A stretch of 63,882 nucleotides of DNA, counting the filler, from Licmophora abbreviata (taxonomy: Eukaryota), in NCBI GenBank assembly GCA_900291995.1. It is 12 parts of 12 records of this genome, joined end to end, with 100 filler letters (N's around TTAATTAATTAA, not from the genome) between each part and the next. Parts side by side here need not be neighbours in the genome. Positions count along the whole stretch, not along the records: positions 20,315 to 27,602 come from OLMU01000013.1; positions 27,703 to 35,840 come from OLMU01000014.1; positions 35,941 to 47,048 come from OLMU01000015.1; 9 more parts are not named here. The stretch is one strand, 5' to 3'. Made by a program: the position numbers and the translations under genes. Positions 1 through 63,882 of this stretch are shown here, piece by piece. How positions within the stretch are numbered: the stretch's first letter is position 1; each line of letters starts with the position of its first letter. The notes below the pieces were generated by a model. It was not told where the DNA came from. It did not search any database and saw only the letters and a program-made list of their open reading frames with translations.

Positions 1-1
1 A

Positions 2-373
2 CTCCCAGACGCACATCTGTGTATGAACCGCGTACTGAGAGACTACCGGAAACGAAACAAACATCAACGACGACAAGAACAGGGAACGAGTGGCGAGAGT
101 ACGGTCCCAGATTCGATCGTTCGTTTTGTAAAATCAAATCGACGACGTGCACTCAAGCCTTATGGGGTGTGCGTGGCCCTTCCCATGTACTTCTTTCTTG
201 GCCTCGTCGCCAGGAGCCTTTTCGTGCGCATGCCGGGGTACGAGCGAGTCGCACCGGTGCTGGTCAGCGCGAGGGATAAAGCCTCAGCTCTATTTGTCGC
301 CCAAATGCCGTCATTACGGAGATGGCTACAGAGAATACCGAGAAGAGGCACCAAGAACTTTATTTCATTGTAG
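2..373 (+). CDS. 3' end of a hypothetical membrane protein (5' part lies outside the window)
   Basis: Frame open from the window edge to TAG at 371-373; one hydrophobic segment (YGVCVALPMYFFLGLVARSLFV). Confidence 0.5.
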   Translation, partial: LPDAHLCMNRVLRDYRKRNKHQRRQEQGTSGESTVPDSIVRFVKSNRRRALKPYGVCVALPMYFFLGLVARSLFVRMPGYERVAPVLVSARDKASALFVAQMPSLRRWLQRIPRRGTKNFISL

Positions 374-456
374 ATGCGCCCGATTTTATCAACTCTCCTC
401 GTTCTAGACAGAGCAAGACACCATCACAGGCATTTCACGCACGATACGTCTATTTT

Positions 457-866
457 TCACCTCCCACCTCCCATTGCAGCTTGCATTTCCGCCATGGACT
501 GCTGTTGTTGCGCCTGCTGTTCATTTGCTTGCTGCAGCACAATCCCAATCTTTTCCTGGGCTTCGAGGTACTTGGAAACACAGCGATCCGTGCAACTCAT
601 TTCTCCCAACGACAAGTCCGGTTCGTTGTGCTTGCGCGACGAGCACTTGTTGAAACACGTCCTGGCAATCTTGTTGAATAAACTCGTGTACATTTCCATT
701 TCCGTAGTGGCTGAGTGAATGAGAAGGAGAAGAGAAGCATTAGTATGGCAGTCGTAATACAAGATCAGGCTCATCGGACAGAGGCGTAAAATTGGTCGCG
801 GTGCTCACCGGCAAAGAGAGGGTCCGGACCCGCCGGTTTTTGCTCGCCCTGACCGAAGAAATTCAT
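457..866 (-). CDS. TIM10: Mitochondrial small Tim chaperone Tim10 (exons 866-809, 710-457)
   Basis: Twin CX3C motif CFNKC...CTDRC with EMEMY..LFNK and GE..C.DRCVSKY. A GTGAG...CAG intron at 808-711 joins MNFFGQGEQKPAGPDPLFA in frame to ATTEMEMY. Confidence 0.92.
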
Positions 867-1346
867 TGTTCGATTTTATGACTCGAGAAGATCAACGTGA
901 GCTGCTGCTTTAAACTTTTGATTCGGTATTAGACCAGAGAATCAACCTGACTTCACTGAATGATTTGCCCTATGTAATGCGTCTTGGGCTTGAGGTTTTG
1001 TGTGAGGTGTGTGGTGTGTGGCGAGTTGAGAGTGGTGGTGCGAGAGCTGATGATGCGTTCGCGACGACGGAAAAGCCGCCATCTTTAGTCGAACGAGTCC
1101 ATTTTCAATCAATGCAATCTTTCCCTCGGACTATGTCGATACAATGAGCTTAACAACCATACTCCTGGCGTAACGTGGCGCGAACAGAAGATCAAAAGTA
1201 TCTTAGTGTAGATTAAGAAGGTGTGATAAAGATTCGAGTCGTTTTGGAGTCGAAACTGCACTGATCGTTTTTTCACGTGTAAACTAAATTTCTTCGAAAC
1301 TTCGAAGTATGTCATGTACCATGATGACTGACCCCATGCACACTGG

Positions 1347-1760
1347 TTATCCTCTTTTTTCCTTGTCCTTATCCTTAGTGAAAATGCCAGGTTCCATACT
1401 ATGAACCACCAGTCCAATCACACTAATAGCCGTCATGGCGAGTAGAACTTCAGACGGAAAACCCATGCGAATCGCGTCAACCAGATCCGCAGAAAAGAGA
1501 ATCAATTCCATGACTGTAATAATTCCGCGAAAGTGAGCGTGTTCGTAGAGGATCCCGGCTATGCATCCAAACAGCATGGCCCCGTGACAGCCAGCGACAG
1601 CTCCGATCAAATGAAGCTCAATAGGCGTCCTCTTGTCTTCAGCTCCCTGCCACTTCGCAACACCGGGCAAGTCCTCCTTTGTGTCCATCACAAGGAAGCT
1701 GAAATTAAGCGCATGAAAGAGCGTGAAGATTGGAAGCGCAATGTGCTTGAGGAAACCCAT
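1347..1760 (-). CDS. Small hypothetical membrane protein (137 aa, ~4 hydrophobic segments)
   Basis: ATG-initiated ORF with several hydrophobic helices and a charged tail (TKDKDKEKRG). Confidence 0.7.
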   Translation of the reverse strand: MGFLKHIALPIFTLFHALNFSFLVMDTKEDLPGVAKWQGAEDKRTPIELHLIGAVAGCHGAMLFGCIAGILYEHAHFRGIITVMELILFSADLVDAIRMGFPSEVLLAMTAISVIGLVVHSMEPGIFTKDKDKEKRG

Positions 1761-2180
1761 GGTCGATTACTGATGATGAAGAGAGCGCACAGACTAAGAT
1801 TTTGTTTGGGGTGTGTGATGGATAAAATATCCTTCGAAAGATACTCCCGCCGACTCACTCGACTAGCACTCTTTCTGAAGTGGGACGATGAGTTTGAGAC
1901 AGAACCGTTGCCTTCGCAATTACTCCAGTTTGAATGATGCTTGCCGCCCGTGGGACGAACACGCAAACAAGAAAGCGACGCAGCGCAGTATACTCTAAAC
2001 GCGAGTCAAGCTAAATAACTTTGATCTATAATTGGCAACGTTGTATCAGTTTTCTTAGCAAAGCTGACTTGCGTGAGAATTGCAGCCTGCCAATTGCTCA
2101 TTTACTCTCTGCCAGATTCAGTGAGCCCGCACTAAATCTGCCCATGGTCACCAAATATTCGACGGGTATCGGCAACATTT

Positions 2181-2756
2181 CTACACCGAATAGGCCCGTA
2201 CATGCCGCATGTCAGTTTCAGCATCAAGATCTGGTGAAGGTTGCTCGTCATCTGCACCAGTGGGATCTGAGTCGTCCTCATGCTCCTCGCCTTCGCATTT
2301 CTCCCCTACAACTCTCTTAGCTGTCCCTATAACCTCTTCCATTGCATACTCTATCATATCAGGATCCTCTTCAATACCCATCACATGTGAATTCATCGTC
2401 TCCTTGTCTTCTGCTCGCTTGCGAATTCGCTTCTGATCCACATCCTGGAGCCGCCCGTCATCATACTGCCTCAAAGCTCGTGAAAATACCATTGCATCCT
2501 TTTCTGACCAGCCTTCTTCTTGTCGAAGAAACGCTTTCTGTGACTTGAATTGGGGATTGGCATCTCGAAACTTCTTGCATACGTGGAACACTATGGATCG
2601 CGATCGCGCGTTTCGTTTGGAACCCTTCTTGCCGCCGCCCTTCTTCCGCTTTTTCGCTGGTGGTGGATGATCTCTAAGGGAATTCCTACCAATTATTGGT
2701 TCAGACTGCGGTGTACGGTGAAGAGATCCGCGAGTCGACGCTGATGGTGTCGTCAT
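2181..2756 (-). CDS. Hypothetical nuclear protein, possibly with a pogo/Tigger (CENP-B-type) N-terminal HTH remnant
   Basis: 191-aa ORF with NLS-like PPAKKRKK, a helical segment FKSQKAFLR...FSRALRQYDDGRL..QKRIRKR and an acidic tail; no DDE domain. Confidence 0.55.
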   Translation of the reverse strand: MTTPSASTRGSLHRTPQSEPIIGRNSLRDHPPPAKKRKKGGGKKGSKRNARSRSIVFHVCKKFRDANPQFKSQKAFLRQEEGWSEKDAMVFSRALRQYDDGRLQDVDQKRIRKRAEDKETMNSHVMGIEEDPDMIEYAMEEVIGTAKRVVGEKCEGEEHEDDSDPTGADDEQPSPDLDAETDMRHVRAYSV

Positions 2757-2911
2757 GGTGCGGGGACTTTTTCGGTCGTCAATTCATCAAACATTTTTGG
2801 TATCTTCGCGGTGGTCTGACTGTCGGCACGACTGACACGTCGTTTCGTGGAATTTTGAGCTGCGATGCACAACGAGTTCGTACCGGTACCCGGTATATTA
2901 CAAATGACCAT

Positions 2912-4657
2912 CTAGCTATCCCTTGAACGCCCGACGGTCCCCATTTCTACTTCTTGTCCTTCACCACCAGCGGGCTTGCCTTCATCGTCTTGCTTGGATA
3001 TCGTCAGATACGGATTCTCAGTCATGGGCCGAAAGCAGAGACCAGTTACCACATAAAATACCAGGGTTGCCAGTTCCGTCAAAAAATAGCGAATCCAAGT
3101 GTGCCGATAGTCTAGCATCCCAAATAGGTAGACCAGTATCCGGGTAAAGTAGACGTAGACTACCACAAGGCAATAGAAAGTCCGAAACATTTTGAGTTTC
3201 GACAACGTTCGAGAGTCATCCGTCGACTCCGTTTCAGTTGCAACGACCTCTCCTGTATCAGGATCCACTCGCTCGAGCGATGATTCGAGTGAATTGACTT
3301 GCCAGACAATTGGAATCAACACGGCACAACAACACAGAATATCGACAAGATGCAAGACGGCACTCCAGTCGTCGTAGGCACTTTCACCCTCTGTTTCATT
3401 TGACACCACGGCGATGGCCACGTTGTCAATCACCTGCAAAACCAACACCACGAGAATAATTTTCTTCTCTCGATCTGTCAAAAAGGGCTTGACAAAGCTC
3501 CACCCAGAGCCAATTAGGAGAATGACGGTGAAGAGAAACATGCCTTTCAAAAACGTCACCGAGTAGTATACTACCGACCAGAGATCTGCATGCCCAGACA
3601 GACGAATGTAATGATACCGGACGCTTTCAAATAAAATCGACAGTGTCTTGAGAATCAGAAGAATCGACATGAGATGGTGAATAGGGAACACAGTCGGTTT
3701 TGCCCTCCCGTCGCCAGAACTTAAGTGTCCATCGAGTCCCCCTTGAATGCGCCGAATATTGGAAATCCAGATAAACGTACACATGGCATAGCTGACAAAG
3801 AAGTAGAAAAAGACGGTTGGCAGTGGCATCTCTCCTGCCGTCAGGTATGACTCGTTGGTCAGGGCGTCAAAGTTCTTGTAATGAAAATCAAGCTCAAACG
3901 TTGTTCGAATCTCATGATGATCATCCTCCGCCAACCCATGCCTCGGACAGACTTGGTAGACTAGAATGTACAGCCCGTCCTCTCCAGCGACAAAGTTGTA
4001 CATGATATTGGCCACAGCGGTAGTGTCGTGCTTTTTTATCAGAGCAGTCCGATTGTTGCGCAGGGGGAGAAAGATTCCGTCCGTGGATGCAGCGGGAATG
4101 TCGCCCACGTCCATATATTCGTCGTCTTCAAACGCGTCGTCCTCGAAAAGAGAATCGTCCGAGGAACTTCGAAAAGCTTCGAAGGCACAGTGACTTGCAT
4201 TGCTCATGATTCTCTCCTGGTACTCCACAAAAGAACTCATACTCTTGAACCGCTTCAAGAGCAGTCCCGCCTCGTAGCGAGACAAGATTTCACTATCCTC
4301 GTCACTCATACTCATCGCATCTGCTCCTTTTTGCTGTTGCTTAGATCGCAGCTTCCAGCCTCCGTGAGCACGGGAGTGCTTGTGTCCCACCGTGAGCGAA
4401 AAGTCAAATACATCGAGTTCAAAGCAGCCACCTCGCAAGAACCCAAAGGGAGCACCAATCGGTCCGATGAAATGACGACTGTCTTGAGTCACGTGAAACG
4501 AATGCTTGAGCCCGCTTACAGAGGAAGGAAGAATTACCAACAAGACAATAAGAAGGACCAGAAACTGGGTCCATGGGTGAAAGGAACCCATCTTCATGAT
4601 GGTACCGATGGGTGACTTATCGATTCGTCTCTCAGATGAATGCGCCGCTTCTGTCAT
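2912..4657 (-). CDS. GPR107/GPR108-like (lung seven-transmembrane, GOST family) Golgi protein
   Basis: Signal peptide, PFGF..GG, YLTAGEMPLP, IHHLM, ILLIGSGWSFVKPFL.DREKKI, LVDILCCCAVL.PIVW, KLK.FR.FY..VV.YVYFTRI, FRP...NPYL. The true start may be a downstream Met (MKMG). Confidence 0.92.
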   Translation of the reverse strand: MTEAAHSSERRIDKSPIGTIMKMGSFHPWTQFLVLLIVLLVILPSSVSGLKHSFHVTQDSRHFIGPIGAPFGFLRGGCFELDVFDFSLTVGHKHSRAHGGWKLRSKQQQKGADAMSMSDEDSEILSRYEAGLLLKRFKSMSSFVEYQERIMSNASHCAFEAFRSSSDDSLFEDDAFEDDEYMDVGDIPAASTDGIFLPLRNNRTALIKKHDTTAVANIMYNFVAGEDGLYILVYQVCPRHGLAEDDHHEIRTTFELDFHYKNFDALTNESYLTAGEMPLPTVFFYFFVSYAMCTFIWISNIRRIQGGLDGHLSSGDGRAKPTVFPIHHLMSILLILKTLSILFESVRYHYIRLSGHADLWSVVYYSVTFLKGMFLFTVILLIGSGWSFVKPFLTDREKKIILVVLVLQVIDNVAIAVVSNETEGESAYDDWSAVLHLVDILCCCAVLIPIVWQVNSLESSLERVDPDTGEVVATETESTDDSRTLSKLKMFRTFYCLVVVYVYFTRILVYLFGMLDYRHTWIRYFLTELATLVFYVVTGLCFRPMTENPYLTISKQDDEGKPAGGEGQEVEMGTVGRSRDS

Positions 4658-4993
4658 GTTTCTCCATGGTCATAGTCTTTCGTTGTTTTTTGTTTTCAGA
4701 GCTCGAGAGCTCGGAAATCGGCCAAATGATTCATTCGAATCAATCGACTTGAACGTAATCGAATCGTTCGACTCTTCATGGATTATCGATCTCATTCACA
4801 TATATCTTCATTGATCTCTTTCACGAGTGAAAAGTTGAAACGTCGGATCTTGCATGCATCCGCGATTCGTTCCTTTCTAGCCGCCGTTGATCCAGCCCCC
4901 TCGCCCACAGTCTTGCTTTGATCTTGACAAGCAGCTCAAGCTTTCTTTCCCCTGTGTTCCAAAGAGACAGTTTCATACTTGCGAGACTTAATC

Positions 4994-5729
4994 ATGTGTT
5001 ATCCAACTGAGACGATGTTGACGGAGGCGAAACCTGCNNNNNNNNNNNNNNNNNNNNNNNNNNNNNNNNNNNNNNNNNNNNTTAATTAATTAANNNNNNN
5101 NNNNNNNNNNNNNNNNNNNNNNNNNNNNNNNNNNNNNGGCGAAACCTGCCCTCGTTTCGCCGTCCACGCCCTGCCAGGCACACGATACCATGCCGTTCGC
5201 GTCCAGTTGTGTCGCGGTCAACGAAAATTGTGAAACAAGCCAGAACGACGCAGTTGTCCCGCCCAGTATCTCTTCTGGGAATACCTCGACTGTGACTCCC
5301 CAGACGAAACGACTCAAGAAGAAGCGAAAAGTTCACTTTTCGAATGTTCAAGTCCGAGAGTACGCTCTGACCGTCGGTACCAGCCCTTCCTGTGCAGCTT
5401 TCCCGCTGTCACTGGACTGGAAGTACAGTCGAGATGCCAAAACCACCAGCATTGATCAGTACGAAGAGAGAAAACACCAGAAACGACTAGATGAACGAGC
5501 ATTCACGACAAGAGCCAAACCATCATTCAAACTTAGTCCATTGACACTTTCCGAGCGCAGGTGTCGCTTGTTGTGCATGGGCCTTACACGGCAGGAGCTG
5601 CAGCAACACGAGACACAACGCCGCATATCTCTGATCTCCGAGTGGGCTTACGGAAACGATGCTACTGGAGAACCGCGGTGCTTTCCCTTGACCCAGACCA
5701 AGACATTACTGAAGCACTACGTGGTATAG
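4994..5729 (+). CDS. Diatom-type hypothetical protein with an RVxF (PP1-docking)-like motif; spans the first gap
   Basis: KKKRKVHFSNVQVREYALTVGTSPSC..PLSLDW...SIDQYE. The 12-nt overlap across the gap joins ATG 4994 (MCYPTETMLTEAKPALVSP...) in frame to ORF 5190-5729. Confidence 0.75.
5038..5137. other. Artificial scaffold spacer
   Basis: 44 N + TTAATTAATTAA (stop in all six frames) + 44 N; flanks overlap by GGCGAAACCTGC. Confidence 0.97.
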
Positions 5730-5897
5730 GGCGATCAGTGTATCATAATAATGAACAGCTCATTAGATGCTTAAATGGAGACTTCTTTGTTCGAATAAAT
5801 ATAAAACAAGTACCCTGTGGGGTGTATCAAAACTTTATTCCGTTGCTAATTGACAGGTGCGTTGCACTGAGCTAACGACGTAGTTGCATTCAATGCT

Positions 5898-8048
5898 TCA
5901 ACTCAAACTTGCACCATGAAAGTCGTACTTTTCGGGGCGGTCCCTACGTCCGGTGGGGATACCGTGCACATCCAATAACTCAATACCGTCAGTGGATTCA
6001 ACAGCCTCAATCATCCTATTGCTTGAATCTTCATGACGATCACGGCGGAAGAGACCATCCAATCGAAACTTGGCCTTGGAATCCAAGTGGCTGACAGTGC
6101 GGGAGAGACGACGCAGTCTTTTTCCAGGCGATGATTTTCTACCTGGAGAGGGCGGACCTTTCTTCCCTGGAGAGGATGGTAAAAATCTTGCGGGAGAACG
6201 TCGCTTTTTCGGCTCCAGAGGTTCCTCCATGATAGCGTAGACGTCACCGCCGTCTTCGCTTGGACTGTCGGCAATCGCAGCCGAGAAGCGTCGAACACCT
6301 TGCATTGAGTATTCAAGAGCGGAACCAGTTGATCGAACTATGTAGTCTTGTACGCTCAGATCGTCGTCATCATCAGGAACTTCAGGGATCCATCGACGAG
6401 CTCGGATCAAAGCATCGGGTTGTCCGAAGGTACCCATAATTGCATTTATGATTTCATCCTTTCGACCTCCCACCTCGCTTTCCCCTTCGACGTCGTTTGG
6501 GCTTAGTGTCACTTTGGCGTCCCTCACGTACACTTCGTTAACCAGTGTGTCCTGTGACTGCCGCGGGTGCCACGATCGGTGGTCAATTACATCAAGTTCG
6601 AGCATGCTCAAGATCTGCATAAAAGAAGTATGAAGGCCCCATGCCGGGGCACTCTTGGTCTGAATCAACCAAAAGACAGTGGTCTTATCGCGAATTCCTT
6701 GTTCCAGACTGTTGGCCGGTTCTTCTCCTTTCCCGGTGCCGTAGACGGTCGACTCGAGTTTCTTGTTAAAGTGAGAAATAGTGGCGCGCAAGAGGAATGG
6801 AGACAGAATAGTGCTCACCAGCACGGCCAGTACGACAGAGGCGTACAGATCTATTGAGATCATGTTGTGCGAAACAGAAAACACAGCAATGACAAAGGCG
6901 AACTCGCCCTCGGCAGCCATACTGAATCCAACCACAAGACAGTCCCTCAAGTGCATGTTCGTAAACCGCTTGGCAGACGGCGAGAAGTTTGGAACCAAGA
7001 ATCCAACAATTACCTTTCCGAGAAGCGCGGCAGTGAAGCAGACGCCTTGAAGCAGGACAGGTATGCTGGCGAACTTTTGAATTGGGACCTGGAAACCAAT
7101 CGATGCAGCAAAGAATATACGAAGCAGCCACTGCATGACGCGCTTGAACTGAGAGACAAACATGTGATGAACTTCACTGGACGAGCAAAAGATGAGTCCA
7201 GCGAGGAACGCCCCCATCAGTGGAGAGGCCCTGGCCTGATGCGTTGCTGGAATGAGGGCCAATAGGAAGGCGAACATGACGAACATAGCGGTCCATTCTC
7301 GATTCTGCGGGTGAACGCGATCCAAGATAAGTTTGTCCAACACCCTTGGAAGAACAAAGACAGCCAAGTACCCACCGAAGACCAAGAATCCCAAAGCACT
7401 CATTACTGGAATCATCGTATCCAGGAGGGAGGGATCTCCGTCACCTGAGAATGCCTGGAGCTGTGAGAGGATCACAAGAGCAATCATATCGTCGATAATC
7501 GCCGCGGCAACGATCAGCTGACCGACAGGCGTATTGACAATCCCTGACTGCCTCAAAATGTTCATCGCAATTCCCAATGACGTCGGAGCGAAGGTACAGG
7601 CCGCCGCGACAGCTGCAATGCCCGTGTAGCCGAGTAACAACGCAACGAGGAAGGCAAGGACGATCGGTAGGAGGGTTCCGATCAGTGCAATAACGATACC
7701 CCGCCCCCCAATGAGTCGGAGAGTTGTCAAATCGATGTCGACACCGGCCTCAAGGACTAAAAGGATAAGCCCTATCTCACCAAGGAGCACAAAAGCCTCA
7801 GGAATTGGAACCAGATTTGCAAAATTCGGACCCAACACAATTCCGGTAATGATCTCTCCCACTAGACTGGGCATACCGAGAAAGCGGTTCGAGAAAATCC
7901 CGGCTGCATAGATCGCCGCGAAGAACAGGATCGCCGCGTACAGGTTCGAGTAGGAAATGTGGACCCCGAAATGCTCATCGTCGTCGCCGGTACCATCCTC
8001 CGCTAGGAAGCGGGCATCCGAAAGTATCGAAGAAAGGCTCGCGGTCAT
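5898..8048 (-). CDS. Cation/H+ antiporter, CPA2 (Kef/NapA-like) family, with a C-terminal ACT-like region
   Basis: MPSLVGEIITGIVLGP, LGEIGLILLVLEAG, APTS, AAAIIDD, LMGAFLAGL, IFFAASIGF, GK, EGEFAFVIA; ~12 TM segments. Confidence 0.92.
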   Translation of the reverse strand: MTASLSSILSDARFLAEDGTGDDDEHFGVHISYSNLYAAILFFAAIYAAGIFSNRFLGMPSLVGEIITGIVLGPNFANLVPIPEAFVLLGEIGLILLVLEAGVDIDLTTLRLIGGRGIVIALIGTLLPIVLAFLVALLLGYTGIAAVAAACTFAPTSLGIAMNILRQSGIVNTPVGQLIVAAAIIDDMIALVILSQLQAFSGDGDPSLLDTMIPVMSALGFLVFGGYLAVFVLPRVLDKLILDRVHPQNREWTAMFVMFAFLLALIPATHQARASPLMGAFLAGLIFCSSSEVHHMFVSQFKRVMQWLLRIFFAASIGFQVPIQKFASIPVLLQGVCFTAALLGKVIVGFLVPNFSPSAKRFTNMHLRDCLVVGFSMAAEGEFAFVIAVFSVSHNMISIDLYASVVLAVLVSTILSPFLLRATISHFNKKLESTVYGTGKGEEPANSLEQGIRDKTTVFWLIQTKSAPAWGLHTSFMQILSMLELDVIDHRSWHPRQSQDTLVNEVYVRDAKVTLSPNDVEGESEVGGRKDEIINAIMGTFGQPDALIRARRWIPEVPDDDDDLSVQDYIVRSTGSALEYSMQGVRRFSAAIADSPSEDGGDVYAIMEEPLEPKKRRSPARFLPSSPGKKGPPSPGRKSSPGKRLRRLSRTVSHLDSKAKFRLDGLFRRDRHEDSSNRMIEAVESTDGIELLDVHGIPTGRRDRPEKYDFHGASLS

Positions 8049-8469
8049 GCTGGTTCAGTTTCACTGTAAAATGTTCTCCAAGCCGCCTCAAGAAAGCTGA
8101 AAGGCTTGTAACAGCATTGATGAGAGGGACTTTTGGCGAAGGCCTTCACAAAAGTGTTTCAACTTCCAAACATCATGATGGAATGCTTGTGACGCTGGCT
8201 GGCTTGTTCCAACGTTTGTGATGAAAAGATTCACGGAAAGATTCATCATCAGGCCTCACAGTTTCAAAGTTGGCTCACACAACTTCAATATGCCACGTCA
8301 ATCCACGTCATCATTAGTGACTATTCTTTGGGCCTTTCCCGCAATAAATCTCATGGAAGAAAACTATGTCATGACATTTATGTGGGAGATGATGACCGGC
8401 GGCGGCAAACTCCGGCTTGGTTGCTCCGAACCATCACTATATTTCGCCATCTTGTAGGGCTAGCTGACC

Positions 8470-11400
8470 ATGAGCGACATACACATTGAGGCTCTGGAAG
8501 AGCTATGCAGAGATGTACAGGACGCGTATGATGAAGAGGTGTTTCGCAGTGGAAAAGGAGATTCTGGCTCGAGTTCGGTTCGAGATCTGGAACACAGTCA
8601 TGGCTCGGCTCAAGATGATGATGATACTTCCTCATCAGTTCCTCGGCGGCTAGAACTACTGGAGTCATGGCGAGTTCTCGTCTCTGCATTGGAACGAGCT
8701 CATGCCTTCTTGCAGTATACTCCATCACTGGAGCATCACTTCACGATGGAAGCCGACGACCCAGCGGTATGGACCACATAAAGACGCTTCTCGATCACAT
8801 GAAAGAAACCGTGGACAACCATGACAAGGAGCCTTGCCAAGAATGTCGATTTGTTACTTTGATTGAAATCATGAGCTCATTCAGCCGCGACTGGTCACCG
8901 TCCCCTCAAATTAAAGTTCAGTGGGGCGAGTTCGAAGAACCTGTGCCATCCGATATGTCTGCCATCGACTTTCGAAGGTCCGCGTATAACGTGCTGATGT
9001 CGCTTCCTTGGCTTTCCAACTTGCACGGCCTGAGTGAGCTTTGTCAAGTGTCTGACGATGGAAGCTCCAAGTTGGACACATCGGCTGTCGATCCAGCATG
9101 GTTCGCCAATATTCGAGGCGCCCCTCTGGCGCGTGCGGACCACATGCATCGCCTCCTGGAGCGATTTCGGGACGATAAGCCCGCTACGGTCGCCATCACT
9201 GCAACACAGACGGAAGGGCCGCAGTCACAACAGGGACTTGGAAAGACCACACTTGCCATGATGGTGGCATCACACTCAGACATACAGTCACAGTACACAG
9301 TACTGCGGCTACGACTGGATCACAAGAGCCAGGATGGTGGGATGAAGTGCGCCCGGTACCTGACGTATCTTGAATCTCTGTGCAAGCAACTTGGTCAAAG
9401 ACCAGACTGGATAGAAAAAACTCTCGTGTTAGAGGACCCTTCTTTTCGGCACATGCGTGAGGAGCGGCGAATGGTTCAAGCCAAGCGTCAGATGACGGAT
9501 ATACTAGCGACGTCTCCGAAACATGTTCTGATAATTCTAGACGACGTGACTGACGATCAAGAGATTGAATGGTTCTGGTTCCTACAAAGACAGTCACTAC
9601 TGGTGACCACATGCGCCTCCACTTTAAGTGTTGGATGGACGCTAGAGCTGGGAGCCCTGAGCGAGGATGAAGCCTTGGATCTTTTTCTGACCGAGGCTGG
9701 ATATTCACTTGATCATGTGCTGAGCACTTCGCTCGAGGCACAAACCATTGTAGAGCGATGCCGATATCATCCGTTGACAATACGAACAGCTGCACGATGG
9801 TTCCATCTGAAGCAAGCCACAGCAGGTGTTGTGAACGCCCTCGAGGAACTTGACCTGGAGCTAGGCGCTTGCACAGCCAAGTTACGATATGCTCGCAACT
9901 CCAGCTCTGCAATACATTTGCTTACGGAGATCATGGATCTCATGTTGAGCCCCATGGCGCCTGCTGGCCAACCAACGACGTTGATGAAGCTTTGCCTTGC
10001 TTCAATGGCTGTTGTCTTTCAAGGTCGTGTGCCCCTTGATGCTGTTCATGTACTCTGGGGGAAATTGCTACAGACCGATTCAGACGCAATCCAGGAACTG
10101 GGTGATGGACTGACTTGTCCACAAATACACAAACGAGTTGGGTTTATATCAAAGGCCTTGGCCTCCCTGGGGATCTTATCTATCGTGAAGCATGAGGACG
10201 GAACACACCACGCCGAGATTCACCATGACTTGCAGTTAGAATATGCCCTCAACCTAGCACGTGACATGCAAGTTCGAAATACGGGGCTCAATATGACCCA
10301 GAGCTGGCACGGAGCTTTCGCGACTGCCTATGTTGAAAACAAGGAAACACAAGAGTCGGACGCAAGTGGCAACTGTGAAGCCTACGCGATAGAGAAACTT
10401 GTTTTCCACATGGTAGAGGCCAAGATGTTTGTAAAAGCTTCGACTACGCTGAACGACGCACAGTTTGTTGATCAGAGGATGTCCTCAAGGTGCTACCAGA
10501 ATGGTGTTCAGACCCTTCTAGACGATTTCAACATTCTATATTGTGGGGCAAAGGCTGCGGGTACCAGTATGGACGACATTCGTCAGATGACAATTTCGGT
10601 ACTTGTCCCATTGTCGTCTTTTCTTGTTGCAAAGGCCGGTCAGATTGAAAAGGAAGGGCTTGAAGACATTGGTATGGCAATTCATAAGGTTGGAATGTCA
10701 CTCGCAGAGAAGAAGTGTCTTTCGAAGGCATCTGCACAGTATAAGGGAGCACTCAAGCTGGTACCTAAGTCCAATCATGTCACCGGCACATTGTACTACA
10801 GTCTCAGTGCCGTCGACTTACAGAAGAACGACATTTCTAAGGCTCAGAAGCACATCCAGTCTTGTTTCAAGGCCATGGCACATCACGACACTTCGCACCC
10901 CTACTACGGCCATGCACTACTATTGAAAGGAAAAATCCAGACTCGTGCTTGTGACTACCGGGGAGCGCTCAAAAGCTTCAACCAAGCTCTTGAGTGGTTC
11001 TCTGATGATTCCATCGGCAATCGTATGGAGATCGGTATTGCTTTGGATCGAAAGGCAAGTGTCTTGGCGACAATGGATGAAACCGAAGCAGCACTGGACA
11101 CCCTGGAGGAAGCCGTCGAAACAAAACTTGCGATCGGTGAACAAAGTTGCGACCTCGGGATGATCTACAAGCGATTTGGAGATATTCACAGTGAAACATT
11201 CAATGACGACGAAGCCGAGCAGCTTTACAATAAAGCACTTCGTGTATGGGAGAACGCGAAAGACAAAGTCGACCGAGCAAACATCTTAATGGTAAAGGGC
11301 AGGGTGTCGTACTTGCATGGTGAATGCACAGAGTGTTTCGCGTCTTTCCATGATGCCCTCCGAATGACCAAGTGCCCGAGGCTAAGTGACTTGTGCTGGT

Positions 11401-13000
11401 TTGCTCGACGGTACTCAACTGAACTCGACAATGAACGAGCCATCAGCGTGTTGGAAGATGCTCTAGCCCAGACGACAAATCAACCGGATTCCTTGGAGCG
11501 TGCGTCTATTCTATTTGACATGGCCAATTGCTACTTCGCCCGACAGATGTTCGACAAGGCACTTGCAGCGACAGCTGAGTCGCTCGATATCAGAACACGC
11601 ACAGTGGGAGAGGCGGAAGTTACTCTACGGACGGCCGAATTTATGGCGGACGTTCACTCCCGTGCAGGAGACAACGATAAAGCAATCGAGTGTTACAACG
11701 AGGTGATCAAGCTTGTGGAGAGTGTATACGGTGAGGGCAATCAACGTTTGGCAAAAGTGCTCTTCTCGCTTGGCGAAGTCAAGATTAAGAACGCCAACGT
11801 TGACGAGGGCATAGCACTACTAACCGAGTGTCTGGAGATACGACGGAAGCACTTGGGCCCCAACAACGCAGACTTGGCTGGCGTTCTGGAACGACTTGGC
11901 GATGTACATATCGAGAGTGGCTCAGTCGACAAGGCATACAAATTCCATTCCGAGTGTCTCAAGGTGCGGCAAGCCAGCCTTGACCCAGAAGACCCCGTAT
12001 TGGCCACCTCACTCCACCGAATGGGAGCTATCACAAGGAAGCGAGGCGATTGCGAACGCGGCCTTCACTTCTTGCTGAATGCATTGAAAATTCGAACGGT
12101 AATGGAAGACCAGCAGCTTGCGTGTGGTACTCTACTCGAAATCGGACATGTACATCGGCAGTCGGGAGATTCTGAGAGTGCAGCCGGTTGCTATAAGAAG
12201 TGCCTTGAGATTCTAGTCGCCAACCTTCAGTACCAGAGCGAGAGCGGAGGCGACGTGTACCTCTCGCTCGGTCATGCCAACAAGAACCTCGGGAACACAG
12301 AAGAAGCACTGCAGAACTACGAAAAGGCCCTTGCGATTCGCACCGATATATTTGGCTCGGACGACATTCTGACCGGTGCCGTGTATCGCAGTCTGGGAAT
12401 CCTTGAATACCAAACAGAGCGATACGACTCTGCCAAGACCCATCTCTTGGAGTTCATGCGTATTCAAAATGCCAAGAAGGCCAAANNNNNNNNNNNNNNN
12501 NNNNNNNNNNNNNNNNNNNNNNNNNNNNNTTAATTAATTAANNNNNNNNNNNNNNNNNNNNNNNNNNNNNNNNNNNNNNNNNNNNGTTGCTGTTTCTCGG
12601 AGACCTGCACTACCGTAACTTCAAACTGGAAGAAGCCAAGACGTCCTGGTCGTCAGGCCTGCGCACTTTTCAACAAACGAGCATTGCAATGAAGTGTCCC
12701 GATCTTGGACCTCAGCTGGAACGTCGCTTGGCCAAACTGGAAGAGAGAATGATGGCGAAACCCAAAGACCCCGAAGGACGGCCGCGAATGAAACGAGAAG
12801 GGAGTGTCTTTGCGCGACTATCGGCCGATCTCGTGGGACGCCTTTCCGACGAGCAAGTGCCGCCCCGCAAAGCCAATATGAGCACAAGGAGCATTTCCGT
12901 TGGTAAGGGTGGATCAGCGCGATCCCTTCAGGAGCCACAAGAGCTGGAACGAGACCCTGAAGAAGACGAGATCCACAACAGTATATTCTTAGATGGCTAG
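8470..13000 (+). CDS. STAND NTPase (NB-ARC/APAF-1-like) with C-terminal TPR repeats; frameshift near 8770, interrupted by gap 12486-12585
   Basis: Walker A (Q)GLGKTTLA, Walker B LIILDDV, LLVTT, GxP-like CRYHPL, MHD-like IHHDL, then many kinesin-light-chain-like TPRs. ORF 12587-13000 continues a TPR helix. Confidence 0.85.
12486..12585. other. Artificial scaffold spacer
   Basis: 100-nt N/TTAATTAATTAA linker inside the TPR gene. Confidence 0.97.
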
Positions 13001-13063
13001 GATTCTAAATTCACTAGCACTGCAGCAGCAGAAGTATGCCACTCCACGATTTACAATCCGTAG

Positions 13064-13747
13064 CTACCAAAAGAACTTGAAATACAATACCATGGCGACG
13101 AAGCTACTTCCCGCCGCAATGGGTCCATATTGCTGCAATCGTGCTTGCCAAGTCAGTTTCTTTGCGCCCCATTTGAAGTCCTTACTCTTTTGTTGCAACT
13201 CTTGTGACACATTCGCTACATGATCGAGCTTTTCACCTCTGTTCAATATCTCGTCAATGTTGCGCCGCATGATGCTTTGAATCTCCGAAAGGTCCTCATT
13301 CAGTCGGTCATTGCCCCTATTTGCATCGACGTCTTTGGAATTTCGGAATTCTCGCTGTTTGCGTTGAATCAGTGGATCGTAATGAATGAATCGAAAGGGA
13401 CGTTCTGTCGTGTTGACCTGGGTGCGCCAGTCGTTACCAAACTCGTTCACTAGCTCGTTGAGAATGAGATCGGCGACTTCATCGAGGTATAGAAAGGCAG
13501 TTCGTTTGGGATAGGAGGACTCGCACATGGCCAGAAAGCAGAGAGTATCGCGGACCATGTAGTAAAAGACGTTATCGCCCGAGACAATCGACATGCGCGT
13601 GGGAGACCCGTGCGTCAAGCTTCGTAGGACTTCTTTGGCTTCCTGTTGCTGCTGGTTGCCCATGGGAATCCCCGGTGAGGGTGTCATTGTGGCCACGAGA
13701 GGTAGACCATCCGAGACGCGAGCGACCTGGGTCAGTTGAGGAGGCAT
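13064..13747 (-). CDS. SEC22: Longin R-SNARE Sec22
   Basis: ARVSDGLPL, YPKR.AF.YL, RPF.FI.YD..IQ, IM.RNI.E.L.RGEKL, C-terminal TM anchor. Confidence 0.95.
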   Translation of the reverse strand: MPPQLTQVARVSDGLPLVATMTPSPGIPMGNQQQQEAKEVLRSLTHGSPTRMSIVSGDNVFYYMVRDTLCFLAMCESSYPKRTAFLYLDEVADLILNELVNEFGNDWRTQVNTTERPFRFIHYDPLIQRKQREFRNSKDVDANRGNDRLNEDLSEIQSIMRRNIDEILNRGEKLDHVANVSQELQQKSKDFKWGAKKLTWQARLQQYGPIAAGSSFVAMVLYFKFFW

Positions 13748-14175
13748 TTTGATACAGTCGTTTCTTCTGGTATTCGAGGATCTGCAGACTCTCCTGACTA
13801 CTCAATCAAGCGTGGCGAGCAAGTTATGTAAGGAAAAAGAAGTGGAATAGGGGCAGGGGAAGGACTGCACGACATGAACGTGCTGTGTACAGCGGCATGG
13901 TCTTTGTCATGGTGGACGACGACGATCGGCCATACCGGAAGTCGTAACATCCGGGTCTGTCCAGAAATGTGACCTTCGGACGCCTTACAGACTCCTCCAC
14001 GTGTCAATCTCTTCGGCTCCCATTTCCTAACACGCGACACTTTTTTTGGAACAAAACTGCGACACGGCTCATCACTCATCACGCCATCACAATGCCAAAA
14101 CGACGGCTCGCATCAGAGCCTGCTTACCGCTGCTGGATATTCCATTCATTCTCTCTTCACACAGTACTTCTGACA

Positions 14176-15872
14176 ATGAGAAGATTACTGATCATCCATT
14201 GGTGTCTGCTGTGGACATCTACAGCTAATCATGGGTTTTGGAAGAGTCAAAGTAGAAGAGGTCTGCCTTTGCTGGTGTCACGCGGTGGAGCCAGCAGTGG
14301 TGGGTATCCCCGTCCACCTCCCACAAATTACGATGATTTCGATCAACAGCATCAGCAACAACAACAACAACCACCACCTGGGCAGTATGCACCACCCGAT
14401 CTACCCATGTATGAGGACGTGTCAGCTTCCCGACAGTACCCAGAGTACCCGCCCGAAACCATCCCCGCTTCACGACACGTAGACTCATCACTGCCACCAC
14501 CGCCGTCTCTCCCGGGACAAACGCAAGGCTACTATGATGAACCGCTTCCGATGGAAGATGTTACTACGCCCAATGCACTACAGAATCCAGGTTCGTCGCC
14601 AGATACAGGGATGGACTTGTCGGCCTTTGACAAGGAATTTATCTTGAAGGGACTCGCCAAGCTGTATCGAAAGAAAATTCTACCGCTGGAACTGTCGTCG
14701 CGCTATGGGCACTTTCACTCCCCTCCTCTGGCACCAGCAGACTTTGTCGCTCCTCCCATGGTACTTTTGTTAGGACAATATAGGTAAGCGAATAGAGTCG
14801 GGACAGTAGAAATGGGGCACTATCTTCGGGTCGCTAACACTTTCTCCCCCCTCTTGCCCTCGCTTTCCCAAGTGTCGGAAAGACATCGTTCATTCGTTAC
14901 TTACTTGGCAGGGACTTTCCAAACCAGCGTATTGGTCCAGAACCTACGACAGATCGATTCACGGCCGTATTGTGGGGCCCTGACGACAAAGTAATTCCGG
15001 GTGCAGCGCTATGTTCCCAAAGTCATCGGTCCTTTGGAGGCCTCAATCCCTTTGGCAATAACTTTTTGAGCCGTATGGAAGGCAGTGAGCTAGATGCGCC
15101 CATATTGAGAAACATCACGCTCGTCGATACTCCCGGGATTCTGTCGGGACAAAAGCAGCGAAGTCGGAATTATGATTACGAGGGAGTCATGAAGTGGTTT
15201 GCAGAACGCGCTGATTTGATTATCGTCATGTTTGACGCGCACAAGTTGGACATTTCGGATGAGCTCAAGAGTGTCATGGAGTTGATGATACCTCATTTGG
15301 ATAAGATTCGGATTGTGCTGAACAAGGCCGATAGTATATCGACACAGCAGCTCATGCGTGTTTACGGAGCTCTCATGTGGTCGCTGGGTAAAGTCATGAA
15401 CACTCCGGAGGTCTGTCGTGTATACATGGGAAGTTTCTGGGATGCACCGTTGCGGAATTCTGAACAGGCTGAACTGCTACAAAAGGAAGAGATGGACTTG
15501 TGTCAAGACATCATGGCATTGCCGCAGCAGGCTGTCATGCGACGTATCAATGAGCTGGTGAAACGAGCGCGCAGTGTCAAAGTGCATGCGTACATTATTC
15601 ACTTTTTAAGGAAACAGTTGCCATATACGTGGGGCAAGCGGGAAAAACAAAAGCGATTGGTGGGACGACTCGAGTCGGAGTTCCTAGCGGCTGCCCGGCG
15701 ATATGGGTTACCGAAGGGTGATTTTCCTCCCGTTGGGCCGTTCCGACAAGCGCTGTACGAAATCAGAGACTTGAGTGAATTCCCCAAACTGGACAAGAAA
15801 CTTGTTCGGGAGATGGATAAAGTTTTCACGGTGGAGATTCCTGAACTACTGGAGCGGGCACGTCATCACTAA
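14176..15872 (+). CDS. EHD/sarcalumenin-like dynamin-family NTPase with signal peptide and no EH domain (intron 14784-14872)
   Basis: Splicing gives LLLGQYSVGKTSFI; also IGPEPTTDRF, VDTPGILSG, FDAHKLDISDE, VLNKAD, LMRVYGALMWSLGKV..TPEV.RVY.GSFW. N-terminus MRRLLIIHWCLLWTSTA followed by ...SRGGA. Confidence 0.9.
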
Positions 15873-15996
15873 GTTAATTTCGAACTGGTTGCTACGTGAC
15901 TATTGTATTGCACACTCTAGGAGATACTCCTTGCGGTCCACATTGGACTCGTGCTTCAAAGTCGCAGTAAACTAGTTGTTACTATTGCTTCACAGC

Positions 15997-16462
15997 TTAC
16001 TCTGGCTTCGTTGCAGGAGAGGCAGGTGCATCGGAAATATCGTACTCAGCCGGCTTGGTCATTGTGTGCACTGCGTACACGATCGGTTTACGGTGTATGT
16101 CCGAGAGACGTGACTTTTTCGGTCGCTTGTCAGCGGCCCACTTGGCAGCCTTCTTCTGCACGTGTTTGGCAAAAATAGCCGTGCTAGATAGGGGAGTGAG
16201 GACGAGTTATTTGGGAAGGTTAGAGGAAGTTGATGGACTGATGCGAGTAACTCGAGCACGAGGTCTCGAGCTACGACACGAGTACGCACTTCTACCATCT
16301 TCCGCAACCGTGCAACACGATGGTGCGATCTGCCCCTCTTCTTGACATCAGTTCACATTCGACTTACCTTCTTTGTCCAGTACGGGACCCAGTGGGCTGT
16401 GGGGCAAAGGCCGAGGCCGAAATCAAAAGTACTGCGACCAAAAAGAGGAGCGACTTCATCAT
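15997..16462 (-). CDS. Plastid-targeted small basic protein, PSRP6/cL38-like (exons 16462-16368, 16183-15997; 93 aa); not in the ORF track
   Basis: Spliced product MMKSLLFLVAVLLISASAFAPQPTGSRTGQRSTAIFAKHVQKKAAKWAADKRPKKSRLSDIHRKPIVYAVHTMTKPAEYDISDAPASPATKPE. Perfect ASAFAP, GTAAG...TAG intron, and RPKK...DI.RKP.VY resembling plant PSRP6. Confidence 0.8.
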
Positions 16463-16709
16463 GGTGATGGACTTGTTGCTGACTGCGAGCATTCTGTGAA
16501 AAAGTGATGGCTGGACGTCGGGCGTACATTTCCACTCGGTTTCAGTACGGGGAGTATCCGGTCAGACATACAGACTGACGTCTCAGGTCCATTCAAAAAC
16601 CTGCCGTACATTTGCTACTACTATCTACGTAGATCACACTTCGCACACGTCCCCCTCACTTTCGTCACAATTTTCTGTGGGTTGGCGACAAGAATCACTC
16701 GTCGTTACC

Positions 16710-18019
16710 ATGCGTTTTTCTGCCGCTGCTGCCGCTGCTCTTTCCGCCAGTGGTGTTGTACTGCTCTGCAGTGAGGTTTCAGGTATGCACGTGTAGAAGA
16801 TGGGATTTGCTTCGTTCAGAAATGGCTTTCGTCTCGCAGGTCCCGCCCATCACTTCTCTGTTCTGTACGAGTTCTCACCTTTCTACATTTGTCAAATTCC
16901 TCATTCCATAGCCTTTTCTGTCAGCCGCCATGCTTTTGTGAGCCGGACCGCCGCTGTTCAGAGCACCGCAGCGGCCCATCAGGTAAGCTTTGCTAATAGA
17001 GCAAGGGGAGCTAACTCTGTGTGTTCCCCGATCTTGCGGCTCAACCTGCCAATTTTGTACTGGTACAGCCCTTTTGCCCGTGCGGGCCATGTGCCCTAAG
17101 TGGCACACGTCTCTTTGCGGACACGACGGCGGAAACAGAAGAAGCTGCAGCTGAGACTCCTACTGAGGCCTCTGCCGAGATTCCTGCCGAGGTCGAAGCC
17201 ATGGATGGAATCGCGTCGGCCGACGAGGCCCACAACGCCGAGCGCCCTGCTCGCGAGGCCATCAAGAAGAAGCGTACGCCCAAGGGGAAACCCCTTTCGG
17301 ACTTCTCGGAGGGAGATTCAGTCAAGGGAAAGGTCAAGACCATTACCAGCTATGGGGCGTTTATGGACATTGGGGCCCAGACCGATGCCATGGTTCACAT
17401 CTCGCGTGTCGCCTCGGGCTTTGTCAAGGACGTGAATGAGGTCTTGAAGATCGGAGAAGAAGTTGATGCTCGTATCATCTCGATCGACAGTGGCAAGAAC
17501 CAGATTGCACTCAGTCTCATGACTAAGGAGGAAGAAGCGGACGCGGCGCAGTCTCGACCGAAAAGGCAGGAACGCCGTGGTGGGCCGCAGCGTCGTGACG
17601 ACAGTGCTGTCCTAAATGCTCTGCAGGAGAAGGGATGGGAGACGGACAAGTTCGTAGAGGGAGAAGTCGTTAGTACGGTTGACTTTGGCGCCTTTGTTCG
17701 AGTGGATGCCAGCAAGTTGAACGCTGAAGTTGAGGGAGAAATGGACGGTCTAGTTCACATTTCATCGCTTTCGGTCGGCCGCGCCGACTCTGTGACCGCG
17801 TTTGCCAATGTCGGTGATAAGGTCCAGGTTCGTTGTAAGGGAATTCAGGGAGGCAAAATCTCGCTTTCCATGATTGCAGAAGCTGATGAGCAGAAGCCAC
17901 GAGGTTCCCGGCAGCCAATCGTCGAAGGAGCCAAGGACTGGAAAGAGCAATTGGAGAAGGCCCGATCGACAATGCCAGAGTTCAACAATGGTCCCCTCGT
18001 TGTTGACATGCGCGACTAA
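16710..18019 (+). CDS. Plastid-targeted protein with two S1 domains (PSRP7/PETs N-terminal-like or plastid S1-like); introns 16783-16911 and 16983-17068
   Basis: Spliced presequence MRFSAAAAAALSASGVVLLCSEVSA-FSVSRH. S1 motifs GKVKTITSYGAFMDIG...MVHIS and GEVVSTVDFGAFV...DGLVHIS. Confidence 0.85.
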
Positions 18020-18102
18020 ACTTGACGAAGCAAATCTAATCTGAATAGATTTCATGTCACATAGTGTTCAGAAGTGCAACCTGTTTTACATACGACAACT
18101 AT

Positions 18103-20140
18103 TTAGCCCCACCAGATCTGAAGCACCGCGCGAATTCCGGCTCTCGTCGGCATGCGACAGCGGCGGTTCTCCAACCCTCCTGTGGACACCACCACTCGAC
18201 CACGAGTCCCATCGATAGTGATTCCCCGTCGCACCTTGCGACGTCGATTTGAATTCGAGGGATGATCGTCTACGTACAATGCGACACCTCCGAAATACTC
18301 GCGACCTCCCCCATCTGATAGAAACACGGACGTGTGAACAGCAAACGCTGGGTCAGCCTCAAGATCAGCCATTAAATTGCAGGTGTCGCGTGCAGGCTGT
18401 CTATTGAAAGGGGGAGGTAGCGAGTAGGCAGCACGGTCGTTTTGTCGGGCCGAGGCCTCTATCCACTCAACGTATTTCTTCAAGTACGACAACATGAGGA
18501 GTCAGATCGATTTTGAGAAGTCAGATCGATTTTAAATAGTCTGCAGTACCATACAAACACATACACGCCACACTTACCGTTTCATTGATATTGCGGTACA
18601 AGAGATTGTCAGCATTGATTCCAGCCATTGGATCCATTGGAAGGGCGATGCTTACACGGAAGGCGACCGGACTCAATTCCTTTTGGTCCATGTGGTATAC
18701 TTCGCGCAGCAAGTTTCGTATTTTTGTCAAGACCTTCGGTATCCTTTTGGAAAGGAGAGGTATATTAAAATGGACATCAAAGTGGTCTCCCCCCTGTTCG
18801 ATCAAAAGTGCACCCAATCGAAGTGAGTCGTCGATTTCTTTCGACGAAACGAGTCCATCGTGGATCCCCCGAAAGCAGGACCGAGCGCACGTATCCCTTT
18901 CGTCCCTGATGCCAGGAAAGCAAGGCGAAACTGGCGCGGTGCTGTCAGGCGTGTGGCACTTGAGGAACCAGCTGACGTCTACTCCATCCGTGTAGGAAGT
19001 CAGCGCTTTCTTAACGCCCCCGCTGGTCCATGTCTCCTCCTCCTCGTTTTCGTTCATGCGTGCAATAACGTGCATGGCCGGTACATGCAACACGCCGTCA
19101 GCACAATCCATCACGGAAGAGCGTCGAAAGATCTAGACGCATCAAAAGAGAACGATGCACCAAAGATTTCACAATGAGTCACACGATGCGCTTCTCCCTC
19201 ATACAACACGCACACCATAGCGTACCCGATCGGTCCATGCCATGGTACTCTGTCGATGTAGCCCATTGCAGTGTAGTGCATGCGTCTGGAATTCACGAAC
19301 ATGCAATAGATCCCATAGCATATTATCAAAGATAGGGCGGCGATGTTCCACCGATTGCAGTAAGGGCAATGTCTGCAGCAGTATGCAAACAAAGGCAGTT
19401 ACAACAGCCAGGACAGCAAAACAGATTCTCCGAAACGTCAAGTTAGCCGCAGTTTGTTCTGTAATGAGAGAAGCACAAGAGAAAGAGTCGTAGTGAGCCA
19501 CAACAGTCACATGAAAAGGGGATAGAACTGAGTATGATCCACTCATACCTCGGGGACGAATTCGAATTAGCTCAAACTCGTCTTCGGGTACCCCCTGTTC
19601 TCGGTACCGCCGAACCGCCCGCGCGACCTCTTCCGCTGCTTCTCGTTCCTCGCGTTCTAACCATTGTCGTTCTTGTTCCTCGTTATCAAGCTGACGGTGC
19701 TGGTTATTGTCTGGATTGATATTGTTTGCTCGCGGTGCAGCTGGTGGGGGTATAGGGGGGAGGCCACGAGGTTCGGGACGTCGTGCTGGTATCAATCGCA
19801 TAAACTCGTCGTCCATTTCCGAAGCCCCACTTTCTATCCCTGCCGCCCATTCTCTAATTTGGTTTCGTCGCTCGTTGTAGGCTTCGAGTTCTTCTGATGG
19901 AGGTTCCAGAACGTCCGAAATGCATCCTGATGGTTCGTCCACCGAACGACCCTCCAAAAACGCAATCACGTCCTCATCCGTCAAGTTTATTCGATCTAGC
20001 AGAGCCAATGCGGCATCCGCCGATACAGATGGAGGTCGAAAGAGACTCGCTGACCGATGTGAGTTTGACGTGTCATGCGGCCTTTTGCGACGACGACGAC
20101 GACGCAGGTTTGTTCCATCCATCATTCCGGTTGATGTCAT
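18103..20140 (-). CDS. Membrane protein with an OGFOD3/P4H-like 2OG-oxygenase fold lacking metal ligands (exons 20140-19549, 19458-19226, 19132-18578, 18477-18103; ~584 aa)
   Basis: Three GT-AG introns join ORFs 19199-20140, 18521-19114 and 18103-18495 in frame. TM FAVLAVVTAFVCILL; TSVFLSD...Y.GG..LYVD...GRVVVSTGGLEN...G.RAVL. Confidence 0.7.
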
Positions 20141-20214
20141 ACTATCATTCAGATTTCTTTCCCTTTTTGTCGTCTCCGAAGCGTTCTTCTGGATTTTTCC
20201 ATGCTTTGAGATCT

Positions 20215-20314
20215 NNNNNNNNNNNNNNNNNNNNNNNNNNNNNNNNNNNNNNNNNNNNTTAATTAATTAANNNNNNNNNNNNNNNNNNNNNNNNNNNNNN
20301 NNNNNNNNNNNNNN
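20215..20314. other. Artificial scaffold spacer
   Basis: 100-nt N/TTAATTAATTAA linker. Confidence 0.97.
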
Positions 20315-22245
20315 GCGCTGCTCGTCGTATCAGTGGTCCGGCTGCTGCTGGGGCGGCACCGGCCATGATGAGTGGCGACCGCCGTACCAGCATGGGCATG
20401 GGCGGGCCTGCCTTTCGTCCTCCTTTCGACCCTGCGATGCATGACCTCATGGCTACTCGTCGCGCCAGTATGGCTTCTGCTGGAGGCATGGAGTACATGA
20501 GTGGACGACCGGAATCTCTAGAGACAACCGCCATCCTGGATGCTTGCATTCAAGATCTGACTCGTCGCCGTCTCTCCATGGCTATGAATACGCCCAGCCG
20601 CGATGCGCCTGCTCCTGGGGGAAGTGGAATGGGTCCACTGCCCAACAGTCCCACCTCAGCCGCAGCGTTGGCAACTCGTCAGAATCAGCTGCGGCAACAG
20701 CAGCTCGAAATTGAGCAACGTCAAAAGGAACTTGACATTCAGCGACAGCAGCTCCTCGCCGGCATGCAGGAGACGCATCGTATGACGCAAGGTGCGCCAC
20801 AACCCTCTCGCCCCAGTCTCGCACCAAGCCCCGGCAAAGGCCAGTGGTGGGTGTGCCAGGTGTGCAACAACAAGGCGTTTGCTTCTCACGACGAGGCGGT
20901 GGAGCACGAGCGGACGTGCCAAGGAGCCAATGGGCCAACGCGCTTTCCACCTATGCCCCTTTCCATGGGCTCTCCTCCTCTCATGAGAGCAGGTCCTCCT
21001 CCTTCCATGCGTGCTACAATGGCGGATACTGCGCTCTACAATGAAGCCAACTACGCCACTACCCATGAACCAGTTTCGCTGTCCATGTCCACAGACAAGG
21101 AGTGGTTGACGCCCCTCCATTGCTTTGTCCGCGAGCACTGCGTCGAGGTGTTTTGTGCTTCCACAGCAGACGTTGCTACCCCATCCAAGGGTAAGCGCAA
21201 GCCAATTCACGTTGGGCAGGTTGGCATTCGTTGCCCACATTGCCACTCGGAGGACGAAGACGGTCAGAGGGAACGAGGCAGTGTCTACTATCCCACTACC
21301 ATTTCGTCCATCTACAACGCTACAATGAACTTGTTGCAGCGCCATTTGAGTTCATGCAATGCGGTGCCCACGGAGATAATGAAGCAGTACCAGTCCCTCA
21401 AGTCAGAAGACGCTCGAAGCGGAACTTCGAAAAAGTACTGGATTGAGAGTGCTCTCAGTTTGGGACTCGTCGACACACCCGGCGGTATTCGCTTCCTTGC
21501 AAACCACGCGCCGCCATCGCGGGCTGTGGCAGCACTGGGCGGTGCCTCCGACACAGCCGATAAAGCGACAGCTGTCTCCGCTCCTCCTGCCCAGCCAGCA
21601 CCCATCCTGAAGGAGCTTACCCAAGGGCCGCCATTGGTTGTCATGGACGACAAACCTTTTGCTACCGCCTTCTCGTATGCCCTGCTTGGCCAGATGCAAC
21701 GCTGCTTCTTTACTGAAGCAGATCGTCTCGGTAAACGTAAGGGTTTGCCTATTGGCTTTGCCGGTTTGGCATGTCGCCATTGCTTTGGTGGGTATGGCTC
21801 GGGGCGCTTCTTCCCATCCAGCATCAAGACCTTGTCGGACACCTCCAAAACGCTGAACGTGTTGCATAATCACATGCAACGTTGCCGCAAGTGTCCACAG
21901 GACATTAAAGAAAATCTGGACAAACTCCGCGACCACCACGACGACGAACGCGCACAGATGAAGTTCGGCAGCCAGAAGGCTTTCTTTGCTCGTATCTGGA
22001 ATCGTCTTCACGAAGGATCGATGCTTGCGAACCAAGCGGGCGTGAAGCGCAAGGCGCCACCAATGCCCTACATGGGCATCCCCTACCCACCTATGCCTCC
22101 ACCGCCAATGATTATGGCTCCCATGAACCCCATGCTTGGTGCCGGTGCTCGTGGCATGGGAGGACTCGACGTTCTGTCCATGCAAGCTGCAGCTAGCGCC
22201 AGCGAGGATTCGAACCGGGCGAAGCGTCGCAAGACCGAAAAGTAG
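20315..22245 (+). CDS. Diatom-type putative zinc-finger nuclear protein (C2HC-like finger plus two CxxC...H...C repeats); 5' end possibly in the gap
   Basis: WVCQVC...F....EA.EHE..C; GQVGIRCPHC...YYP...HLSSC; GFAGLACRHC...FFP...HMQRC; Q-rich coiled coil; C-terminal NLS AKRRK. Confidence 0.8.
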
Positions 22246-22408
22246 TCGTCGGGGCCGACTACCAGTACGACGAGTTTATCGTACCACAGACCTACTCGCT
22301 GTATTACGTTATGACTCTTGGATTTGGGAACCACTGTGGAAACTCAGCATACGCACTCATTAAATCTTTCACACTGTCTATCTTAAAGAATCAGTTTTGC
22401 ATGGAACT

Positions 22409-24298
22409 CTATTTGCTCCCTACTTGATTTCTTTGTTCTTGCGTAAAGTAGCTTCCACCATCAAGGTGACCTGTAAAGAATCGTCCACAATGGTCATCCA
22501 GCAGATAGCAGCCGAACCGTGCGTGGCCCGCTGCAAGGCCGAACCGTTCGACACTCTTGACGATGGCAGGGCTCAACTTATCTTCTACGAAACCGCCTCT
22601 CGCCACCATTCTCAAGTTCGGGTCAAAGACAAAATCGCGGTAATGTGCTGTTTCACAGATGTGAGTATTGTCGTACCAAAACAACGTCGGCGTCAATGTC
22701 AACTGGTGCTTTCCAACAGCCGGCGGGTTCGTCTTGACCCATTCTTCTTGAAGAATACACTGCCAACATCCTTGATAATTCAATGCCAGCTGGTCAATAC
22801 TCTTGCGCACACTTTCTGACACCTGAGCATGTACCTCGTTGCTAGAACTTCCTTCAGGTCCGTAAAGACTGGAATCCAACTCGAGTTCAGGCGGTCGCAG
22901 CACCATGTCGCTCACCTCCTTTTGAGATTTCTTTCCGTATTTGGTAAGGAAAATGTCGAGGTATGGTAAGTTGCTGCGCATACTCATGCCCACGTACTTG
23001 ATCTTTTCCGATCTCTTCCACATAGCTTCAAGCGTTTCTGCTACTGGAGTCTGTCGCATGAAGGTGCGATCATGTTGAATTACACACACGTATGGCGTTT
23101 TGACGCAGTGCCGGAGCGCATGCCGTAATGCAAAGCCGTATCCACAGCGCGTCTCGAGCTCCTCGACTCTCGTGTTAGCAAAAGGAGAGTTTTCCGGTGT
23201 ACTGTTACAGAGTGCTCGAAGATTTTGTTTGAACTGTTCGTAATTTTCGGACTGCTTCCTGGTGGCAATGCCATTTCGCAATGCCTGCTTGGCATTGGTG
23301 TGTTTTCGAGTCACCTTTGATTCCTTATGTTCTTCTCTCACACGACATCCATCACAGACGATTACCTTGCGACACTTATAGGCGAAGCCTAGACCGGCGT
23401 GACGGAAAGAATCAAACGTGCGTTCCAAGAGTTCGGTGGACGGATGAGATTTGATGGGCGATGTCGTCACGACAATAGTGAGGACATTCTCCAATGGTGG
23501 CATCGGACCAGTTCTACGAAGCGACAGTTTTCCGACTGATTCGTGAACCAGGGCATCCACTTCATTCGAGGATGATCTGGTAGATGAAGTCTGCCTGGAA
23601 TTGGTTGCAGCGTCGTCATTTGGTGGTAAAGTGTAGAACTTAAGCATCAGGGCTCGATCGTCTGCTGTACAGCTGCTGGGCGATGCGATGCGACTCCGCC
23701 ACTTCCAAAGACACTCCTTCGATTTAACATAGAGACTATATGGCTCCATCCACAGATCTGTCCAATGATTTGGAGACTCCAGGGTCCAACAGTCTGGCAC
23801 TCGTCGCTGTGGACAGTTCAGATGCTGAACCAGAGGAGCGGAGATTGGCAACTGGGCTACAAAGTAGGCATCATCATCAATCTCCTGAGAGCGAGATTCA
23901 AAGGTCGTTACGACGCGCTCCGTACATAGCTCGGGACTTCGAGGTGCAGTGCATGGATACTCTTCGATGGACACGTGCTGGGGTCGACGACCAGTCGTCG
24001 CTACGAAGCGACGCGCTATTTCGGAAACAGTCTTGGGTATCGCGCTATCGGTTGAGTGTTCTCCTTGAAGAGAAAAACGCTGCACCTTTCGTCTGATAGC
24101 AAATCCCTCAATCATCCATGAATCTCCGTCTAATGAATCTAGCAGAGACATTGCTTCATCAGGTGACATGAAGCTGGGAAGTGTCTCCAAACCGTTCGGT
24201 ATCGGTACGAGCGGATTCGACACCCGGATTTTCCCGCAGTTTTCGCCGTCCATTGGGACAACTTTCCACTCACTTTGTCCGTCCAGGAATACAGTCAT
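22409..24298 (-). CDS. Fusion of a degenerate AlkB-like domain and a GT-A (GT2-like) glycosyltransferase domain
   Basis: N-half: GL..LPSFMSPDEA..LL, RRKVQRF, PQHVSIEEYP, EPYSLYV...C.W.W...I. C-half: LTIVVTTSP..SHPST, KVIVCDG, G.GFAL..AL, TPYVCVIQHD. Confidence 0.7.
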   Translation of the reverse strand: MTVFLDGQSEWKVVPMDGENCGKIRVSNPLVPIPNGLETLPSFMSPDEAMSLLDSLDGDSWMIEGFAIRRKVQRFSLQGEHSTDSAIPKTVSEIARRFVATTGRRPQHVSIEEYPCTAPRSPELCTERVVTTFESRSQEIDDDAYFVAQLPISAPLVQHLNCPQRRVPDCWTLESPNHWTDLWMEPYSLYVKSKECLWKWRSRIASPSSCTADDRALMLKFYTLPPNDDAATNSRQTSSTRSSSNEVDALVHESVGKLSLRRTGPMPPLENVLTIVVTTSPIKSHPSTELLERTFDSFRHAGLGFAYKCRKVIVCDGCRVREEHKESKVTRKHTNAKQALRNGIATRKQSENYEQFKQNLRALCNSTPENSPFANTRVEELETRCGYGFALRHALRHCVKTPYVCVIQHDRTFMRQTPVAETLEAMWKRSEKIKYVGMSMRSNLPYLDIFLTKYGKKSQKEVSDMVLRPPELELDSSLYGPEGSSSNEVHAQVSESVRKSIDQLALNYQGCWQCILQEEWVKTNPPAVGKHQLTLTPTLFWYDNTHICETAHYRDFVFDPNLRMVARGGFVEDKLSPAIVKSVERFGLAAGHARFGCYLLDDHCGRFFTGHLDGGSYFTQEQRNQVGSK

Positions 24299-24683
24299 GG
24301 TTCAAATCTGGTGTTTGGAAGGAGAAGAGTCCTTATTGCGACTTTCCATGCTCCTGTGGCGCACACGTCGTTGTGTATCACGATGATGTGCATCGATTTT
24401 CGAACATTGTGCTGGGTGTTGCGCGCCAAAACAAATTGTGTGGACGGTGAACAGACGATCCGTCTGTATGGCGACCGGGAGGACATTGTGACATTGATTG
24501 AGCATTTTGACATTATCATATTTTCCCGCGTCTGGAAAATCAAAAGAAGTCCGTTGGGTGTAAAATGGCAGCCGCGATAGTGACGACGTGTGGTGGCGGC
24601 GATCTCACATCTTCTCTACTATGTTTCCCCAAATGCCTGTCGCCTCTGTTCTAGTATATCATCCCCACTTATAATTTATAAAG

Positions 24684-26651
24684 ATGACAGAAAATGTAGA
24701 GGAGAATGAGATTCGATACCACCATGAGTTTACGCAAGCTGAACTCGACCAGCTGATGTACCACTGGGACGACAATGCCGCCCCAGTTCAAGAGTACCAC
24801 TACATGAAGAAGAAGTGGCAAACACCTGATGCTGTGATTGGTGGTAAAAAGATCGTGGGAAGTGGTGAAGACGAAAAGCCGGAGCCTCGCTCGGAACGAG
24901 ATGGCGTTCGTGAAAATGCCGTCGATTCGGGTAATCGAACCGCTGTCGACTTGAACAAGGACGCACCGGCAGACGAAGAGCCGGTACCTTTGTGGCTTGA
25001 CACGAGTAGCTCAGCTATTGTAGTTGAATTCTACGCTGCATGGTGTGCGCACTGCCAGCACTTCAAGTCAGAGTACATTAGCGTCGCTCGGGAAGTGACG
25101 CGCAGAGCCATTGGCACCCAAATCCACTTTCATGCAGTGTCCTGTCAGCTCTACCGGGAGGTCTGTCGAGCCTATAATATTGACGGATTTCCGGTAGTAC
25201 TGGGATATGCAATGGGAGAGTCAATCGAAGACGTTGGCTGGGAGCTCAATCCTAGAGGGAAAGACATGACCGCCGAATTGATTGCAAACGCCCTATCATT
25301 TACACTGGCACACGAGCCGAAAGATGTGCACGCCTTGAACTTCAGCGACAGCAACGACGAGCGTGCGCACCAGCGTGTGTTAAGCGAAATGGGGCACCAA
25401 GCCGCCGCAAAGAAAAGAGATTGGCATGAATCTCTATCGAATGTCAATGATGCGTTCCACAATGGAGCCGTAAGCCTAGCGTTTGCACTGAAGACTGGTG
25501 TGTTCATGAAGCGAGAAGGTGTGCTGGAGGAAAAGCGGCGAATCGCGCTACGAGACTTTCTCGGGTTAGTGGACTGGGCAATGCCACCGCAATGGCATGT
25601 CCGAGAGATGGTACAGGAGGTAATGGCGCAGCTCGACAAGATTGTGGGAGATCCATCGTTGCTCGTGGAAATCGTGGAGCGGCATCAGTCGCGAAATGTT
25701 GAGCCCGATTTGTGGGGCGGCATCAATGCTTCCAATCGGAGCCGACGAAACGTAAGCGGACTCGGTAGTGGCTCTCGTTTTCCGAGCGATAGAATACTCA
25801 ATGACCCCGAAGCCGTTTTTTGGAAGAACAATCGCTGGACGGAATCTTGTACCCACTCAGAGCCGGGCATGGGCTTTACATGTGGTCTCTGGAGTCTCTT
25901 CCACTGCATCACCATAGGTTCATCTATGCCGTCTCGACAACTCTATGGCTTTCAGCGTGCGCAGCTTACCTCGCCTCGGGACGTGGCCGAGATCATCAAG
26001 CGCTTTATTGGCAACTTTTTCGCGTGTGATGTGTGCAGATGGAACTTCTTGGATATGTACGACAGATGCGAACACGATCGTTGCCACAGGCTAATTGGGA
26101 CTATCCCTGCTCTACAAGGAGGAGAGCCGGAGCTGAAGAGTAGTCGCGAGCTTGCCTTGTGGCTATGGGAAACTCACAATGCCGTCAATGTTCGCGTAAT
26201 GAAGGAAGCGACCGAACGAGAAAACCGCCATCTTACCAGCGAAGAACGAGAGGCCGCAGCGTTTCCCACGGTATCAATGTGTCCGGCATGCTGGCACGAT
26301 GAGACCATGACAAATTTCGACGAAAAGGCAGTGTTTGCGTTTCTCCAGAGCCGGTACTGGTAAGACGATCGTACAGAGCGATACTATATGATTCGCCAGA
26401 TAACCTGCACCATGACTTACTTCTATTGCTGCTGTTGCCCGTCACTACTCTATCGGCACAGGCCCGAGAACAAAGCTAGAAGCCGGATCCCAATTCTTCC
26501 AGTGAGACGCCAACTCGCGATTGCAACCTCTTCGAATACATACAAGATCACTGCATTTACGATCTTTCTGATCTCTCTTGCCATTTTAACCCAACTTTGC
26601 CGTCGATTCTTGAAACGTATGTCATCCAAGAATCCAAGAAAGAGCGTTTAG
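24684..26651 (+). CDS. QSOX: QSOX-like sulfhydryl oxidase, paralogue 1 (Trx + Erv/ALR + TM; intron 26360-26461; N-terminus uncertain)
   Basis: VEFYAAWCAHC; GFTCGLWSLFH; FFACDVC; LWLWETHNAVNVR; FP....CPAC. The terminal exon encodes a TM helix. Confidence 0.9.
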
Positions 26652-26666
26652 TCTTCTAATCGGTAG

Positions 26667-27518
26667 TCACTCGTTATCGTCGGTCTCCGCTTCCTCATCC
26701 ACTCGCATCGCTGGTACCCCGACATACAGGCGCTTTAAGTCGGACCACCCTCTCGGCAGCGTATAGACATGTTCATCGTCATCGCTGGCCTCAGGCGTCA
26801 TATCGGTCGTCTCCAGTAATACCTCCGTAGACACTTTCGTGGGATCTAGTGTCACTTTCCAGACATCGCAATTTCCTAGTTTGAATGACATACCCAACAT
26901 TGCCTTGAAGAATTGCGAGTGTCCGACAAGTGCAATCGTAGATTCAGACTGATCCACCAACCAGGCCTCGAGCTTTTGAATCCTCACAGCGAGTGATTTG
27001 GTATTCCCCGGAACCCACTCCAAGGGTGTCTTTTCCAGAAGCAAGTCAAGCTCAACGACTCGCCCAACAGAAGGATCCTTAGTATCGGGAGCTGCACAGC
27101 CAATCATACCTTCGGACGTTTGTTTGGCACGCTGCAGCGGCGAGTGCGCAACCAACTGCACCCCGACCTGTTCCAGAAAGTTGTCAGCTTTCAGCGCTTC
27201 AGCCACCTGATCAATCTGAGCCAGTCCATCCACACTGACCGCTGAATCCAACTGAGCTGGAATATTTAAGAATTGAGCGGCAAGCTTGGCATCGGTACTA
27301 GAAGGCAGACTGAATTTGCCGAGACTTTTGAAGCATCGACCAAAGGAAGCGAGTTTGCGATTCTCTTCACTCTCAGCGTGCCGAATCAAGTAGATTGTCT
27401 TGCTCATTGCAATTGTCGTACTGTAACGACAGGTCCGAGGAGCTGAGGCAACGAAGAGCAGAGACGACAGAAGCACGATGGACAACAGTGTACACACAAG
27501 CTGCCGCTTCAATGTCAT
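26667..27518 (-). CDS. Histidine phosphatase / phosphoglycerate mutase-like protein with N-terminal signal peptide
   Basis: IYLIRHAES, HSPLQRAKQT, LLLEK, IALVGHSQF. Confidence 0.88.
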   Translation of the reverse strand: MTLKRQLVCTLLSIVLLSSLLFVASAPRTCRYSTTIAMSKTIYLIRHAESEENRKLASFGRCFKSLGKFSLPSSTDAKLAAQFLNIPAQLDSAVSVDGLAQIDQVAEALKADNFLEQVGVQLVAHSPLQRAKQTSEGMIGCAAPDTKDPSVGRVVELDLLLEKTPLEWVPGNTKSLAVRIQKLEAWLVDQSESTIALVGHSQFFKAMLGMSFKLGNCDVWKVTLDPTKVSTEVLLETTDMTPEASDDDEHVYTLPRGWSDLKRLYVGVPAMRVDEEAETDDNE

Positions 27519-27602
27519 TGCTCAAAACTCGAGAATGATGATGACGCGAGCACACACAACATTCTAAATTCCAAAACTGCCGATCCTCCTGGTTTAAACA
27601 AA

Positions 27603-27702
27603 NNNNNNNNNNNNNNNNNNNNNNNNNNNNNNNNNNNNNNNNNNNNTTAATTAATTAANNNNNNNNNNNNNNNNNNNNNNNNNNNNNNNNNNNNNNNNNN
27701 NN
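27603..27702. other. Artificial scaffold spacer
   Basis: 100-nt N/TTAATTAATTAA linker. Confidence 0.97.
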
Positions 27703-27840
27703 TATACGTAAACATTTATGATACTGAGAAACCATTCTTTAAAAACGTCATTAGGCCTTGCGCGTTTTCTTTGTGGAGCTTCGGCATTTCGCGCATGAAG
27801 GAGATGCGGTCACAGTTTCGATCATGACGACACCAGCACC

Positions 27841-29826
27841 ATGACGACAGAAAGGAAGCCCCGATCACTACTGCTGACCTTATTCTTCTCGCTCACTACT
27901 CACATTAATGCACGCCAGGAGGATGTTAGAAGTAAATTTCTCTATCTGGGAAATCCAGAGGCGACCAGCATCGTCTGGGACTATCAGCATCACATGCATG
28001 CGCCATCTCACGAGACATTGACGAGCCGATCCCAGGAGCACGAAGCGGCTGTCGATGCGCTACTACGAGAAAGTGAGCATACCGAAACGGAGAAGGCTGA
28101 CACCCTAATTGCTACCAGCGAGAACTCGTCGTTTGCACCAACTGACCCGAGACCCTTCTTTTTGCGCCAAGAGTACCCCGCAGCTCGTGTGGTCGAGTGA
28201 GTTCTATTTATGTGTCATCTGTACAGGTAGACCACGTCGATGCGACGAACCTGCACTTACTTCATGAATGTCCAATCTTTCTACAGGTTCTACTCGCCGT
28301 GGTGCGGTCACTGTCAAAACTTTGCACCTCATTACATTCAAATGGCTCGTGAAGTCTTGCAACGAGTGTTGTCTTCAAATGGTTCTGGTGTCGAATTTTA
28401 TGCCGTCTCATGTTCCGAACATCATCACTTGTGTCAGCAGCAAAACGTTAGTGGCTATCCTTCAATACGAGCCTATCATGCGCGAAGTACTGAGTATAGT
28501 ACCGTGCAGCCCTTCACCCTGGAAAGCATCGACCATTCACTGCAGCTAGGCATCGATACCACGCCAGTGGCCCCTGCTGGCGGCCAGGACCAACACATCG
28601 CAGGTTTATCGTCGTCAAAGACAGGCATGCTTGCACTAGGCGACGGTGACGACACTCGGTCTCATCCTAGTAAGATCGATATCTTGGGCGCCACCCTGGA
28701 CGGCTATCGACGGACTCGCACGGACGTTTTCCGGGATGCAGCACTGAGCTTCACTTATGCCATGGAACATCATATATACTTGAGTGATGAGCAGCCTCTA
28801 TCATCGGAAAGAGCTGCGGCATTCTCCGAGTGGCTTGACTTGTTGTATTGGACTCTACCCCCGACATGGATGCTGCATGCGCTCATTCATGACTTGCGAC
28901 GGAATCTACAGCAAGTAGTACAGTCCAAAATATCGCTACTGGAACTAGTGCACAAACATCACGAGGTTGTACACGAAACTAGCACGACTGGTAGTGATGA
29001 CAAGGTGCAGTGGAGCGTAGCATGCGGTGGCAACAGCGGCTTTGGTTGCGGCCTGTGGAGACTAATGCACGTGGCCTCTATTGGGGTAGTGGAGCGACAC
29101 AGAGCTGTGTTGGGGGCGAGGGACCGTGTCAGTACAAGTCATGCTGCTGAAACAATGTATCACTACGTGTATCATTTCTCCTCGTGGTGTCACGAATGTC
29201 GTGAGATCTTCTTACAACGCTATGAAATGTGTGCCTATAGAAGGTACAAGCGCTTTCAGCAGCCCAAAAGCAAGATGCCTCCGTCCGATGAGAGCTGGAA
29301 AGAGTTTCCGATGTGGCTATGGCAAATGCACGGCGGTATCAACGAAGCGATAGTTGGAACCCGAAGCAAGAAGAAGAACAACCGGAAAGCGACAGGAGTA
29401 GAATTGTCGGCGGCTAGATGGCCGACAGAGACAGCCTGTCAGACTTGCCAGAAGCGGAATGGTCGATGGAGCGAAGCCGACGTGTTCGCATACCTAAGGA
29501 AAGAGTACTGGTAAGAAGAGTGCCAACTTGGAATGTCGGCGGTTGTTCGAAGCTGAAGGCTGACCATTCTTTTGTTTACATCGGCCAGGCCTGGAGGTGT
29601 ACAGAACTTTCGATACGTCGTGCTCGACAAAAAAGATCGATCGAAAGAGAGAGAAGATGATTCTTCAAGCGGTATGGCTGTTCGTGTGTTTGTTGCCATC
29701 GCACTTTCAGTCACTGCCGTGTTGGTTTATGCTAGCGCAAGTCGTTCGTCGCAGCGGGTCCGCATTCGGGCGACTGGTCGTCACAAGAAGTTTGACGATG
29801 GCCCCAATGGCCCCTTTCCACCGTGA
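27841..29826 (+). CDS. QSOX: QSOX-like sulfhydryl oxidase, paralogue 2, divergent Erv domain (introns 28197-28286, 29511-29588)
   Basis: Signal peptide; spliced VVEFYSPWCGHC; GFGCGLWRLMH; WCHEC; MWLWQMHGGIN; WP....CQTC; TM followed by TGRHKK. Confidence 0.88.
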
Positions 29827-29885
29827 GAGAAATACCAAAGAAAATGCAATCTATCAACGGAACTACCTTTAGGCCACCTCCTACC

Positions 29886-31729
29886 CTATGGGTCAAGGTC
29901 TCCAAACTCATCGACTTTCTTATGTCGACCGCTTCGAGCAAGCCGATTCTTTTCATGAAAAATGTATACAAGAAATGCGACAGCTGAGACGCACAGAAAA
30001 CCCAGTATGGCGGGGAAACCATCACTTTGGGGCTCTTTGACCTTGCGATGTACTGTGTCTTCTGGGGTCGGCTCTGGTGGTGCTGTCAGGCTATTCGGAG
30101 CTAGTCGTTTTCGCATGGTGGCTGAGTTGAGCCCATCGTCTGGCCTGTCGACAAGAAGCAAAAGAGATTGACATCTGTAGATGTGAGCAGGACGCAGCCG
30201 CAAAGACTAGCCCCACAATATGTATACCAATTCATCAATGACTTACCAGTATTCTAGCTTGAGATATTGAAAGACATGCTCTTCGTCCCATGAGCCATCC
30301 TTCCCCCAACAAGTAGGACACTCGTGTCTCAATGGCCAGTGAGCATTTATTTCGTCCTGCTCATTCGTTGCCCGTCCGTCTCGCTCAGCTCGTTCCTTCA
30401 TCAGTCTAACATTGACGGCATTGTGCGTCTCCCATAGCCAAAGAGCCAGCTGCTTCCAATCTTTCAACTGCCCGTGTTCTGTGGCTAACCGAGTGCATCG
30501 ATTGTGGGCGCAGGCGTCGTAAGCAGCTAGAAAGTTGACTCGACATACTTCACAGCCGAAAAAATGTTCAATGAAATCGCGAAGCTTGTCTGCCGCCCTC
30601 ATGGGTGCTATTGTGGTCCATTCATTGGACATTTTGTTAAACTCGACAACGCCAATCGACATGACATGAAAGAGCTCCCAAAGTCCACACGTGTACCCCA
30701 TACCCTGCTCTCCGTGCGTACACGTGGGGCTCCATTCCCGCACTTCGGGTCGGAAGGGGTCGACGAACTTGAGTAACTCGTCTTCGCTCTGGATCGCGGC
30801 CTCGTGATTGTCTCGTATTGCACTTATTTGCCGATGAATTTTCCACGTCGGCGGCATGGTGTCGTGAAGCATGTTGATCCAGTTCAGGAATGCCGACTTT
30901 CGCTTCTTCTCCAGGGGCCCGCTCGACATGAAAATCCCCTGCCGCAGGGCAAAATCAAACGACAGAAACGCATCGGAGAACATTTCTTCTTTTGTTCTGG
31001 CCAGTCTCAAGGATACTGCCTTCATGGCTTCACTTGCCTGCCCGCGCTTCGTTTTGGAATACTCATTTCGTTCTTGGGCTGTCAGTCCATCCATCTGCAC
31101 TCCAAGCGTCTCCAGAACATGGAAAGGGTGCAACTCTGTGGGCGACACGTCGGTGCCATTGATTGATCCTGCCGCGTATACTTTGATCGTCGGGTACCCG
31201 TGCACGCCCACTGCCCGACAGATATCTCGATGAGGTACACAGCTAACAGCATATACATCGACATGCACCCCAAACCGCGTTGCCAACATGTCCAGATCCT
31301 GCGCAAACTTGATATACGAGCCTTTGAAGTGCCGACAGTGTCTACGGAGGTAAGGGAATGAGTTGGTTGAGTGACGAAGGTATCATATCACACGGGAGTC
31401 GAGTGGATACTCTGTGATCTTTCGTCTACTTACGGGCACCATGGCGCATAAAACTCGATGATTCGATGGCCAGTGTTGGAAGATGACAGAAAGTAAGGAA
31501 GTTCGACCTTTTTCTTGCTAGAGGATCCACTCCGCTCCTTCTCCTCAGATACCGAAGGCTCTTCCCTTTCCACCGATACCAGATCAGTTTCATTGCCAAA
31601 ATACTCATGAATCGGGGCATACTCTTCAGGTGGCAAAAGCGCATACATGTAGTCGGGATAATCGGCTCTCGCCATGCTGAGCATGATCACCACCAGGGCC
31701 CCGAAAAACAAAATTAACAACAGTCCCAT
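29886..31729 (-). CDS. QSOX: QSOX-like sulfhydryl oxidase, paralogue 3 (introns 31433-31342, 30246-30145)
   Basis: Signal peptide MGLLLILFFGALVVIMLSMARA; spliced IEFYAPWCPHC; GYTCGLWELFH; FFGCEVC; LWLWETHNAVNVR; CPTC; TM followed by SGRHKK. Confidence 0.9.
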
Positions 31730-32096
31730 GGTAGGGAGAGCAAGTTCGCCGTCGTTTGTCGTTCTCCTTTTCTTCCGCTGCCTCTTGGCGTTTGGTGGAG
31801 CCGTAGTACGCCTATTCGTTCTTCTCTCCGTTGTTAGTGGAGGCGCTTCCACTCCACCTCCGGAGGGCAATCGACGCAGCACAGGCTCAACAATCTTGAC
31901 GAGCGCGGATGAGCAGCGACGAGAATCGGTCTAGCGACGGTGGCTCCAATAGCATCTCAACGGAACGCCATGGTCATTTTTGAGTTTTGAGGTTTTGCTT
32001 TTGAAGAGACCAATTACCGCGCGCTCTCAGCTAGTCGCGTCGCGCGCTCGGTAATATCGCCCTCGTGACGTAAACGACTCTGGGGAAGTTATGTGT

Positions 32097-33925
32097 CTAC
32101 ACAGCTACATCACTTTCAAACTTCTTGTGGTGCCCGCTGAGCTCTCGTTGCATCTTTTTTGCATGTGCAATGTACGCGGCGACAGCAGCTGCCCCTCCGA
32201 TTGTTAGAAAAGGCAGGGCTATGGTTGCAGCCGAGCTGCGATCTTGTGCAAAGTAGTAATCGTCGTCTCCCTCCAATAATGACTTTGTAGTACTGAGATA
32301 GCTTCGTGTCTTTTCTGATGACTCGTCGTCAGGCCTGTACGAACAATATACGAATAGAAAGAGGGTAAGACCAATAGATACACACTTCGTTCACAGCAAC
32401 AACAAAACAGTACGGAACTCACCAGTACGTCAGTCGAAGATACATGTAGATGAACTCTTCGTTCCATGACCCATCAGGTAACCAGCATCGTGGACAATCG
32501 GCTCGAGAAGGCCATTGGGCGTCGGCTTCATCTTGTAAGGTCGTCCTCCGTCCTTCTCGCACAGCACGCTCCTTCATTAGTCGTACATTGACTGCATTGT
32601 GTGTCTCCCACAGCCACAGTGGCAGCTCCTTCCAGTCGGCCAACTTTCCCACTTTGCGTGTCAATCGATCGCATCGATCAAATGAGCACGAATCGTAGGC
32701 CTTCACAAAGTTGTGAGAACAGACTTCACAGCCAAAGAAGTGTTCTACATAGAGCCGCAGCGTGTCGGCAGCCCGCATGGTGGGTACCGTCGACCACTCG
32801 TTCGCCATTTTGTTCCATTCCACAATGCCAATACTCATAATCATGAAGAGATTCCACAACCCACAAGTGTACCCCATGCCCTCTTCTCCATGTGAACAGC
32901 TAATGCTCCATTCTTCCTTCTGCGGTTTGTGCGGATCAATCAGGGCCAGCAACTTGGCTTCGTCCTTGATGGCATCGTCCATGTGATCTCGAATGGAATT
33001 GAGTTGACGGTGAATTCTCCAAGCCGGTGGTAACGTATCGTGCAGCAGATTGATCCATTCCGTAAACGTTCTTCGTCTCATGATTGCAAGTGGTCCGGGT
33101 TTCATAAAGACGCTTTGACGCAAGGCCATGTCAAACGACAAGAAGGCGTCCATGTAGATATCGTCCTTGGTGCGAGCGACGTGGCCATGATCTGCACCAT
33201 CATGACTACCTTTTGCTTGTCGCAAGACAGATTGGGAACTTTCCACTGTGTCAAGCTCACTGGCAGCTCCAATCTCATCGAATTGAATTCCAAGCATATC
33301 TAGAACCATGAAGGGATGCAAGTCGTGATGCTTGACACGTGTGCCGTTCAAGGATCCATCAGGAATGACGACAATCCATGGGAACCCATTGACACTGGAA
33401 TGTTGACACACTGGATGGTGCACCTGGCAAGAAACGGCATGCACATCCACGTGACTACCCGAGTGAGTTGCCAATGAAGTGATTTGTCTGGCGAACTGAA
33501 TGAATTGGTCCTTAAAGTGCCGACAGTGTGGACACCACCTGCGGGCAAGAGCGAGACATTACGACGCATGAGAGACGCGGCGGCGGATGACAACATCGTA
33601 TCCGATCAATGACGTACGGTGCGTAGAACTCCACAACACGATGCCCTGTAGGGGAGGTAAGGAACTCAGGTAGGCGAAGCTGTTTCGTTGCGTTGGCTCC
33701 TGCTGTCGTCGCATTCACCAGACCTGTGGTCTCCTTATGCGTGGCCTCAGCAGGCGATGCCGACTCGACGGGCAAAGTTTCGTTCAGTAACAGTTCGTGG
33801 ACTGGAAAGTATTCTTCTGGCTGCATAATTGCGTACATATATGGTGGGAGAGAACAAGCATATCCCGCAAGGAGAACCAGAAGGATTGCGCGATGGAAGG
33901 TCGAGCGAGCTGATGATGATACCAT
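32097..33925 (-). CDS. QSOX: QSOX-like sulfhydryl oxidase, paralogue 4 (introns 33617-33539, 32422-32335)
   Basis: Signal peptide; spliced VEFYAPWCPHC; GYTCGLWNLFM; FFGCEVC; LWLWETHNAVNVR; CPRC. The last exon (not in the ORF track) encodes a TM and SGHHKKFESDVAV*. Confidence 0.9.
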
Positions 33926-34257
33926 GATGGTTTTCCGGCAAGATTTTGGCGCCAAACTTGAATGCCGCGTCTGTCGCGCAAAAAAGTATTGGATTGCCCC
34001 TTTTATCGTCTTTACTCGTCTCGGATAGTCCCAAGAAGCTTGTGAGACGGAGACCTCTGTTCTTCTCGCTGGATCGATCACAATCTTTCCCTCTTTGTCA
34101 CCATGACCACCATGACAACGATGTGGTCGGATTCTATATCATCTCGCGTCGTCCACTCGTGACTAAGTTTTGGCGAGCTCGAGAGTTCGTGGTGAGGAGC
34201 CACAAATTTCAGTTTGGTGCTAAAACAAGGCGAAGACGGCCCACTAGTATTACGAGA

Positions 34258-36890
34258 CTACACAGAGTGCTTCTTCTTTCCACCCATGGCCGTGCGACCC
34301 ACAACCATGGCCGACCTGGCCATTCCTTGGACGCCTCCGCTCGATCCAGACGACAGCTTGTCTCGTTTCGAATAGGCCACCGCAAGTGCCACGAAAAGAA
34401 AGAGCCACACGTAGCGGAAACCATACACATCGTAGTCTTGTTTCTGGTACTTCAGGAGTCGATCCAGCTTTGGATCAGGCGACGCCCAATACGTTTTCTC
34501 CAAGAAGAGGAAGACGCCATCTTCGTTCCATGACCCGTCGCTTTCAAAGCAAGTCAGACAAGATTCGATGGAAGGAAACAGCACCTTGACCTCGTCTTCT
34601 AGCTCAAACCTATGCTCCGCCGCGGTTTTCGGCAGCGCCATATTCTTTTGGCGGGAGGCCTTCTCGCGAGCCACACGCACGCTCACATCATTATGGACTT
34701 CCCAGAGCCACAGACCCAGCTGCTTCCAGTCCTCAGGGGTGGCTTCCGAAGCGTCAGATGTGAGTCGATCGCATCGACGGAATGAACATTGATCGTACTG
34801 ACCAATGAAATGGTCTCGACACTCGGTGCAGCCAAAAAAGTGAGCCATGTACTCACGTAGCACGTCGGCAGCTTCCATTGGAGAAAAGATGCGCGTATCG
34901 ATGTCAACCACGCCAGCGTCGCGAAGATTGAGTCCTCCACCATGCTCCGCAACTCCAGTAAAAGCAACGTGCAAAAGTTTCCAGAATCCACACGTGAATC
35001 CCTTTGTTTTTCCATTATTTGAGCAGGACGAACTCCAGTTGTTGTTCCAGTACTTGTGTTTGTTCAGAACCTTATCCAAGGCGTCTGGACTCGTCGAAAT
35101 AATGTCGATATGAGAAAGGAGATCATCGATCGTCTCGTGAAGACCCCACTCCGGAGGAAGCGAAACGCTCAGCAACTCCAGCCACCCCTGCAAAGCGGCT
35201 TTTTTCTTTGGCGTGAGTGGATCTCTGGTCATGAAGACACCGTGACGCAAACCAGACGTGAACGAGAGAGTAGCGTCGAGAATGAGCATTTCTTCTGAGG
35301 TCATCTTGACAAGTCTCTTTAACACGGGCACCTTCATCGCCACCTTCCCTGCGACAGAACGATCGCGTACATCCTTCTTCAACGGCATACCCTCGCCCTT
35401 CTTGATGGGAGAGTGAACAGAAGCGCCTGCGCCCAGTCCCACCGCGCCTTTCTTCAATTTCAAACCTTGCTTCTTTCGTTCCTTCGACATCTTGGCGAAA
35501 AACGATTCCATGCGAGCATTGTACTCGGAAGTGCCCGGTAAGTTCTTCTTCATCGTCTCCGTAATTCCCGGCACTGGCGGCTTGCCGTTCGAGGCATCAC
35601 GAGCAGGGTTTCTCAATCGCATACGTCCACCCTGCTTCTTCTTATTCTCGAGTCGAGTCTTGCGGTCGAGAATGATTTGCTTCCACTTGTCCATGTCTTT
35701 CTGCGACAATTTCGCACGCGCCGCTCCAACGGGCAATTTCCCGACGGAACCTCCCAATGATGGCTGGGGCATGTCCTCGGTCGACACATTCTCGGGGTCC
35801 GAGTCACTTTCAGGTTCGTCTTCCTCGTCCGCCCCTGTATNNNNNNNNNNNNNNNNNNNNNNNNNNNNNNNNNNNNNNNNNNNNTTAATTAATTAANNNN
35901 NNNNNNNNNNNNNNNNNNNNNNNNNNNNNNNNNNNNNNNNGTTCGTCTTCCTCGTCCGCCCCTGTATCGACAACCAAGGGCGGCATAGCGATATCCAATG
36001 TTTCCACTGTGTTGGCAATCATCTTATCGTATGTCCCCTTGATGGGGTTCCCTTCTTGCTCAGCCTCCGTGGATACGGGTTGATCTTCCTCGCCACTTTC
36101 GCCGTCTTGCGTTTCCAATTCACCCGACTTTTCTTCACTCGTCTCGTCGCTAAGATCATCTTCCTCAACATCACTTTCCTCATCCTCAACATTACTTTCC
36201 TCATCCTCTCCTTCACTCTCCTCTTCTTCTTCTTCCTCCTCCTCCTCCTCCTCCACACCTTCTTCCCCCGTCAGCTTACGCGATGATTCTTCCCCGACTG
36301 CTGCCTTGTCCAACCCCAGTTCCTCCATCAACATCTTCTTTCCCAATTGCGAGTGCTTCAGGTACTTTTTATCTTTACTATTGGCGCGAAAGACATTTAC
36401 ACTGGGATAGCCTCGCACGTCGTAGTCTTGACACAGATCGCGATGGACATTGCAGGATACGGCATAAAACTCGACCTCGGGGTGTTCCTGCGTCACGTCC
36501 TTGGCCAACTGAACGAACTTTGGTGCATATGCAATACACGCACTGGTGAGAATAAGAGAAATGAAAGAGAGAGAGAGATCGTTGAGAGACACGATAGTAT
36601 GCTCTCTCCCAATGACACCGTCGAGGCCACACACACCGCAACGAATCACGCGTTCCTTCCTTCCACACTCACCCACACGTCGGACTGTAAAATTCCACAA
36701 CACGCGGCGCCGTGGACTTCCAAAAGTCTACTCCCGTTTGGTACTCCACCACGGGTCCCGTGCGGGAGGCATACAAAAAATCTCGTGTATCCGTGTTGGA
36801 TTCCAATGGCGACGCCAAGACCAAAAGACACGCGGCCAGCAGAGTGACGAGGCTTCTTCTCCACAAGGAACGAAGCATCGTGAAAGTCAT
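34258..36890 (-). CDS. QSOX: QSOX-like sulfhydryl oxidase, paralogue 5, with long acidic and basic linkers (intron 36672-36543; spans false gap 35841-35940)
   Basis: Signal peptide; spliced VEFYSPTCGAC; GFTCGFWKLLH; FFGCTEC; LWLWEVHNDVSVR; CLTC; TM. A 27-nt overlap across the gap gives continuous DTGADEEDEPESDSDPENVSTED. Confidence 0.88.
35841..35940. other. Artificial scaffold spacer between overlapping contigs
   Basis: 35814-35840 is identical to 35941-35967. Confidence 0.97.
36160..36262 (-). repeat. Coding low-complexity GAG/GAA tract (poly-Glu) and a short tandem ES[ND]VE[DE] repeat in QSOX5
   Basis: EEEEEEEEEEESEGEDEESNVEDEESDVEEDD. Confidence 0.8.
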
Positions 36891-37425
36891 CTCCTACCAC
36901 AAGTGAAAGACAGTCCAAGGGAGACTGCAGCAGCACATGGCGGCAGGCGAGGAAGGAACGACGACGACGACGAGCGAGATCCGGTGAAGATGCCGACTGG
37001 CGTCGTCAATGACTTTGACATGACGTAACTTTCGTAGATTTGCACGGCGTCTTACCGTTTAAATGTATAGGCAGACTTCCATAACTAATTAAAGGCTAAT
37101 GACTCTACGAGTTAGTGTGGCTATGTAGTTTGCGTAAGTGAATGACCGAGCGAGAGATTGAAACGTGTCTGTGCTGGAGGAGTCGCGTGGGCGGGAGATG
37201 GCGCCGCCGATTGACGATGACCGCCTCTCATCTCGACTCACTCACTCTCGGCGAATTCAATTCATCCTTGCACACGACTTGAGCCATCCCCAGTATATAT
37301 GACGCCGGCATAATATCGGCAGGTCATGAACGTTTTGATTCTTCCCGAGACGATTCAAAGTGACTCAACGCACAGACTAGCTAGTAGCCGTGAATGATCC
37401 CCCAAGAGGAAATCGAATCCTCCTT

Positions 37426-39186
37426 ATGCAGAAGAATTCAAGTCATGCGGCGTCCACAGCCGCAGGAGCATCCATGATGCTTCTCCAATCCACACTTCAC
37501 GACTTGCAGGTTCGAAGTTCGGTAGAGGAGGTTCTGTCGGATATGCTGGTCGATATCGAGTTGTCCGCTGCGCTGCATCGTGATCTTGAGACTGTTTCGG
37601 AACGGCATGCACTCCAACGTCACCTGCATGACACAAAACTCGCCCTGGAGGAACGTCGGGCGGTGGAGGGTCAGCGACACGTGCAAACATCGCTCTTGGC
37701 AGATGCACTCATAGAGGAACTTTGGAATTTGTCTCGTGACTTGGGGGAATTCAATCAAATGAAAGAGCGTCAGCAACATCTCAGTGTGGAACATGATGAG
37801 ACGCTGGCGAAACTTATACAAGCAGAAGAACGGATTCGATTGATGGAGGAGGCGGGCGTGGCGGCTGTTGTGCGAGAAGAGGAAGAAGGCGATGTAGCGA
37901 AGAGTGAGACAGTGATGAAGTCAGTGATGGAGGATCCATCATCGGTGTTGAGCCAAGAGACGCACGATGCCTCTTCGGACAAGGTAGAGGTGCCAGCCGA
38001 CAATGTTGCTCCGACTGAGACGACAACTACTAGTATCGATGCACCCGCTGTCCCCGAAGAACCAGTGACGATGGACCCAGATGAAAGCGACGCCGTTGTT
38101 GCTTTGATACAGGAAGAACCTGCACCGACATTAGACACAATCGACATGACGGCATTGACTCACATTTTTGGCTTCTTGGACGCACTCGAGATTCTGAGTG
38201 CCGCTCAAGTGAATATTTCCATGTTCTCGCGAGTGGACGCACTGTTTGGATTCAGTGAAGGCATGGAGGGGCCTGAGGAGGAGCAAGAAGCGGTGATATC
38301 GGAGTCAGCTGCGGCAGCAAAGTCGCAACCGACGCAGACGGTCACCCCTTCCACTGCCTTCTCGGCGGGCACAGAAACAAAACCTCCCGCTATAACCCAG
38401 TCGACGGCGGGGTCAAGCATTGCGCCTGCGGCATCGACGACAGCAGAGTCTCCCGCGACAGGGAAGGCTTCACAACGACCAAACGGTGGCATCTTCTCGT
38501 TGCTACAAGCACGCGGCGCCCGCGCACCGAGAAGCAAGCCGACATCGACTCCCAGCACTACCTCGCAGCCACTGAGCGCGGCCATGGCAGATTCCATGGC
38601 TTCCAAACTCACTGACAAGGAATTGGGAGCAATCATTTCGATGAAGGAGAATCTTCACAAGCGAGAAAAGGACGTTGCTCAGCTCACAAAGGAAAAAGAG
38701 GAACTCGAGGGACGGCTGGATGGCACGGCGGCGCTCAAGGAGTTTCTGGTGAACAAAGTGCAGGAAGTCGAAACGTCGCTGCGAAAAAGACAAGAGGACG
38801 ATAGCAAGTTGACTCAGCAGATTGCCAGTGATCAAGAAGTCATTGCCTTTCTGGACGGCCGTGTGCAAGAGCTGGAGCGAGATATTCGGACGCTTACGGA
38901 AGAACGCAAGTCGGTCGTGGAAGAGCTGGCGCGTGTCAAGGCGCAAAATACAAAGAAAATTACGGTTCTCAGCGACATGTTGCAGTTTGAGCGCGAACGA
39001 CTGACGGAGAATGAACGAGAATGGAAGGCGACCAAAAAGCTGTTGGTTAAGGAGATCAAGAGCTGTCGCGCGCAGCTCTTGTCGTTGCAAGCCGAACGAG
39101 ATGGCTTTCGCGAACAAAATGAAAAGCTCAAGCGAGCCATTGTCTCATCGAGCGCTAGCAATGGATCTATGCGAGACTATCAATAG
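37426..39186 (+). CDS. Coiled-coil protein with a central F-box-like motif
   Basis: LDTIDMTALTHIFGFLDALEILSAAQVNISMF between long heptad regions; first ATG at 37426. Confidence 0.7.
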   Translation: MQKNSSHAASTAAGASMMLLQSTLHDLQVRSSVEEVLSDMLVDIELSAALHRDLETVSERHALQRHLHDTKLALEERRAVEGQRHVQTSLLADALIEELWNLSRDLGEFNQMKERQQHLSVEHDETLAKLIQAEERIRLMEEAGVAAVVREEEEGDVAKSETVMKSVMEDPSSVLSQETHDASSDKVEVPADNVAPTETTTTSIDAPAVPEEPVTMDPDESDAVVALIQEEPAPTLDTIDMTALTHIFGFLDALEILSAAQVNISMFSRVDALFGFSEGMEGPEEEQEAVISESAAAAKSQPTQTVTPSTAFSAGTETKPPAITQSTAGSSIAPAASTTAESPATGKASQRPNGGIFSLLQARGARAPRSKPTSTPSTTSQPLSAAMADSMASKLTDKELGAIISMKENLHKREKDVAQLTKEKEELEGRLDGTAALKEFLVNKVQEVETSLRKRQEDDSKLTQQIASDQEVIAFLDGRVQELERDIRTLTEERKSVVEELARVKAQNTKKITVLSDMLQFERERLTENEREWKATKKLLVKEIKSCRAQLLSLQAERDGFREQNEKLKRAIVSSSASNGSMRDYQ

Positions 39187-39224
39187 CAAAGTTTCTACAC
39201 TGAATGTAACTTCGAATCGCGGTT

Positions 39225-40829
39225 TTAGATGCACAATTCTGCCAGCTTGGCCTTGTCGTCGGTGCCAAGGCTCTCCAAATCACGTGAATTTATCATTTCC
39301 GAAAGATGCTTGATCTGTGTCACAATCAACTGAAAGACTTTGTCCGCCGATTTCCAGCTACGGGCGTGTAGTAGCTGTAGGAGCATCACCAGTAGTTTCA
39401 TGTCCCATGCAGGTACCCGTAAGGGCAAGTCGAGTCCCAAAAGCTCCAATAGCCCACCTAAGTTTTCTTTATCAAGAAGACATCCCCAGAGGAGAGTTTC
39501 CAAAGCTTCCTCTGCCACATCGATGACATCAACTGTAGCTTCCACAGAAACCATGTTGAGAAAGAGCGTCGCAAGATCGCAAACGGCCTCAACCGATGGC
39601 GCCTGACGAGCTAGGGTCGCTTCCATGGCTTCGCTATGGTTTTCCTCTCCCAGAATCATCTCGGTAAGATCCGGCGGTATCGGCGGCGACTCAAGACGTA
39701 GCTGCCACCAAGGAAAGAGCGCTACTCTGGTCCCCACCAGGACGCTTCGTACCATGCATAGGTTCTGCGTTCGCACGACCAGCTGCAGTTTGGTTGTTGC
39801 TATTCCTGTTTGAGGTGTATTCTTCAACTCCCAAACAACACTCGGCATCCACTCATGGACCACCTCCAAAATATCATGCGGCGACAAGCGTTTCAAGAAC
39901 TTGTGAAACCACCGTGCATGTTTGTCGCACAAGGCCAGACACTCGCACAACCTGATTTGAGAAGTACTAGCAGTCGTACTATTCCTCGTCGTCAAGGTAT
40001 CGGAAACTCCCATCAGCCTAGTCACAGTAGAGATCATTTTCTTGCCTTGACGTATAGTAAATTGCGACGAAGTCCACATATCATACCACACATTGACCAT
40101 GTTCCACAAGAATTCGTCGTTGCTAGTAGGAATGGCAGCATCATCGTTGACACACCGATGCGTACAAAGGTGCTGCATGCCGCGCAGTACGCCACGACAT
40201 AGATCGTAGCGAAGCCACATAGTGTTGCGATCGCATTGCTCAAACCATGTTGTATGCAATCGCAGATAGGATTGTGCAAGATCGGATGAGCCATGATGCA
40301 TCGTCTTGCTCCATCCCTCCCATAGAATAGACTGTACCGAATCCCAATCTTGAGTAACGTCGTCCACGTAGGAAATTTGCTTCAGTAACTCCAGCGTATC
40401 CTCGGGCGTCATGTCCTCTTTTCGTGCTGACACATCCTCCCAGTCTACGACAGGAGGAAGTTTGTAGGACTCGGAAGACAGTAGACTGCCCAAGAGTGAG
40501 AAGGACGTCATAGTGGCCGCCGCGCCGATACTGTCCTTGGTGTCATCGCGTCCTTGTTGCGAGACTTTTTCTTCTACTGATGATATCGTCATCCGTGCAC
40601 GATACTGGTCCGTTGCATTCTGAAGGATACGATCGGCTGTAGACTCTACTTGATCAGGAGAAGTCACCATACGCCGAGCCAGCCCGTCCACCAATTCCTG
40701 GGTCCATCGTCGAACCGCGTCCGGATCCAAGTCGACGACGTCCGATGACGATGCAGTGTTGACGTGATGTTGGAGCGCCATGGTTTCTGCTAGCTGTCGA
40801 GCTAGATCAGCCTCCTCGTCGAGACTCAT
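39225..40829 (-). CDS. Hypothetical alpha-helical protein (534 aa)
   Basis: Long uninterrupted ORF convergent with the previous gene; no family confidently recognised. Confidence 0.75.
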   Translation of the reverse strand: MSLDEEADLARQLAETMALQHHVNTASSSDVVDLDPDAVRRWTQELVDGLARRMVTSPDQVESTADRILQNATDQYRARMTISSVEEKVSQQGRDDTKDSIGAAATMTSFSLLGSLLSSESYKLPPVVDWEDVSARKEDMTPEDTLELLKQISYVDDVTQDWDSVQSILWEGWSKTMHHGSSDLAQSYLRLHTTWFEQCDRNTMWLRYDLCRGVLRGMQHLCTHRCVNDDAAIPTSNDEFLWNMVNVWYDMWTSSQFTIRQGKKMISTVTRLMGVSDTLTTRNSTTASTSQIRLCECLALCDKHARWFHKFLKRLSPHDILEVVHEWMPSVVWELKNTPQTGIATTKLQLVVRTQNLCMVRSVLVGTRVALFPWWQLRLESPPIPPDLTEMILGEENHSEAMEATLARQAPSVEAVCDLATLFLNMVSVEATVDVIDVAEEALETLLWGCLLDKENLGGLLELLGLDLPLRVPAWDMKLLVMLLQLLHARSWKSADKVFQLIVTQIKHLSEMINSRDLESLGTDDKAKLAELCI

Positions 40830-41253
40830 CTTGATCCAAGATATTTCACACTGTGAGAGGCACAGGATTCAAAGCATTGAGACCTCATCAGCTTCACATC
40901 CGACTCTCTCTCTATATATATATTTGTCACGGATGCGACGGCGCAGATGACAGATGATGTGTGAGACAACGCGACGATTGCTCTCACAAAACTGTGTCGC
41001 GTCGTGTGGGGAGGTTTTAGTGATCACATAAGTTCGAACCAATCTCTATTGATCAACGACACAGCAATACGATATTTGCGGAAGATTCGCACCACGAGCT
41101 CTCAAGATTCGTCGCCAAACTTCATCTCCGCGCACCTCTCCCTCGTTCATCACACTCATCGATCGATATCTCTCGACCTGAAATCCTTGCGACACAATCC
41201 TGCTCTGTGTGTAGATGCACTGCATCTAGCTATCACACTAGATTATACCGCTC

Positions 41254-42372
41254 ATGTCCCGGGCGCACTCTACTCGCTTTCGCGACGCTCAGAAGAATCG
41301 CACGCTGTGTCATCCTCTGTTGCCCCAGCCCGATCATGGCCTGATGATCCTCTGTAAAGAAGAAGCAAGTAGCGCAACGCACGATGCCACTACTACTGTG
41401 ACGAATGCTTCCTCGCACTCGGAACTCCTTCGCCATTCCCCCCAACACTCCTTTGTGGTGTGTGCTGACTCGCAGCTGGGCATGACGAACGCCAACAAGG
41501 AGTGGGACACCGAATTGGCTTACTGCCGAGACGCCGTCGCACTCATCAACACGCTCCGTCCGCGGCCGTCGTTTTGTTGTATTTGCGGTGACCTGGCCGA
41601 CATGGAAAGTTCCTTCTATCTCAAGGATGGATATACCAAGCAAGAGTGCGATGAGATGCAAGATCAGCAGAATGAGGACTTTCAACGTGTATTTTCGAAA
41701 CTACATCCATCGATTGCGATTGTGTGTCTGTGTGGCAATCATGATGTCGGGAATAGACCGACGCACGCCAGTATAGAACGCTACAAAGCTGCCTTTGGAG
41801 ACGACTATTTGGCCTTTTGGGTCAACGGGACCTACAATATTGTCTTGAATTCGTGCTTGTTTAGTGATCCGACTGCGGCACAACTTCTGTACGAGGCGCA
41901 GCTGGTGTGGTTGGAGGAACGATTACAGTATGCAGGACGTCACTCTGCTGCCAACGTCTTTGTGTATGGACATCACCCATGGTTTCTATATCACGAAGAG
42001 GAACAGGATGAGGAGCTTGATGGACTTTCACCGTATCCAGTGGAATGGGGACGAACGGAGGGAGGCTTTCCAGATGCATATTTCCATATTCCCTACAGAT
42101 ATCGAACACGTGTGATGAAGTTGTTTCGTGAGTACGGTGTGAGTGCCGTCTTTTCAGGACATTTTCATCAAAACCTAGTGTCAAAATCATCGTGGGGTAT
42201 GGAGATGATCATCACAGCGCCCCTCTCCATGGTCTTTGAGAGTACCGGCAAACCGAAAGAATATGATGAGCCGAACGGACGGGGTGTGCGGGTAGTTACA
42301 GTCGATGTGCCCAAGGAAGGTCACGGGAACTTTCGACACCACTTTCGGCTGTTAGAGAAAGATAAGAAGTAA
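41254..42372 (+). CDS. CPPED1: Calcineurin-like metallophosphoesterase, CPPED1-like
   Basis: ADSQLG, CGDLAD, CGNHDVG, FGDDY..FW, GHHPWF, FSGHFHQN. Confidence 0.88.
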   Translation: MSRAHSTRFRDAQKNRTLCHPLLPQPDHGLMILCKEEASSATHDATTTVTNASSHSELLRHSPQHSFVVCADSQLGMTNANKEWDTELAYCRDAVALINTLRPRPSFCCICGDLADMESSFYLKDGYTKQECDEMQDQQNEDFQRVFSKLHPSIAIVCLCGNHDVGNRPTHASIERYKAAFGDDYLAFWVNGTYNIVLNSCLFSDPTAAQLLYEAQLVWLEERLQYAGRHSAANVFVYGHHPWFLYHEEEQDEELDGLSPYPVEWGRTEGGFPDAYFHIPYRYRTRVMKLFREYGVSAVFSGHFHQNLVSKSSWGMEMIITAPLSMVFESTGKPKEYDEPNGRGVRVVTVDVPKEGHGNFRHHFRLLEKDKK

Positions 42373-42691
42373 GAATGATAATGTATCATATGATTCCTTG
42401 GTATTAGGTACCGGTAGCAGTTAGGCTGAAGCAGGATGGAAGAGTTTGCAATCCCGGCTTCTGAATGGAATTCGTGACACAAGTTTGGAATGCGTGACTC
42501 ACTCGCGACTCGAGAGACACGCGACGAGAAATAGAAAACGAAATCGGCGACCGCAGCCTGCTGTTGAATGTCACCATCACATAGACTGCTCAGGCCGTCT
42601 TCGCCTACTTTCCCTTTGGCAAACTCACTGTGAAACCAAACCGTAGTCGTTTGATAGAGGCTTCACTTGCTGATCTTACGAGAAATTCATT

Positions 42692-43612
42692 ATGGGCGCC
42701 TCTTGTACGAAGCCGAACGGCGTCTTTGTTCGCGGATCTCAGGACAAGTCGCTGCTCTTGGTGTTGCTCAATGACGATTCGATGACTTTGATTCTATCAT
42801 TTTGCGCAACAGCACCAGTACACGACACCGTCCATCAATCCATGCGTTTTGATCGATCCCGCATTCCTCGCATCAGCAGTTCCATTACGCTTCGAGAAAT
42901 GACCTATGTTTATCAAACTGGAAGCTCCACCCTGTTACACGAACTGCCGCTTGTCTGCCATCGTTTCAGGGAGATGTGTTTTTCTTCCGATTTCCTATGG
43001 ATAGATGCCTTGGCAAAATCGCTACTGCTGGAAAAATGGAATCTACAGGCCCTATTAGAGGAGTGGGATTGCTCCGACTTAGCGCATGGTGAAAGTTGTG
43101 AGGAAACACAGGTCGAAGACCTCAAGGAAAACCTGCAGGATCTCTGTCGCGAACTAGCGGCACCTAGCCAAGCGGAGAGGCGATCGAATCCTAGCATGAG
43201 CATGGCGCGATTCATCTACAAGGAGCTCTGGCTCCGCCACATCCTTACGCTCCCGGCCTTCTTTCTCCAACGACAGTATTTAGTGCCACTGGGGGAACAG
43301 ACCAATCTGCACTTGTTTGAGCCAAGATACACCCTCATGATTAGCGAGCTGATGGCAGGACGTCCAGCGAATGAACTGGATGGAACAGACGACCTGACGC
43401 AACCCTACCCGAAATTCTTGTATGTGCCAGCACCGATGAACGGCCCTACACACAAAATGGCGTACGTGACACTCATCAAGCGCTGTCGCATCAATCGTGA
43501 AGGGACAGCTGACGTACAGATTGTACCGATTCAAGTCAGAAAGATTGTGTCGATCGTGGTCAGGCCTGACACTGGGGGCTTGTACGATATCACAGTGGCA
43601 AGACCCAAATAG
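42692..43612 (+). CDS. F-box-like + Lon protease N-terminal (PUA-like substrate-binding) domain protein
   Basis: LLNDD....ILSF...LPLVCHRFREMC..DFLW; LPAF...PLGEQ..LHLFEPRY.LMI; N-terminal MGASC lipidation-like motif. Confidence 0.7.
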   Translation: MGASCTKPNGVFVRGSQDKSLLLVLLNDDSMTLILSFCATAPVHDTVHQSMRFDRSRIPRISSSITLREMTYVYQTGSSTLLHELPLVCHRFREMCFSSDFLWIDALAKSLLLEKWNLQALLEEWDCSDLAHGESCEETQVEDLKENLQDLCRELAAPSQAERRSNPSMSMARFIYKELWLRHILTLPAFFLQRQYLVPLGEQTNLHLFEPRYTLMISELMAGRPANELDGTDDLTQPYPKFLYVPAPMNGPTHKMAYVTLIKRCRINREGTADVQIVPIQVRKIVSIVVRPDTGGLYDITVARPK

Positions 43613-43766
43613 GAGATTCACCTCATGCACATTTATCTACAGATGTAGTGGACGAAGTTATACTTAGATGCAGACAGTTTTATTGATTGCTAGTGGGCCA
43701 AAACGATGTAGCTTGTCGCTCAAAGCTCAGCAACACTGTTTCACGGACCGTTCTTCAGCAATCAAA

Positions 43767-45871
43767 TCATCCAAGCTGCGCCAGCTGAGACATAAAGTCA
43801 GACGGATCCAACAGTTCTGTACTTCCGTAACTGACTCGTCGACGTTCGTCTGCCACCATTTGCAGGTTCTGGTACTCGGCGTAGCACCCGCCGCCGATCA
43901 CAAAGGCAATAACTTCTCGTACTGGCGCTCGCGTCGTGTTGCGCAACGAATTGACGTCGACGTCGCCCTTGACCTTGGGATCGAGATACAAGTAGTCTTG
44001 ATCCTCGCTATTCGGCTTCATATCACAAAGATTCTCCACCACTTGTGTCGCGCGATGCTTGTGAATCTTTCCCAGCATGGTCCCCATCTTCTCCGTAGCC
44101 TTGGCCAACAGTCCGGTCGCCTGCGTTGTCGCGCGTGCCATGAAGCTGGACAGCATGTCCGGATTGCTCGTGCTATCCTCGCTCGCTACCATTTCCTGTA
44201 AATCCGTTGCAGCCGGAATCATATGCATGGTGCGTAGCTGCTTGATGTACTGAATCCCTCGCGCTCCTACCGCCAGGTGTTCTTTGCCGGCCTTGTCCAG
44301 CAGTTCACGATCTCCCGTATCCTCATTCGCAAGTCCCTTAGACTCCAGGGCATCCTTCATGGCCATCGCCACCTCATCGACTTCCGCGCTCTTGGCCGTC
44401 GTGGACAGCATGTACACCATGACAAGTCGGACCTTATCTTGCACATTTCCCTTGGTCGGATCCGTGACTAGTTCCAATACCTTCTGTTTGGCCTGCGCCA
44501 GGTCCTTCTTGTAGTAACCAGTCGCCAGACTGCTTTCGAGCTCATAAAATTGTGGCACATCCCGTGCTGCCACCTGTGCCATGACAGCCTGAAGAATAGA
44601 CGTGTGTACTTCCAATTGCTTCTTGCGATCCAAGAGAGCCGGCAAACTGTCCACTGCAGTGGCGAGTTCATTGGCGCCAGCATTGTTGTTGCTCACGATG
44701 GGATCGGTAGTGTTGGCACCACGCGATCGAATCTGCTGTTCCTTCTGCGTCACTTGCTGCAATTCGATACCATTACTTTCAATGGCCTCAGGGAAGGGTT
44801 GGAACTTATGTTCCGCATAGAATGGATCTTGGTCTGGATCCAAGTCGTACTTTTTAGTGACGGTCTTTTTGGATGTCTCTCCTCCGACCTTGACTGTGAA
44901 CTCGACACGGTTGCTCGAATGCTTGAGTAGATCATCGATCAATGCCTGATAGGTACTGCTGTGTTGAATGGGAGTGACGAGATCGGCATTGCGATCCAAG
45001 AGAACCAGCAGGGGACGCGTTTGGGACGACTTGGTGGCCCGCAGCAGCGTGGGGTGTTCGGCAATCATGCGATTCAGCTTGCGTGCGACCATTTCGGGGG
45101 CTCCGCCCTACACACAATCAACAAGAGAGAAAGAGAGAGTTGATTTGCGTGAGAGTGACGTCCTTCGCACATTGTTTCAGGTCACTTCATAAGACACACC
45201 TTGGGACACCGAATAATGGGGACATAGTTCAAGGATGCCACGACACTAAAGAGTCCATAGGCTACTTGCGTCATGCAGTCTTCCATACTCTGCTCGGTCG
45301 CACTTGGATTGTTGTATAGCGCATACGAGTTGGCCTTGTGCAGACTGAACAAGTTCTGTTCCAAGCAGACATAGTCCAAGTACAAGTCGTGGACACTCGC
45401 AACGCATTCGAGCGATCCCGACTGCACGACGAGTCGAGCAAACTCTTCCATGAGACTGCGATCGAGTTTGGTACAAAAATTCAAATGAACCTTCTGATAC
45501 AAGCCTTTACTGCAGTCGGAAGCAATCAATTTAAGATTCTGTGGTGTGGGCATGCAAAAATAGATTGCAGGGACATCGGGGATTGGTTCTCGTTCGCTGC
45601 TGTTGAGCAGCAAATGCAGGGTGACTCCTCGCTTGCGCAGTTGCGAAACACTCATGAGCGGTGATATGATGCTGCGGCAGGCCTGATCGTAAATTAGAAT
45701 TTTCCACTGATTGTGAGAGGACCCGGCCGGTGGAAGGTGATAGTCCTTGTCGTCATCGGCACCTCCATTGCTACTACCACTAGGAAGTAAATCCTCATCG
45801 TGAAAGGCCAGCATCTTGTGGACGGCGTGCAGTTGCGCCGATTTTAGCGAAGCAGCAGTCGAGAAAGCCAT
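43767..45871 (-). CDS. SLY1: Sec1/Munc18 family protein Sly1/SCFD1 (intron 45199-45108)
   Basis: WKILIYD, ISPL.SV..LRK.GVTLHL, REPIPDVPAIYF, PIIRCPK|GGAPEMVA, RPLLVLLDRN.DL, YQALIDD, FVIGGG.Y.EYQNL, YGSTEL. Confidence 0.95.
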
Positions 45872-46044
45872 TTCTGAGACTAGAGAATGAGAAAAAAGAC
45901 TTCAACGCAGCGAGAGAAAGAGGATGTTGGAAGATCAGAAGAAGAGTCGTCTTGTGCAAGCCACAGGAGGACGACGGCATCGCGAGACTTGGCTGGCTGC
46001 GCCTTGTCGCTCTCTCCCCGTCATTTTTGCCGGCGGTCATAGCA

Positions 46045-46151
46045 TTTTGATTTTTCAATTTTTGATTCTTCAAACTGTCCAAAATGCAAAATGACTACTT
46101 TCGGTCGAAAGACAGACAGAAATTCAAAAATCAAAAATATCACTGACGTCA
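46045..46151. promoter_or_regulatory. Imperfect 16-bp inverted repeat plus a TGACGTCA palindrome in a bidirectional intergenic region
   Basis: TTTTGATTTTTCAATT (46045-46060) versus AATTCAAAAATCAAAA (46121-46136), 15/16 complementary; TGACGTCA at 46144-46151. Function is inferred only. Confidence 0.3.
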
Positions 46152-46301
46152 AATGACATTTCCAACAGCGCGCCCTAAACTTTTTGATGGCCATCCAAAA
46201 TCCAAACCTCCCGAACCATGATCGGCGGCGTCACACACATCGGCGTTGAGGGGACTGCATCAAGAATCTGTAGCCAGCGGCTTACTTGTTGACTTTTTTC
46301 G

Positions 46302-47048
46302 ATGCGAGATCAGACCAATAGCGCAGGCGTCGTCCTGCTGACACTAGTATGGCTTCCATGTTATCTGGTTTTGCTGGTCCAGTCTTTCTCGCCGGTTGCT
46401 ATTCCGAAATTCCGCACGGCCTTCGGCGATTCAACAAGGATACCACCATCATCCAGATCGTCACTTTCCATGGCATCCATCACCCCGTTCGAAGCAGATT
46501 TCTACTCCGATGGCAGTGACGACGAAGATGATGATGAAAGTAATCCGTTCTCATCCTCGTCATCATCACCCCTTAAGGTCCCTCCCGACACGAAACTGGT
46601 GCTTGGCTTGAACAAGTACTCACACGACACTAGTCTCTGTGCAGCCTGCGCCGAGACAGGCCGTGTTCTATTCTCATTGAGCAAGGAACGACTCTCACGA
46701 CGCAAGCACGATGGTGGGAATGTGGCAACGCTCGTAGAGACCTGTCTAGAGCAATTGGATCTCCCGTCAGCCGAGGACAGTATAGAAAGAGTTGTCATCA
46801 ACAATCATCATCATCGTGTACTACCGGTCATTGAAAAAGATGCGTCACACATGGAATGGGAATGTGGATTGGGATAAACGGTGGAACTGAAGATGGGTAC
46901 GACGACGAAGACAATTTACTGTCGCATGCGGAAAAACATGAACTGTCGCATCATTTGGCACATGCCTACAGCGCCGCCACTCAAGCGCCCTTTCAGACTG
47001 GTCTCGTGGTCATTATGGACGGCAGTGGGAGAAACTTACCGAGCGATG
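46302..47048 (+). CDS. Carbamoyltransferase (NodU/CmcH/TobZ family), N-terminal part, probably plastid-targeted; two apparent frameshifts; truncated by gap
   Basis: VLGLNKYSHDTSLC, SKERLSRRKHDGG, HHLAHAYSA, VIMDG; signal peptide with VQS-FSP cleavage motif. Confidence 0.82.
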
Positions 47049-47148
47049 NNNNNNNNNNNNNNNNNNNNNNNNNNNNNNNNNNNNNNNNNNNNTTAATTAA
47101 TTAANNNNNNNNNNNNNNNNNNNNNNNNNNNNNNNNNNNNNNNNNNNN
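47049..47148. other. Artificial scaffold spacer
   Basis: 100-nt N/TTAATTAATTAA linker. Confidence 0.97.
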
Positions 47149-47150
47149 GA

Positions 47151-48095
47151 CAGGTTTGGAACAAGCGACGACAACGACAAATTACACCATCATCAACAAC
47201 AACAACATTCGCATCACGCTCTGAGTTAGTATTGCGAGGACAGGCCCGACGAGACTTTCATGTGCAACAGCAACACGCCATGTTGGAGCGGAGTCGTGCT
47301 GCCGCGGCTGGCACCACCAGTAGTGGCAGTAGTGCTGCTGCCAATGATGAAAACATTGACTACGAGGCGATTCGACAACCAGAACGAGCGTCTTCTACTT
47401 GGCCATCATCATCAGCATCTACTTCTTCATTGCTTCGAATCACACGAGCTCGACTCAAGGATCTACTGCACCGGACTGCCGGACAGTTCCTTCGAGCACT
47501 GCAAGATCATCCCGAAGGTCCGCACAACATCGAGTCGACCGAAGGACAAACGTCCTCATTTTCCGTTGTCAAGTGGATAGTACGATTGAATCTTGCACAC
47601 TATTGCCTTACAGCCAATCGCCATGGCGACGGTGGTTATCCAACGTTACTACATCGATTACTGGGTACAACTACTACGACAAAGAAACAGCGTGCAGCAG
47701 ATGGTGCTCTTCCACATCGGATCTTGACGGAACAACCCGCCTCTTTGAAAATAGTGGGAAATTTGATTTTCCTTCAGGCAGGAATCATGGTGGTGAAAGC
47801 AGTGGCAGCATATCTGGCAGAACAACAACAACACGTTTCGAACGAATCAATCCCTGACGACTCGACGGCGAGTAGTCTATTTCCATCATTATCATCATCA
47901 TTGCGTGTGTCGACAAGAAATGTTTGCAGTATTTGTCGTATGCCACGCATGGACCATGCTGCATCGTCCAAATGTGGGCATGTCTTTTGTTGGAAGTGTC
48001 TCTATCAGTGGACCGTACGCACGCCGGAATGTCCCGTGTGTCGTGTCCCTTGTCGGCCACAGGAAATTTTAGCTTTGTATCAGTATGAGGCTTAA
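47151..48095 (+). CDS. PEX10: Peroxisomal RING E3 ligase Pex10-like, 3' part
   Basis: RLNLAHY...G.YPTL.HRLLG (Pex2/Pex12 N-domain-like) and a C3HC4 RING CSIC...CGHVFCWKC..W.....ECPVCR....PQ. Confidence 0.75.
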   Translation, partial: QVWNKRRQRQITPSSTTTTFASRSELVLRGQARRDFHVQQQHAMLERSRAAAAGTTSSGSSAAANDENIDYEAIRQPERASSTWPSSSASTSSLLRITRARLKDLLHRTAGQFLRALQDHPEGPHNIESTEGQTSSFSVVKWIVRLNLAHYCLTANRHGDGGYPTLLHRLLGTTTTTKKQRAADGALPHRILTEQPASLKIVGNLIFLQAGIMVVKAVAAYLAEQQQHVSNESIPDDSTASSLFPSLSSSLRVSTRNVCSICRMPRMDHAASSKCGHVFCWKCLYQWTVRTPECPVCRVPCRPQEILALYQYEA

Positions 48096-48379
48096 AACAC
48101 AAAGAGAGTTGGTATACAGATCCAGATACTCGTGGACAAGGATAGTAGTAGCAACAACTTCGAACGAACAGGCGTGACAAGCGTTATTTGGTTGGAGGCG
48201 TAATGAGGCCTGAAGGATACAAGGATACGCATGCACTCTTCCAAATATTCAATATACTTCCACGTGTAATGTAAGGATATTTTTTATGTCGCATAATCCA
48301 TGACACTCATTCGGGTCGACGGCATCATCAGTTCTCCTCATTGTGTTTCCTCCCCTGTCCAGTCAACCCCCCTCTCTTC

Positions 48380-49936
48380 ATGAGTCAAGTTTACGCATCG
48401 GAACCGTCCACATCGGGCCGGGTTGTCTTTGAGACGACGCACGGTCCACTCGAGATGCAGCTGTGGTGCCGCGAGTGTCCCACGGCGACTCGCGTCTTTT
48501 TGCAGCTCTGTATGGACGGTTTCTTTGACACCATGGTCTTTCATCGGATCGTTCCTGACTTTTTGATTCAAACGGGAGCTGTGCGACAAAGTGACGCGAC
48601 AAAAGACAACAACAACAGCAGCCTTCTGGATAGTACGTACCGGACTGCTGTATTGGAGGCCGACGAGGCCTTGCAGCGACGCAAGTATGAAGTACATTCG
48701 CGGTTGCGATTCAATCATCGTGGACAAGTAGCAATGGCGCTTGGTGTCAACGATGATGACGATGCGGAATTGCAGCCACAGTTCTTTATAACTCTCGACG
48801 AAGCGCCCTATTTGGATGGCAAACACGTTCTCTTTGGGACCGTCGCTGGGCCGACTATCTTCAATGCCATTCGTATCAGTAAGACGCTAGTCGACGAGGC
48901 AACGAATCAGCCTGTGGACTTGGAGGATGCTCCGTGTATTCGATCTGTCAAAATTGTGGAGAATCCTGTCTTCTCCGACCTCGTGCCACACGCCTCTGTA
49001 CCCTGGAGACAAGAGGCGAGCGAAGACAAGCAAAAGAAGAAGAAAAAGAAGCGGAAAGGCAAGAAGGACGTCAATGTATTGAGTTTTGGGGACGAGCTAG
49101 AAGATGGACTGGACCAGCACGTTGGTATCCAGAGCAGTCATGATGTTGTTGCCAGTGCCGTGTTGGGAAAGCAGGTTGACGAGCAAGTGCGACAAACGGT
49201 GGCGCTATCCGAGAGCGACCAACGAGAGTTGTCCAATGAAAGCAGCTCATTGTCGGTGGAAAAGACAGCGACGTCTCAAAGTAGGAAGCTACCGTCGATT
49301 GAAAAGGCGAACGCAGACACCCCACTGTCACCCGAGGCACGTGGGCCCAAACAGGACATCCCACCTGGAATTGGCGATCCGTCGACAGTCCTACGCAAGG
49401 CCGTACCCCATATGGATTCAAGGCCTTCCGGTGAAGTTCCGGCTGTGAGTCTTGTGGAGGCACGGAGAGCGAAATACAAAAGCAAGTCATCCACCAACAA
49501 GGCTACTCGCGAAGGTGAAACAATGGCAAAATTATTTGCATTTCAGCGAAAAGTTCGTGGATCGGATAAGACGAATTCTCAGTCTGGCGCAGATAAGGAC
49601 GACTCTCTGGCATCTCGAATGTTGAAGAAAGCTAAAGACAAGAAACTAGACTCCGCAGAAGTAGATGACACGATTCCTACATATCATGGTCAGATCCTGG
49701 AAGAAGACAGCGGTGAAAATTTCACTGGGGGAGATTGGATGAAGACAAAGTTCAGGTGCCGGAAGCACATGGACCACGGACCGGGCGAGGACAGAAAAGG
49801 AGGGGATGGTCGTGATATGGACGACTACATGGTTGTCGACGAGAAGCACCGGGAAAATAGACGTGGGCATCACAAGCGGCGAAAACACGAGGCATCACGG
49901 CCCCGTCACCATTGGAACCGCAAGGACCAGACCTAA
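48380..49936 (+). CDS. CWC27: Spliceosome-associated cyclophilin CWC27
   Basis: MSQVY..EP.TSGRV..ETT.G, LW..ECP...R.F.QLC.DG, FHRIVP.F.IQ.G, E.HSRLRF.HRG.VAM, QFFITL, LSFGDE. Confidence 0.92.
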   Translation: MSQVYASEPSTSGRVVFETTHGPLEMQLWCRECPTATRVFLQLCMDGFFDTMVFHRIVPDFLIQTGAVRQSDATKDNNNSSLLDSTYRTAVLEADEALQRRKYEVHSRLRFNHRGQVAMALGVNDDDDAELQPQFFITLDEAPYLDGKHVLFGTVAGPTIFNAIRISKTLVDEATNQPVDLEDAPCIRSVKIVENPVFSDLVPHASVPWRQEASEDKQKKKKKKRKGKKDVNVLSFGDELEDGLDQHVGIQSSHDVVASAVLGKQVDEQVRQTVALSESDQRELSNESSSLSVEKTATSQSRKLPSIEKANADTPLSPEARGPKQDIPPGIGDPSTVLRKAVPHMDSRPSGEVPAVSLVEARRAKYKSKSSTNKATREGETMAKLFAFQRKVRGSDKTNSQSGADKDDSLASRMLKKAKDKKLDSAEVDDTIPTYHGQILEEDSGENFTGGDWMKTKFRCRKHMDHGPGEDRKGGDGRDMDDYMVVDEKHRENRRGHHKRRKHEASRPRHHWNRKDQT

Positions 49937-49975
49937 ACAGGGAACTACAATAGGACACACTTCTACTGACTAGTT

Positions 49976-52348
49976 CTACATGATGCTGCCAGCAAGGACC
50001 TTGGAAACAAACCGAAACGTATCAAATGTCGTTCGCTTCTTGAACAGCCCTCCACTTGGATGGGAGTTGATTTTCTTGGCGATAGCCTCGATGTCACTTT
50101 CATAGCGCGATTTTAACTCGGAGGCTCCGAAGTCTGTCACGATTCGAATGAAGTCTTCAGTCATGTCCAGATTCCCGAGAATGTCAACGTGCTCAGCGCT
50201 GTACGGACCGGATCGCATCGGGTCGTCAACCAGGAACTCCGGTCGATGTTTGTATTCCCTGGTGATGACCTCTGAGTTTGATGGATTGAGTCCCGAGTTT
50301 TGTCGTCTCCAGGCATCCGCGCAGAGGTAGCCCATGGAAAGCAGTGGAGCGGACCCATCGCCGTCAGAGGTGCGCACGCCATGCACGGTCATTCGTTCAG
50401 GTTCATTCACTCGAGTGTCCATGACGAAAGGTGGATCGTAATGGTGATTGTGACACTTCGTAATATTCTCGTATGCGTCGGGGGTTGTTTCTGCTGCGTT
50501 CTTTCTGTAAAAGTAAGCTCGTTCAGTCTCGAGACCAACTCCATACAAACAGAACACCTTCATCGAGGGTGCGTAAGGCAGAGGCGTTCGAGACGCGTCG
50601 TGCCATGTACGAAACGACGGCAGGTCATTCCTGTCGAACGAAAAGACTCGCGACGAAGCCAATGATGAACCTATACCACCTCCCCACTTGGAAAGAAACG
50701 CCACGGTGTTTTCGACGGTAACGCTCTTCAAGCGCGAAAAGTCTTCGATAAGCTGGCCGAGACCAGCTTCGTCTCCATATTCGTTCTCCTTGGTATCTTC
50801 GCACTGCGCGGAGTCATTGACAGGAGGATTCCTCGCTGATTCATCAGTCAGCTGAAGAAGAGGTACAAACGAGTTGTCGTTGCTATCTTTCTCTTTTTCT
50901 CCAACAATGTCGGCCCCGACGCCCCAAATGGCATCACCGCCGGTTGGGAGCATGGCCCACAAGGAGCCCCAAGTTCTCCAGAGCTCCTTCCGCAGCCGAC
51001 GGCCGAAGAATTGTTCGACGAACGAGCCAAATGTGCCAATTAACAGGCTTGTATCGCGCATTTCTCCAGAAAGAAGTGCGGTTGTGGACTTGACGACACC
51101 AAGCAGGGGTCCCGCAATGTTGACAAATGTATGCACATGACTGTTGACCCAGTCTTTGCCACCCCCGCCTCCGCCGTCCTCAGTGCTGGCTGTGACCCAA
51201 GCAAAGAAATATATAAGAACTTGGGACCCCATGGAATGAGATATTAAAACAGCTTTCTTTCCTGTGGTCTCATGCATTGCTTCGATTGTATGTTTCAGCT
51301 TTGTAAAATAGCCATCACGCTGCTCCAGCATGGGGAACGCCATACGCCAATCGTATGCCGCAATTGTCATAGTTGATCCATCATAGCCTACATCGGCTAA
51401 ATTCTCAATCAGCTTGCCCCATACCCAGTAGTTTCCGATAAAATAGTCTGCCGCCTCGAAGCCTTGGGCTGGGCGCAGTCGGATATTTTCGGGGTCGCCT
51501 CCCGTCAAGGGATCCAGTGCAAGATGTTCCTTCCAGCAGTCTCGTTCCATTAGGAACTGTCTCGCAGATCCCACCCCACCCCACATGCGCTCTCGAAAAT
51601 GCTTTCGTGCACACTCCTTCCCCTCCCAGAGCTCGAGTCCAGATGTAACAAAGCCAGGAATCATCACCACGGGGTAGTTTGCCTTGGCGCCCTGCTGGGC
51701 TAGCTGATATCCGGGACGCGAGCGCGACGTTGACGCATAAGCGGAAGAAATGGACTCATTTCGCAACATCATCCAAACATCTAGATTGGGCAACAGGGAG
51801 CCCTCAAAGATATCATCTAGACTAGGCATGTCGGGCTTGGGCACGCCCGCCTTTTCCAAGGTCCAAACGATGATAAACATGATGATCCAGAATGCTATCC
51901 CGTAAATCAAAGCCTTCCGGCCTGGCCGGTACGAATTGAATCTGGCGGCTGCAGAGTCATCTGAGAACTGAATTTCTTTCACTGGAGGCGATACTCCAGA
52001 GCTAGGAGTGTCCGGATCATCTTCGTCTAGCGTGGTTCTGGGAATACAAGGTACCACCGGCACATCGGATTGAGGCTTCCCTGCCTGTTGAATTAGTTCT
52101 GCATGATGCACTTCCCTCTCCAACAATGGCTGAAATCGATTTAGAAGATCCGCCAATGGACTTTCATCTCGATGCATCTCAAAACTATCATCACCGTCAT
52201 CATCTTGCTGAAAGACTTCAATGTATTCCTCCTCTGGACTCGGCGGGAACTCCGGGAGCGGTTCCAGCGATTCCCAATCCTCGGGATTGACGTCGTCTTC
52301 GTCTTCTTCGAATCCGCCTTCGCCAAGCAGAGGCCTCCTCTGCCCCAT
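49976..52348 (-). CDS. PDAT: Phospholipid:diacylglycerol acyltransferase (LCAT family)
   Basis: PVVMIPGFVTSGLELW, CW..HL.LD..TG.DP, AADYF..NYWVW, AAYDWR, SHSMG, CLYGVG.ETER.Y, DGDGS.PL, HVDILG; N-terminal TM. The start is probably MGQRR at 52348. Confidence 0.93.
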   Translation of the reverse strand: MGQRRPLLGEGGFEEDEDDVNPEDWESLEPLPEFPPSPEEEYIEVFQQDDDGDDSFEMHRDESPLADLLNRFQPLLEREVHHAELIQQAGKPQSDVPVVPCIPRTTLDEDDPDTPSSGVSPPVKEIQFSDDSAAARFNSYRPGRKALIYGIAFWIIMFIIVWTLEKAGVPKPDMPSLDDIFEGSLLPNLDVWMMLRNESISSAYASTSRSRPGYQLAQQGAKANYPVVMIPGFVTSGLELWEGKECARKHFRERMWGGVGSARQFLMERDCWKEHLALDPLTGGDPENIRLRPAQGFEAADYFIGNYWVWGKLIENLADVGYDGSTMTIAAYDWRMAFPMLEQRDGYFTKLKHTIEAMHETTGKKAVLISHSMGSQVLIYFFAWVTASTEDGGGGGGKDWVNSHVHTFVNIAGPLLGVVKSTTALLSGEMRDTSLLIGTFGSFVEQFFGRRLRKELWRTWGSLWAMLPTGGDAIWGVGADIVGEKEKDSNDNSFVPLLQLTDESARNPPVNDSAQCEDTKENEYGDEAGLGQLIEDFSRLKSVTVENTVAFLSKWGGGIGSSLASSRVFSFDRNDLPSFRTWHDASRTPLPYAPSMKVFCLYGVGLETERAYFYRKNAAETTPDAYENITKCHNHHYDPPFVMDTRVNEPERMTVHGVRTSDGDGSAPLLSMGYLCADAWRRQNSGLNPSNSEVITREYKHRPEFLVDDPMRSGPYSAEHVDILGNLDMTEDFIRIVTDFGASELKSRYESDIEAIAKKINSHPSGGLFKKRTTFDTFRFVSKVLAGSIM

Positions 52349-52934
52349 CCTTTCTGGAGACCCAGACGTCAGGTGATAGTCTTGGATGCTAATGGTAATT
52401 GGATTGAAAAGAAAAGAGGCACGTTGTCGACGACACACTCCGAAGGAATTCGACGAGAAATCTCACTCAATCAGAATGGCGACGCGTTCATGGATCGCCA
52501 TCTCGAAAGAAACTCAAAACTCAAAACTCACGCAACACACGCCTCCTTGTCGACGTCACACGGGACTGATGCCCACTTCCCACGAATGACAAGTAAGTAT
52601 GTGTTGTGAGTTGGGGTTCAAATGTTCTAAGGCGCCCTAAGTTCGTCTGGCACCATCAATGGAATGCTATGATACATCACAGCAAAGGGAATCCTTTCAA
52701 TGATAGGCCTTACTTGCTGCTACCATTTGAACGCTGAAAACCATCTCGTGAAAGCACACCACGGTGAAGGTCGCCGGAACCGGGATAAGGATCATACAAA
52801 AAAGCTCTAGCAACATTATCTATGGAAACAATTCTATTTCAACGAAAAGGTTCCTTTTGTTTTGCTTGAGCTTGTGATCTGAAGGTTGCTGCCCTATAAT
52901 CATCTAATATATGTTCAACGTTGTGCAGGTTTCG

Positions 52935-53369
52935 TCATGACGACGCTCTTCCGGAAAGAATCAGACTGTGACGTACAATCTCTTCTTCTGCTTCGGCCAC
53001 ATCCACAAACTGCCCCCATGTATCTGGCTCAACAAACTTTTGGGGTTTGGGAAGAATCATTCGTTTCTTTGATGCAATAGTGGAGTTGTTGCTACTAGCC
53101 ATGTAATCCCGAATGTCCAAAGAAGAGTTCTTCAGCATGGGATGTCTCGGTAGATTCTGCGATGCCTCTTCAGTCGTCTGCTGTACTGGTGACACACTTC
53201 CAGAGGATGATGCTGTCCATGGTACAGTCGCATTGTCCATAGACCAAGCCCCGAACCACTGCGAGAGTACCGATACGTCGGTGGATGATGTTCTGGGCGA
53301 CTGTGAGCGAGAGCTGCTGAACCGTCTCCGGTGCTTCATGAAGCTGTTCTGGCTGAGAAGACGAGGCAT
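52935..53369 (-). CDS. Small Ser-rich disordered hypothetical protein with a C-terminal WGQFVD motif
   Basis: 144-aa ATG ORF, low complexity except EPDTWGQFVDVAEAEEEI. Confidence 0.65.
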   Translation of the reverse strand: MPRLLSQNSFMKHRRRFSSSRSQSPRTSSTDVSVLSQWFGAWSMDNATVPWTASSSGSVSPVQQTTEEASQNLPRHPMLKNSSLDIRDYMASSNNSTIASKKRMILPKPQKFVEPDTWGQFVDVAEAEEEIVRHSLILSGRASS

Positions 53370-53846
53370 GGTGGACTGTGATCACAGGGGTGGTTGCAGT
53401 TGCTTCTGGGTACCAAGTACAATTTGAGACTACCGCTGCGGTCGAAATGGCAATTGAAATTGAGAATGCAATTGTGAAGATCGAGGCGTGGCTTCAATCA
53501 AAAGATTTCGGAACACGTCATCTCAGATGTCAGAGAAGCTTCTACCACCTATTTATGGAACGAACAGATGAAGATTACTCACATTGAACGTATAGTTATT
53601 CCAGAAGATTCAGGGACATTTACATCAGAAAGACAATATATAAAATGCTTTCTCAGAATACGACGAGCTCTGAGAACATTCACCAAACACCCGAGCTCGA
53701 AGTTTGATTCGAAAGGACACGGAACGCAAAACACGACGATTTCGCGACCATGGAGAGGTGACCGCCAGCTACATACTCTACTGACCATGTACGAACGCTT
53801 GAAAGTCATTCACTCTGGTCCACTGTAACCCTTCACTCGTGTTAGT

Positions 53847-55102
53847 ATGTCAGGAGAAAGATCGCATCAACCAGACTCCGAATGGAGCAAAGATGGTCGA
53901 GTACAGGCTGCGGCGCCGATGGTGGCTGGATTCATGGGAGGCCTTGTCAGTACGGTCCTCCTTTATCCGTTGGACTTGTTAAAAGTCCGTCTCCAGGTGA
54001 ACGAAGATCACTTGTCGCATGTTGCAAAGAATCACGCAGCTGCGCGAAGATTGACTGCAACCCGGGCGTTCAGGAGTATAGTGCGCCACGAGGGCTTTCT
54101 GGGCCTGTATCAGGGCCTGGGCCCGGCCGTGACTGGGTCTGCACTCTCATGGGGTGGATACTTTTTCATTTATGAAGGAGCCAAGCGAATGTATGCGAAA
54201 TACAAATCCGAGACACTAGGGGACACAAAGTTCGTTCATTTCAACTCGATGGAGAACTTTTCCATGGCATGCTTCTCCGGGGCTTGTATGGTAGCGCTTA
54301 CGAATCCCATTTGGTACGTGAAAGGGTCGGAACACCTCTTGTTGAGAGGCTTGCGGTTGGGCTTTTTAATATGAATGCTATCGTCCGTGGCTATATGTTG
54401 GTCTCGTCTATTCTAATGTGTTTCCTTGTCCGACTTGACGATGCGCGACAGGTTGATCAAGACTCGAATGCAGCTACAAATGAAGGAGGTTGCGAGAGAG
54501 AGACATTTGAAACCGCCTTATACGTCGATGGTGAACGCGTTCTCCACAATTGTTAGAGAAGAAGGACCTCTTGCGCTCTACAAAGGTGCAGGACCAGCTT
54601 TGTTGCTCGTGTCACATGGCGGTATTCAGTTCGTCGTGTACGAGTTTTTGAAACGACATTTTCATACATCCCGAGGCGAGCGAGTGTCTCAACAGCCCCT
54701 CACGGAGCGGCTATATCTATCTGCCGGCTACTTGACAATTGGGGCCATTGCAAAAATGTACGTAGAATGATGGGCGGTGTTTGTTGTAAGGCTGTGACGA
54801 TTGAATCGCTTATCGTGTCGTGCACATTTCGCAGTGTCGCTAGTACGACAACATATCCCCTGCAAGTGATCAAATCGAGGCTTCAACAGAGATCTGAATC
54901 GTTAGAACTTACATCAGAGGGTGAAGTAAGGGTTGTCAAGCGAGAGTACCGGGGCTTGCTTGGTGCGATACGACGTATCTGTCGAAAAGAGGGAATTCCA
55001 GGGTTCTTCAAAGGCTGTATTCCCAATACGCTTCGTGTAGCACCTGTAGCAGCCGTCACCTTTGTAGTATACGAGACAGTAATGGATGCGTTAGGGCAAT
55101 GA
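53847..55102 (+). CDS. Mitochondrial carrier family protein, folate/FAD(NAD) carrier SLC25A32-like (introns 54314-54451, 54758-54834)
   Basis: Three carrier signatures YPLDLLKVRLQ, NPIW|LIKTRMQ and YPLQVIKSRLQ; GS..SWG.YF and SHGGIQF..YE. Confidence 0.9.
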
Positions 55103-55200
55103 AGATACGCTGGCGTTAAACAGAGAGTACGAATACCGGTAGTTACAAGTAAACGTCGTCCGTGTATATTGCGGGCGATGAAGTCTTGATTGACCCTCAG

Positions 55201-55300
55201 NNNNNNNNNNNNNNNNNNNNNNNNNNNNNNNNNNNNNNNNNNNNTTAATTAATTAANNNNNNNNNNNNNNNNNNNNNNNNNNNNNNNNNNNNNNNNNNNN
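55201..55300. other. Artificial scaffold spacer
   Basis: 100-nt N/TTAATTAATTAA linker. Confidence 0.97.
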
Positions 55301-55400
55301 AACCCGGAGCATACATTTCTACAAGAAAAATCCATCACAAAAAGGTTGCTGTGCCCATGATGGGACTGATGTAGAAATTGGGAACGAATCTTCCACCATC

Positions 55401-57474
55401 ATGTTTTCCTTCCGCGAAGAACAAGAATACGAAGGATCCATCCGAGATCTGGCGCATGCCCGGTCGATTGAGCATATCGACGGCCGCGGAACGACGATTG
55501 TGTCTTCGCCCGTGTCTTCGCCTGGTTCGGCAACGTCGTCCCCAGGACGGACTCGTCGGTTTCTGAGAGGATCTCCATCACTGGTCGCGTCCATCTCACT
55601 GGAACCTGAACAGAAAGGGGAAGCGAGAAATGAGGCAGTAGAGGAGACGAAAGAGGAAGAGAATTCACCGCCAGTACGTGGGATTGTAAGCTTCCGCGAA
55701 GAAGATTTACTCCCGTATCGACAGCGTATGGACGATATGAACTCCCCGCACCACTTACCTCGTATTCCATCGGAAGATTTCGACGTTGATGTACAGAAAT
55801 CTGGACAGGTAGAGGAAGGTAGCGACGGGCTGAGTTTGATGGAAGAAGACCGCGACGCAGAGTCCCCGCCGAGGGGGCTCTGCAGATGGTGGAAATTTCC
55901 AGTTTTGAATGGGATAGCAGACTGCCTACCCAGCTGCATGACGGATCCTATCCGAAACCCTCCTGGATGGTCCCGCACGGCTGCGTTTGTAGTGCGCTAT
56001 TCGCCCTGCTATTGGTGCAACCGTCTTGACGCAAGTGCTACCGACAGAAACATTCTGATGCGCCTCAACTTGATTTGCGCCATCTTTGCGACGGGTCAGA
56101 TGGCTACTGCGCTATTTCTCTTCCTCGTGCTGTGGTGGGATAGAATTGCAGACCGAAACGTACCGATCGATGATGGAATCGTGCGGGACGAGGAGGATTC
56201 AGTGTTCCCAAACTTGTGGAACTTGAATGGAAACGTGATTGTGAACGGGATGTTTGCCTGCTTCGTCTTCGTCATTATGTTTCTGACGAGACCCGTGGTC
56301 AGGCACGTCAATCTTGTCGGGGCGCTTCGATACATGTGGGCTCTCTTATGGATCGTTCCTATTCAACTGGTTCTAACGATTGGTCTCTTTGGTAAGACTG
56401 TTAGGGTCATTTCTGTCCGTATACCTTGCTTCTCCGCTTACCCGTCGCCCGCCTCGCCTTCAGACGTCCACGGTGTCACCCAAGTGTGGGTACTGCACTT
56501 TTGGTCAACTCCAAGTATGGCGTGGTTCCGCGAGCAGTTCTGTCGGCCATCCTTTACGGCCAATTCGCTGTGCATCGTACCCCAGGACGGTGGTGAACTA
56601 TTTGACCGTGAAGAGGAATGGTGCCAAGAATTCTTTGATCAAAGTACATGTGAAGAGGTCCGCGATGATGCACAATGGAGAACGGAACGCTTTTTGACTG
56701 CGTTTTACTTACTATGTGCCATCTGGGGGCTAGTCTATGTCTTCTATGTAAGAAATACGTGCTCCAGTGCTGCCAGCTGGTCATGTACGCTCTCACGCGT
56801 CCTCCTCACTTCTATCCTTTCAGCTCGTGCTCACCGTGAAAGTTCTGGAAGGAATTATCTCCAAGCCGATTGTGCAGGCTTCGAGAGAGTCGAACGTACC
56901 AGCATGGCTTACTCTCCCAATTATTGGGTGTCTTGGGGCTGGCATTCTCATGGCCTTCTCTCCAAACTCTGTCTTTAGCACGGAGACTGGTTCGCGGGCA
57001 CGCTGGATCGCCATCGTCTATATCGTGGTCGGTGTGCTGTTTGCCATTGCTGCTGCGCTAGGATGGTTCATGTCCGTGTATGCGATACTCAACAACAGGG
57101 ACAAGAGAAATAAAAGCTTTGCGGCGTTGCTCTTTATCTTTGTGATGGTTACAATTGTCATTGCCGTGTCGGTCCTGTTTGTCGTGTCGATTCTTTTCTC
57201 CGTCAGTCTGGCGGAAATCCCACTTTCGGACGCTGATCGAGGCAAAACGGCATGCGTGATAGACAGTGGTAACAGTTGCACGCAATGCGGTAACGACGAG
57301 GGATTGCGAGAATGTCCCGAGTGGTCTTCCGACGACGTTGTCGCCGTACAACGGACGTCGCTGAAACTGAGTGTGACGAGTTCGGCCATTTTCTGGGTCT
57401 ATGCGGTCAGCGCATTGCGATTCGGAATCATGCTACGCAAGCACATAATGATGTATCAAATAGCATACATTTAA
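55401..57474 (+). CDS. Hypothetical ~8-TM membrane protein with two Cys-rich loops (introns 56392-56463, 56748-56823)
   Basis: GTAAG...CAG introns join ORFs 55401-56978 and 56767-57474. The frame is also open upstream to the gap. Confidence 0.75.
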
Positions 57475-57601
57475 TTTTAATCAAGGTAACACGACGCGAT
57501 AGGGACATTCGATGTCCAGCTCTGTCGACATACCGGTATGGATTTTATCCAAGTATACTTAGTCCTTCGTCAGTCTGCACCTAGCGCCGCGCGCCGTTCT
57601 T

Positions 57602-58775
57602 CTATGACAGTCTCGCCACAAGCGGACTAGATTGTTGTGCGTCCACAGCAGGCTCAGATGGCATGGATGTCGCCCAGGCTTGCGTCCGCTGTGACACCAT
57701 CACTGCTGCTTGCGGCTTCTCTGCCTGCGACACGGATCGCGGCTCCTCCTGGTCGTGGCTCCCCATCACAGATCGGTTCGTCGTCGACTCCCCATACATG
57801 ACAGCACTTTTGCTGCAGCTGATGGCTTCCGTAATGGTGGGCAGCGACACACGACTTCCTCGCGCACGCCTGACATGCGCCACAAACTCGGTCCGTGGCA
57901 CCGGGAGGGCCCCCATTTCTCGTTTGTACTCCATGTCCATGCCTAGGTCCCACAGTGTGAATCCGTGCTGCTGCAACAAGTGCCCTAGCGCAGCCATCTG
58001 TACACTCCCAGCGCTATTCATGACACTGAATCCCGTCAGGGAGGTGTAAATACTGNNNNNNNNNNNNNNNNNNNNNNNNNNNNNNNNNNNNNNNNNNNNT
58101 TAATTAATTAANNNNNNNNNNNNNNNNNNNNNNNNNNNNNNNNNNNNNNNNNNNNAATTCTCCGGCGACCAGTGTGCTCGACTCCATGCCAAACACTTCG
58201 ATTGAGTAAAGCCTCACAGGGACCGCCGACAAGGTCTTGTCACTGTTGGATTGCAAAACCACGCCGGCTGTCATGGGAGTATTGTATACTGTCTGATCAT
58301 GTATTCGTCGAAAGGACGAGGTCAATTGTGGATACAACCAGCAGTGGTCATGCTGGTCACGACAGCCTCGCACTACGTCGTCAAAGCACTGATTGACGGA
58401 TATCCGGAATTTCTTGAGTTTTTTCCGCGTAGACTTGCGAACATGCAGTGAGCTCATAGTGCTACTATCGTCGTCGTCGCTATGCTGTCGTAACCTTATG
58501 ACGCATCGGTCTTGGTGCAGTTTGGGGAGCAAATAGCCGCGCGTGGCCATGGGCAAGAAGCCTTCGGCCATGAGCTGCACCAACAGTTTCGGATGATAAT
58601 AGGGGGAATAGCAAAAGTCTCCGTGGTAAGGAAATATGACCTTGCGTAGATAAGGAGGGATGTAATCGGTAATCGACTCGGGCGGATCTTCCAATGATGA
58701 AGCGGACGAATGAGACAAGGAGCCACGACGGCGACCAGTCTTGCGTCTTGGTGTAGAGGCTGCCGAGCGACCCAT
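57602..58775 (-). CDS. Leucyl/phenylalanyl-tRNA-protein transferase-like (aat/ATEL1-type), split by gap 58056-58155
   Basis: EGFLPMA, LLPKLH..RCVI, LHV.KS, F..VV.GC..QH..CWL, YSIEV...LVAGE | YTSLTGF...SAGSVQ, WDLGM.MEYK..MGA...PR.EF. Confidence 0.85.
58056..58155. other. Artificial scaffold spacer
   Basis: 100-nt N/TTAATTAATTAA linker. Confidence 0.97.
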
Positions 58776-59226
58776 GTTACAGATTAGCACTCTTTTCTCG
58801 TTTTTCAAATAATTTCTTTCTTTCCACGGTACTGGACTGTCAAATACTCTTTCTAAGTCACACTAAGGACTAGGATTGATGCTCAGGCATGCCAAAAGGA
58901 CGACACAGCGAAGCATTCACCGCGTCCGCTGTGGGTAAATCGTGAAATGCTCGTCGTCGTTGCTGTCGACCGCGCGCGCTTTCGCTGTGTTCTCCGACCA
59001 ACTTCTCACTGTCGCATGCGACATGATCTTCAGCAAGTGGCATTGGCGTACGAAGGCCAGCCCTCCACGTGGGTCGATTTCCCGCCAAACTCAGAACTTC
59101 AACGTCATCGGATCTCGATTTCGTCGGGTTGTCGTGTGGATGTTGTTCTTTTCCATCAGTCACCCTCACTCTGCAATCACTTGATCGTCGGTGTCTGTCT
59201 ACAACAGTGAGATTGACCTGCTGACC

Positions 59227-59636
59227 ATGAAGCTCTCCCTCTCTTTGCTTCTGCTTCTAGCGTGCAGCACGGAATTCTCGACAGCGTTCACTTCGGTGAA
59301 CCCAACGACGACTACTAGCCATCACATCAGAACCTCCATTAGTAGTACATTATCCACACTGCACGCCACCGGAAAACCAATTTCCGGCTCCAAAGGCACA
59401 GGCGAAGGCTGGATTGAAAATCCCTCATCGCCCGTCAATAGCGCCGAGTCCTTAAAGCTGACCTTGTCCAAAAGCTTGGAAGGTAGCGGCTTTCAGAAGC
59501 GTCTGTCGCTATTGGGCTCTACCGGCTCCATTGGCACACAGACTCTGGAAATTGTCGATGCGTGCCCCGAGAATTTCGTCGTCGACGCCTTGTCGGCCGG
59601 AACGAATGCCAAACTCATGACCGAGCAAGTTTTAAA
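59227..59636 (+). CDS. DXR: 1-deoxy-D-xylulose 5-phosphate reductoisomerase, plastid precursor, 5' part (truncated by gap)
   Basis: Signal peptide with STA-FTS motif; [20 protein letters not shown]...F.V.ALSAG.N. Confidence 0.92.
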
Positions 59637-59736
59637 NNNNNNNNNNNNNNNNNNNNNNNNNNNNNNNNNNNNNNNNNNNNTTAATTAATTAANNNNNNNN
59701 NNNNNNNNNNNNNNNNNNNNNNNNNNNNNNNNNNNN
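59637..59736. other. Artificial scaffold spacer (real gap must exceed ~1 kb)
   Basis: Two convergent genes are both truncated here, including most of DXR. Confidence 0.95.
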
Positions 59737-60179
59737 TAGCGACTCTTCTCACGCGTACGACGCTTCTGACGACTCGTCTCCGTCTGGCGATGGTACTGCT
59801 CGCGGCGCTTCTGGTTGTAGACTTGGCGCTGTTCCGCCGTCATGCCAGCGTAACGCTGTCGGTCCTTGAGGCGACGAGCGGCAAGAAGAGCTTCGTGGGA
59901 GGTCTTGGGCTTCTTGTCTTCCTTGGGGGCGGCGTCAGTCTTGCGCTTGCGACCCTTCTTGGTGGCGGCCTCTTCCTCTGGTTCCCCGTCAGGCTTGGCG
60001 GCATTCAAGGCGGCATCAATGCCGGCATCCACGACATCGACCGTGCCGACTGCGGCGGCAGCAGCTGCTGCAACAGCTGCAGCATCGGAGATGAGCACGG
60101 CTGTGGCGGGATCCTCTGCTTCTGGCTGGGGTTCTTCCTCTTGCTTTTTCAGGGCTGTCTTTTTCCCTTTGCGTGCCAT
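59737..60179 (-). CDS. Hypothetical basic nuclear protein with Arg-rich helical repeats (STPR-like), 5' part
   Basis: MARKGKK...; ARRLKDRQRYAGMTAEQRQVYNQKRREQYHRQTETSRQKRRTRE. Confidence 0.65.
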
Positions 60180-60789
60180 GATTACGGTGATGCTGGTGAT
60201 GGATCGTCCGTCTGTTGTCGTTGCTTCGTTTTGGTCTGTCGTCTTGCTGTCAACAAACACGAACGATGGTGAGATGTGACAAAGGCAAGGACCGTCGTCT
60301 GTCTTGGTTGTGGCGAGTCGCAACAAAAGAGTGCGTGCTTCGCCAGAATTCTGGATTCAACGCACGTAGAAATCAATACAGTTTGTACACAAAGATCGCT
60401 CAAGTTTTCAATCGGCAGACGGAAGAACTTCAGTTTTGAATCTTCGTAGACTCTACGTAGATTTGGTACGAGGCTGATATGCTGGAATTTGATTGGTGGA
60501 GATGAAGTCGTGATGTGAAACGCTGCGCACGAGGGGTTCCGGATGACGGGCTGACACGACGGGCGTTACAATTCCCGACGCGAGCAAATGATGATGCTTT
60601 GCCCGTGTGCCCGTGACGATCGGAGGCAACATGTGATGGAGCTTTTGCCAACTTCAAACTCCGTATTGACAGATGGCGCAGACCATCTCCTCATCGGCCT
60701 CGTTTACCATCATGAACGGAGCGACACTTCGGTGGACGCAGCTTCCAAAACTCCTGATCCTATTAGGCTGGGGTACGCTGGTGCTGAAT

Positions 60790-60889
60790 NNNNNNNNNNN
60801 NNNNNNNNNNNNNNNNNNNNNNNNNNNNNNNNNTTAATTAATTAANNNNNNNNNNNNNNNNNNNNNNNNNNNNNNNNNNNNNNNNNNNN
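60790..60889. other. Artificial scaffold spacer
   Basis: 100-nt N/TTAATTAATTAA linker. Confidence 0.97.
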
Positions 60890-60890
60890 T

Positions 60891-61841
60891 TCCGTCAACA
60901 CGGGAGTTATCGAAAACGGATTGAAGTTTCGACATTGGGATCAGGGATCGCCGCGTTCGCGCAACAGAACGATACAGGCCTTGCACTGGCTTCGAGACAA
61001 CCATATGCGAGCACGAGGTCATGCCTTAGTCTGGACGGCCTTTAGGTACCAGTCGGACCGCGTGAAGAAGCTCGGAACCAATGCGACAGCTCTTCGAGCG
61101 GCCATCTACGATCACATTCGAGAGATCTGCTCAGCTACTAAAGGTCTTGTCCAAGATTGGGACGTATTGAACGAACGAGCGTATAATGATGAGTTTACTG
61201 ATTTGGTCGGGGACGAAGAGATGGTGCGGTGGTTCGAGCTTACAAAATCGATCGATCCCGATGCTGACCTGTACTTCAATGACCACGCCAATTTGTACCG
61301 TGGTGGCTTCTACACGGATCCCAAAAAGAGATTTGAGCAACACATCCGGTATCTGCTTGATCGCCAAGCCCCCCTCGATGGTCTGGGCATTCAAGGCCAC
61401 TTTATCTCTGCTCCCACCCCGCCTCAGCGCATACTGAACGAGCTCGATATACTGAGTGCGTTCGGACTTCAGATTCTTATCACGGAGTTTGATACCAGTA
61501 TCGTGGATGAGGCACTGGCTGCCGATTTCACACGCGACGTTTTGACAGTTTGCTTTAGTCACCCTGCTGTCAAGGGTATTATCACCTGGGGTTTCTGGTC
61601 TAAGGCTCACTGCGATCCCCGTCGTGCGCTGTACGACGAGAACTGGGATCTGACAAATCGGGGGAAGGCTTGGATGGACATCGTTAATACGTGGACGACC
61701 AATGAGACTTTAGTTACCGATGAACGGGGCCAGATACGTCTTCGTGGGTTTCTTGGCAAGTACACAGTATCGTCTGGTGATGCAACTCAAGTTTTTGATC
61801 ACCAAGAAGGGGGCAGTGCAATCTCTCTAAAATTTCCGTAA
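60891..61841 (+). CDS. Glycoside hydrolase family 10 (endo-1,4-beta-xylanase-like), 3' part
   Basis: ENGLKF..W, RGHALVW, WDVLNE (acid/base), LYFND, GLGIQGH, ITEFD (nucleophile), FSHPAV.GI..WGFW, RGF.G.Y.V. Confidence 0.92.
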   Translation, partial: SVNTGVIENGLKFRHWDQGSPRSRNRTIQALHWLRDNHMRARGHALVWTAFRYQSDRVKKLGTNATALRAAIYDHIREICSATKGLVQDWDVLNERAYNDEFTDLVGDEEMVRWFELTKSIDPDADLYFNDHANLYRGGFYTDPKKRFEQHIRYLLDRQAPLDGLGIQGHFISAPTPPQRILNELDILSAFGLQILITEFDTSIVDEALAADFTRDVLTVCFSHPAVKGIITWGFWSKAHCDPRRALYDENWDLTNRGKAWMDIVNTWTTNETLVTDERGQIRLRGFLGKYTVSSGDATQVFDHQEGGSAISLKFP

Positions 61842-62176
61842 GAATTTTGCCTCAGCACTTAGCTTGGAGCCTCCGCAGTTCCAAAAGCAGAATTACTTTT
61901 ATCGGTTGTCAGAACTGCTGTCCGCGTCGCTAGAGCTCTCCGCTGGATCACCTCGTCTCAACTGTCTTCGCACAAGTCGTATTCAATCATAAACTTCACA
62001 ATCATTACGCTTCTATCAAGGAAATTGCCGACGCCTTTTCATCTCGTAACTGAGCATCGCTCGCTTCTCTCTTTGATGCAACATGTCCAAATACCGACAC
62101 AGCTTGACCTTATTGTCCGTCGGTACTTTCACAATTTCCGGTGGCTTGTTAGGATTCGCGACGGAGATCTTGAAGA

Positions 62177-62276
62177 NNNNNNNNNNNNNNNNNNNNNNNN
62201 NNNNNNNNNNNNNNNNNNNNTTAATTAATTAANNNNNNNNNNNNNNNNNNNNNNNNNNNNNNNNNNNNNNNNNNNN
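62177..62276. other. Artificial scaffold spacer
   Basis: 100-nt N/TTAATTAATTAA linker. Confidence 0.97.
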
Positions 62277-62314
62277 TCTAGTTTCCTTAGCTGAAAACAT
62301 GTGTAATGCTACAA

Positions 62315-63835
62315 CTAACTACTGCTGTATATTGTAGAGAACAGCTTGTAAGTATCCCTGTTGCTCATCGCAGCATACCCCGATTGTCCGTTCGAGTTGC
62401 AGTGCCCCATGAAGGTTTCACGTTTGTACGTTCCGTTCCGCATTCGCACTTGTAGCGCAGTCGCTTCCTTCGCCTCGGCCAGTGCCAAAAACTTATCTTC
62501 TAAATCAGTTCGATATTCATGCCATATTCGTAACAACTTCATGCAATGTGTGAAGTTGCTGTGGCGCGCATCGATCCCTTGCCAAATCTTGTCGCCCTCT
62601 TCAAGAAATTCACCAATGCAGTTCCAGGGCTTGCGGCAGGTTGTATAGTGAATGTTATGTACCAGTTCTAGGTCCGTGTGTTCACAATTTTCACAGTTCA
62701 TGCTTCCGTCAGAGCGGCACTTCCCCACCCATTCGGGGTGGTCTTCAGGAAAGAAATTCGGAGGACCGCGGTAGGTATTGGCCCCTCCCATATAATTATA
62801 CCGACAGCTGTGCAGTTCGACACTGACTCCAGGACGAATCTGATCATAGTAGTACGCAATCAATCCCTGCATAGCCATGTCACCAACCAGGTTGTTGTAT
62901 CCCTTACCACCCCACCCAGTTTCTTCACGAAAGTCGCCTTCAAGAATTACAGATTTGATTTCCTCAAAGACTTCGAGGTCGGGCCGCACGACCATCAGGC
63001 CAGCTTGAAACAATGGTGTCTGTCCTGGTTGCACGGGGTGATAGTCGCGCGTAAGAAATACTTCAATCTTGTCGGGGAATGTCGTGTTTGGGTACTGTGT
63101 AATGATGGATGCTCGTGCTTCCTCTCGCTTCACACCCCGCTGTAACATTCCGTCAATCAAGTCGTCCATGGGCTTGACAAACAAAAAATCGATATCCACG
63201 TGCACCACAACTGGATGTTGGACCAACGTGTATGCAAAGAGTTTAATGAATTCGTCACTGCCACAGCACCATGCTCGATGGATCGTCTTGCGTAGAAAGT
63301 CGCCCTGAATATTGGCAGGATCGACGGGCGGTTGGACAAGCATGACATTATAGCCGCTGTCTTCCAAGGCGTTGATGCATTGAAAGGCTTGGGGGTGGAC
63401 GAAGACATACATTTTGTAGTCATATTTACTCCCAGAGGAGGGGGTGCGGATACTATTGAGGTGTATCGAGTGCCGGAGTACCAACGCGCTGTCAATCATG
63501 CCTTGGGCAGTGCTTTGGGGGGTACCGCATTTGGTGAGCGACCAAGCGTACGCAATCGTCGTCGCTTCGTCATTTTGATCTTGGATATCTCCCTGTGAGG
63601 ATGGCTCTTGTCGAACATCATGGGCGTCATCATCAGCGGAAGTGCTCGGCTGCATATCATACAAGTGTGTCTTGAGAGAGGACGATGGGGCGCCCAGGTG
63701 AAAGACATGATAGAAAAGAGAAATATAGAGAAGGAGTACAAAGATCGCGGCAGCTTTCAAACAGGGCATACCTCCGGCTCTCATGACACGAGACAGTGTC
63801 GTCGGGCGTCGTTTCTGAGAACGCACCGAGACCAT
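62315..63835 (-). CDS. Type II membrane GT8-like glycosyltransferase (diatom-type)
   Basis: N-terminal TM; CCG..EFIKLFAYTL..HPVVVHVDID (DxD); QAGLMVVRP; QGL.AYYY; HYT.CRKPW. Confidence 0.85.
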   Translation of the reverse strand: MVSVRSQKRRPTTLSRVMRAGGMPCLKAAAIFVLLLYISLFYHVFHLGAPSSSLKTHLYDMQPSTSADDDAHDVRQEPSSQGDIQDQNDEATTIAYAWSLTKCGTPQSTAQGMIDSALVLRHSIHLNSIRTPSSGSKYDYKMYVFVHPQAFQCINALEDSGYNVMLVQPPVDPANIQGDFLRKTIHRAWCCGSDEFIKLFAYTLVQHPVVVHVDIDFLFVKPMDDLIDGMLQRGVKREEARASIITQYPNTTFPDKIEVFLTRDYHPVQPGQTPLFQAGLMVVRPDLEVFEEIKSVILEGDFREETGWGGKGYNNLVGDMAMQGLIAYYYDQIRPGVSVELHSCRYNYMGGANTYRGPPNFFPEDHPEWVGKCRSDGSMNCENCEHTDLELVHNIHYTTCRKPWNCIGEFLEEGDKIWQGIDARHSNFTHCMKLLRIWHEYRTDLEDKFLALAEAKEATALQVRMRNGTYKRETFMGHCNSNGQSGYAAMSNRDTYKLFSTIYSSS

Positions 63836-63882
63836 GGTCGAGTAGATGGGGACGATATCGAAGCTCGACTCGACTCGACTCT

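Follow-up and report, generated by a model that had tools for sequence, protein, structure and literature searches.

Introduction

According to the text and tables of a 2013 paper (PMC3616962), QSOX sulfhydryl oxidases are defined by the combination of a Trx and an Erv domain, with a signal peptide as a typical but non-defining feature, and their presence in unicellular algae and diatoms is an open complication, as the enzyme is otherwise tied to the animal extracellular matrix. The same source catalogues multiple diatom QSOXs, among them four from T. pseudonana (XP_002286688.1, XP_002286687.1, XP_002286843.1 and XP_002286139.1, two of which are consecutive accessions) and two from P. tricornutum (XP_002176967.1 and XP_002177501.1). 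It traces a QSOX duplication to a deep position within Bacillariophyta and gives CPHC as the typical stramenopile motif. These catalogued proteins belong to the same family and share the deep duplication with the genes described here, XP_002176967.1 being a clade-C ortholog of our copies 3 and 4. What sets the catalogue apart, as far as its text and tables go, is that it is without a physical cluster, subfamilies A-E, a linked phosphatase or a signal-less form.

Among characterized enzymes, the Trypanosoma brucei QSOX (3qcp/3qd9) resembles the diatom proteins in having one Trx domain with a CxxC, a CX6C loop and a cis-Pro site, as well as a pseudo-Erv/Erv module with a backstop loop, an Erv CxxC and a C-terminal CxxC (features as given in the text of PMC3616962), but it shares about 20% identity with them. 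Compared with protist and plant single-Trx QSOXs in general, the diatom set comprises four or more deep subfamilies, of which D has a very long charged linker. Animal QSOXs carry an extra non-catalytic second Trx domain and craniates have only two paralogs (PMC3616962, text and tables), whereas the diatom copies are single-Trx; vertebrate QSOX1/QSOX2 (4p2l, 3t58, 3lli) are the best structural matches of our copy-1 model, and we assume the same redox relay. Several paralogs with diversified auxiliary CxxC motifs, as here, are also tabulated for Drosophila, with at most 4, and for Phytophthora infestans, whose 5 include two pairs of consecutive accessions. Their duplications are independent of those in diatoms, and the P. 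infestans set means that five copies per genome are not unprecedented.

Results and discussion

Five single-Trx QSOX genes in Licmophora abbreviata

The window, a stretch of 63,882 nucleotides of L. abbreviata DNA, holds five intact single-Trx QSOX genes at 24684-36890, on the coordinates and strands proposed by a first-pass annotation. The features of the locus are as follows, with CxxC motifs in the order Trx / Erv / C-terminal.

22412..24301, minus strand: left neighbour; protein conserved among diatoms, weakly glycosyltransferase-like (Atlas leads at 0.85)
24684..26651, plus strand: QSOX copy 1, clade A; exons 24684-26359, 26462-26651; 621 aa; CAHC / CDVC / CPAC
26667..27518, minus strand: histidine phosphatase (Pfam His_Phos_1) with a hydrophobic N-terminus
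27603..27702, no strand: artificial 100-base contig linker between copies 1 and 2
27841..29826, plus strand: QSOX copy 2, clade B; exons 27841-28196, 28287-29510, 29589-29826; 605 aa; CGHC / CHEC / CQTC
29886..31729, minus strand: QSOX copy 3, clade C; exons 31729-31434, 31341-30247, 30144-29886; 549 aa; CPHC / CEVC / CPTC
32097..33925, minus strand: QSOX copy 4, clade C; exons 33925-33618, 33538-32423, 32334-32097; 553 aa; CPHC / CEVC / CPRC
34258..36890, minus strand: QSOX copy 5, clade D; exons 36890-36673, 36542-34258 (second exon interrupted by a linker); 791 aa; CGAC / CTEC / CLTC
35841..35940, no strand: artificial 100-base linker inside copy 5, with flanks that overlap by 27 nt

All five copies are spliced with GT-AG introns and have frames that are open throughout. 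An intron splits the Trx motif in copies 3 and 5, copies 1-4 have a common intron position at a Y-W|P junction, and the stop-to-stop gaps inside the array measure 15 and 59 bases. Pfam Thioredoxin (PF00085) and Evr1_Alr (PF04777) are matched in 5/5 copies, slightly below the curated cut-offs for Evr1_Alr in copy 2 (23.4 bits) and for the exon-clipped Trx domains of copies 3 and 5 (23.2 and 23.1 bits). Each copy has the Trx CxxC with a CX6-8C loop and cis-Pro site, a backstop disulfide loop with both cysteines before Erv helix 1, the Erv CxxC, the C-terminal CxxC and a hydrophobic segment at the C-terminal end. The helical pseudo-Erv region just before Erv is seen in the structural model of copy 1 and by alignment alone in copies 2-5. 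On these sequence features we identify the array genes as single-Trx (plant/protist-type) QSOX sulfhydryl oxidases; a stand-alone Erv1/Erv2 or PDI identity was rejected because every copy carries both domains. The first-pass description of five QSOX genes, two on the plus and three on the minus strand, each with a single Trx CxxC, an Erv core CxxC, a distal CxxC and a C-terminal TM anchor, is thus borne out by the spliced models and Pfam, as is its claim that a histidine phosphatase is the lone interrupting gene.

We also compared the residues expected to contact FAD, namely Trp/His of helix 1, His/Phe after the Erv CxxC, and the His-Asn-x-x-Asn of helix 4. The helix-1 and helix-4 contacts are intact in copies 1 and 3, and copies 1-4 have Asn or Ile where His normally follows the Erv CxxC. 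Copy 2 has Gly in place of the first helix-4 Asn (1/36) and Tyr for one structural Cys, and copy 4 has Met in place of the helix-1 His (1/181). In copy 5, Ser replaces the second helix-4 Asn, as it does in 44/60 sampled clade-D proteins. By hydropathy, copies 2-5 start with a signal peptide (10-mer 2.2-3.2) and copy 1 does not; copies 2, 3 and 5 combine the signal peptide with a TM segment. Copy 3 is the most canonical of the five and shares 42% identity with the protein that represents the cluster of Phaeodactylum XP_002176967.1. Copy 5 has a long interdomain linker, acidic then basic, and orthologs of similar length in Seminavis (827 aa), Nitzschia (754 aa), Cylindrotheca (778 aa) and Cyclotella (826 aa), with partial ones in Odontella and Skeletonema.

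Linkage and integrity of the array

The five genes are spread over three contigs (C13, C14 and C15) with artificial linkers between them. Of these, the first-pass annotation had rightly placed one between copies 1 and 2 and had overlooked the other, inside copy 5. Joining the flanks of the latter over their 27-nt overlap restores a single open frame, and the spacer at 35841-35940 is an assembly artefact. At 27603-27702, a contig assembled from the X3 read run starts in the right flank and continues into letters that match the final 9 bases of the left one, with only about 11 letters of the left side visible; the real gap is probably close to zero. Contigs from four DNA runs were short and of low depth, and none spanned the whole array.

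It is very unlikely that the array is in part an assembly artefact, with copy 1 unlinked, or in part made up of pseudogenes. The artificial joins and the unique FAD-contact changes of copies 2 and 4 would fit such a reading, but the overlap at the second linker and the bridging loose end at the first speak against it, and adjacency of a clade-A gene with the phosphatase, or with the phosphatase and a clade-B gene, recurs in loci L010, L015 and L035. The earlier worry that linkage of copy 1 rests on scaffolding is largely answered by the bridging contig together with L035, where A, phosphatase and B lie in that order on one contig. Nor does pseudogene decay suit five intact reading frames, or copies 3 and 4, in which synonymous sites are saturated (pS 0.84, dN 0.47) while half of the protein is conserved.

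Age of the paralogues

Copies 3 and 4 share 49-53% identity and all other pairs 25-37%. In our trees, copies 1, 2 and 5 fall into three separate clades A, B and D (support 100/98-100) with members from other diatoms, and copies 3 and 4 fall among the clade-C homologs, a clade without firm support once centric members are included. A tree that joins all five in a single group is rejected (lnL -368, p-AU 1.1e-63; 19 rows), and the same clade pattern appears in a 383-row tree and in a 48-row tree made with a quick method. Clades A, B and D include orthologs from centric diatoms or from Attheya, the latter in clade A, and Cyclotella HJC23_005054 groups with copy 2.

These results uphold the first-pass view of an old set in which 3 and 4 are close and the others very divergent, and they split its notion of a local expansion: it stands as an ancient tandem set that arose before centrics and pennates diverged, and it fails as a lineage-specific burst, as the phylogeny it had proposed as a check does not bring the five copies together. 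We give next to no credence to an expansion confined to the line leading to L. abbreviata. The near relationship of copies 3 and 4 and the intron common to copies 1-4 point that way, but the rejected monophyly and the centric or Attheya orthologs of A, B and D refute it for copies 1, 2 and 5, so that it applies to the 3/4 pair alone; judged from sequence, copy 4 is a later duplicate of copy 3.

We therefore favour, with a probability of about 0.8, an ancient tandem QSOX cluster of four subfamilies that pre-dates the centric/pennate split and is linked in many lineages, not all. One ancestral diatom QSOX would have given rise to A, B, C and D by local duplication ahead of that split. The copies would then have drifted to their present divergence while keeping, in part of the lineages, their linkage with a secretory-type histidine phosphatase, and the present genome would have kept all four subfamilies and added one extra C duplication. 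What had seemed a one-off array thus becomes a set of defined orthologous subfamilies A-D, plus an unlinked E.

Conservation of the neighbourhood in other diatoms

Copy number and synteny across diatoms, which the first-pass annotation had singled out for study, favour a conserved neighbourhood: a second QSOX clade or the same histidine phosphatase accompanies the QSOX in 16/79 metagenome loci, at least two clades occurring together in 11/79 and the phosphatase adjoining in 8/79. The phosphatase orthologs differ in orientation between loci, and 6 of the 8 have a hydrophobic N-terminal stretch, as judged by eye. Gene order is D...A-B in L042 and phosphatase-C-D in L041, which is 99% identical to Phaeodactylum XP_002176967.1. 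In Cyclotella, the D and B genes (HJC23_005052 and HJC23_005054) are two locus tags apart on one 791,228-base contig. Homologs of C and D have 11 identical contig sizes (of at least 5 kb) in common against 0.11 expected, a number of coincidences that reached at most 2 in 10,000 jitters. Conserved gene order between centric and pennate diatoms is reportedly regarded as uncommon since the 2008 Phaeodactylum genome comparison.

A second cluster member was not found in 12 of the 18 loci of at least 8 kb, some of which have matches near a contig end or are near-duplicates of one another, so the cluster is often broken. Loci resembling those of gliding (raphid) pennates have fewer cluster members, not more, and B is absent between the phosphatase and C in 4/4 of them. 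The weakly silicified Phaeodactylum retains C, D and the phosphatase. The left neighbour, for which a Pfam search returned no family at E <= 0.1, has orthologs in L028 and L043 and is a member of a wider conserved block. Window genes unrelated to QSOX, at 43.7-46.9, 57.6-58.9, 20-24 and 2.9-4.7 kb, also have homologs in the same loci; ordinary regional synteny therefore accounts for part of the linkage.

We searched the literature on diatom QSOX, synteny and tandem clusters, and on disulfides in silica deposition and diatom adhesives, a search that covered few subscription papers, and the present cluster was described nowhere in it; the concern raised at the outset, that the array might already be on record, is allayed to that extent.

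Copy 1 and the absent signal peptide

The predicted structure of copy 1 (mean pLDDT 83.1) aligns with the human pseudo-Erv/Erv fragment 3lli at a TM-score of 0.72 by target length, and Foldseek ranks QSOX of rat, mouse and Trypanosoma highest (E 3e-11 to 2e-8). Its sole hydrophobic segment is the C-terminal TM, followed by a basic tail with an R-K-x-x end. Without a signal peptide, copy 1 does not fit a simple secretory role.

Clade A might consist of tail-anchored QSOXs whose catalytic domains face the cytosol and work outside the secretory lumen, an arrangement that we consider possible but rather doubtful. A hydrophobic N-terminal 10-mer (at least 2.0) occurs in 0/13 clade-A proteins, counted as Met-started and full-length, compared with 12/16 in B, 88/104 in C and 11/13 in D. 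A 654-aa transcriptome ORF marked complete (P0507) starts without a signal, spliced and unspliced forms of another clade-A ortholog share their start site, and a search of the 281-600 upstream bases available, with 600 as the limit, shows no one-intron signal exon (at least 2.0) in the window or in 5/6 loci. Pulling the other way, the clade-A genes of L012, L013, L021 and L042 encode both a signal peptide and a long extension, and L018 has ambiguous upstream signal-exon candidates. Clade A keeps its C-terminal anchor and also the full set of 12 cysteines with their four structural pairs, a set that suits an oxidising lumen, and the R-K-x-x end, found in 11/20 clade-A proteins and similar to a cytosolic ER-retrieval motif, implies the opposite topology. 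Depletion of glycosylation sequons (ratios 0.49 in A, 0.3 in B and 0.5 in D) was uninformative on topology because the signal-bearing B and D are depleted as much as A. A literature search for a QSOX without a signal peptide found none; if true, a signal-less, anchor-only QSOX would widen the known topology of the family.

Possible function

Going by family knowledge and the intact motifs, the Trx CxxC would oxidise a substrate dithiol, and the electrons would pass to the Erv CxxC by disulfide exchange and on through FAD to O2, with release of H2O2. Copies 2-5 would be type-I membrane enzymes that act on secreted proteins, either along the secretory pathway or on the cell surface. In a putative division of labour, C and D probably form the enzymatic core and B leans towards a role that is weakened or non-catalytic. 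For a recombinant plant single-Trx QSOX, Trx-to-Erv transfer could not be shown (PMC3616962, text), so intact motifs are no guarantee of the putative relay in the diatom copies.

We tentatively entertain a selected module in which the four QSOXs, the secretory-type phosphatase and the glycosyltransferase-like neighbour stay together through co-regulation and jointly mature a dedicated set of adhesive proteins or of proteins of the cell wall, be it frustule, girdle or organic casing. The first-pass idea of a specialised oxidative-folding or cross-linking system for cell-wall, adhesive or EPS proteins is likewise conjectural. The phosphatase adjoins a QSOX in 8/79 loci despite varying orientation and mostly has a hydrophobic N-terminus, the stop-to-stop gaps are very short, and QSOX has been suggested to serve particular targets, not bulk folding (PMC3616962, text). 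The partly regional nature of the synteny, the many long loci without a partner and the missing B of raphid-like loci weigh against such a module. So do five text supplements of T. pseudonana valve-SDV proteomics, which have no sulfhydryl oxidase, Erv1 or QSOX row and whose 7 'thioredoxin' rows are names without mapping to sequences. Unlikelier still is the full picture of an undescribed ancient system in which A, and perhaps the unlinked E, would be signal-less and tail-anchored on the cytosolic face, the lumenal members and the phosphatase would mature wall proteins, and A and B would have been lost from the raphid locus.

Returning to the ancient tandem cluster, its enzymes are of a known kind; the predicted signal-less form of clade A is a new feature. 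Phaeodactylum is a genetically tractable diatom, and the adjacency there of the C-D pair and the phosphatase makes a wall or secretory role of QSOX testable by deletion of one locus.

Other Trx- and Erv-containing genes

Two candidates for fused calls of adjacent QSOX genes (P0157 and P0162) were rejected, each having one Trx and three Erv-like modules. P0178 is a multi-Trx PDI-like protein and no QSOX. Contig C2959 carries a separate gene with an Erv domain, and a further, sixth paralog on contig C4137 has SxxC in place of the Trx CxxC.

The array and its assembly

The array is real and intact, and its enzymes are of a known type. Six-frame scanning of the window located the catalytic motifs of five Trx+Erv genes. 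Each copy matches both Thioredoxin and Evr1_Alr in Pfam (3 of the 10 hits fall just below the curated cut-off), and all five spliced models (GT-AG introns) have open frames from end to end. This agrees with the first-pass annotation, which had described five such genes and named a histidine phosphatase as the only interrupting gene, confirmed by Pfam as His_Phos_1; the array limits it gave coincide with the start codons (ATG) of copies 1 and 5.

Genes of the array, with spliced lengths and diatom QSOX clades
24684..26651 (+), QSOX copy 1, 621 aa, clade A
26667..27518 (-), histidine phosphatase (His_Phos_1)
27841..29826 (+), QSOX copy 2, 605 aa, clade B
29886..31729 (-), QSOX copy 3, 549 aa, clade C
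32097..33925 (-), QSOX copy 4, 553 aa, clade C
34258..36890 (-), QSOX copy 5, 791 aa, clade D

The 11 N runs of the window are all identical 100-base artificial linkers, so that genes crossing them will look broken, and the five genes are spread over contigs C13, C14 and C15 of this genome. One linker overlooked in the first pass (35841-35940) sits inside copy 5. Its flanks overlap by 27 nt, and after merging over this overlap the frame length agrees with that of full-length orthologs. The flanks of the linker at 5038-5137 overlap too (12 nt). The linkage of copy 1 had been said to depend on scaffolding. At the spacer 27603-27702, one contig from an independent marine DNA run extends from the right flank into sequence that matches the final 9 bases on the left side. 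Such a bridge is short evidence when taken alone; the same neighbours recur in other diatoms, which likewise supports the linkage.

In two convergent pairs, at 26651-26667 and 29826-29886, just 15 and 59 bases separate the stop codons, which means that the 3' UTRs within each pair must overlap. Each of copies 2-5 has a first intron in phase 2 (28196, 31434, 33618 and 36673), and all four fall inside a span of seven codons around the Trx CxxC, at offsets of -6, +1, -2 and +1; copies 3 and 5 share the position, the sister copies 3 and 4 do not.

QSOX identity and active-site residues

Compared with the PDB, the AlphaFold model of the copy 1 core (mean pLDDT 83.1) is matched best by rat, mouse and Trypanosoma QSOX, and profile search recovered QSOX across both modules. 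Judged by the QSOX-defining features in the accessible part of PMC3616962, the copies carry the Trx CxxC, CX6C loop, pseudo-Erv, backstop loop, Erv CxxC and C-terminal CxxC. At FAD-contact positions, the first helix-4 Asn is Gly in copy 2 (1/36 in clade B), the helix-1 His is Met in copy 4 (1/181), and copy 5 has a Ser that is typical for clade D. Copy 2 also lacks one structural Cys. Within clade B, 9 of 25 aligned proteins have Ser in place of the first Trx Cys, and the first Erv Cys is retained in 28 of 36; this frequent loss of catalytic cysteines points to a relaxed or accessory role.

Following the redox chemistry described in the accessible part of PMC3616962, the Trx CxxC of each intact copy would accept electrons from a substrate dithiol and transfer them to an Erv CxxC that is docked at the backstop, from which they would pass via FAD to O2. 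The predicted signal peptide and anchor of copies 2-5 are arranged as in type-I membrane enzymes, which would make secreted or surface proteins the substrates of these copies. A keyword search of the accessible T. pseudonana valve-SDV proteomics files (PMC9894196) returned no sulfhydryl oxidase, Erv1 or QSOX entry; the five text supplements contain seven thioredoxin rows, not mapped to sequences.

Origin of the subfamilies

Homology searches with copies 3, 1, 5 and 2 gave differing top sets. Trees were built on 383, 48 and 19 core regions; the largest omits 29 of 412 proteins that lacked the anchor motif or were too short. Clade A unites copy 1 with Attheya, and clade B unites copy 2 with Cyclotella HJC23_005054. 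In clade C, copies 3 and 4 pair up amid homologs from Attheya, Mayamaea and Phaeodactylum; in clade D, copy 5 joins Cyclotella HJC23_005052 and proteins from Odontella, Skeletonema, Seminavis and Nitzschia. Support is complete or nearly so for clades A, B and D; clade C is not settled once centric members are included. The array had been proposed to be an old local expansion. Its age and the closeness of copies 3 and 4 (49-53% identity, against 25-37% for the remaining pairs) hold up, but the clades are common to other diatoms, and constraining the five copies to a single group lowers the log-likelihood by 368 units (p-AU 1.1e-63); the array is not read as an exotic local burst. The QSOX subfamilies therefore predate the centric/pennate split, with only the 3/4 duplication later. 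The 3/4 pair has saturated synonymous sites (pS 0.84) and a dN of 0.47, the pattern that purifying selection on old genes would leave. The accessible part of PMC3616962 places a QSOX duplication deep in Bacillariophyta and gives QSOX counts of 2 for P. tricornutum, 4 for T. pseudonana and 5 for P. infestans; copy number by itself is thus not new.

Partly conserved gene order in other diatoms

The array fits best with an ancient diatom QSOX cluster that is conserved in part. Scanning metagenome contigs and taking the best 80 of 228 confirmed matches gave 79 loci (L-numbers). Within this set, 11 of 79 loci carry two or more clades (one is partial and two are the same organism), 8 of 79 carry a phosphatase ortholog, and 16 of 79 have either a second clade or the phosphatase.

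Arrangements at metagenome loci (signs are strands)
A+ phosphatase-: L010, L015; as in the window
A+ phosphatase+ B+: L035
phosphatase+ B+: L061
B and C tail to tail: L046, L047, L049, L057; as in the window
D- ... A+ B+: L042; its B is 65% identical to Cyclotella
phosphatase- C+ D-: L024, L041; L041 is 99% identical to Phaeodactylum XP_002176967.1
C+ D-: L027, L076, L083

The Cyclotella D and B genes lie on one contig, two locus tags apart, and the consecutive accessions of two T. pseudonana QSOXs in the accessible part of PMC3616962 suggest adjacency without proving it. Homologs of C and D (46 and 49 values) have 11 identical "longest contig" values of at least 5 kb in common, against a null mean of 0.11 and a null maximum of 2 shared values over 10,000 jitters; A and B homologs share two further values. 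Two observations count against a strict cluster: 12 of the 18 loci of at least 8 kb among the best 80 of 228 matches have no partner, and unrelated window genes are likewise syntenic in L027, L028, L043 and L084. Homologs of distant window genes, at 43770-46874, 57585-58862 and 2915-4669, adjoin QSOX genes of other diatoms (L027, L084), and their placement suggests that a larger chromosomal neighbourhood is conserved.

In all four loci with both phosphatase and C (L024, L028, L041 and L043, raphid-nearest), B is absent between them, and A is not seen in the three with enough flank to show it. Clades A and B include no named raphid protein among their members. From these limited, word-based searches we infer a possible loss of A and B in raphids.

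A literature search of limited coverage found no prior description of the array; within that coverage, the subfamily structure, the conserved histidine phosphatase linkage and the signal-less clade appear to be new. The diatom subfamilies may already be present in the Additional file 2 figures of PMC3616962.

The window also encodes a diatom-conserved protein at 22412-24301 (-) with no Pfam hit, whose Atlas leads (0.85) point to PLOD-like glycosyltransferases. By eye, we take its N-terminal part to resemble a degenerate AlkB-like fold.

A clade mostly predicted to lack a signal peptide

Copy 1 lacks a hydrophobic N-terminus and has a single, C-terminal hydrophobic segment. This pattern is found in 13 of 13 Met-started full-length clade-A proteins; signal-like starts occur in 12/16 B, 88/104 C and 11/13 D proteins. 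P0507, a clade-A transcriptome ORF marked complete, is signal-less, and another ortholog has the same start in spliced and unspliced forms. A search for a one-intron upstream signal exon scoring 2.0 found none in the window and none at five of six loci, the sixth being ambiguous. Even so, clade A retains all 12 cysteines, and 11 of 20 members end in R-K-x-x. Long N-terminal extensions occur in the clade-A genes of L012 (99-2603, with a weak EF-hand match), L013, L021, L029 and L042, with a signal peptide where the start is visible (L012, L013, L021, L042). Judged from sequence, clade-A topology may reflect a tail anchor facing the cytosol, an exon that escaped the search, or import by an unconventional route.

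Further paralogs and variants

A sixth QSOX paralog lies elsewhere in this genome (contig C4137, L007:263-2284). Its Trx motif is SxxC and the Erv core CxxC is missing, so it is probably non-catalytic, likely a pseudo-enzyme. With the Odontella transcript protein P0538 it forms the unlinked clade E; both are predicted to be signal-less, and the Odontella ortholog retains the Erv CxxC. The variants P0157 and P0162 (~1100 aa), which group in clade C, combine a single Trx with three pseudo-Erv/Erv-like modules in tandem, of which the later are partly degenerate. A separate two-exon Erv-domain gene on contig C2959 of this genome (L092, L094) is probably an ordinary mitochondrial Erv1.
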